Assembly: GCA_048938005.1 (NCBI GenBank)
Contig: JBHLMQ010000041.1
Location: 1 to 27,536 of the forward strand
Source of the DNA: Promethearchaeota archaeon
Lineage (GTDB): Archaea > Asgardarchaeota > Lokiarchaeia > Sigyniarchaeales > SOKP01
Direction of reading: 5' to 3'
DNA: 27,536 nt
Part shown: positions 1 through 27,536 of the stretch, in pieces
Layout of the letters: the number at the start of each line of letters is the position of its first letter
How positions within the stretch are numbered: position 1 is the first letter of the stretch
The notes under the pieces: generated by a model
The model's input: only the letters and a program-made list of their open reading frames with translations
Database searches by the model: none
Told to the model about the DNA's origin: nothing
Translations under genes and position numbers: made by a program

Positions 1-608
1 CTTAGAAATAGATCTATAGTATTTATCCTATCATATAGTTTATAAAAGAAAGGTCTAATCTTTTGGAGTTTAGGACTATAAGTAACTTCATGAATCAATA
101 TCAAAACCATTTCATTTCTTTTACAAAACAGAATCAGTGGCAATAATTGTGTTTCGTAGAACATATTTAACAAAGCTGAAATATTCTTTGGATTACTACA
201 TCGCGTAAGCTTATACCTTAGATGATAAGAGATATTATCAATTACAATATACTTTAAGGAGGGGGGAGTGATAACAAGGGGATTAATTATTTTTTCAATG
301 ATTGAGACTTGTTGTTCATAGGAATGAATTGGTTTTTTCTGAGGAATAACATAAATATTATTTTTAAGATATTCTAATTTCTTATTCTGCCCCTGAAATA
401 TTTGAGTTAAACGCTTACGAGAAAAATGTTCACTTGCCTGAATCCAAATACATGAATCTGTAAAAGGGTGTTCATAAGTTAGAAGTGTCCCAGCTAGTTG
501 AACGGCAAGAGTAGTTTTACCGATTCCTGATTCACCTGAGATAGACACAATATTATGATACGAGAGTAGTTTTTTAATCCCTTCAATAAAATTAGCTTCC
601 AAAAGCAT
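1..608 (-). CDS. RecA/RadA-superfamily ATPase, RadB/Rad51-paralogue-like (3' end outside the window)
   Basis: Not in the ORF track. Hand translation from ATG at 608: MLLEANFIEGIKKLLSYHNIVSISGESGIGKTTLAVQLA...CIWIQASEHFSRKRLTQIF...LKYIVIDNISYHLR...VLILIHEV. Walker A is GESGIGKT and Walker B is YIVIDNIS. There is no N-terminal HhH domain, as in RadB-type paralogues. It starts 1 nt after the stop of 610-951. Confidence 0.8.
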   Translation of the reverse strand, partial: MLLEANFIEGIKKLLSYHNIVSISGESGIGKTTLAVQLAGTLLTYEHPFTDSCIWIQASEHFSRKRLTQIFQGQNKKLEYLKNNIYVIPQKKPIHSYEQQVSIIEKIINPLVITPPSLKYIVIDNISYHLRYKLTRCSNPKNISALLNMFYETQLLPLILFCKRNEMVLILIHEVTYSPKLQKIRPFFYKLYDRINTIDLFL

Positions 609-609
609 T

Positions 610-951
610 CTAATCGTCTTCCAGTAAATCAAGTACTTCCTTCTTTATCTTATCGATGTGTTGTTCATGTTCTTTTTTCTTCTCATCTCTAGTTTGATTA
701 TCACTATTTTGAGAAGAAGAGTTCATTAATTGCTGAATCATCATTAAAGTGATGAGATCATCTATTTTACTCTCTTGCTGAGGCTGTTTTCCACTTAGAA
801 ATCCAAAAACACCCCTTCCAGAAGAAGATCGAGATTTGAAAAAAAGATAGACACCTATAAACAAAACAATAATAATAATCGCATACACAGGATTTTGCTG
901 ATAGAACACAAAAAATCCAATTATCAACACAATATAACAGAAACCCTTCAT
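610..951 (-). CDS. Small membrane protein of unknown function (N-terminal TM hairpin, charged helical tail)
   Basis: 113-aa ORF with two hydrophobic N-terminal segments. It is closely spaced between the peptidase and RadB-like genes. An AGAGGT SD-like motif lies upstream. Confidence 0.7.
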   Translation of the reverse strand: MKGFCYIVLIIGFFVFYQQNPVYAIIIIVLFIGVYLFFKSRSSSGRGVFGFLSGKQPQQESKIDDLITLMMIQQLMNSSSQNSDNQTRDEKKKEHEQHIDKIKKEVLDLLEDD

Positions 952-973
952 GATTTTTAACCTCTTTTTTATA

Positions 974-1729
974 CTATTTTTCCTTCCATGGTTTTTTTGG
1001 TTTATAATGCTTTCTAGAAAATCGTGTGAATCTTACTTTCGATGGTTTTGTAAAATCTCTCGATTGAATTTTAATTATAAGCTTTCTCATACCTATCAAT
1101 GAAAATTTCAAAGAAAGATATATTGCGGTAATGGCAAAATAGTAGAGTACGTCCAAAATAAATATGATATTGGTAAATAACAAAAATACCCATAACACTA
1201 GAGTTGAGAGGGCTACTAAAAATATCTGATACCAAGAATAAGCGGGAGCATTTCTAAAAGAATAAGAAATATAATGCATATCTCCTGTTGAGGGGCTAGC
1301 GGTTAAAAGTAAAGAAAGGCATAAAAATATGGCAATAGTCTTTATTATAGGGTCAAATATTGGATTTAATATAACCTGAAACAATAATAGAAAAATAAGC
1401 CATGTGCTAATATAAAGTGGACCAAACGCAATCACAACTGCTTGAAGAAAACTCGGAGGTTTCTCAAGTTCAATCGAACCATATGGAGATCTCTTAGACT
1501 TTTCATTTCGCCATTTAACCTCAAAATGGTCTGGTAATCTTCCTACAACTAAACTCATTATATAATGGCTTATTTCATGGAAAATGACACCAATAAAAAA
1601 TAACCGTATGGCTATTGGCTTGAATGGTCCTGCTCTATCACTTAAGAAAAAACTTGACAATATAAGAGATATTATGAGTATGGCGAGAAATATCAACGGC
1701 TCTTGAATCATGAAAAATAATAGAATCAA
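974..1729 (-). CDS. Membrane zinc metalloprotease (M50/M50B-like, HExxH)
   Basis: FHEISH motif after a TM segment, then AFGPLY and PSTGD motifs and several TM helices. The true start may be the ATG at 1711. Confidence 0.7.
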   Translation of the reverse strand: MILLFFMIQEPLIFLAILIISLILSSFFLSDRAGPFKPIAIRLFFIGVIFHEISHYIMSLVVGRLPDHFEVKWRNEKSKRSPYGSIELEKPPSFLQAVVIAFGPLYISTWLIFLLLFQVILNPIFDPIIKTIAIFLCLSLLLTASPSTGDMHYISYSFRNAPAYSWYQIFLVALSTLVLWVFLLFTNIIFILDVLYYFAITAIYLSLKFSLIGMRKLIIKIQSRDFTKPSKVRFTRFSRKHYKPKKPWKEK

Positions 1730-2144
1730 AACAATTTAAAGAAAAAATTATAAAAATTCTGAATCAAAATTGTTCCTTTAAATAAGATCGCACAATTTGC
1801 ATTTCAATTAGTAATTATTATATTATTATCTTAAAAATATGATTTTTATGGAGAGAGGGCGGTAAATTTTGATATTTTACCATCTGATGTTGAAATCCTT
1901 AAATTAATGAAACTTATTCCAAAAAAGAACAATATGATTTTTGAAAGATCTTTAATAAGAAATTTACCCTGGCAAAATTAGCACAAAATTAATTAATTCA
2001 TAGGATGGGCCTAATGCTTTTCACATTGACAAAAATGTCACTGATTGATGAAATGAAAAAATTGCATCACTTTTTGATTCACCCAAAATATCACCCCTTA
2101 AAAATTAAGAGAAGAACGCGTCTTCTCATAAAAAAAATTTTGAG

Positions 2145-2160
2145 GATAAAGTTTAAAAAG
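2145..2160 (+). promoter_or_regulatory. Candidate BRE/TATA promoter of the TFB-like gene
   Basis: Purine-rich GATAAAG followed by TTTAAAAA, about 45-50 nt upstream of the GTG at 2202. The AT-rich background lowers specificity. Confidence 0.35.
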
Positions 2161-2201
2161 CAAACTCCGTCCTTATACTCTTTAGAGAATTAAAAAAAAT
2201 A

Positions 2202-3434
2202 GTGATCAAAACATTGGCAACGTATAAAACACTTCAAGAAAGTGCGCTATCTCCTAATTATTCACATTTGGAATGTGATATCTGTCGTTCGGCAGATATT
2301 GTAGATACTAAAGGAGGGTATGTGTGCAGAGAATGTGGAATCGTTTTAGAGATCCAAAAATTACAATACGATCGACCGTATAATGAAGATATCATTCAAT
2401 ACGCAAAAGGTTTAGGAATAACTCAGATTGGAACAAAACGAGAACGTGGCATTTCACCAAATTCTATGGAATTACATAGGTTAAACAAATATAATTCGAT
2501 AATTGATAACGAAAAAGCAGTTATTGAGAAAGCTCGAGTTGAAATTTCAAGAATATTCAATTGCCTAAGTTTAAATGAATACAATTCCATAAAGAAAATG
2601 GCATTAGATAAGTTTAAGATAATCAGAAACAGATTAAGGCCAGGATCCAAATACAGAAACATTGAAAAATTGTCTTCGATTATAATTTATTTGTGTTTAA
2701 AGCTCAGAAATGTCTCTATTAATCCACATGAGCTAATAGATATCTCTTTAATCAATAAGAAGGAGTTTAATGATTTTATATTGCAACTTCAGAGATATAT
2801 ACCTGAATACGCAGAACGTAATAGGCAGGATTATATCCTTCAAAGAGTTCTCGAAATTTCCGAACATTTTGAGTTAGGTGTACCATTTTATTTTCTTGCT
2901 AAAAAAATCTTATATAGGTTGTGGAGCGGAATTAAGAATACAACTGATAATGCTTTAGCAGGGTTGGTAAGTTCAATTTCACTGCTGTGTTCTGATAATG
3001 GAAATGCAACTGTTAGTGGAATCTGCAATAGGTTAGGAATTAGAATGTCAACTATACAATCACAGGTAAAAAGTAAGGTATTTGATAGATTTAAAGTAGA
3101 CGGTTTTATCAGTTTAATTAAATCCTCTGATTTACTTGTAAAAATAATGAAAAAATTAGGTTTATTAGAATCAGAAGAAGAAAAAGCTGCAATAGAAAAT
3201 CAGTATGAAATTATCCTCGGAAATGCTGCTGAAGTGTTTAATCTGCACAATAATCTTGATTACTACTATTTTGCTGTAAAAGGAGAAAAATGTTCTCCTA
3301 TGATGATCACACTCAAGATTAATGAATTCCCTTTAAATTTTGAAAAATCTCCAAAAGTAAAGGGCGATATTTTACTTGATTTTGAGATATATAAGTATTA
3401 TTCTTGTAAAGATCCTCCCATAATAAATGCTTGA
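2202..3434 (+). CDS. tfb: Divergent transcription initiation factor IIB (TFB) paralogue
   Basis: Zn ribbon CDIC-x14-CRECGIVLE, a GITQIG linker motif and two cyclin-like helical repeats, plus a C-terminal extension of roughly 90 aa. Confidence 0.75.
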   Translation: MIKTLATYKTLQESALSPNYSHLECDICRSADIVDTKGGYVCRECGIVLEIQKLQYDRPYNEDIIQYAKGLGITQIGTKRERGISPNSMELHRLNKYNSIIDNEKAVIEKARVEISRIFNCLSLNEYNSIKKMALDKFKIIRNRLRPGSKYRNIEKLSSIIIYLCLKLRNVSINPHELIDISLINKKEFNDFILQLQRYIPEYAERNRQDYILQRVLEISEHFELGVPFYFLAKKILYRLWSGIKNTTDNALAGLVSSISLLCSDNGNATVSGICNRLGIRMSTIQSQVKSKVFDRFKVDGFISLIKSSDLLVKIMKKLGLLESEEEKAAIENQYEIILGNAAEVFNLHNNLDYYYFAVKGEKCSPMMITLKINEFPLNFEKSPKVKGDILLDFEIYKYYSCKDPPIINA

Positions 3435-3468
3435 TATATTCTTTCTTACCAAATTATACCAAACACTA

Positions 3469-3477
3469 TTTTTTTTT
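3469..3477 (+). terminator. Oligo-T archaeal terminator candidate
   Basis: T9 run about 35 nt after the TFB stop. Confidence 0.4.
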
Positions 3478-3578
3478 CTCTCTAATCTTTATGCCAATGT
3501 GAAGTTTATTGATTTTTTATTTAAATATTTCTATTCTAATTTACAGTGTAACAATCAAGAGTTATCTTATGATGCTAT

Positions 3579-6464
3579 ATGAAGTTAAAAAAATACACGT
3601 CTGCTTGTATTATATTAATAATTTTTAGTTTTAGTGGTTTAATCTTACAAGATTTTCATAACATAAATAGCTACTCTAATACCAATAACAATGCATATAC
3701 CCCTCAATTTCCACAATCATCTTCAAATAGAGAGATTATTGATTCAATGTTTAATTATAAAGTATTTGAGTATTATGACCTTGGTTATTTTAATCAGATT
3801 TATGAATCTTCATTGCAGGCAACATATTATGCCTTATTCATTCTTGAAGCCATAGGAAAGCTAGGTCAGATTAATCAAACTGAAATAATAAATTATATTA
3901 TGTCTCATTATGAGCCAAGTTCACATAGATTCATGGATTCGTTAGCTTATCGATATTTGGATACAGATTTTTCTCAGTTTTATTACCCTCTAAGCACAGT
4001 ATTAGAGGTTACATGTTATGCCATACTTTCCTTAGATATATTAAATTCCTTGCATCTAATAGATTCCCAAGAAATGATTGATTTTATCTGGAGTTGCTAT
4101 AATCAGATTTCAAGTGGATTTATCGGGCAACCGTACGATTCCGGGTTAGAAGATGGATTTAAGGTTGCGACATCAGATAACACATACTTTGCTGTTCAAA
4201 CACTTGATTTACTTATGAACGATTGGTTGGGATATTCAACTCAAAAAGATAAAATCATTCAATTTGTTAATAATTTACAATTAACTGGAGGGGGTTTTAT
4301 AAATGATGAAAATACTGCCATTGACACATTAAATCCTCTTTTTGAACCGAATTTATTAGCTTCATATTATTGTATAAAAACCTTACAAATCTTTGGAATG
4401 GAAGGAAGCATACGAATTTCAGATTTCAACCAATTCCTCAATGATTTATATGATTTGAATCAAAATTATTTCCGAATTTCTCAATGGGATTATGGTGTAA
4501 ACTATACAAACATAGTCGCAACGGCGGTAGGATTGGAACTTTCAGATATTACTAACTACGGAAATATAGATAGAAATGCTACATTATCATTTATTTTAGA
4601 AAATCGAAACTTATTTGGAAATTGGGATCAATCAACTACAGTAAACCATCATGAGCTCATTGATGCCTTTCAGATTATCCGTTCATTAAAGAATGTTCAA
4701 GAACTATCACAGTTAACATTAGAAGATAAAAACCAAATCGGAAATGCTACACAGCTTTATTACCAAAATAATGGTTATTCTCATCTTTCAAACGATTATA
4801 CTTCTATAAATCTTATTCATACACTCATAAGTTCTTTCAACTTATTTGATAGAACATCAGAATTAAATGTTCAAGCATTCTACGCCCAAATAAAAGATTC
4901 TTATATTCAGACATTTACTCAACCATTTGCCAATTCTTTTGCAGGATATTTAATAAAATCTCCTGATTTTGTTGGATTGCGTTCTCATCCTATTGAGTAC
5001 TACACTACAGGGAATAAAGATTACATTGATAAGATATCTCAACTGTATTCACATAAGTCTACTTTCTTAGCATTAAAATCACTGAAAACATTATTTAAAT
5101 TAGATGATTTCGCTTTGGAGTTTGATCTATTAAACCTTGTTAATGATATTTTAGCTACGCAATTTTTGAATGATACCTATTATGAGCTTTTTGGGGCATT
5201 TACACCGTTATGGTTTTACCAAGAAAATCGTTCTGAATATTTGAGTAAAAAGATCTTCTTTGAATATTCATATTATGCAATACGGTGCTTAGAACTTCTA
5301 GCTGAAGAATTAGAGTTAGGAAGTATAACTGGCCTAGGTTTCGATACAACTGCACTATACAATTATATTGATAGAAATATTATCGAGACTCCTACAATGC
5401 TTTATTTCAATCCGAGATATACAAATAATGTTGAGACGATTTTAAAGAATACCTATTTTATGATCTATATTTTGCAGGCAATTAATTTATTTAATAGAGA
5501 TAGTCAGAAAATCAAGAATTTTGTAATTTCTAGTTTGGATTACACCAATATTGAAAATGTGTATTATAGCTATAAAATCTCAAAGATCTTGGATTTAGAT
5601 ATCGCATTTGATATAAATTTAGTTCAAGAATTGGTTCAAGTTATCTATTCTGAGGAATTTCATGAATTTTATCTCACACCAAATCAGGAGGTTATAGATC
5701 AAGAAATATTTTTGTGGGTCTGTGATATGGCTCGAAATAGTAATATCGGAATTGAGGCTCATTACTCGAATAATGTGCCTTTAGGCGGTGTAAATCGAAT
5801 GCATGCGTCTCTCTATAATCTTATAATAAGAGATTTTGGCACATATATCAGCTTTAAATTTGAAAGCGATCAAATCGGCACGTATGTATTTACTAAATTA
5901 CCAAACAATACTTATGTAGCAGATATTCCAAATCCAATAAGTTCTATGAGTTATCCTGAAATTTCAGGAATTTTATGTGCATATGAAGGACAACAGAAAA
6001 AAGCAGAATGTCCCATATCGTTTTCTACTACATATGAGTTAAATTATGAGATTAAAATAGAAAAAACGCCAACCTCAATACTATTTTCAGTAAATAGCTC
6101 AATAATATCTAATGAAAAATATTATCCATTAACAGTTGGAGAAGCATATGTTCATATCATTAAAAATGGAAAAATTATAGAGACCAAGCAGTTCTCACTT
6201 CGAAATTCCAGCGAAGATTATAGTATATTTACCCTCACCTACACTCTACCAGATAAAGGAGTTTATGAATTTGAGTTATATCTTGATGATGGAATACAAG
6301 ACACTCCCATTCTAATACAGAAAATTACATTTTCAGGCAATCAAAATAATATGCAACAGATCATGAGTGCAATTCCACTGACAATTGTATTAATATCCGT
6401 CCCTGGATGCGTGATCATCGTCTCATCAAGACAGATAAAAAGAACTCGAAAAGAATTAAAATAA
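3579..6464 (+). CDS. Secreted, C-terminally anchored prenyltransferase/squalene-cyclase-repeat (alpha/alpha barrel) protein
   Basis: N-terminal signal/TM segment. Repeated motifs ATYYALFILEAIG, TCYAILSLDIL, NTYFAVQTLDLL, QLTGGGF and ASYYCIKTLQIFG. Beta-rich C-terminal region, then a TM helix and basic tail. Confidence 0.75.
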   Translation: MKLKKYTSACIILIIFSFSGLILQDFHNINSYSNTNNNAYTPQFPQSSSNREIIDSMFNYKVFEYYDLGYFNQIYESSLQATYYALFILEAIGKLGQINQTEIINYIMSHYEPSSHRFMDSLAYRYLDTDFSQFYYPLSTVLEVTCYAILSLDILNSLHLIDSQEMIDFIWSCYNQISSGFIGQPYDSGLEDGFKVATSDNTYFAVQTLDLLMNDWLGYSTQKDKIIQFVNNLQLTGGGFINDENTAIDTLNPLFEPNLLASYYCIKTLQIFGMEGSIRISDFNQFLNDLYDLNQNYFRISQWDYGVNYTNIVATAVGLELSDITNYGNIDRNATLSFILENRNLFGNWDQSTTVNHHELIDAFQIIRSLKNVQELSQLTLEDKNQIGNATQLYYQNNGYSHLSNDYTSINLIHTLISSFNLFDRTSELNVQAFYAQIKDSYIQTFTQPFANSFAGYLIKSPDFVGLRSHPIEYYTTGNKDYIDKISQLYSHKSTFLALKSLKTLFKLDDFALEFDLLNLVNDILATQFLNDTYYELFGAFTPLWFYQENRSEYLSKKIFFEYSYYAIRCLELLAEELELGSITGLGFDTTALYNYIDRNIIETPTMLYFNPRYTNNVETILKNTYFMIYILQAINLFNRDSQKIKNFVISSLDYTNIENVYYSYKISKILDLDIAFDINLVQELVQVIYSEEFHEFYLTPNQEVIDQEIFLWVCDMARNSNIGIEAHYSNNVPLGGVNRMHASLYNLIIRDFGTYISFKFESDQIGTYVFTKLPNNTYVADIPNPISSMSYPEISGILCAYEGQQKKAECPISFSTTYELNYEIKIEKTPTSILFSVNSSIISNEKYYPLTVGEAYVHIIKNGKIIETKQFSLRNSSEDYSIFTLTYTLPDKGVYEFELYLDDGIQDTPILIQKITFSGNQNNMQQIMSAIPLTIVLISVPGCVIIVSSRQIKRTRKELK

Positions 6465-6562
6465 AATATACTCAAATCTTTTCTTTTTATTTTATTAAAA
6501 AATTAAGTGGTTGATGCCCCTAACTTCAAATTCTAACAACTCTGAAAAAAAAAAAAAAGTAG
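6282..6562 (+). repeat. Left copy of a 281-bp diverged direct repeat
   Basis: Aligns end to end with 9267-9547 (offset 2985). It covers the last 60 codons and stop of 3579-6464, the spacer, and a remnant of the start of the 9496-10128 gene. Confidence 0.95.
6545..6558 (-). terminator. T14 run, candidate terminator of the fibre gene
   Basis: A14 on the + strand, about 24 nt downstream of the 6582 stop on the - strand. Confidence 0.45.
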
Positions 6563-6581
6563 TAATTTTAATTAAATATTT

Positions 6582-9077
6582 TTATTTCCACTTTTTGCGT
6601 CTCAAATAAGTTATCACAGATAATACCCCTGTTGTTCCTAATACGATTAAACCTACCATAAATAAATCTGGTAATGGAATACCAGGGGGGGAACTAGTTG
6701 TAAATGTCCACGTTGAAGATTGAGTTGTACTTAACCCATCATCAGCTATAACGTACCATGAATATTTCGTACCAGGTGAGAGTCCCGACCAGTCTACTGA
6801 AGCTGTACCAGTTCCACCTGTAATAATGATTGAGTCTATTAAACTATCATCTGAAGCATCATAAAATGATACGGTCAAATCATCCCCATCGTTATCAAAT
6901 ACATCCACACTTAATGTAGGGTTGTAACCAATATTGCTAGCCCCATCATTAGGAGTTGGATTTGTTGGAACATTGGGCGCGTAATTTGTAGTAAATGCCC
7001 ATGTAGCAGATTGAGTCGTATTTAACCCATCATCAGATATTACATACCATGAATAAGTCGTACCACTTGAGAGTCCCGACCAGGTTACAGAAGCGTCACC
7101 GGTACCCCCTAAAACACCATCAGTATCAATTATACTATCATCTGAAGCATCATAAAATGACACGGTCAAATCATCTCCATCGATATCAAATACACTCACG
7201 CTTAATGTAGGGCTGTAATTAATATCAGTAGCCAAATGATTAGGAGTTGGATTTGTGGGAGCATTGGGAGCGTAATTTGTAGTAAAGGACCAAGGATCAT
7301 ATTGTAATACAGTTAATCCATCATCAGCTTTTACATACCATGAATAGGTCGTACCACTTGAGAGTCCCGACCAAATTACTGTAGCTGTACCAACTCCACC
7401 AACAATATAATCCCATCCAATCAGAGCATCTGTAGCATCATTATAAAACGACACGTTCAAGTTATCCCCTTCTAAATCATTTACATTTACACTTAATATA
7501 GGGCTATAGATAATATCCGTAGCTCCATCTTCAGGAGTTGGATCGGAGATAGCCCCAATCTTTTGCATATAAATGAGCTTAACATAAGGTGGAATACTAT
7601 TTGCATACGAAGTATAACAAGTTGCATAACCTGTAGGATTTAAGTTATGAGCATGAGCAGCTGGACCTGCATGTGTGGTGTCTAGAACCCAATTCGGTGC
7701 CACATCACAAAAAGTACCGATCCCCCCAGGTGCAGTTTCTTGTGAGGAACCCCGCATATTATAGGTGTGTGCATGTGTCATAGGATCAGTAGGAATAGAG
7801 TGTGTATGTTGGGGAACCTCTCTATAGATATGTTGATGAGTGGCAGACCCACCAACACTTCCAGGTTGTTCTCCATCTGTTACACCTCTTGGAAATCTAT
7901 TAAGCATGTCAGGAGTATTATTTGTTCCATTGCATTGATTCCAACCTGCGGGTATGTTCGCTATTGAATCTCCCCACATACTAATAACTCCCATCGGTAA
8001 TGCATTGGTTACTACTGTATTCATTATGAACGCAACCTCGAAATAGGGGGGTAAATTGTCTGTATTCTCAGTTGTACAAATCGCTTGTCCAACGTAGGGT
8101 ACAGAATGTGTGTGAACTACATCTTCAGAACTAGTTAGGCCAGTTGTAATTCTATAAGAAGTAGGGTTTAATATCAGAGCACCTACTGTCCTGGCCAACC
8201 CACCATCCATGTCATGGTTATGAGAGGCATCAGCAGAATCAATAGAATGGCGATGACTAGGAATTTCCGTATATGTATGATTATGGGCTACAGTTCCACC
8301 TAATGTCCCAGGATCATCTCCTGGAGGGGCTCCCCGAATGAACCTATCTCGAAGATCAGGAGTTCCGTGGAATCCATCACAAATTGCCCAATCTGCAGGA
8401 ATGTTATTTATGTCACCTGCCCACATTACAATCACCCCAACAGGAATAACAGGATCATTTGTCTCCTTCTCGATAAATGCCAACTCGTAATAGGGTGGGA
8501 TGAGGTTTTCTTGTTCAGACATATAAAGAAGGCCTGTTCCACCTGTATAGGTGGTATAACCACCATGATTATGCGGTGTAGCTGTAGTACCAGTGGTGGT
8601 AGAATATATACTATAACCGTCGTATGGAATGGACGGCCAAGGCTGGCCTCTAGTATAGTAAACATTTGGTCTCATATAGGTATGGTAGTGCGAAGCGCTT
8701 GTCGTACCAGTTACACCATGATCGTGGTAAGGAACTGTATTGTAAGTATGATTATGTGATGTACTACCACCTGTGGATCCAGGTAATTCTGCACTATCAG
8801 TGCTATAAACAAAAAGATTAGTTGTATTTATTGTGCCACTGGTACCATCACACAGTTTCCACCCAGCTGGGATTGTATTTAAGGGTCCAGCCCACAATGC
8901 AATTATGCCAGTGGGATCATATTCTGTACTAGTTCTTAGATTATTGATTTGGTTTTTACGAATAGATCCAGGATTCATCTGGAAGGTAAGGGTAAAGATT
9001 AGGGTACAAAGTATTATTGCGCTTAGAAATTTTATATAATTTTTTTGATTTTTATACATTGGAAAAACACCTTTCAT
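6582..9077 (-). CDS. Cell-surface protein: signal peptide, 3x phage tail-collar/HxH fibre units, 3x Fn3/Ig-like repeats, C-terminal TM anchor
   Basis: Three collar motifs (PTGIIALWAG..IPAGWKLCDG; PVGVIVMWAG..IPADWAICDG..TPDLRDRFIRGA; PMGVISMWG..IPAGWNQCNG..TPDMLNRFPRGV). Each is followed by 4 HxH motifs and closed by N-x-PPY...(F/Y)(I/M). Then three 97-aa repeats containing W-SGLS-GT-YSWYV-x-DDG and the tail GIP-TM-RRKKWK. The start may be the ATG at 9059, which follows an AAGGTG SD-like motif. Confidence 0.88.
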   Translation of the reverse strand: MKGVFPMYKNQKNYIKFLSAIILCTLIFTLTFQMNPGSIRKNQINNLRTSTEYDPTGIIALWAGPLNTIPAGWKLCDGTSGTINTTNLFVYSTDSAELPGSTGGSTSHNHTYNTVPYHDHGVTGTTSASHYHTYMRPNVYYTRGQPWPSIPYDGYSIYSTTTGTTATPHNHGGYTTYTGGTGLLYMSEQENLIPPYYELAFIEKETNDPVIPVGVIVMWAGDINNIPADWAICDGFHGTPDLRDRFIRGAPPGDDPGTLGGTVAHNHTYTEIPSHRHSIDSADASHNHDMDGGLARTVGALILNPTSYRITTGLTSSEDVVHTHSVPYVGQAICTTENTDNLPPYFEVAFIMNTVVTNALPMGVISMWGDSIANIPAGWNQCNGTNNTPDMLNRFPRGVTDGEQPGSVGGSATHQHIYREVPQHTHSIPTDPMTHAHTYNMRGSSQETAPGGIGTFCDVAPNWVLDTTHAGPAAHAHNLNPTGYATCYTSYANSIPPYVKLIYMQKIGAISDPTPEDGATDIIYSPILSVNVNDLEGDNLNVSFYNDATDALIGWDYIVGGVGTATVIWSGLSSGTTYSWYVKADDGLTVLQYDPWSFTTNYAPNAPTNPTPNHLATDINYSPTLSVSVFDIDGDDLTVSFYDASDDSIIDTDGVLGGTGDASVTWSGLSSGTTYSWYVISDDGLNTTQSATWAFTTNYAPNVPTNPTPNDGASNIGYNPTLSVDVFDNDGDDLTVSFYDASDDSLIDSIIITGGTGTASVDWSGLSPGTKYSWYVIADDGLSTTQSSTWTFTTSSPPGIPLPDLFMVGLIVLGTTGVLSVITYLRRKKWK
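6697..7545 (-). repeat. Three intragenic tandem repeats with 291-bp period (Fn3/Ig-like stalk)
   Basis: GTCGTACCACTTGAGAGTCCCGACCA is identical at 7057 and 7348. AGGAGTTGGA recurs at 6951, 7242 and 7533. Confidence 0.92.
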
Positions 9078-9119
9078 TTTTATTAAATTAGATTTGCCTA
9101 AAAAATATATGAACCAAAG

Positions 9120-9165
9120 CTTATAAATGTTACAAAAATGTTCAAAAAATAATAAGTGTTACAAA
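9120..9165 (-). promoter_or_regulatory. Candidate TATA box with upstream TGTTACAAA direct repeats for the fibre gene
   Basis: TTTATAAG on the - strand at 9120-9127. TGTTACAAA on the + strand at 9128-9136 and 9157-9165. Confidence 0.3.
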
Positions 9166-9266
9166 TTAAAATTCTCGAAGATAAATTCCAGATTATTAAA
9201 TTGGAGATATGAAGATCCCTGTAATAGTGTATATGATTGCAATAGTAGTATTAAGTTTTCGAAATC

Positions 9267-9449
9267 CTTGATGATGGAATTCAAGACACTCCTATTCTAA
9301 TACAGAGTATTACGTTTACTGATAATCAAAATAATATGGAACAAGTTATGTCTGCAATTTCACTAACAATTGTATTAATATCTGTATCTGGATGTGTGAT
9401 CATTGTCTCATCAAGACAAATAAAAAGATCTCGGAAAGAATTAAAATAA
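9267..9449 (+). pseudogene. Orphan 3' fragment of the 961-aa gene (its C-terminal anchor region)
   Basis: Open frame LDDGIQDTPILIQSITFTDNQNNMEQVMSAISLTIVLISVSGCVIIVSSRQIKRSRKELK*, 52/60 identical to the C-terminus of 3579-6464. No homology is visible upstream of 9267. Confidence 0.8.
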
Positions 9450-9547
9450 AATACTCTCAAATTTTTTCTTTTTATTTTACAAGAAGATTCAGTAGTTGAT
9501 GACTCTAACTTCAAATTCTGGCAACTCTGAAAAAAAAAGTAAAGTAG
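9267..9547 (+). repeat. Right copy of the 281-bp diverged direct repeat
   Basis: Matches 6282-6562, with 25 differences in the 183-nt coding part by hand count. Confidence 0.95.
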
Positions 9548-10128
9548 CACATCAGAACACTATCCAATTGTTACATCATATTATCAATTACTTAACAGAA
9601 TTTGAAAATCATTACGGAAAAAAATTTAATGTGTCCAAATTAGCTGGATTGTTAGGGCTCTCTAATGGAGAAATTGATGAAATAGTCTCTTTATTATTGA
9701 ATTTTCAAGAAATATTTACAGGTGTCTTTAAAAACTATAAATTAAAGAAAATCAGGGCAGGAAATCAATTGTATTTAATCTGTATTAAGAAAGAATGGAT
9801 GGCCTCAAAAGAAATAGAAATTCCTGAAATTGTCAGATTTTCCACCTCACAGCTTAAATTATTTAATGATATTATTTATGTATTTAAATTTGTTAAAAGA
9901 GGTAAGGGATTTGATGTATCTAAGAATGGCTCTGACCTCCTAACTAATATTAGACGGCTAAGAACAGAGCATCCATGTTTATTTACATCACATGATTACG
10001 GAATTATTTACCCCTCTGAATTTGGATTAAAATTAGGGGAATTAATCATCTCTTACAACAAAAGTAATAAGGAAATCAAGGAATTAACGGTAGATAATTG
10101 TATAATTGAGGTTCTAAAAGATGGGTGA
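9496..10128 (+). CDS. Hypothetical protein with probable winged-helix/HTH domain(s)
   Basis: 210-aa ORF with the HTH-like segment FNVSKLAGLLGLSNGEIDEIV. It overlaps the Hef start by 8 nt. The start is TTG 9496 or ATG 9499. Confidence 0.65.
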   Translation: MMTLTSNSGNSEKKSKVAHQNTIQLLHHIINYLTEFENHYGKKFNVSKLAGLLGLSNGEIDEIVSLLLNFQEIFTGVFKNYKLKKIRAGNQLYLICIKKEWMASKEIEIPEIVRFSTSQLKLFNDIIYVFKFVKRGKGFDVSKNGSDLLTNIRRLRTEHPCLFTSHDYGIIYPSEFGLKLGELIISYNKSNKEIKELTVDNCIIEVLKDG

Positions 10129-12286
10129 AATAAAAGAAGATATTGCAGAAAATTCCTCGATTTTGAATTCACATAAACTTGAAGTTAGAGAATACCAAGT
10201 AAAGATTGCTGAAGAATGTATAACCAAGAATTCATTGGTCGTGTTGCCTACTGGTCTTGGAAAGACTATAATTGCCGTATTAGTCGCAAGGAAGATATTG
10301 GAATTATTCCCCCCGAATAGTAAGATAATCGTACTTGCTCCGACAAGACCATTAATAAACCAACATTATGAGACTTTTGTGAGATATTTAAAGATACCTG
10401 AGGAAAAATTCGCAATTCTAACAGGTAAAATTCTTCCTGAAAAAAGAATTGATATTTTTAATCATCATCAAATCCTTTTTTACACTCCACAGACTTTAAG
10501 AAATGATTTAGTAAACAAAAAGTATACATTACAAAATACTGCACTTGTCATTTTTGATGAGGCTCATCACGCCTCTGGAGATTATGCTTATACTCTAATT
10601 TCCGATGAGTATATCGATCACAATCCAGATGGTATCACACTTGGATTAACTGCATCACCAGGAGCATCAAAGAAAAAAATTATTGAATTATGTAAAAACT
10701 TGCATATTCCAACAAAAAATATTCATATTAGGACTCGAAAGGATGAAGATGTTAAAACATACCTTAAACCGATGGATATCTACAAAATAGGAGTCGACCT
10801 AACAAGTTTGATGGAGGATGTGTACCAAATAATTACGCTTGTATTAGAGGAACGTCTACATTACCTCTCTCAAATGAATTTCCTAGAAGCGAAAGGCGAA
10901 CATTTACATACAAAGGTGATTCGAAAAGATTTGCTTAAATTGAATGGTGAGTTAGTAAATATTCTAAAAAGCAATGGAGATAAAACAGGAGTGTACAGTG
11001 CGCTCTCTATAAATGCTCAAGGGCTTATTTTATACCATATGCTAGAATTGGTAGAACAGCAGGGATTAGATGTTCTATTAAATTATTTAGAAAAGCTTAA
11101 CAAAGACGCAAAAAAGAAAAGTAGTTCAAAAGCAACGAAAATTTTAGTCTCAGATGGTCGTATCCATAGAATATATTTAGAACTAAAGAAAAATCTAGAA
11201 TTTTCTCCTGAGAACTTAATTCATCCTAAATATCAAGTTCTGATTAAAATTATTCTAGACGAAATACGCAATAATCCATCATCACGAATTTTGGTATTTG
11301 TGAAACTAAGGAACTCTGTTAAGAACATAACCAAGAAATTAAAAGAAATTTCTTTAATTAAACCGGTTCGATTTGTAGGACAAGCAACCAAATCGGAAGA
11401 TGATAAGGGTCTATCTCAAACACGTCAAATAGAGATTTTAGATCAATTTAAAGATGGTCAATATAATGTGCTTGTGTCTACGAATGTAGGTGAAGAGGGT
11501 TTAGACATCGCAGAGTGCGATTTGGTCATATTCTATGATGTTGTTGCTTCAGAGATTAGATTAATACAACGCAAAGGGAGAACTGCTCGTCATCGCGAAG
11601 GAAAAGTCGTCATATTATACGGTAAAGGGACTCGAGATGAGATATATTTGAAAATTACGTTGAATAAATTAAAAAGAATGAATGTAAACTTAAGGAACCC
11701 TCAACAATTAAAAGATTCCTATAATATTCAAGATTATAAAAAAGATAAAGTGCTTATACCTGATCATTCTACTTCTGGTGATGAGATGGAAATTAGAACA
11801 GTAATTCCATTAGATAAATCAAATCCAAAGAGAATTGTAAAAAAGCAATATCAATCAAGGCTTCAGAAATTCATTGATGTGAAACAAGAAGAGATTATAA
11901 GTCCTATTAAAATAAGTAAATTTATCCCAATGAAATTTGGGCTGAGAAAAAAACTTCAGAATGAAAGAATCTCATTTGATATAGCAGAATCTGACCTTCA
12001 TATTGTTGTTCATAATAAAGTGCTCATCCAAATTTATAATCCAGAAGGAATCGATTTTGATGAATTGCTTGCTGAAATAAATGATTTTAGGCAGATTTCT
12101 TCACTTGTTATCATAACATTAGATTTTATCGACTTTAGAGAGAAAATAGAGGGTGAAAAAAGAATTCTAAAACGTAAGATTCATGAATTTGCGAAAGAAC
12201 ATAATTTTCAAGCTATTGCAATTGATAATGAAGAAGAGCTATATTTTATTGTGAAAAATATTGTAGAAAGTCCGTATAGGGAGTGA
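10121..12286 (+). CDS. hef: Hef/FANCM/Mph1-family DEAH helicase with degenerate C-terminal ERCC4-like domain
   Basis: REYQ Q-motif, LPTGLGKT, LAPTRPLINQH, TPQT, DEAHHASGDYAY, GLTASPG, RFVGQA, TNVGEEGLDI and QRKGRTAR. Confidence 0.92.
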   Translation: MGEIKEDIAENSSILNSHKLEVREYQVKIAEECITKNSLVVLPTGLGKTIIAVLVARKILELFPPNSKIIVLAPTRPLINQHYETFVRYLKIPEEKFAILTGKILPEKRIDIFNHHQILFYTPQTLRNDLVNKKYTLQNTALVIFDEAHHASGDYAYTLISDEYIDHNPDGITLGLTASPGASKKKIIELCKNLHIPTKNIHIRTRKDEDVKTYLKPMDIYKIGVDLTSLMEDVYQIITLVLEERLHYLSQMNFLEAKGEHLHTKVIRKDLLKLNGELVNILKSNGDKTGVYSALSINAQGLILYHMLELVEQQGLDVLLNYLEKLNKDAKKKSSSKATKILVSDGRIHRIYLELKKNLEFSPENLIHPKYQVLIKIILDEIRNNPSSRILVFVKLRNSVKNITKKLKEISLIKPVRFVGQATKSEDDKGLSQTRQIEILDQFKDGQYNVLVSTNVGEEGLDIAECDLVIFYDVVASEIRLIQRKGRTARHREGKVVILYGKGTRDEIYLKITLNKLKRMNVNLRNPQQLKDSYNIQDYKKDKVLIPDHSTSGDEMEIRTVIPLDKSNPKRIVKKQYQSRLQKFIDVKQEEIISPIKISKFIPMKFGLRKKLQNERISFDIAESDLHIVVHNKVLIQIYNPEGIDFDELLAEINDFRQISSLVIITLDFIDFREKIEGEKRILKRKIHEFAKEHNFQAIAIDNEEELYFIVKNIVESPYRE

Positions 12287-12292
12287 TAGAGA

Positions 12293-12826
12293 ATGGAAGA
12301 GATTGCGTGGAAAACAGATAAGACTCCATATTTAGTGTTCCCATGTTCGAAATGTAAACAATACACCTATGCAAAAACTACGCGAAAAACTAAAAAATGT
12401 ACTCGATGCGGTAGGTCGCATATTGTAAGTAAAATTCTGAGTATTGGAGAAATTGTAAACGGCATTTCAGTAGCTGTAGAATTAGTAAAAAAAAGACAAG
12501 ATGAGTTAGCAATTAAAGAATTAGGTACTTCACCTGAATTTAGAACTATCAATGATTTTGCAATACTAAAATCAGTTAAGGGTAAAAGTCATAAAAAAGA
12601 AATTTTAGATAAAGAAGATAATGAGGAACAATACTACTCTAAATTCAAGCACATACTTATTGAGTTATCCAATATGTATTCGAAGTTTCCCTTCTATATT
12701 CTTGAAATGATGGCTGAAAATTATAACATCCCAAGCTCTGAAGTTAAACTGCTGGCAAACACTTTTCAGAAGCAGGGAATATTAATTAAGTTAGATGATA
12801 ACTTGTATCAGGTAAACATTGAATAA
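12293..12826 (+). CDS. Zn-ribbon (DUF1922-like) protein with C-terminal winged-helix-like domain
   Basis: YLVFPCSKCKQYTYA...KKCTRCGR. The C-terminus (FQKQGILIKLDDNLY) looks like a wHTH wing. It starts 6 nt after hef, behind a GGAGTGA SD-like motif. Confidence 0.7.
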   Translation: MEEIAWKTDKTPYLVFPCSKCKQYTYAKTTRKTKKCTRCGRSHIVSKILSIGEIVNGISVAVELVKKRQDELAIKELGTSPEFRTINDFAILKSVKGKSHKKEILDKEDNEEQYYSKFKHILIELSNMYSKFPFYILEMMAENYNIPSSEVKLLANTFQKQGILIKLDDNLYQVNIE

Positions 12827-12879
12827 AGGAAAAAAACCTAAAATGTTAAATATTCCCCCGTTGTAGTACGAATAAGAGG

Positions 12880-13836
12880 ATGATAATGCAACTTAAAGAA
12901 ATAGCAAAGGATGTATATGCCTGCTTACAGGAGGATAGGGGATTAGGTTGGAATAATGCTGGGTTTGTGAATCTTGGTGGTGGATTAGCTATTGATACGT
13001 TTTATGATTTGAATCTTACAATGCAGATGATCGAGCTCTATAAAACGGTATCACCTATACCAGCAGGACGACTCGTGAATACCCATCACAATGGCGATCA
13101 CACTTGGGGTAATCAACTTTTCCAAGATTCTGAGATTATTGCACATCGCCTGTGTGCTAAAGAAATGGAAAAAGAAAAAGAGCGTGATTCTCCTGGGACA
13201 TTCCAAAAATGGATACAAAATCCTGAGGTGTTTCCACCAGGAATGAAACAATTTGTAATGGCATTAAGTCAGTTTGACTTTTCAGGAATTGAGCTTACGT
13301 TGCCAAATCATTTAATCGAAGATAGACTTGATCTTGAACTTGATGGTTATCCCTGCCAACTTATTTATGTTGGCCCGGCACACACTTCTAGTGATCTAAT
13401 TGTGTATCTCCCCGAACATAGAGTCATCTTTGCGGGCGATATTGTCTTCTGTAAATGCACACCAATCGGTTGGGAAGGCACGCATGCTAAGTGGATTGAA
13501 GCATTAGATCTTGTGTGCTCCTTTGAGCCCGAGGTTATTGTACCGGGGCATGGTCCTCTCTGTGGTATTGATGAAGTGGAGGAGTTACGGGCGTATTTCG
13601 AGTTTGTATATTCTGAGGCCAAGCGTTTCTTTAATGAGGGACTTGATCCTCTCGAGGCATCGAAGAAGATCAATCTCGGACCTTATGCTGATTGGACGGT
13701 GCCAGAGCGATTATTCTTTAATGTTAACAGAGCCTATCGAGAGTTCCGAAATGTAGAACCCTGGGATGCACCCTTCGACGCATTAGACCTTTTCTATAAA
13801 TGCAATGAATTACGGATTCACTGGGATGGAATTTAA
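12880..13836 (+). CDS. Metallo-beta-lactamase-fold hydrolase (cyclase/glyoxalase II-like)
   Basis: NNAGFV, IDT, NTHHNGDHTWGN, PAHT, FAGD and VPGHGP motifs. Confidence 0.9.
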   Translation: MIMQLKEIAKDVYACLQEDRGLGWNNAGFVNLGGGLAIDTFYDLNLTMQMIELYKTVSPIPAGRLVNTHHNGDHTWGNQLFQDSEIIAHRLCAKEMEKEKERDSPGTFQKWIQNPEVFPPGMKQFVMALSQFDFSGIELTLPNHLIEDRLDLELDGYPCQLIYVGPAHTSSDLIVYLPEHRVIFAGDIVFCKCTPIGWEGTHAKWIEALDLVCSFEPEVIVPGHGPLCGIDEVEELRAYFEFVYSEAKRFFNEGLDPLEASKKINLGPYADWTVPERLFFNVNRAYREFRNVEPWDAPFDALDLFYKCNELRIHWDGI

Positions 13837-13883
13837 TGTAGACTCTTGATTAATATTTCTAAATTTCTTTCTTAATATGTTTA

Positions 13884-14108
13884 TTATAATTCTTGTAATG
13901 AATCTATAAATTCATTTCTTAAGATAGCTTGATAAATAGGATGTCTTTTTTTGAATGGAATTTTTTCATGGCCATAATAAATATAATCTGTAGGCTTGTA
14001 AAATTTAGAGAAGGGAATTATAATCTTATTGAAATTGAGAGGTTCCTCTAGCTCAATCTCTTGATCAAGTGTTTCTTGAATTTTTTTACCAATTGATTTA
14101 GAACTCAT
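13884..14108 (-). CDS. Small hypothetical protein
   Basis: 74-aa ORF with ATG start and GAGGA upstream. It fills an otherwise empty gap. Confidence 0.55.
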   Translation of the reverse strand: MSSKSIGKKIQETLDQEIELEEPLNFNKIIIPFSKFYKPTDYIYYGHEKIPFKKRHPIYQAILRNEFIDSLQEL

Positions 14109-14310
14109 GGTATCCTCACAAAATCAATATTATTATATTACAGTATGATATCGAAATTATTTAAAGAAAAATCCCTTTGGAATAACTTTAGGGTTTTTAG
14201 GTCAATCACTATTTTTGATAAAAATGTAAAATTTTAAATAGCTCGAAAGAACTATCATCTTCACCGAAATCTAATTAAAAATACATAAATATATAATTAG
14301 AATAATTGAG

Positions 14311-14649
14311 GTGGTATTCAAAATGTTAGTCCTTATGCGAGTGTATTATCCCCCTAATCAGGGTAGTAAGGTAGGAGAAAAGTTTATTGAATGGATGAAA
14401 GATCATCCTCCAGACCCATCAATATCTAAGGTTCTTTCTATTGGGGTCGGATCAACTGAATCAGGAGATATTATGGTTATAGGGATAAGTGAAGTTGTTA
14501 AAGGAAAAGAGAATGAAGCTATGGAGCGAGCTGCTCAGCAAAATTTCTTTCTCGCAAATGAAGTTGAGGGATTCAAATATAAAAATGAACTAATTATGGA
14601 CTACACCGAAGCATATAAGATAATAAGAATGACAGCTCCTAAAGTTTAA
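14311..14649 (+). CDS. Small hypothetical protein (possibly DUF3303-like alpha/beta fold)
   Basis: 112-aa ORF. GAGGTGG precedes the ATG at 14323, the probable true start. An oligo-T tract follows. Confidence 0.7.
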   Translation: MVFKMLVLMRVYYPPNQGSKVGEKFIEWMKDHPPDPSISKVLSIGVGSTESGDIMVIGISEVVKGKENEAMERAAQQNFFLANEVEGFKYKNELIMDYTEAYKIIRMTAPKV

Positions 14650-14662
14650 GAAATAAATTTAA

Positions 14663-14677
14663 TTTTTTTTTATTTTT
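14663..14677 (+). terminator. Oligo-T terminator candidate
   Basis: T9-A-T5 just after the 14649 stop. Confidence 0.45.
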
Positions 14678-14696
14678 ACTCTGTTTCTCCTCAATG

Positions 14697-14735
14697 TAGT
14701 GGTAAATTTATCATAAATAGTGGTAAATTGATCAT
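14697..14735. repeat. Two 18-bp near-palindromic direct repeats, 21-bp period
   Basis: TAGTGGTAAATTTATCAT (14697-14714) and TAGTGGTAAATTGATCAT (14718-14735), 17/18 identical. Confidence 0.8.
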
Positions 14736-14745
14736 CTTCAAATAT

Positions 14746-15024
14746 TTATTTATTTTCATCTTGCTCCCTTAATTTTTTAAGATAAAGCTTCATGAAATAT
14801 CGTTCGCTATTACAGAACTCTAGTTTTTGCTTTTTGGAAAGGTTAAAGCAATTCAATAAAATTGCATGGATTTTCTTAAGGGTAGTTAGATTCTCATCGC
14901 ACAATTCTTCAATATTCTCATCTATTAATTCAATAGATTTCTTTTTTTGGCTTAATAGATTTCTTGATGGTGATTCTGTTCTTTGAATTTTACTATAAAT
15001 TTCTTTTTTACTCTTAGAATTCAT
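14746..15024 (-). CDS. Small helical hypothetical protein coupled to the Hel308-like gene
   Basis: 92-aa ORF with an ATGA overlap on the helicase stop. Confidence 0.6.
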   Translation of the reverse strand: MNSKSKKEIYSKIQRTESPSRNLLSQKKKSIELIDENIEELCDENLTTLKKIHAILLNCFNLSKKQKLEFCNSERYFMKLYLKKLREQDENK

Positions 15025-17558
15025 TGTTTTTTATCTTTTTTTATGATTTTCTTACATAAATTTATCCCTAATCCCGTCTTTTGGTTTAGAACGTAAGGAT
15101 TCTCTTTCTTCACTTGAGTAGCGGTATGATACCCCGCATTATACAAGATTCGTGCTCTCACCCGCGCAACATCATTTAATCGTAGTACAAGATCGAATAG
15201 TTCTTCTCGAATTCCGTAATGCAATCGTATCTTTAATGTCTCGGACATCTCAGCCACTTTTGTCAACTTCTCTTGTAAATCAAAACCGTGTGTACTCAAG
15301 TTTCTCGCAATAATTCCAATAAATGTAATTATCCGTTCTAGATTATCTCTAACAGAAAAGAGGTCCCCTGCCATGATTTTGTATTTCTCTAATATTTGGT
15401 CAATCGGTTCCTCATCTGCCCACTCTAAAATTGGCTGGAGCATTTTATAATCTTTTACACGAAATTCTGATTTTAGAATATCAAACGATTCTTTAATTAG
15501 ATCTTGAAAATTATTAATTTCAATATTTTCAAGCTTATATCGGATTATTACACCAGAGACTGGATAAAGATACAATCTTATTATCAATTTTCCAAATTGA
15601 GAGCATTTAATTATTCCCTCATCGTCTTTCTTGATTAAACCTTTTTCGAATAAATATGAAAGAATATATTGATTCTTAACAGACTTAGGGATGATGGAAT
15701 CAACATATTTTTGAAAGTTGATATCGGGTAGTTGGATCAAATACAATAGAAATGAGGTTATATGATCGCAGAATTCAAAGGAAAACTCATCATATACAAA
15801 ATTATCGGATATCTTATTCTGAAATCCGCAAGTACAATGAATTCCTGTTTCAATATCAAACTGACAAAAGTAGACCCCATAAGAAGTCTTTACATAGCCA
15901 GAGATATTAGATTCATTGAATTTAGTTAGTTTTATAGAAAAATTGCTCTCTTCTAACAATTTTACCTTCTTTGCATCGGCATGAAGTTTTAAAATATTAA
16001 TTGGAGTAATTTCTTTTATCATTAATAGCTGTTCAATAGGAATCTTCTGCTCTTTCATTCTGTGTTTTATCCCATACCAAAAGTATGTCTTTTCGAAGAA
16101 TTGTTTTAGCTTCTCAAGTGTTATTTTCTTTTCTTCATAAATTCTCAACAACACCTGTTCTTTAAGTGTATTAATTTTATTTAACACTGAAGTTAAATCA
16201 TTATATCTCGGTATTAATTTTCCTTTAAGAGCCTGATTTTCAAAGAAATGATCCTCAACCCACATTTTTTCTTCTATATTTTGGGTTAAAATTATCCCAT
16301 ATCCGACTGAATCAAGCCCAGGGCGACCGGCTCTCCCTAAAATTTGGAATACTTCATTTGCAGAAAATGGTTTAAAGTACGAAAATCCATCCCCATTTTC
16401 ATGATACCCAGAGAAATTTTTGATATTATGACCAGATGTAATATATTTCTTAAAGTCCTTTAAAATAACTACACGGGCGGGTGTGTTTATACCGGCTGAT
16501 AATGTTGTGGTACAACTAATCACTTTAATAATTCGTTTTTTGAAATTATCCTCTATTAGTTTTCTTTCCTTTGGAAGCAATCCGGCATGATGGAATGCGA
16601 TTCCTGATTTAATAACCTTCTGCAAATCACGATGTCCACCCTTAATGGAGCTTAATCTTTTTTCCAATGATTTGCATACATTTGACTCATTATCTTCTAG
16701 AAACTTCTTTACAAGGTTTTTGAGATTTTCAGCTGATCGCTGTGCCCCTTTTCGCCTATTAACAAAAATAAGCACTTGCCCATTTTTTTTTAAAGTAAAT
16801 TTCACAAGTCTCTTAATGGCAGAATCCTTATTTTGCGTGACTTCAATTTTAAAATGGAGTGGTACAGGGCGATCATCCGATTTAATCAAGGTCGTTTTGT
16901 TTCCTAATGAAGATAACCAAGAATTGAAGAATTCTGGATTTGCAATTGTTGCTGATAAGCCGATTATTTGTGGATTATGTAAAAATTCATTTAACCGGAC
17001 AATTAAGGATTCTAATCTTGGTCCTCTTTCTGATTCGCTGAGAATATGAACCTCATCAATAATGACAGTGGAAATCTCAAAAATCCACTCTTTATCATAG
17101 AAATTCCTTAGTATTGAATCCATCTTTTCATAGGTAGTTACAATGAGATCTGCTTTTTCCAACTTAGAATCATCAACATCATAATCCCCAATCGATAACT
17201 CAACTTTTATTCCAAATCGGCTATAGCCTTTTTTAAAGTGAAAGTATTTTTCTGTGGCCAGTGCTTTATACGGAACTAAATAGATTGATTTGCCAAATTT
17301 TTGAAATAAATTATTAATAGCACATACTTCCCCAATTAATGTCTTTCCACTTCCAGAGGGAGCACATACCAAAAATGATTTCCTGAAAAATAGACCTTGT
17401 TTGATCGCATCTTTTTGAATTTCGCGTAATTGAAATATCCTTCCCTCGAAAAGCACACGTAGAATGCGCTTATCAAAAATGAATTTAAATATTTCCTTAT
17501 CAAGATTATTATCCATATTTTTTCTTTTAATTTTATCTGTAAAATCTGTTAACGTCAT
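15021..17558 (-). CDS. hel308: Ski2-like Hel308/HelQ DNA helicase with SWIM zinc-finger insertion
   Basis: APSGSGKT, VPYKALATEK, TTYEKMD, DEVH, RGPRLE, GLSATIAN, RPVPL, FHHAGL, TTTLSAGINTPA, QILGRAGRPGLD and C-terminal ARVRARILYNAG. Internal CTC-x19-CDH motif. Confidence 0.9.
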   Translation of the reverse strand: MTLTDFTDKIKRKNMDNNLDKEIFKFIFDKRILRVLFEGRIFQLREIQKDAIKQGLFFRKSFLVCAPSGSGKTLIGEVCAINNLFQKFGKSIYLVPYKALATEKYFHFKKGYSRFGIKVELSIGDYDVDDSKLEKADLIVTTYEKMDSILRNFYDKEWIFEISTVIIDEVHILSESERGPRLESLIVRLNEFLHNPQIIGLSATIANPEFFNSWLSSLGNKTTLIKSDDRPVPLHFKIEVTQNKDSAIKRLVKFTLKKNGQVLIFVNRRKGAQRSAENLKNLVKKFLEDNESNVCKSLEKRLSSIKGGHRDLQKVIKSGIAFHHAGLLPKERKLIEDNFKKRIIKVISCTTTLSAGINTPARVVILKDFKKYITSGHNIKNFSGYHENGDGFSYFKPFSANEVFQILGRAGRPGLDSVGYGIILTQNIEEKMWVEDHFFENQALKGKLIPRYNDLTSVLNKINTLKEQVLLRIYEEKKITLEKLKQFFEKTYFWYGIKHRMKEQKIPIEQLLMIKEITPINILKLHADAKKVKLLEESNFSIKLTKFNESNISGYVKTSYGVYFCQFDIETGIHCTCGFQNKISDNFVYDEFSFEFCDHITSFLLYLIQLPDINFQKYVDSIIPKSVKNQYILSYLFEKGLIKKDDEGIIKCSQFGKLIIRLYLYPVSGVIIRYKLENIEINNFQDLIKESFDILKSEFRVKDYKMLQPILEWADEEPIDQILEKYKIMAGDLFSVRDNLERIITFIGIIARNLSTHGFDLQEKLTKVAEMSETLKIRLHYGIREELFDLVLRLNDVARVRARILYNAGYHTATQVKKENPYVLNQKTGLGINLCKKIIKKDKKQ

Positions 17559-17573
17559 TAGTTAACACCTATA

Positions 17574-17879
17574 TTAATATGGGTTTGTCCATTTTTTCAT
17601 TAATTGGGCAAAGGTTTGCGAATCCCGGGAAATCTCTATACTCTTAATAACTCCTATATTTCTTACTTTTAATTCTGAATTAAGAAAACAAATTAGAGCA
17701 TGTATTGGCTCTCCGTGTAGATGAATGTGTGGAAAATAAATATTTGAATTTGGTTGATTTAAAATATTATACTCAACGCCAAGAACTATTATTTTTTTAC
17801 AGAATGGACAGATAACTTTTTGAGCCTTTTGTTTGACTTCCTTAACATCCCTAATTTTACCAAAAACGACGACGATTAT
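17574..17879 (-). CDS. Unannotated ~101-aa CxxC/His-rich putative metal-binding protein without a canonical start codon
   Basis: Hand translation: IIVVVFGKIRDVKEVKQKAQKVICPFCKKIIVLGVEYNILNQPNSNIYFPHIHLHGEPIHALICFLNSELKVRNIGVIKSIEISRDSQTFAQLMKKWTNPY*. GGAGTGAT precedes the ATA/ATC codons. The frame ends 15 nt before the helicase ATG. Confidence 0.7.
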   Translation of the reverse strand: MIVVVFGKIRDVKEVKQKAQKVICPFCKKIIVLGVEYNILNQPNSNIYFPHIHLHGEPIHALICFLNSELKVRNIGVIKSIEISRDSQTFAQLMKKWTNPY

Positions 17880-17995
17880 TTATCACTCCATTTTGCTAAT
17901 AAATATAGTACAAAATGACTTAATATAAAGGAAAAAAGCGTAATAAAAAGTTGATTTTGAATTTTTTTCTTTAAATATTAGTAATTTATTTTCAA

Positions 17996-20557
17996 ATGAT
18001 ACGCATGACGGATGCGCAAAATAGTCTTTTGCATAAAAAAAGAGATTTAAAATTTTACTATGAAATGGCACAAGAGGCATTTCAAGCAAATGATGTCAAT
18101 GAAGCGTTAAAAATATCTCAAAATGCTTTGCAAATTGCCCAATCTCAAAACGAGTCTAAATGGGTTCAAATATTTGACTCTTTCAATTCCCAATTACACC
18201 AAAAAGTTCCCTTATTAGCTTCTAGCCCTATCAAGGAGAATCTTACTGGTATAAAGGGGATTGGAGTGAAAGTAGCTGAAAGACTAATTAATGCTGGAAT
18301 TAAAACAATAAATGACTTAGCACATACTTCTGTACAAAAATTGGCGTCACTCGAAGGAATAGGAAAGGCAACCGCTCAAAGATTTATTGACAGTGCGAAA
18401 GAACGATTACATATGAAGAAATTAAATGGATTCTCAGGAAGATCGCAAATTAAGTTAGGAGATTCATTTAATTCCAAAAAGAGTTTCAAAGAATCTAAGC
18501 AAGTTGATTTAGATTACTCTGAATCTATAAAAATTAATTCCCATGAAAGAATGCCAAATTATATATTGACATTAAGTCCTTCCACGCCAATCGTGGTTGA
18601 TGGTTCAAATATAGCATGGATGGGTGGTGATAAAAAGAAAGGAGATATCCCAGAATTAAAATATTTAATCGAATTAAGGGAATACTTAATAAACATCGGA
18701 TTTAAAGAGATTACTATATTTTGCGACTTTGGGTTACCATATATAATTGACGAACGTAAAAAATTAGAGGATTTGATACAGAAGAAAATTATTTACCGAG
18801 CCCTGAAAGAAGGAAAAGAAGTAGATGATCATTATGTTCTTCAGTATGCTAAGAAAGTAAATGGTTATTTCATTGTTGAGTCTGAAAAATATAGTAATTG
18901 GTTTAATAGGGGATATGATGAAGATTGGATTAAGGAAAGAAGAATAACAGCACGATATGTGAAAGGCGAATTTCTATTAAAACCTATAATTGAAATCACT
19001 GAAGACTTTAAAGACCTTAAAAGTGAGTCCATAAAAGTTGATAAAAATGTCGATTACGAAGAAATTCACGAAATTGATATTCCTGAAAAAATTCATGAGA
19101 ATAATCCTCCAAAATCATTCCCTTGGTTTGATGGAAAGTACAATTATTCACGATTAGGAAAGAGTTATCCCAGAGGACAAGGATTAAAGATTATTGAACA
19201 AGATGAGGACTTCAATGAGAGTGATATAGAAGAAATTTCCAATGATCTAGAAGAAATCTCTGGTGATATAAAGGATGACGTAAAACAAGATTCTGCTGAT
19301 GGAAGTCTTGCTATACAATCTGAAATCCTACGTCAAAAAAATTTTGAATTAATTGAACGTGCTAAAGTTTCCAAAAAAATCTTGAATCATTCTCAAATAA
19401 AAGATATAACCACAGAAATCTCAAAGGAACTAGAATTATCTGAATTTTTCATTGTTAAACCTATACAAGAATTAAGAACAATACTTACAGGTATCGATCT
19501 TTTAGCAATACGACTCACAAAAGTACATGAATTCCTAGATTTAATATTTATTGTTCCAATTAAAATCTGTATGCTTACAGAGTCTCTCATCGTTTCGGAT
19601 ACTACTATGAGGTATCATTCAGTAGAAAATATTCCTGAAAACGACTATCATCTAGAGAAGTTGTTACAATCATATCTACAAGCACTCTCTAATTGTGGAC
19701 AGTTAGTTTATGAAGATATTGGAAAGGAAGGAGCGCTATTTAGATATATAACAAAATATTTACACTTAGATATTTCACTCGAAAAAACTTTTACTCATAA
19801 AAATCTCTTTTTTCGCTCAGGACCACTTCAGTTTAAAATTTTAGCCGAGCCGATTTTAGTGAGCCAAAGCAAAGTAGGATTTACAGAAAAACTCATTCCG
19901 TTTGCGTATCAAAAAAATTCAAACATCCACGTAGTAGAGATATTTCATTTATCCGATCTTTTGCAATATCTTGATCAGAAATATTTTCTTGTTGAGACTT
20001 ATAGCAAGAAGGAGAGCTCACTTGCGTTATACTGCAAAGCATCAAACAAATTTATGGAAGATTTAAGAAGAATTTCTGCTCCCTTTATGATCTATGGGGT
20101 GATCTTTTTGTTTATCTTTTTATTTCAGGAAGATTTCTTATTATTCTGGTTGGTCAATTTAGGTTATGGAGTAATTGCGTTTTATACCTTGATAGTTGGA
20201 TATCTCTATATAAGATTTTATCAACATAAAGTAGGACTTCAGAAAGAGTTTTCAACCCCATATTTTAAGAAAACATTCGATTTTGATGATACTGACCTTA
20301 TACTAATAAGGGAAGAGTTGAGTAAACCGTTTATGGCACAATTTACATACGAAATGCTAGGTAAAAATCCTAATTCGAAGGTTATTTCGGAACTTGAAAA
20401 GTATAATGCTGAAACATATCTTAAAACGAAAGAAAAAGAGAAAAAAGAAAGGGAGAACAATTCAATTTCGAAATTATTTGAACCAAAAACCCAACCTAAA
20501 AATTCAGAACTTAAGAACAAATTAGTAGAGAAATATAGCTCATTTTTGGAGGATTAA
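17996..20557 (+). CDS. Multidomain membrane protein: (HhH)2, NYN/PIN (Zc3h12a/Regnase-like) domain, acidic linker, alpha/beta domain, 2 TM helices
   Basis: LTGIKGIGVKVAERLINAGIKTINDLA...LEGIGKATAQRFI; PIVVDGSNIAW...IFCD...DDHYVLQYAKKVNGYFIV; TM hairpin near the C-terminus. Confidence 0.8.
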   Translation: MIRMTDAQNSLLHKKRDLKFYYEMAQEAFQANDVNEALKISQNALQIAQSQNESKWVQIFDSFNSQLHQKVPLLASSPIKENLTGIKGIGVKVAERLINAGIKTINDLAHTSVQKLASLEGIGKATAQRFIDSAKERLHMKKLNGFSGRSQIKLGDSFNSKKSFKESKQVDLDYSESIKINSHERMPNYILTLSPSTPIVVDGSNIAWMGGDKKKGDIPELKYLIELREYLINIGFKEITIFCDFGLPYIIDERKKLEDLIQKKIIYRALKEGKEVDDHYVLQYAKKVNGYFIVESEKYSNWFNRGYDEDWIKERRITARYVKGEFLLKPIIEITEDFKDLKSESIKVDKNVDYEEIHEIDIPEKIHENNPPKSFPWFDGKYNYSRLGKSYPRGQGLKIIEQDEDFNESDIEEISNDLEEISGDIKDDVKQDSADGSLAIQSEILRQKNFELIERAKVSKKILNHSQIKDITTEISKELELSEFFIVKPIQELRTILTGIDLLAIRLTKVHEFLDLIFIVPIKICMLTESLIVSDTTMRYHSVENIPENDYHLEKLLQSYLQALSNCGQLVYEDIGKEGALFRYITKYLHLDISLEKTFTHKNLFFRSGPLQFKILAEPILVSQSKVGFTEKLIPFAYQKNSNIHVVEIFHLSDLLQYLDQKYFLVETYSKKESSLALYCKASNKFMEDLRRISAPFMIYGVIFLFIFLFQEDFLLFWLVNLGYGVIAFYTLIVGYLYIRFYQHKVGLQKEFSTPYFKKTFDFDDTDLILIREELSKPFMAQFTYEMLGKNPNSKVISELEKYNAETYLKTKEKEKKERENNSISKLFEPKTQPKNSELKNKLVEKYSSFLED

Positions 20558-20560
20558 CAA

Positions 20561-21292
20561 ATGAAAGTTATGAAAAATCATATATTTAGAATAGCTTTTA
20601 TGATAGGATTAATTTTTCTATTCTTCTCTGTATTCTTGGAGTGGTATTGTTTTCAAATTTTTGATTTAGACAATGAGCTTATTGTTTCATGGAACTATAA
20701 TCTATTTTTCGGGTGGATGACCCCATTTTCTGGTGATTTTACTCTTAATGAGGCGATGAAACCGGAAAGTACTTCAATACCCTTAATGATTAATATCTTA
20801 TTTATAGGTTCAATCATCCTCTCTGGTTATGTGGTGCTTTTTAAAGACGTCAATCATGCCATAAACGTTAAGAATTACCATAAATATGCCTTTATCAACG
20901 GGTTTGCATTATTAATGGCGAGCTTTTATATAATTATTGCTCCCATAATGTATTTGATTCCTTATGAGCTTTATTTCCCTCTACTTAATATTGTGAATTA
21001 TGATGCGGGATTCGTGTCTTTATATGCAATTGGTCCGGGATATATTTTGCAATTCATCTCATTTCCATTAATATTTCCATATTCAGTCTTTTATTATCGA
21101 ACCATAACTATATTCAGACAAGAAGAACAGACTCCCGAGAAAATGGTGAACAATGTAATAAACAATGCTCAAGAACCGCTTGATTTAGATAAATTCATCG
21201 CTGAGGAAGAATTACGTCAAAAATTTGATACTCCTGAAGATGATATTAATAAGATAGTTTCAACATTTATAGAGGGGGATAGAAAAGTATGA
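20561..21292 (+). CDS. Four-TM membrane protein with acidic C-terminal tail
   Basis: Four hydrophobic segments. It starts 3 nt after the preceding stop, behind a GGAGGA SD-like motif. Confidence 0.75.
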   Translation: MKVMKNHIFRIAFMIGLIFLFFSVFLEWYCFQIFDLDNELIVSWNYNLFFGWMTPFSGDFTLNEAMKPESTSIPLMINILFIGSIILSGYVVLFKDVNHAINVKNYHKYAFINGFALLMASFYIIIAPIMYLIPYELYFPLLNIVNYDAGFVSLYAIGPGYILQFISFPLIFPYSVFYYRTITIFRQEEQTPEKMVNNVINNAQEPLDLDKFIAEEELRQKFDTPEDDINKIVSTFIEGDRKV

Positions 21293-22149
21293 ATTATTCT
21301 GTAGTAGATGCTAAATTAAAAAATTTAATTCAAGTGTGTAAACAGACAGAAAATTTCAAAAAGTTAGCAGTGGTCAGCTTCATTTTAACAAGTAATAAAG
21401 TAGATGAAATTGGGATTAAACTAGGAATTCGGCAACGTGATAGAGTATCAGGAGAAAAATTGTTCGAATATATGGAATTAATAAATGAAATCTTTAAAGC
21501 AAATTTGAAAATTTCAATCTTTCAAAATGATTATATTGAAGAAATAAGGGAATGCGAGCTTCTTTTTCTTAGGAATAAAGGTAATATTCCTTATGAACAC
21601 ATCAAGACCATGTTTCATATCTATTATGAATTAAGAAAGATTGAAGTACCAAATCTCCATAAAAGTCTAGAAGGTGATGAGTTTATAACATCATCACAGC
21701 TGGGAGCTATCTCATTTCTATCTCCAGGAAGGAGGCAAAAGCAAAAAGATTCTGGCACGTTAAAACCGTTAATTGTGCAAAAAATAAACGAAAGGCAAGT
21801 AGATTTACAACACAGTTTACAAAACAGATTGGATAGTCAGAAACTAGAGACTGCTATCTATTTACGTTCTATTAAAGATTCACTTCTTCATGATAAAAAA
21901 GGGAGAATCATGGTTCATGGAGCCCTAAAAGATAATCTACAATATCAAGGCTCGCTTGATAGTATATGGGGTTTCTTGATTATTGGTCTAATAGTATTGC
22001 TTGGTTCACTTGGGATTGTTATCCTAATCGAATTAAGCTTTATTCATATAATTTCAGGTGAATTAAACTCTTTAGTTCTATATCTGTTTGTGGCTACTGC
22101 TGTGTTGTTATTTGCTTATATAAGATATTATAGAAAGGGGCGGAAGTAG
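21289..22149 (+). CDS. Hypothetical protein: helical soluble domain plus C-terminal TM hairpin
   Basis: 286-aa ORF with an ATGA overlap on the upstream gene. Two terminal TM segments and a basic tail. Confidence 0.75.
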   Translation: MNYSVVDAKLKNLIQVCKQTENFKKLAVVSFILTSNKVDEIGIKLGIRQRDRVSGEKLFEYMELINEIFKANLKISIFQNDYIEEIRECELLFLRNKGNIPYEHIKTMFHIYYELRKIEVPNLHKSLEGDEFITSSQLGAISFLSPGRRQKQKDSGTLKPLIVQKINERQVDLQHSLQNRLDSQKLETAIYLRSIKDSLLHDKKGRIMVHGALKDNLQYQGSLDSIWGFLIIGLIVLLGSLGIVILIELSFIHIISGELNSLVLYLFVATAVLLFAYIRYYRKGRK

Positions 22150-22150
22150 T

Positions 22151-25100
22151 ATGGTTAAAAGCTATAATCCAGAAGATTTTACAAGAAGAGATAATTCTGA
22201 AACGAAAAGAAAAAGGAAAGTGTATATTGAAGAAACAGATGAAAAAGAATATTTGAAAATATGGGATGTTAATCCATCATTTAAAGATATCCATCGTAAT
22301 TTATCACTTGTAAAGACAATTTCATTGTTAGTTTTAGCATTTTTTATTATAATCTCTTACTATCTCCTCAGCGGACTTCTTATCTCTTCAATATTTCTTG
22401 GAGTAGTATGTGTTGGTGTATTTATTATAATTTTTAATGATGAAATTTATTTATTACGTTATTTCATTCCATTTACTTTTCGTAGTAAATTAAAGTTTAA
22501 TCCTTTCGAAGATCTTGTGTTCTGGTTTGAAGAAGATAATCCCTCAACATTATATATATCCAATAGGAAAGATCTAATTCATATTGCACTTCAGATATTT
22601 CAGGTTGATATAATCCCTGAAAATGTGAGTTCGGCAGTACATAAATTTGTAAGAACATTAAATACTAAAGATAAACGTTTATCATTTTCATACCAAATAG
22701 TTCAGAAGCCAATTATTCCCTTATTTAAAGAGCAAAGATCACGGGATACCATGCTTAAATCATTACAGTCAAGAGGAGCTAGTATATACTTCACGGTCTT
22801 TAACCTGGAAAAAGGGATTCTTTCTGAGCATAAAATCGACCGCCTAAAATATAATATAAAAAAAGATTCAAATGATCTAAAAAGCAACCTTGTGAGTAAT
22901 TTTCATCATTTTAGAGCGACACTTCTTTCAGACACCGCACTACTAAATGCAATTCGGGCAATATTTACAATACATGATATATGTCTCGATATAAAATCAG
23001 ATAAAAAAGAAGCATTGAAAGGCAATAATTATCATACAATTGCAAAATTAGGCTTCTGTACCCTACTTATTTTATACATTGATGTTGTACTCTTTTTCTT
23101 GGGAATATTTATTCTGTACATCCTTATTGTTAATCTTGGGGTTACAATTTCATTAATTTTTATATGGTGGAGATCAATATTATTTCAATTGACAAAGGCA
23201 AAATTGCTACGACATGATAATGTTATCACTGTAAACCCCTTTAAAAATATTGATTTTTATCGTATTAAGAAGCATCCTTACAGCTTATTTCTCCATATAG
23301 ATAATCAATTTGTAATTGGGATGAAAATGGTAAACCTCAGATATGTATATCAGGCTCCTTATTGCTCGTTGAGTAAGTTCATTGAAAGTCTAAATAACCA
23401 TAAAGTCCATTTTAGCTATACATTAAAAAATAGGCCATTACACCCGTATGAGTTTTATAACCATGGATTAGATTTTCTAAATGAAAAACAAAAAGAGTTG
23501 CTTCTAAAAAGAGAAGTTACCAGATCTAAAAAAGAAGTTCAATGGGAAAAATGGTTAGGGTATCGCTCTGGAATGTGGGATAGTATGTTAATCATGTCGG
23601 TATATACATATACCTTTATTAATTTAATTAAACCTGATACATTTGAAAATTTAGAAGATGAACTAAATGAAAAGATTGAGGCTCTTAAAGGAGCATTTAA
23701 AATCAATTTTTATGGATATCATATTGAAGATATAAGTTCTACTAAGTTAATTTCGGGTTATCTTTTTACCAGCATAAAAAATAACCTTTTTAGACTAAAT
23801 GGGACTCATCTTAATTACGTCATGCTACAGGGCGCAAGAATGTATTCACTTTCTGATGTGGTAGATATCCTTAAAAAAGGTGTTGAAGCAAAAATCGCTG
23901 CTGAATTTAACACACCCCTCTATTTAGAAAATTTTATTACACTCGGACATACAATAAATACTGAAGTATGGGAGAGAGAAGTTCCTTTAGGATTCACAAA
24001 TGATCAATTGAAGAATTTACTCATTGTAAATGGCACTTCGCAAAAGAGAGATGCCTTATGCATGAAAATTGTCGCAGAGTTAATAAAAGCAAAAGTTCCT
24101 TCCCTCATTTTTGATTTTGATGGAACATGGTCTAAATTAATAAAATATTTTCACAATACGCGTTTTGAAGATGAAATTTTATATTTCAAATATGGGAGTG
24201 CCTTTACCATCGATCCATTAACTTCGGATATCCTATATGATACGAAAAATACAAGTTATCTAGAATATTTGTATGATGCATTTGGAATTGCATTTAAAAA
24301 AGATGATAGAACGGTAGAAATGTTCCGAAATACGATATTAAGCCATCCGGGAATGGATCTTGGTGCAATTCGAATGGCATTGCAAAATCAAAGTGAATGG
24401 GAGAAAAGTCCTATCAATAATTTACTGCTTTCATTATTCTCAGATTTCACTCAAGATGATTTAACTTATTTTCAACCAGTCCAAAAAGATAGTATTACTA
24501 CTTCTAATTTCATCAAGACACACCAGACCATAATTATTGATCTCTCAATATTAAGAGAACTTAACAAGAAATTGTTTTTAACATTTGTACTTCTGGCAAA
24601 GATCATCCATTATAGTACCACAGCAGAGAATTATTATGAAAAGATTATTTTTATTCCATTTATTGATAGCTTCTTTGATGCATATTACATAAATCTGAAA
24701 AGAAATTACGATAAAGTTGATCTTTTTTTAAGACCACTTATAGAAAAGGGTTTCGGACTTATTTTTACAGCAAATCAAGTTAATTATCTCCATGCGAATA
24801 TGATGCTCTATTTTAATAATATTATTGCGTTAAGAGCAACAGATATACGAGATATTGCGATGCTACGAAATTTAATGAATCTACAGGAACTATATGGAAC
24901 AGGGTATTATACTTCCTCACGTAATAACACATATCAAATTGATTATCTTAAAAATATGAGGAACAATGAAGTGCTAATTCGAAGGGATGATATTTATCAA
25001 GCTTTTCCAGCACGAATAGACTGGGGAGAGATTCAAGAATTAAATCCTTTATCGCATGAAGAGATAGTTGCATTCATGAAAGTCCAGGGCTATGATATAC

Positions 25101-25963
25101 AATTTACCGAACGAAAAATACTGGATCAAGCACGTGAGACCTTATTTGAGATAGATTTAGGGCATTACTTCATTTATGTTGAAGAGATAATAAATTTCTT
25201 AGATTATGTACAAACTGTCGATCAGATCGGAAATCTCTATAGACAAAAATTAAAACAGGATTTGAAAGAATACCTGTATCCTAAGATCTCACAAAAGATA
25301 CAAAAGAAAGAGCATATGAAAAAGATTAGAGATAAAGTGTTAGACACCCTTATTAAACATGGATATTTAGTTGAAAACCATCCCAGAAGGGCAAGTGGTA
25401 CAGAAGCTCTAAGAACATCGTACTCTGTTGGAGAACGATACCAACAAGCGTTAGAAGATTATTATGAAGTGAAAGGGAAAACTCTCACAGATATTAACGT
25501 TGAGATATTAGAAAAAGGGACTAGACACCCTGATGATTTAAAACACATTTTTCAAGAACCCCCTCGGAAATATATTATTCAGCAAAATAATTTAAAAGAT
25601 GCGTTAATGCGTGAATTTAGCGATTTTAACTATGATATCTTTAAGATCTATATGTGTATCGACGAGGAAAATTATTCTGATGCGTTAAAAATAGAACATA
25701 AGTTAATTCAAACATATTTGATTAATGTATATCGGCAATTTCAAAATGTAACAACGATAAATATTGATAAATTCACTCAATTCTTATCTACGCTAGAAAA
25801 AGTCAAGGGATTTCCATTTACCACAGAAGGACTTATGGAATATATGAATAAATATGAAATTATAGAACTAGAACAAGGGAATCTGGAATCCTTAGCCAAA
25901 GAAATATATTACTTTATTTATGAGTTCTTTATTAAAATTCAGCATTATATTTATGGAGAATAA
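22151..25963 (+). CDS. Membrane-anchored VirB4/HerA/FtsK-like protein with degenerate Walker motifs
   Basis: Two TM-hairpin+domain units, then ITLGHT...VPLGF...LKNLLIVNGTSQKRD (Walker A position), SLIFDFDGTW, FTIDPL, TIIIDLS and GFGLIFTANQ. This is the motif order typical of HerA/VirB4 ATPases. Confidence 0.65.
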   Translation: MVKSYNPEDFTRRDNSETKRKRKVYIEETDEKEYLKIWDVNPSFKDIHRNLSLVKTISLLVLAFFIIISYYLLSGLLISSIFLGVVCVGVFIIIFNDEIYLLRYFIPFTFRSKLKFNPFEDLVFWFEEDNPSTLYISNRKDLIHIALQIFQVDIIPENVSSAVHKFVRTLNTKDKRLSFSYQIVQKPIIPLFKEQRSRDTMLKSLQSRGASIYFTVFNLEKGILSEHKIDRLKYNIKKDSNDLKSNLVSNFHHFRATLLSDTALLNAIRAIFTIHDICLDIKSDKKEALKGNNYHTIAKLGFCTLLILYIDVVLFFLGIFILYILIVNLGVTISLIFIWWRSILFQLTKAKLLRHDNVITVNPFKNIDFYRIKKHPYSLFLHIDNQFVIGMKMVNLRYVYQAPYCSLSKFIESLNNHKVHFSYTLKNRPLHPYEFYNHGLDFLNEKQKELLLKREVTRSKKEVQWEKWLGYRSGMWDSMLIMSVYTYTFINLIKPDTFENLEDELNEKIEALKGAFKINFYGYHIEDISSTKLISGYLFTSIKNNLFRLNGTHLNYVMLQGARMYSLSDVVDILKKGVEAKIAAEFNTPLYLENFITLGHTINTEVWEREVPLGFTNDQLKNLLIVNGTSQKRDALCMKIVAELIKAKVPSLIFDFDGTWSKLIKYFHNTRFEDEILYFKYGSAFTIDPLTSDILYDTKNTSYLEYLYDAFGIAFKKDDRTVEMFRNTILSHPGMDLGAIRMALQNQSEWEKSPINNLLLSLFSDFTQDDLTYFQPVQKDSITTSNFIKTHQTIIIDLSILRELNKKLFLTFVLLAKIIHYSTTAENYYEKIIFIPFIDSFFDAYYINLKRNYDKVDLFLRPLIEKGFGLIFTANQVNYLHANMMLYFNNIIALRATDIRDIAMLRNLMNLQELYGTGYYTSSRNNTYQIDYLKNMRNNEVLIRRDDIYQAFPARIDWGEIQELNPLSHEEIVAFMKVQGYDIQFTERKILDQARETLFEIDLGHYFIYVEEIINFLDYVQTVDQIGNLYRQKLKQDLKEYLYPKISQKIQKKEHMKKIRDKVLDTLIKHGYLVENHPRRASGTEALRTSYSVGERYQQALEDYYEVKGKTLTDINVEILEKGTRHPDDLKHIFQEPPRKYIIQQNNLKDALMREFSDFNYDIFKIYMCIDEENYSDALKIEHKLIQTYLINVYRQFQNVTTINIDKFTQFLSTLEKVKGFPFTTEGLMEYMNKYEIIELEQGNLESLAKEIYYFIYEFFIKIQHYIYGE

Positions 25964-25965
25964 TT

Positions 25966-26322
25966 ATGCAAAAAGAAAATAATCTTGAAGAAATGTTAGA
26001 AAAAATAGTATTTGATAAGGATAATCTAGCTATCTTAAAGACAGCTATTAATAAGGTAGATTCAGGAGAGATTTCATTGAAGGAATTAAGGCAACAGATC
26101 ATTGATCTTCGAGTACGACTGTTAGAGGGATTAATCAAATACATTCCATTCTATCTTAAGCAAACAACTACTAAGAAATCTTTAGTAGAATTTACTATGA
26201 ATAACACTAATAATCATCAATTAGAACAAGAATTAAAAGAGAGAAATGAACTTCTTGAAAAAGTCGGATCCCGTATTAATAGAATTTATGAAACGTTAAA
26301 AGATAAGGAGATCTCTGAATAA
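25966..26322 (+). CDS. Small coiled-coil hypothetical protein, last gene of the operon
   Basis: 118-aa ORF rich in L, E and K. It starts 2 nt after the previous stop. Confidence 0.7.
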   Translation: MQKENNLEEMLEKIVFDKDNLAILKTAINKVDSGEISLKELRQQIIDLRVRLLEGLIKYIPFYLKQTTTKKSLVEFTMNNTNNHQLEQELKERNELLEKVGSRINRIYETLKDKEISE

Positions 26323-26340
26323 AAAGATCTCTGAATAAAA
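26309..26340 (+). repeat. Exact 16-bp tandem duplication spanning a stop codon
   Basis: AGATCTCTGAATAAAA at 26309-26324 and 26325-26340. Confidence 0.9.
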
Positions 26341-26502
26341 TCTGACTTTTATTCAATTTTCTAATTTTTTGATAATTACTATTTAAAGGAAAAAACCTGA
26401 GTGAGTTCTCCCCTTTTTTATTTAAATATAGTTGTGAAATTTATAGTTAAACTATTACAGAACGCTCAAAATACGTAAATAACTACAAAAATGTAAATAA
26501 CT

Positions 26503-27536
26503 ATGTTATCTGAAGACGTGATTTCAAATTCAACTGTGTCATTAAAGGAATTATTTCCTAGTTATACAAATCACTTTATTAAACCATTTGAGAAAGTAGT
26601 GGATCCTGATTTTCATAATGGGATGTGCCTTGATTTCGAACTGTGCGATAGAGACTCTAAGGAAAAAGTAAATCCAATACTTCGACTTGCTAGACCAGAA
26701 GATGGAGAAGAAATTGTCGAAATTTACAAGGAACTGTATAACGGTACATATCCATATAAAGAAATGGAAAATACGGATGAGGTTCGAAAGATGATAAAAG
26801 ATCCAACTATTCAATGGATTATTTATCAAGATCCTTCCTATAATTTAGCAGGATGCATAACATTTGTTTTAGATTTTGATAATAAACGGGGATATATTCG
26901 AGGATTTATGCTCAAAAAGAAGTATCAAGGATATGTTGATATTACAAAAGCGATGATTGGCTCAATGATAGGCATGATACATAAATTCGGAGATAAAATC
27001 TATACATGGTATGTAGAAAACAGAACTGCTCATTCAAAGTCTCAATATTCAATGTGTGTCTGCGGTATCGCTCCTATTGGATTTTATCCAAATAAGGATG
27101 TATTTTTAGGAAAAATAGAATCTGACTTAATGCAAATTTGCTACGATGAGAGAGCATTAAGAGAGTTTCGAACGAGAGCAATTCCAAAAATACTTCCACA
27201 AGTAGAAGAGTGTTATTTATATTCTGACAGGCGATATCAATTAGGAGATTATCACATTAAAGTCCCTGATATAAAATTAGATAGAAAAAAAGTTTCTCGA
27301 ATTAAGAAGAAACTTGTAAAAAATGTGGAGACCGATAAGTTTGGATATGAGAATATCAAGTTTAGCATTGCTAGTACAAAATCTTATTTTCAATTTTTAT
27401 ATACTTCACAGGTGCAAAATTTCGAAAAGACTAAATATAGAGTAAATAATCTTGAAGAACTATATGTTTTTGTTCAAGAATTTATCAAATGTGGAAAGGA
27501 ATTAGGAATTCGCTATTGTGAAGCATTTATTTCTGC
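26503..27536 (+). CDS. GNAT-family N-acetyltransferase, probably two-domain (3' end outside the window)
   Basis: Not in the ORF track. The frame is open from ATG 26503 to the window end: ...ILRLARPEDGEEIVEIYKELYNGTYPY...GYIRGFMLKKKYQG...WYVENRTAHSKSQ...PIGFYP. Confidence 0.75.
   Translation, partial: MLSEDVISNSTVSLKELFPSYTNHFIKPFEKVVDPDFHNGMCLDFELCDRDSKEKVNPILRLARPEDGEEIVEIYKELYNGTYPYKEMENTDEVRKMIKDPTIQWIIYQDPSYNLAGCITFVLDFDNKRGYIRGFMLKKKYQGYVDITKAMIGSMIGMIHKFGDKIYTWYVENRTAHSKSQYSMCVCGIAPIGFYPNKDVFLGKIESDLMQICYDERALREFRTRAIPKILPQVEECYLYSDRRYQLGDYHIKVPDIKLDRKKVSRIKKKLVKNVETDKFGYENIKFSIASTKSYFQFLYTSQVQNFEKTKYRVNNLEELYVFVQEFIKCGKELGIRYCEAFIS

Follow-up and report, generated by a model that had tools for sequence, protein, structure and literature searches.

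Several described systems leave marks like those of the locus reported here, an insertion between two genes, A and B, of an Asgard-type archaeon. In naturally transformable bacteria, homology-facilitated illegitimate recombination (HFIR) integrates foreign DNA through a homologous anchor together with a single illegitimate joint formed at a microhomology; according to the account in PMC5361080, which refers to de Vries & Wackernagel 2002, Prudhomme et al. 2002, and Meier & Wackernagel 2003, it needs no dedicated recombinase, is rare, and works between related lineages. As outlined there, HFIR and the present locus have in common the combination of putatively foreign DNA, a homologous anchor, and a microhomology joint, again with no dedicated recombinase. 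However, HFIR is an experimental finding in bacteria, whereas here a genomic footprint alone is seen, in an archaeon, and no donor-like relative was found; moreover, since the joint here lies within the anchor, the outcome is a duplication, not a deletion, of the target junction. The same source, citing Jackson et al. 2009, describes C-terminal displacement and orphan arrays in the Rhs, CDI, and T6SS effector–immunity loci. The likeness, within that description, is that a module brings a conserved gene end, the old end is displaced downstream and left dead, and diverged 3′ repeats surround the cargo; the arrays, which arise by repeated events, can be compared with the three B heads found in one relative (L036). 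In those loci, however, the toxin tips of one polymorphic gene are swapped, whereas here the junction of two unrelated housekeeping-type genes is concerned, and the cargo is independent and lies on the opposite strand.

In Asgard archaea themselves, aloposons have been characterized as mobile elements integrated at tRNA genes, with a conserved gene set as well as giant genes whose products have 3,000–6,000 aa (PMC8813620). The locus resembles them, as presented in that source, in that mobile DNA shuffles genes in Asgard archaea, but its identity with an aloposon was rejected, since integration at a tRNA gene, giant genes, and the conserved gene set are absent here. A literature search returned no paper linking illegitimate recombination with Asgard archaea, and, among the matches listed, nothing relevant on Lokiarchaeal hypervariable surface proteins with direct repeats or on archaeal tail collars.

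Prophages and islands can also sit in a gene and supply a replacement 3′ end, as e14 and phage 21 do in the icd gene of E. coli. There too, the gene remains functional because the element supplies a diverged copy of its 3′ end, with mostly synonymous changes. Those elements, however, have an integrase and fixed ends, neither of which was found here, and a defined att core, where no single core stands out in the present repeats. Finally, template switching during replication (MMBIR/FoSTeS) is classically recognised by microhomology and templated filler. The locus shares with this process the microhomology at a joint, a short templated filler from a second locus, and the duplication of the break flank; the difference is that copies made by template switching are identical at birth, while the codon pattern of a whole class of such loci and one of its members (C44) argue that at least some copies had already diverged when joined. 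To our knowledge, the mechanisms of gene gain in Asgard archaea are largely unknown, and we know of no genetics for this lineage; gene gain is a key element in explaining their large, mosaic genomes and the origin of eukaryotes.

The window, i.e., the whole stretch of DNA analysed, comprises 27,536 nt (contig JBHLMQ010000041.1 of assembly GCA_048938005.1). The features that matter for the insertion are collected in Table 1.

Table 1. Features at and around the insertion between genes A and B (window coordinates)
Feature	Position	Strand	Description
Gene A, 961 aa	3579..6464	+	Predicted secreted/anchored protein; prenyltransferase-like alpha-alpha toroid domain, transmembrane anchor at the C-terminus
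Left repeat copy	6282..6562	+	Functional 3′ end of A (6282-6464), spacer, dead 16-17-codon B start (6514-6562)
A14 run at left joint	6545..6558		Common to B EKK codons (A9 in right copy) and fibre oligo-T terminator (T10 in C60)
Cassette common to window and contig C60	6549..9173	-	C60 11531-14161, 92.7% identity, 2631 aligned columns (blastn)
Cargo gene, 831 aa	6582..9077	-	Predicted N-terminal hydrophobic segment, collar-like domains, fn3-like repeats, C-terminal membrane anchor
Fibre upstream sequence	9174..9202	-	29 nt, present in window copy and relative G019, absent from C60 copy
YhhN-family gene fragment	9195..9250	+	56 nt, internal, codons about 137-155; contains a stop codon
Filler between YhhN fragment and right repeat	9251..9266		Unassigned; read from sequence
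Right repeat copy	9267..9547	+	Dead 60-codon 3′ fragment of A (9267-9449), spacer, real B start
Gene B, 210 aa	9496..10128	+	8-nt overlap with the start of the next gene
Hef-like SF2 helicase gene	10121..12286	+	Member of conserved block downstream of B; Pfam helicase domains

A preceding sequence-only reading had proposed that diverged 281-bp direct repeats duplicate a gene junction here, and this holds: the two copies align over 281 nt without a gap, with 40 mismatches (85.8% identity; repeat search and blastn), and their starts are 2985 nt apart. A search of the whole assembly (3.72 Mb, 101 contigs) returned these two copies only (E = 1.2e-144 and 3.8e-90), and the pair is thus neither a chance similarity nor a dispersed repeat. 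The content of the copies also bears out the proposed division of labour, in which the left copy, containing the last 60 codons of A, supplies the functional 3′ end of this gene, and the right copy supplies the functional start of B (TTG 9496 or ATG 9499) along with the spacer that is the site of the working B promoter region. In the right copy, the reading frame of the A fragment has a TAA stop four codons upstream of 9267; therefore, this fragment is a dead 3′ piece. The longest run identical in both copies is 19 nt, with several runs of 15–17 nt scattered along the repeat, and the A-run near the end of the left copy is longer than its counterpart (A14 versus A9).

Within the A part, 25 differences fall on 180 nt (183 nt if the shared stop is counted), and a recount returned the same 12 synonymous and 8 replaced codons as before, with no frameshift or stop. 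The corresponding pS is 0.34 (14/40.8 sites), pN is 0.079 (11/139.2), and omega is 0.18; for this locus alone, the codon-pattern test gives P = 0.02–0.09, depending on the neutral expectation used. When polarised against 11 relatives, none of them close (the best homologues have at most 60% protein identity), each copy shows two derived residues, and four more are ambiguous. The dead A fragment has two serines where the left copy and the 11 relatives have invariant prolines, and these losses show decay, which is uninformative on the origin of the copy.

The neighbours of the insertion are conserved archaeal genes. Gene A matches Pfam PF00432 (E = 3.3e-13) and has homologues in 42 of 53 other genus genomes, while gene B, without a match in Pfam and NCBIfam searches, has homologues in 15 of the 24 genus genomes sampled. 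The product of the gene following B matches the Hef nuclease family PRK13766 of NCBIfam (E = 9.8e-167; 556 bits, under the 610-bit cut-off). A defence function of gene B was considered and rejected, as PADLOC gave only a 17.9-bit WH match and the next gene is Hef-like, not Hachiman. The nearest homologues of A and B show 48–60% protein identity among 54 genus genomes and in a metagenome scan (maxima in the genus genomes: A, 60%; B, 59%); the scan, made with B, returned seven loci with 48–56% identity, and neither source contained a donor-like relative of the locus.

In 12 of the 15 genus genomes with B, and at 2 of the 7 metagenome loci, A abuts B, so the A–B site is ancestrally empty, and the unit is, as had been suggested, an insertion into a junction contiguous in relatives. 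The check for an empty site or a different cargo at this junction was positive in both respects, since a PAS histidine kinase gene occupies the site in L034, and TPR-PRTase-CE and other genes occupy it in L036. The latter genome also carries two extra dead B 5′ pieces (84–89% identical), and dead B heads break at codon 17–18 in two distant lineages. Homologues of the inserted gene in G004 and G008 likewise have imperfect flanking direct repeats, the cassette is inverted between G004 and G057, and MBL and MFS genes are 87–91% identical between relatives that are otherwise about 72% identical.

The inserted gene encodes three tail-collar/tail-fibre-tip-like domains and three 97-aa fn3-like repeats, the latter corresponding to 291-nt tandem repeats at 6675-7543. 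Its product matches Pfam Collar PF07484 (E = 1.4e-8; 35 bits against a 24-bit cut-off), the tail protein family phrog_5795 in three stretches (E = 3.5e-50), phrog_8469 (E = 1.3e-35), and the PDB entries 9nxk (E = 1.2e-8), 6ov6, and 9qgo, with E from 1e-8 to 6e-7, where 9nxk and 9qgo are tail fibre chains. By these matches, it is predicted to be a tail-collar surface protein, the similarity to the phage tail collar/tail fibre tip family being significant, and it may function as an adhesin or in receptor binding. As for a viral origin, 13 pattern matches in viral contigs yielded no confirmed case with a method that detects close relatives only. A foreign composition of the gene was rejected: its GC3 (0.26) resembles that of its neighbours (0.24–0.28), and its 40% G+C is an amino-acid effect.

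The same genome holds a second copy of the cassette, on contig C60, and this paralogue too is flanked by a diverged duplicated gene end (about 12–14% diverged). The common part extends from 96 nt upstream of the start codon to an oligo-T run 33 nt past the stop. Because the 29 nt that follow in the window are absent from C60, the C60 copy in its present form cannot have been the template of the window copy. In the relative G019, the fibre gene lies directly beside YhhN, and MarR abuts the carbonic anhydrase gene; in L024, positions 9907-7728 align with 6988-9202 of the window. The 56-nt YhhN fragment is 87.5% identical to the intact YhhN gene (PF07947) on C60 and acts as filler DNA at the right joint. 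Conversely, the C60 copy retains a downstream flank absent from the window copy, and the ends of the two copies fall on different bases on both sides. From the YhhN fragment and the 29-nt upstream sequence in the window and the downstream flank in C60, it follows that both copies come from a YhhN-linked ancestor and that the cassette has no fixed ends. The A-run at the left joint, with the GTA after it, is a microhomology of about 12 nt between B and the terminator of the fibre gene. The non-coding and dead parts have diverged to a similar extent, by 14% in the repeat, 12.5% in the YhhN fragment, and 14.6% in the fibre promoter. The fibre copies of C74 and C60 share tracts of 180–360 nt with 0–1 differences, which suggest gene conversion within one genome.

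The bin is metagenome-assembled, with 7.2% contamination by marker count, and the left joint lies within a homopolymer masked in mapping; hence the idea that the structure is an assembly chimera of two co-occurring strains and exists in no single cell. This was checked with Logan contigs of four runs from four studies (88% likeness). A 1445-nt contig covers 8987-10200 with no difference in X1 and two in X3, and in X7 a contig of 686 nt spans 8987-9672. The right junction is thus bridged in three studies, one possibly the source sample, by single contigs with 0–4 differences that run from the 5′ end of the fibre gene through the filler and the dead A tail into B. On the left side, contigs of the same three runs align to 6541 and continue for 37 unaligned letters, with 6542-6570 masked in mapping, which implies that this junction is bridged as well. 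The mapping across both junctions that had been recommended is, accordingly, positive for the right one and indirect for the left one. An empty-site joint skipping the insert was not seen in the contigs of the four runs, which drop rare variants; the excision and the exchange of the A anchor proposed in the earlier reading are hypothetical. A and B each occur once in the bin, and the low-difference tracts of the two fibre copies speak for a single genome; a chimera is, in sum, highly improbable.

The locus is an insertion, with no integrase and no fixed ends, into an originally contiguous A–B junction. It had also been proposed that the unit is an att-like cassette, i.e., one flanked by att sites, without its own integrase, moved by a recombinase encoded elsewhere and bringing a replacement junction that restores its targets, as in some prophages. 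In its favour, the cargo lies between direct repeats that leave both neighbours whole, the site upstream of B has been occupied repeatedly, with dead B heads broken at nearly the same codon in distant lineages, and the G004 and G008 homologues have their own imperfect repeats. However, none of the 19 window ORFs belongs to an integrase or transposase family (Pfam), in agreement with the earlier statement that the window lacks an integrase, and a PF00589 family search found one tyrosine recombinase gene in the 3.72-Mb assembly, on contig C11. The short identical runs between the copies (19 nt at most), the differing ends of the two cassette copies, and the microhomology and filler DNA at the joints also speak against this proposal, as does the lack of a common core in 16 comparable loci with repeats of 75–281 nt: 9–11-nt k-mers across these loci did not exceed those in 200 random controls. 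An att-like cassette is therefore not supported and very unlikely. A transposon or insertion sequence was rejected as well, there being no transposase match and no inverted pair at the cassette ends, and a duplication of 281 nt here and 75–250 nt elsewhere. An integron gene cassette was also discarded, because the flanking repeats are coding ends of A and B, not a cassette-borne attC, and no integrase is nearby.

The comparable loci form a genome-wide class which, like the 92.7% paralogue of the cargo, was absent from the sequence-only reading. About 16 unique repeat pairs, 79–90% identical and 75–281 nt long (75–250 nt outside this locus), bracket one to six genes, often for surface proteins, and empty sites were found in relatives for 5 of the 5 class loci checked. 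The 16 pairs were chosen by eye from 130 BLAST pairs, so the pooled test of the class is not blind. Six of 20 hand-picked pairs (about 79% identity or more) were left out: C40, C59, C64, C4:1-577, and C5, which resembled repeats in or between paralogous genes or at contig starts, and C92, whose 75-nt pair is 93% identical and 12 kb apart. Pooled over 15 coding segments, synonymous differences amount to 104.5/331.8 sites and non-synonymous ones to 117.5/1300.2. Simulations of a purely in-situ origin yield a non-synonymous fraction of 0.59–0.66, above the observed 0.529 (P ≤ 0.015 for all 12 parameter sets). At locus C44, the repeat copy on the side of the cargo resembles G022 (90.3%), whereas its partner and the two flanks resemble G019 (Fisher P = 0.019); a tree constrained to sister copies is worse by 8.0 lnL units but is not rejected (AU P = 0.09). 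The tree of C9 is a near-trichotomy, in which the dead copy has 21 derived sites and the live copy 11, and at C60b the dead copy forms a long branch with two stops.

These data bear on a duplicative insertion in situ, by break repair or by FoSTeS/MMBIR-like replication template switching, in which the junction copies would be identical at birth and diverge later, the dead halves neutrally. In this scenario, a 3′ end that had stalled or been broken around codon 17 of B would have used an A/T-run microhomology to switch to the terminator of the fibre gene, at the YhhN locus in that cell, copied the fibre gene and briefly YhhN, and re-entered the A–B locus 281 nt behind the break. Such a single event needs no donor, and a source copy and the YhhN gene are both present in the genome; the microhomology joint and the 56-nt templated filler are as expected, although HFIR would leave the same marks. 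The 12–15% divergence of all dead and non-coding parts, the two prolines lost from the dead A fragment, the excess of derived sites in the dead C9 copy, and the long, stop-containing branch of the dead C60b copy also agree with decay after birth. On the other hand, the pooled synonymous excess rejects pure neutral decay of the dead halves, and the A part of the present repeats leans likewise; for 15 of the 16 cargo sets, the genome contains no close paralogue that could have served as a template, the exception being the window locus; and the cargo-side copy of C44 is nearer another species. A steady process should, besides, leave young pairs, yet none of the 16 exceeds 90% identity, with the reservation that exact repeats exceeding the word size of the assembler would break a short-read assembly. 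In-situ duplication is, on balance, a possible explanation and not a probable one; if correct, it documents gene duplication by template switching or break repair in an archaeal lineage without genetics.

The reading we tentatively prefer, while placing it somewhat short of probable, is an integrase-free recombinational insertion in which DNA of a related lineage was imported with the help of homology and one joint was illegitimate; the evidence for it is mostly that of the class. The integrated DNA would stem from a near relative among Lokiarchaeia-type lineages, diverged by roughly 14%, and would comprise the tail-fibre-like cassette, a scrap of its old neighbour YhhN, and its own copy of the A-3′/spacer/B-5′ junction. 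This junction sequence may have served as the homology, in HFIR or in a Campbell-type insertion-duplication, while the other end would have been closed by an illegitimate joint in the A-run common to B codons 11–15 and the fibre oligo-T terminator. A and B would both have stayed complete because the incoming DNA brought a second junction copy, and the dead A tail and dead B head would have been left over as the diverged 281-nt direct repeat. The footprint of such events, a microhomology joint beside a homologous anchor, is present, with about 12 nt at the left joint and the junction copy on the other side. That the second junction copy came from another lineage and not from the same chromosome, and the order of events, are what we infer from these features. 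Recombination with related-lineage DNA, as proposed earlier, is thus favoured mainly at the level of the class, the codon pattern of this locus alone giving weak support; taken by itself, the locus fits import and in-situ duplication alike.

Several observations stand against import. The window locus is the sole class member with a close cargo paralogue in the same genome, and the similar 12–15% divergence of its non-coding and dead parts fits one old in-situ event equally well. Searches for a donor-like relative yielded A and B homologues with 48–60% protein identity at best, and a donor with the cargo beside a junction copy needs an earlier illegitimate event anyway. At C44, the AU test allows sister copies, and the C9 and C60b trees are uninformative.

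With this locus and about 15 others, one genome offers a readable insertion scar composed of a diverged junction duplicate, a microhomology, and filler. If the scar marks homology-assisted import, acquisitions could be counted, dated by repeat divergence, and assigned to donors from sequence alone, and the bias of the cargo to cell-surface proteins would point to selection at the cell surface as a driver. A more general mode of recombinase-free gene gain in Lokiarchaeia-type archaea, by which cassettes move between related lineages with a junction copy through host homologous recombination and a microhomology joint, is doubtful at present. If it exists, the cassettes would mostly be surface protein genes with their promoter and terminator, each acquisition would be marked by a diverged junction duplication, and cassettes flanked by repeats could be released as circles that insert anew in relatives. 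It would also explain the genus-wide shuffling of cassettes seen in the inversion between G004 and G057, in the highly similar MBL and MFS genes, and in the hotspot upstream of B.

The direct repeat that flanks the fibre gene is real, and its content was correctly described in the sequence-only reading. Its two copies differ by 40 mismatches over 281 nt, without gaps, and the repeat occurs twice in the entire assembly and nowhere else (a metagenome bin of 3.72 Mb in 101 contigs with 30% G+C, in which the window is the complete 27.5-kb contig C74). The frame of the dead tail of gene A ends at a stop four codons upstream of the right copy, and the counts claimed for the A part of the repeat were reproduced (25 differences, with 12 synonymous and 8 replaced codons). 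Archaeal-type families in the window, which fit a Lokiarchaeia-type Asgard archaeon, include a Hef-like helicase, DUF1922, and archaeal helicase domain 4.

Features of the window and further repeat pairs of the same genome
Feature	Position	Strand	Size	Remarks
NB-ARC/STAND-type NTPase, N-terminal fragment	3-632	-		at contig edge, runs off
Gene A	3579-6464	+	961 aa	prenyltransferase-like toroid and C-terminal membrane anchor
Left repeat copy	6282-6562	+	281 nt	functional A 3′ end, spacer, dead B head of 16-17 codons
Fibre gene	6582-9077	-	831 aa	N-terminal hydrophobic segment, C-terminal anchor
Right repeat copy	9267-9547	+	281 nt	dead 60-codon A tail, spacer, functional B head
Gene B	9496-10128	+	210 aa	
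Helicase	15021-17558	-	845 aa	PADLOC HamB models, best E 2.7e-48; archaeal helicase domain 4
Further repeat pairs, about 15	contigs C4, C9, C20, C23 (2), C24 (2), C28, C44, C60 (2), C63, C65, C70 (2)		75-250 nt	

The junction of A and B is normally closed, and the unit that separates them in the window is an insertion. A homologue of A ends 50-290 nt 5′ of B on the same strand in 12 of the 15 genus genomes that carry B; in the remaining three, B is either at the end of its contig, on a contig of 3 kb, or separated from A by 21 kb. Among seven metagenome loci with B (48-56% identical), A and B are closed in two and split by other genes in two more (L034 and L036), while one has another gene upstream of B and two are too short to judge. 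The cargo of L034 is a 986-aa PAS histidine kinase, and that of L036 (400-5600) comprises a DUF4365 fragment, a 470-aa protein, and a TPR-PRTase-CE protein; PRTase-CE is a domain of the conflict-system type. Both an empty site and different cargo at this junction, envisaged from the sequence alone, are thus seen in relatives. The L036 cargo is bracketed by two additional dead B heads (18 and about 70 codons long, at 84-89% identity), so that the B 5′ end is present three times; none of the other loci among the 22 compared has such heads in the sequence covered. The spot just upstream of B is thus recurrently variable.

Contigs assembled independently from public sequencing runs X1, X3, and X7 (from three studies, possibly including the source of the assembly) were placed on window 5600-10200. 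On the right side, one 1445-nt contig spans 8987-10200 with no differences in X1 and two in X3, and a 686-nt contig of X7 spans 8987-9672; the 8987-10200 contigs lead from the fibre 5′ end through the filler and the dead A tail into B. Contigs of all three runs align on the left side up to 6541 and carry 37 further letters, the A-run being masked in the alignment, and bridging of the left joint is thereby implied. No public-run contig over 5600-10200 joins A directly to B.

The fibre protein combines three domains resembling tail collars or tail-fibre tips with three 97-aa fn3-like repeats; it matches PF07484 above the cut-off, phrog_5795 (E 3.5e-50), and the tail fibres 9nxk and 9qgo in the PDB. 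A foreign composition of the gene was considered and rejected: the amino acids encoded account for its high G+C, and GC3 is 0.26, like that of its neighbours. An intact second copy of 833 aa lies on contig C60, where 11531-14161 is 92.7% identical to window 6549-9173; the shared cassette begins 96 nt ahead of the start codon and reaches an oligo-T run past the stop. The counterpart of the C60 locus in the related genome G019 reads YhhN(−), fibre(+), two small genes, PNPOx, MarR, and carbonic anhydrase(−), with the fibre gene adjoining YhhN and MarR adjoining the carbonic anhydrase gene. On C60 the fibre gene is gone from beside YhhN; it has MarR on one side and the carbonic anhydrase gene on the other, and ahead of it lies a dead SPFH 3′ end of about 105 nt (86-90% identical, with a 4-nt deletion) whose source gene lies 4.2 kb downstream. 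The window copy keeps 29 nt of ancestral upstream sequence that is common to G019 and absent from the C60 copy; just beyond it come a 56-nt internal piece of YhhN, which contains a stop codon and is 87.5% identical to the C60 YhhN, and then about 16 nt of filler. The downstream flank retained in the C60 copy is absent from the window copy. Given the 29-nt tract, the YhhN piece, and the C60 downstream flank, both copies trace back to a fibre gene linked to YhhN, their end points differ, and there is no element with fixed ends. A putative 20-codon ORF (MKIPVIVYMIAIVVLSFRNP) at window 9209-9271 takes its ATG from a Leu-to-Met change within the YhhN fragment. A putative 37-codon ORF lies in the dead A tail (9336-9449).

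The left joint falls inside an A14 run (6545-6558). At this position, B reads A9 and then GTA, and on the other strand the fibre terminator reads TAC and then T10, so that microhomology extends over about 12 nt. The right joint consists of filler DNA. No integrase or transposase family was matched in a Pfam scan of 19 window ORFs, and a single PF00589 gene, on C11, was counted for that family in the whole assembly. No k-mer core beyond random controls is shared among 16 repeat loci of this genome (see below). The proposal that the unit is an att-like cassette thus fails on the lack of an integrase in the window, the differing end points, and the lack of a common core.

The locus exemplifies a wider, undescribed pattern in which this genome has gained genes with duplication of a junction. 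When the assembly was compared with itself, 130 same-strand pairs of 60-700 nt, 0.6-15 kb apart, were found within single contigs; of those with an identity of about 79% or higher, 20 were chosen by eye, and 14 were carried forward, which with C74 and the C60 fibre locus make a class of 16. Omitted were C40, C59, C64, C4:1-577, and C5 (apparent gene-internal or paralogue repeats, or at contig starts), and also C92. The 16 pairs are 79-90% identical over 75-281 nt, lie at gene ends, and enclose one to six genes; none of the roughly 15 further pairs, whose cargo is often surface proteins, exceeds 90% identity, and each of the 16 is unique in the genome besides its partner, with a weak paralogue match in three cases. 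Half of the cargo sets (8/16, judged by eye) encode proteins that bear a hydrophobic N-terminal segment, a C-terminal anchor followed by basic residues, or both, and the remainder include an MFS transporter, an esterase-like protein, and an MtaA-like/corrinoid pair, names that are a reading of the sequences. A close paralogue in the same genome was found for one set of the 16, the fibre. Empty sites, defined as two flanks overlapping on one junction copy in a relative, were confirmed at every locus checked, namely C74, the C60 fibre locus (in G019), C44 (at least 20 genomes), C9 (at least 12), and C60b (3). The C9 insertion (157241-157498) has as filler a dead gene fragment that shares 72% identity with C72 22525-22777 and 80-84% with loci in nine or more relatives; this filler parallels the YhhN scrap in the window. 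The MFS cargo of C63 (L044, 2756-4041) is 79-87% identical to genes on unrelated contigs of G003, G013, G069, and G066, and the genes flanking it have their best matches in other genomes, so that this region appears to be a gene-by-gene mosaic.

Integrase-free recombinational insertion, with import and in-situ switching taken together, is probably how the unit arose, and in this general form the recombination proposed from the sequence alone holds. Homology-assisted import, in which cargo and a junction copy would have come from a related lineage, is our tentative preference, at slightly less than an even chance. In-situ template switching, by which the junction was duplicated within its own genome, is a rather doubtful but serious alternative: the template for the window locus is in the same genome, and every dead part is about equally diverged (12-15%). 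The A part of the repeat has pS 0.34 and pN 0.079, and 11 of its 25 changes are non-synonymous, whereas a neutral in-situ simulation expects a fraction of at least about 0.59-0.66 of all changes (P 0.02-0.09); this codon pattern is suggestive, and no more, against neutral in-situ decay of the dead tail. Over 15 pooled coding segments of the class, a hand-picked and heterogeneous set in which some segments look neutral, the fraction is 0.529 (117.5/222; P <= 0.015 in 12/12 parameter sets). Of the 15 dead pieces, 7 carry stops or indels. The C44 copy on the cargo side shares 90.3% identity with G022 versus 84.3% with its partner, and the partner and both flanks are nearest to G019; site matches are 21 left and 9 right for G019 versus 11 left and 18 right for G022 (Fisher P 0.019), and a likelihood test of the copies as sisters gave an AU P of 0.09. 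Trees for C9 and C60b do not discriminate between import and in-situ copying. Against import, the dead A tail lacks two prolines that are invariant in 11 relatives, and no donor-like relative of the locus was found in the genome and metagenome collections searched.

Some prophages bring along a new 3′ end for the gene that they target; the window footprint resembles these in outcome but not in machinery. As far as the part of PMC5361080 consulted describes them, the window footprint works like homology-facilitated illegitimate recombination and is similar to the C-terminal displacement from which orphan arrays arise at Rhs and T6SS loci. Identity of the insertion with an aloposon was rejected on the part of PMC8813620 consulted. 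A limited search, covering articles without supplements, found no literature tying illegitimate recombination to Asgard archaea.

The fibre paralogues (window 6582-9077 versus C60 11627-14128) are themselves mosaic: codons 61-180 have one difference and 361-420 none, among codons 301-360, 14 are replaced and none differs synonymously, and among codons 421-480, 19 are replaced and 4 differ synonymously. This pattern suggests gene conversion together with diversifying change that falls in loops of tail-collar domains two and three. Imperfect direct repeats also flank the fibre homologues of G004 and G008 (about 220 nt at 75-84%; 50 nt at 92%). Between the same neighbours, the cassette is inverted in G004 (L021, C153, 7905-11060) relative to G057 (L022, C82, 54-3221), and it is 83% identical versus 74% for the flanks.

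Elsewhere in the window, the 845-aa helicase may be a Hachiman-like defence component or a housekeeping helicase. The metallo-beta-lactamase-fold gene (12872-13836) shares 88-91% nucleotide identity with genes on other contigs in G043, G017, G063, G046, and G067; the adjoining Hef-like gene reaches no more than 76% identity anywhere in the genus. With a GC3 of 0.36 versus 0.24-0.28 in its neighbours, the metallo-beta-lactamase-fold gene looks like a recent cassette-sized gene exchange.

Follow-up and report, generated by a model that had tools for sequence, protein, structure and literature searches.

The window, meaning the whole stretch of DNA analyzed, comprises 27,536 nucleotides (positions 1–27,536, forward strand) of contig JBHLMQ010000041.1 from a Promethearchaeota archaeon (GCA_048938005.1; GTDB lineage Archaea; Asgardarchaeota; Lokiarchaeia; Sigyniarchaeales; SOKP01). 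It contains a five-gene membrane operon at positions 17996–26322, with all five ORFs co-oriented on the forward strand, as are all operon features given below. ORF coordinates confirmed an earlier note on this DNA with regard to gene orientation and to intergenic spacings of 3, −4, 1, and 2 nt from ORF1 to ORF5. Kyte-Doolittle scans bore out its count of four proteins with transmembrane (TM) helices, placing hydrophobic helices in ORF1, ORF2, ORF3, and ORF4 and none in ORF5. Hydropathy further predicts short helices or hairpins as the anchors, no large domain outside the cell, and nearly all of the protein mass in the cytoplasm. The remaining ORFs of at least 60 aa in the operon span are antisense and contained within the five genes, except for one whose overlap is limited to the start of ORF1. 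No gene for a VirB2/CedA1-like pilin with two TM helices is present in the operon, where the genes abut and leave no room for one, and no VirB2, VirB6, VirD4, or relaxase genes were found near it. A pilin may be encoded elsewhere in the genome. We found no published description of this operon in the literature.

An AT-rich spacer of 437 nt (17559–17995), read directly from the sequence, separates ORF1 from a divergent upstream gene for a Hel308-type helicase (15021–17558, reverse strand; 845 aa; Pfam DEAD, Helicase_C, and Helicase_dom4_arc), which is the only close copy of Hel308 in the genome. The TATA-like TTTAAATA, read ~20 nt upstream of the ORF1 start, is a candidate promoter element. T-rich tracts lie 3' of the ORF5 stop, and the downstream gene (26503–27534, forward strand; at least 344 aa), which leaves the window, is preceded by a TATA-like element of its own. 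Its product has a weak GNAT match that falls under the cut-off (Pfam E value of 0.0083), and a homolog is found downstream of the operon in 42 of 57 loci with a median identity of 61%.

Synteny was assessed in 66 related loci, with each count restricted to loci with enough flank. The partners keep their order around ORF4 in 55/57 loci for ORF3, 55/56 for ORF2, 51/53 for ORF1, and 54/62 for ORF5, and all four are present in order in 43/51. This retention across related loci indicates that the arrangement is not due to chance, and the genes are syntenic in relatives, a point on which the earlier note had staked its proposal. Median identity in the ORF4 family is ~42% over 1270 aa, and such strong conservation argues for retained function and against decay. 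The operon occurs in 102 of the 134 genomes of one GTDB family, and strong matches are concentrated there, which makes the previous designation as an "Asgard" analogue too broad. Divergence from hel308, also claimed previously, holds in 34 of 37 loci; the adjacency lies within a longer block of conserved genes that is inherited vertically, and it is lost in 3 of the 37. A second SF2 helicase is encoded in the conserved neighborhood of the operon, and in another Asgard family a split distant homolog lies beside radA.

ORF1 and the small subunits

In ORF1 (17996–20557; 853 aa), a long acidic linker joins an (HhH)2 domain to a conserved alpha/beta domain, which is followed by a TM hairpin, a small domain near the C-terminus, and a KYSSFLED end. 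The (HhH)2 domain (aa 81–136; 18236–18403), predicted to be cytoplasmic, matches Pfam HHH_5 (PF14520) with an E value of 1.3e-14 and 54.8 bits, compared to a cut-off of 27, and is kept in 44 of 45 ORF1 orthologs. Its closest relative is the N-terminal domain of RadA; residues 81–143 match NCBIfam RadA models with an E value of 1.4e-8, which is far under the model cut-offs. The identity of the HhH domain alone suggests a link between the operon and nucleic acid, and HhH domains are also able to mediate protein contacts.

An NYN (Zc3h12a-like) RNase domain is predicted in the linker (aa 197–327; 18584–18976) by a Pfam match to PF11977 (E value of 9.3e-12; 45.4 bits, cut-off of 23). Its translation includes the acidic motifs DGSN and DD, which we take to be the putative catalytic residues. 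Pfam therefore supports both domains, (HhH)2 and NYN/PIN, that the earlier note had read in a single protein, but the second is not conserved, being found in 2 of 45 orthologs. A search of 5.8 billion proteins recovered this NYN-bearing architecture in four clusters only. Judging from these sequences, the NYN domain is a recent, lineage-specific insertion into the linker.

The TM hairpin of ORF1 (aa 696–737; 20081–20206), identified by hydropathy, appears as two long helices in the structural model. The C-terminal KYSSFLED motif (20531–20554) is nearly invariant in alignments of orthologs, with F850 and L851 at least 90% conserved in two such alignments. The conserved region at aa 455–853 was modeled with a pLDDT of 88.2 and produced no informative match. 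Many ORF1 orthologs carry KKLNGF, compared to MGFKSA in the RadA of this genome.

From hydropathy, ORF2 (20561–21292; 243 aa) is predicted to be a small, polytopic protein of the membrane, in which ~4 hydrophobic segments are accompanied by an acidic tail in the cytoplasm; it has no family match in Pfam, NCBIfam, or PADLOC. ORF3 (21289–22149; 286 aa), the start of which overlaps the end of ORF2 by 4 nt, has a cytoplasmic domain of ~220 aa and, C-terminal to it, a TM hairpin (aa 228–280). It has no family match in Pfam or NCBIfam, no match in Atlas, and a single weak match in PADLOC (E value of 0.0056). ORF5 (25966–26322; 118 aa) is small, soluble, and probably helical, with no hydrophobic helix, and reaches ~295–305 aa in one subclade. 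None of these three proteins has a recognizable fold or family, which leaves the greater part of the complex uncharacterized.

Fold and nucleotide site of ORF4

ORF4 (22151–25963; 1270 aa) is a membrane-anchored pseudo-ATPase with a VirB4/HerA fold. Searches of Pfam, NCBIfam, and PADLOC at E values up to 0.1 produced no family beyond weak matches to MAGE and MukF_C, and its profile had no matches among PDB sequences. For the predicted structure (pLDDT of 82.6), the top nine Foldseek matches are TrwK/VirB4 (606–683 alignment columns, E values of 5e-13 to 1e-10, and a probability of 1.00 for VirB4), followed by HerA. The VirB4/HerA likeness proposed earlier for this protein is thus present by fold, in both Foldseek and VIA comparisons, without sequence-level support.

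The N-terminal membrane module (22313–23185) consists of TM hairpins at aa 55–98 and 298–345, located by hydropathy, which flank a repeat domain; residues 117–208 duplicate the start of the VirB4-like N-domain at aa 362–458 (internal BLASTP E value of 8e-6). Structural alignment with TrwK/VirB4 identifies a region resembling the VirB4 N-domain at aa ~363–580 (23237–23890). This match comes from a whole-model comparison, in which TrwK/VirB4 chains align over model residues 14–633 (VIA; 494 aligned, Z of 17.8) with an rmsd of 13 because domain orientation differs. For HerA, the N-domain of which is a HAS-barrel, chains align in a second VIA comparison from model residue ~232–245 to 607–622, covering the P-loop domain only. 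The P-loop-fold domain itself (aa 581–981; 23891–25093) has DndH-C (7es4) as its top VIA match (Z of 25.0), along with VirB4 (4ag5/4ag6; Z of 24.9, 330 residues aligned, rmsd of 4.0), HerA (4d2i; Z of 24.2), and TrwB (Z of ~22). It is followed by a winged-helix-like region (aa ~1028–1096; 25232–25438), which has a weak Pfam MAGE match (E value of 0.0089) and a helix-helix-strand-strand arrangement in the model, and then by a helical C-terminal domain. PadR/HTH_34 matches occur at the winged-helix-like position in a distant relative. By its modeled fold, ORF4 is a descendant of a VirB4-type ATPase in which the full N-domain and the P-loop-fold domain have been kept.

VirB4 is known as a motor and inner-membrane ATPase and is, to our knowledge, the only component shared by all type IV secretion and conjugation systems. 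VirB4/TrwK structures (8rtd, 7o42, 7o43, 8rtb; C-domain 4ag5/4ag6) have the two-domain build and N-terminal membrane association in common with ORF4. In contrast to them, ORF4 lacks Walker A and B and any Pfam or PDB sequence match, and has four TM helices, a duplicated N-module, and extra winged-helix-like and helical C-terminal domains. FtsK/SpoIIIE proteins are similar in having TM helices at the N-terminus, a RecA-like ring domain that belongs to the same superfamily (VIA Z of 13.8, 6t8b/6t8o), and a winged-helix-type domain near the C-terminus, but the structural match is much weaker than for VirB4/HerA, the N-domain is different, and ORF4 has no ATP site.

Column counts from 63 aligned relatives define a degenerate Walker A, N-G-x4-R-[ED], at aa 627–634 (24029–24052). 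None of the 63 has GxxxxGK[ST]; G628 and R633 are present in all of them and E/D634 in 60, and K632 is unconserved. Walker A is also missing from distant relatives of ~770–850 aa and ~1100–1300 aa. The strand equivalent to Walker B, identified using hhalign, reads K-h-h-h-h-P-[HNYF]-I-D (aa 831–839; 24641–24667), with P836 in 63/63 relatives and H, N, Y, or F at residue 837. A live site is available for comparison in an intact HerA-like ATPase (Walker A GxxGxGK[TS], Walker B D-E) that neighbors an ORF4 paralog in the same genome, and hhalign places P836/F837 opposite its D-E, in a weak alignment (E value of 0.006, probability of 6%). Judging from these alignments, the ATP site of ORF4 is exchanged family-wide for another strictly conserved set of residues, which might bind a nucleotide or another ligand. 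A role for ORF4 as a CedB-like motor was considered and is argued against by the missing Walker A lysine motif and Walker B D-E among the 63 relatives.

Comparison with transfer, defense, and protein-handling systems

The Ced (CedA, CedA1, CedA2, CedB, CedD) and Ted systems of Crenarchaeota, as described in passages of PMC9905601 and PMC11868833, are likewise archaeal chromosomal operons that combine small membrane proteins with a VirB4/HerA-like protein. A passage of PMC11868833 describes a VirB4 N-domain divided between CedB and CedD in Sulfolobales, and rearranged modules of this domain are common to Ced and the ORF4 operon. CedB is thought to power translocation (a passage of PMC9905601), whereas ORF4 is ATP-dead; Ced/Ted have a pilin-like gene and the ORF4 operon has none; and CedA has 6–7 TM segments (same source) compared to the ~4 that hydropathy alone assigns to ORF2. 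The passages used from the two papers name no Ced/Ted counterpart of the ORF1-type (HhH)2 partner.

With these differences, we consider it rather unlikely that the operon encodes a Ced/Ted/T4SS-type machine for DNA import or export, in which ORF2 and the TM hairpins would form a conduit, ORF4 a ring, and ORF1 a receiver of DNA, with Hel308 or the intact HerA-like ATPase as candidate motors in trans. Motor residues are missing family-wide, neither a pilin-like gene nor space for one exists in the operon, ORF2 has fewer segments than CedA, and there is hardly any extracellular mass. VirB4/TrwK, N-domain included, are nevertheless the best structural relatives, and VirB4 modules are also rearranged in archaeal DNA import (a passage of PMC11868833). 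The RadA-like HhH module, the split homolog beside radA, and the pairing of a dead ORF4 paralog with a live HerA-like ATPase point in the same direction, as do Hel308 and the second SF2 helicase, although the hel308 linkage belongs to the longer syntenic block and is missing in 3/37 loci. What stands of the DNA exchange or translocation complex proposed earlier is a nucleic-acid-related membrane complex, which is still the best reading; the analogy with Ced breaks down at its core, with motor residues absent.

Rings of the HerA family serve as scaffolds for SIR2 and DUF4297 nuclease effectors (SIR2-HerA/Nezha and DUF4297-HerA). Chains from these systems align to the ORF4 P-loop domain with VIA Z values of 19.3–21.9, and they and the DndH C-domain join a ring ATPase to a nuclease-type domain, as in the ORF4 operon; those rings, in contrast, are soluble, active ATPases, and the ORF4 protein is membrane-bound with a dead site. 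A membrane-bound antiviral or anti-plasmid conflict system, with the ring as sensor or scaffold for exchangeable nuclease effectors (here the NYN RNase of ORF1), is an unlikely reading. DndH-C as the top VIA match, the sporadic insertion of NYN, which is behavior typical of effector domains, and the existence of paralogs, some of them broken by stops, would fit it. However, no recognizable nuclease occurs in 43 of 45 ORF1 orthologs, PADLOC matches none of the five proteins apart from the weak ORF3 match, and the fixed chromosomal context and vertical inheritance in most genomes of the family are unlike a patchy defense island. Nor was a conserved HEPN motif (Rx4-6H) found in ORF3, where 38 aligned sequences have no invariant or near-invariant R...H pair.

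The paralogous cluster in this genome contains the second dead ORF4 copy beside the intact HerA-like ATPase and encodes a Cdc48-N-domain protein, a TPR protein, TFIIB-repeat and HTH domains, and a membrane protein in which a hydrophobic segment contains an HExxH motif. The Cdc48-N-domain, TPR, and HExxH proteins suggest protein processing, and the subunits of the operon use TM hairpins and face the cytoplasm, as might be expected of a protein-handling or membrane-organizing platform (for secretion, for quality control, or for the shaping of membranes) with no nucleic-acid role, in which the VirB4-fold ring and HhH would serve protein contacts. ORF4, from its sequence, would also be unable to translocate a substrate by ATP hydrolysis. 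We regard this explanation as very unlikely, given the near-universal retention in orthologs of an (HhH)2 domain of RadA/DNA-repair type, the winged-helix-like region in ORF4, and the TFIIB-repeat and HTH domains of the cluster; all solved relatives of the ORF4 fold act on DNA or in DNA/protein transfer.

Proposed role of the operon

We favor, with a probability of about one in two, a passive VirB4-derived docking platform for nucleic acid at the membrane rather than a pump. The five proteins would form one membrane complex with its bulk facing the cytoplasm. ORF4 would be the organizing subunit, acting as a scaffold or ligand-binding ring with no motor role, and ORF1 would bring the RadA-N-domain-like (HhH)2 DNA-binding module on an acidic tether fixed by the TM hairpin, with ORF2, ORF3, and ORF5 as probable further subunits. 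Such a complex would capture nucleic acid, or position it, at the inner face of the membrane, and energy for translocation or unwinding would be supplied by a separate enzyme. Candidate processes that it might serve are DNA exchange, DNA-membrane tethering, and conflict. A more specific version, which is quite unlikely, would couple the complex to recombination as a DNA portal or as a tether between DNA and membrane. ORF1 would mimic the RadA N-terminal domain and, in many orthologs, the aromatic residue of the polymerization motif, and would bring RadA-coated or incoming DNA to the motorless VirB4-derived docking ring, together with the neighboring Hel308.

Across an entire clade, the complete VirB4 build is retained with strong conservation, the ATP site being exchanged for another set of invariant residues, and this ATP-dead relative of VirB4 belongs to a fixed operon that also encodes a predicted membrane-anchored DNA-binding protein. 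Four of the five operon proteins have no described family, whether the complex acts on DNA or in conflict. As a conflict system, it would add a membrane-bound branch to HerA-scaffolded defenses. Asgard archaea are the closest lineage to eukaryotes. Should the complex prove to handle DNA at the membrane, it would bear on genome exchange, repair, or anchoring in these organisms, and if the portal or tether version is true, it would be an archaeal counterpart of the transformation or mating apparatus or of membrane-chromatin tethers.

Layout and membrane topology of the operon

The operon consists of five genes on the + strand: ORF1 (17996-20557, 853 aa), ORF2 (20561-21292, 243 aa), ORF3 (21289-22149, 286 aa), ORF4 (22151-25963, 1270 aa), and ORF5 (25966-26322, 118 aa). 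The ORF calls in the window place them 3, -4, 1, and 2 nt apart, confirming the tight, co-oriented arrangement described in an earlier note made from the sequence alone. They are also divergent, as that note had it, from a gene for a Hel308-type helicase (15021-17558, - strand) with Pfam matches to DEAD, Helicase_C, and archaeal helicase domain 4. An AT-rich spacer of 437 nt separates hel308 from ORF1, T-rich tracts lie downstream of ORF5, and the next gene has a TATA-like element of its own. Hydropathy profiles bear out transmembrane (TM) segments in four of the five products: ORF1 has one hairpin (aa 696-737), ORF2 about four hydrophobic segments, ORF3 a hairpin near its C-terminal end (aa 228-280), and ORF4 a pair of hairpins (aa 55-98 and aa 298-345). 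The same profiles gave no TM segment in ORF5 and, in all of ORF1-ORF5, no signal-like N-terminal segment preceding a large domain, so nearly all of their mass should face the cytoplasm.

ORF2, ORF3, and ORF5 had zero matches in Pfam, NCBIfam, PADLOC, and PDB sequences, and ORF3 had neither a usable match nor a model of its own in the ESM Atlas. A HEPN identity for ORF3 was considered and not confirmed, as 38 aligned ORF3 sequences have no conserved Rx4-6H motif. ORF5 is ~295-305 aa in one subclade (loci L018-L024, L053, L057, and L061) versus 111-160 aa elsewhere, and the difference in length points to an extra domain fused to ORF5 in that subclade. Elsewhere in the window, an 831-aa ORF (6582-9077, - strand) has phage tail collar and fn3 matches and lies in a stretch with a G+C content of 41-42% versus ~30% elsewhere; it may be of foreign origin or code for a surface protein. 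A fragment of an NB-ARC/STAND-type NTPase gene (3-632, - strand) crosses the window start.

Fold of ORF4 and residues at its Walker positions

ORF4 has no relevant match in Pfam, NCBIfam, PADLOC, or PDB sequences, and a profile built from 63 ORF4 sequences gave zero matches to PDB sequences. A word-indexed search found 182 relatives; among the 120 listed, nearly all are ~1260-1300 aa, bar some partial records, and every named one is a hypothetical protein from an Asgard MAG. An exhaustive profile search returned only 271 cluster representatives at E <= 0.001 among 1.84 billion. No description of the family was found in the titles and abstract openings of the papers listed by a literature search.

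The 63-sequence alignment was used as input for an AlphaFold2 model of aa 350-1270 (mean pLDDT 82.6, pTM 0.56). TrwK/VirB4 from plasmid R388 accounts for the nine best Foldseek matches to this model in the PDB (E 5.2e-13 to 1.4e-10, alignments of 606-683 columns), and HerA comes next (4d2i, E 2e-10). In a second structure comparison (VIA), the P-loop domain (model residues 232-632, which are aa 581-981) matched the DndH C-domain (Z 25.0), Thermoanaerobacter VirB4 (Z 24.9, 330 aligned, rmsd 4.0), Sulfolobus HerA (Z 24.2), and TrwB (Z ~22). Whole TrwK aligned with model residues 14-633 over 494 residues (Z 17.8), which indicates that the N-domain is VirB4-like too. FtsK has the same TM/ring/winged-helix order as ORF4 but resembles it far less in structure (Z 13.8). 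Because of these Foldseek and VIA matches to VirB4 and HerA, the VirB4/HerA-like character assigned earlier to ORF4 stands; on the predicted model, it is a likeness of fold only, with no match at the level of sequence. The N-terminal module of ORF4 is duplicated, with aa 117-208 matching aa 362-458 (BLASTP E 8e-6).

The Walker A motif GxxxxGK[ST] occurs in 0 of the 63 aligned sequences. At its position the family has N (58/63)-G (63/63)-x4-R (63/63)-E/D (60/63), and K632, a lysine in the ORF4 of the window, is not conserved in this alignment. An intact HerA-like ATPase, encoded in a cluster paralogous to the operon, has Walker A GxxGxGK[TS] and Walker B D-E. With hhalign, the two families align only weakly (E 0.006, probability 6%), and the alignment was used only for positioning the Walker B strand; it superposes a common IDLS strand, with the D-E positions taken by P836 (63/63) and by H/N/Y/F837. 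The motif is also missing in more distant ORF4 relatives of ~770-850 aa and ~1100-1300 aa. Judged by these alignments, ORF4 is probably not a motor. The strictly conserved substitute residues, together with a median identity of ~42% over the whole length of ORF4 in related loci, argue for a retained function other than hydrolysis.

With a probability of about one half, we read the operon as a cytoplasm-facing membrane platform, VirB4-derived and no longer an ATPase, that would keep nucleic acid at the membrane with the help of a tethered (HhH)2 subunit. The earlier note had proposed a nucleic-acid transfer machine like the crenarchaeal Ced system. As described in two papers, Ced and Ted combine a VirB4-like ATPase, the presumed power source for import, with a 6-7-TM channel of the VirB6 kind and a pilin like VirB2 (PMC9905601), and the VirB4 N-domain is divided between CedB and CedD (PMC11868833). 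Set against those accounts, a VirB4-derived protein is the only feature in common, and the proposal is supported in part; the operon lacks motor residues, leaves no space for a pilin gene, and has in ORF2 a polytopic protein with about four segments where Ced and Ted have a 6-7-TM channel. A DNA conduit whose motor acts in trans is a further reading of the operon, which we regard as unlikely.

Domains of ORF1

Both domains previously seen in ORF1 were recovered with Pfam, an HHH_5 match for the (HhH)2 module (aa 81-136, E 1.3e-14) and a Zc3h12a-type NYN domain (aa 197-327, E 9.3e-12). In a set of 45 ORF1 sequences (orthologues from 44 related loci and that of the window), HHH_5 is present in 44 and NYN in only two, those of the window and L012. 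Querying with the NYN region turned up only four clusters that combine HhH and NYN at ORF1-like protein length. These two results indicate that the NYN RNase is a recent insertion in the acidic linker and not part of the core. The sporadic nuclease bears on another reading, in which the operon is a conflict system whose nucleases can be exchanged. The fold and the ring-plus-nuclease logic of the operon are indeed shared by HerA-effector defence complexes and DndH, but with NYN in 2 of 45 sequences, no fitting PADLOC model, and a chromosomally fixed locus, we consider a conflict system doubtful, less probable than a conduit.

Conservation in ORF1 covers the (HhH)2 module, a linker motif, a domain spanning ~aa 470-690, the hairpin in the membrane, a C-terminal domain of small size, and a C-terminal motif. 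The best NCBIfam matches of the (HhH)2 module are RadA N-domain models (E 1.4e-8, far below full-length cut-offs). ORF1 might imitate the N-domain and the polymerisation motif of RadA, an idea on which a complex prediction for the RadA core (aa 88-332) with ORF1 aa 72-172 gave no answer (score 0.00), which speaks neither for nor against binding. The genome of the window has two RadA genes, one canonical (332 aa; locus L086, 1498-2496, - strand) and one coding for 421 aa with an N-terminal cysteine-rich, acidic extension (locus L085, 1498-2763, - strand). The model of ORF1 aa 455-853 is confident (pLDDT 88.2, pTM 0.79); Foldseek returned nothing informative for it (best match MiD51, E 0.18), and matches to its long hairpin of helices took up both VIA searches (best Z 10.4 and 8.5), leaving this region without a fold assignment. 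Two short linear motifs lie outside the folded domains, the conserved WFxDKFNYSRL in the acidic linker (19118-19160) and the nearly invariant KYSSFLED at the C-terminal end (20531-20554). Both are candidate docking peptides.

Conservation, distribution, and a paralogous cluster

Synteny was scanned with one genome per species, giving 76 loci, all from Asgard MAG records. Ten of these hold a paralogue in another context, and synteny was counted in the remaining 66 wherever the flank sufficed; several MAGs supply more than one locus, so the counts are not independent. The five-gene unit proposed earlier is kept across relatives, with all four ORF4 partners present in 43 of 51 loci. ORF4 is preceded by ORF3 in 55/57 loci, by ORF2 in 55/56, and by ORF1 in 51/53, and is followed by ORF5 in 54/62. 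A GNAT-like gene lies downstream in 42/57 loci; in the window this gene (26503-27534, + strand) has a GNAT match below threshold only, and its median identity is 61%. Divergent hel308 lies upstream in 34/37 loci, the adjacency being missing in L039, L048, and L050. On the upstream side, the conserved block also takes in an SF2 helicase that carries a helical-bundle domain, a DUF1922 protein, and a pair of small genes, and the hel308 adjacency therefore belongs to a longer region inherited vertically. In the window, this second SF2 helicase (10121-12826, + strand; DEAD, Helicase_C, and RNA_helicase_helical bundle) is followed by the DUF1922 zinc-ribbon protein, and many loci keep the two in synteny with the operon. 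The hel308 gene is far better conserved than the operon (median 74% versus 34-44% identity), and near aa 575-605 its product has a cluster of cysteines and histidine, CxC...CxH, resembling a small zinc finger. It is the sole close Hel308 copy in its genome, where the next match has 37% identity across 234 residues.

Across 400 genomes of the phylum, 127 have an ORF4 match at E <= 1e-10. These include 102 of the 134 genomes in the window's own GTDB family, 9/14 in a second family of its order, where the matches are weak (E 1e-15 to 1e-43), and 6/6 in one further family; the remaining families have none or few. Weak homologues occur in other contexts (L081 and L082). In another Asgard family, a distant homologue is split into genes for 282 and 520 aa (L084, 5223-11947), codirectional with radA, with a gene whose product has an M28 peptidase domain, and with an ORF of 150 aa. 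No ORF4 homologue was found in five same-family genomes with completeness of 95-99%. Since hel308 was also not found in three of these and in one is truncated where the contig stops, and the fifth contig ends 1.3 kb beyond hel308 with no ORF1 start visible, this count is not proof that the operon is truly absent. In one genome of the same genus (L089, G192:C103, 6399-7315), a small zinc-ribbon-like ORF and an ORF for an 86-aa membrane protein occupy the 1.3 kb beyond hel308, in the place expected for ORF1, and then the contig ends. The locus was found in 18 DNA sequencing runs from seven studies (sediment, mangrove, and soil metagenomes) and in no RNA run.

A second ORF4-like gene (35-40% identity) occurs in the same genome as the window (contig C30; L083, 770-11409) and in nine other loci, the paralogous cluster being represented at L021, L025, L062-L065, L067, L070, L071, and L074. 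Some ORF4-family copies are split or carry in-frame stops (one TAA, one TAG, or six stops), at L025, L064, and L067 and on contigs G183:C23, G227:C14, and G177:C4, which suggests decaying copies or assembly errors. The second gene is flanked by genes for a Cdc48-N-domain-only protein, a TPR protein, and a 231-aa membrane protein. The last (L021, 13835-14530) has an HExxH motif, HEFFH, within a hydrophobic segment, a feature reminiscent of an intramembrane metalloprotease, and no Pfam match. A platform for handling protein is a reading of the operon itself that we hold to be improbable. The paralogous cluster also codes for a 1400-1670-aa protein, with TFIIB repeat and HTH matches in one case (L070), and for the intact HerA-like ATPase (PF01935, E 2.8e-7). 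The presence of a second ORF4-like gene without Walker residues beside this ATPase indicates that, in this family, a dead scaffold can work next to a live ATPase.
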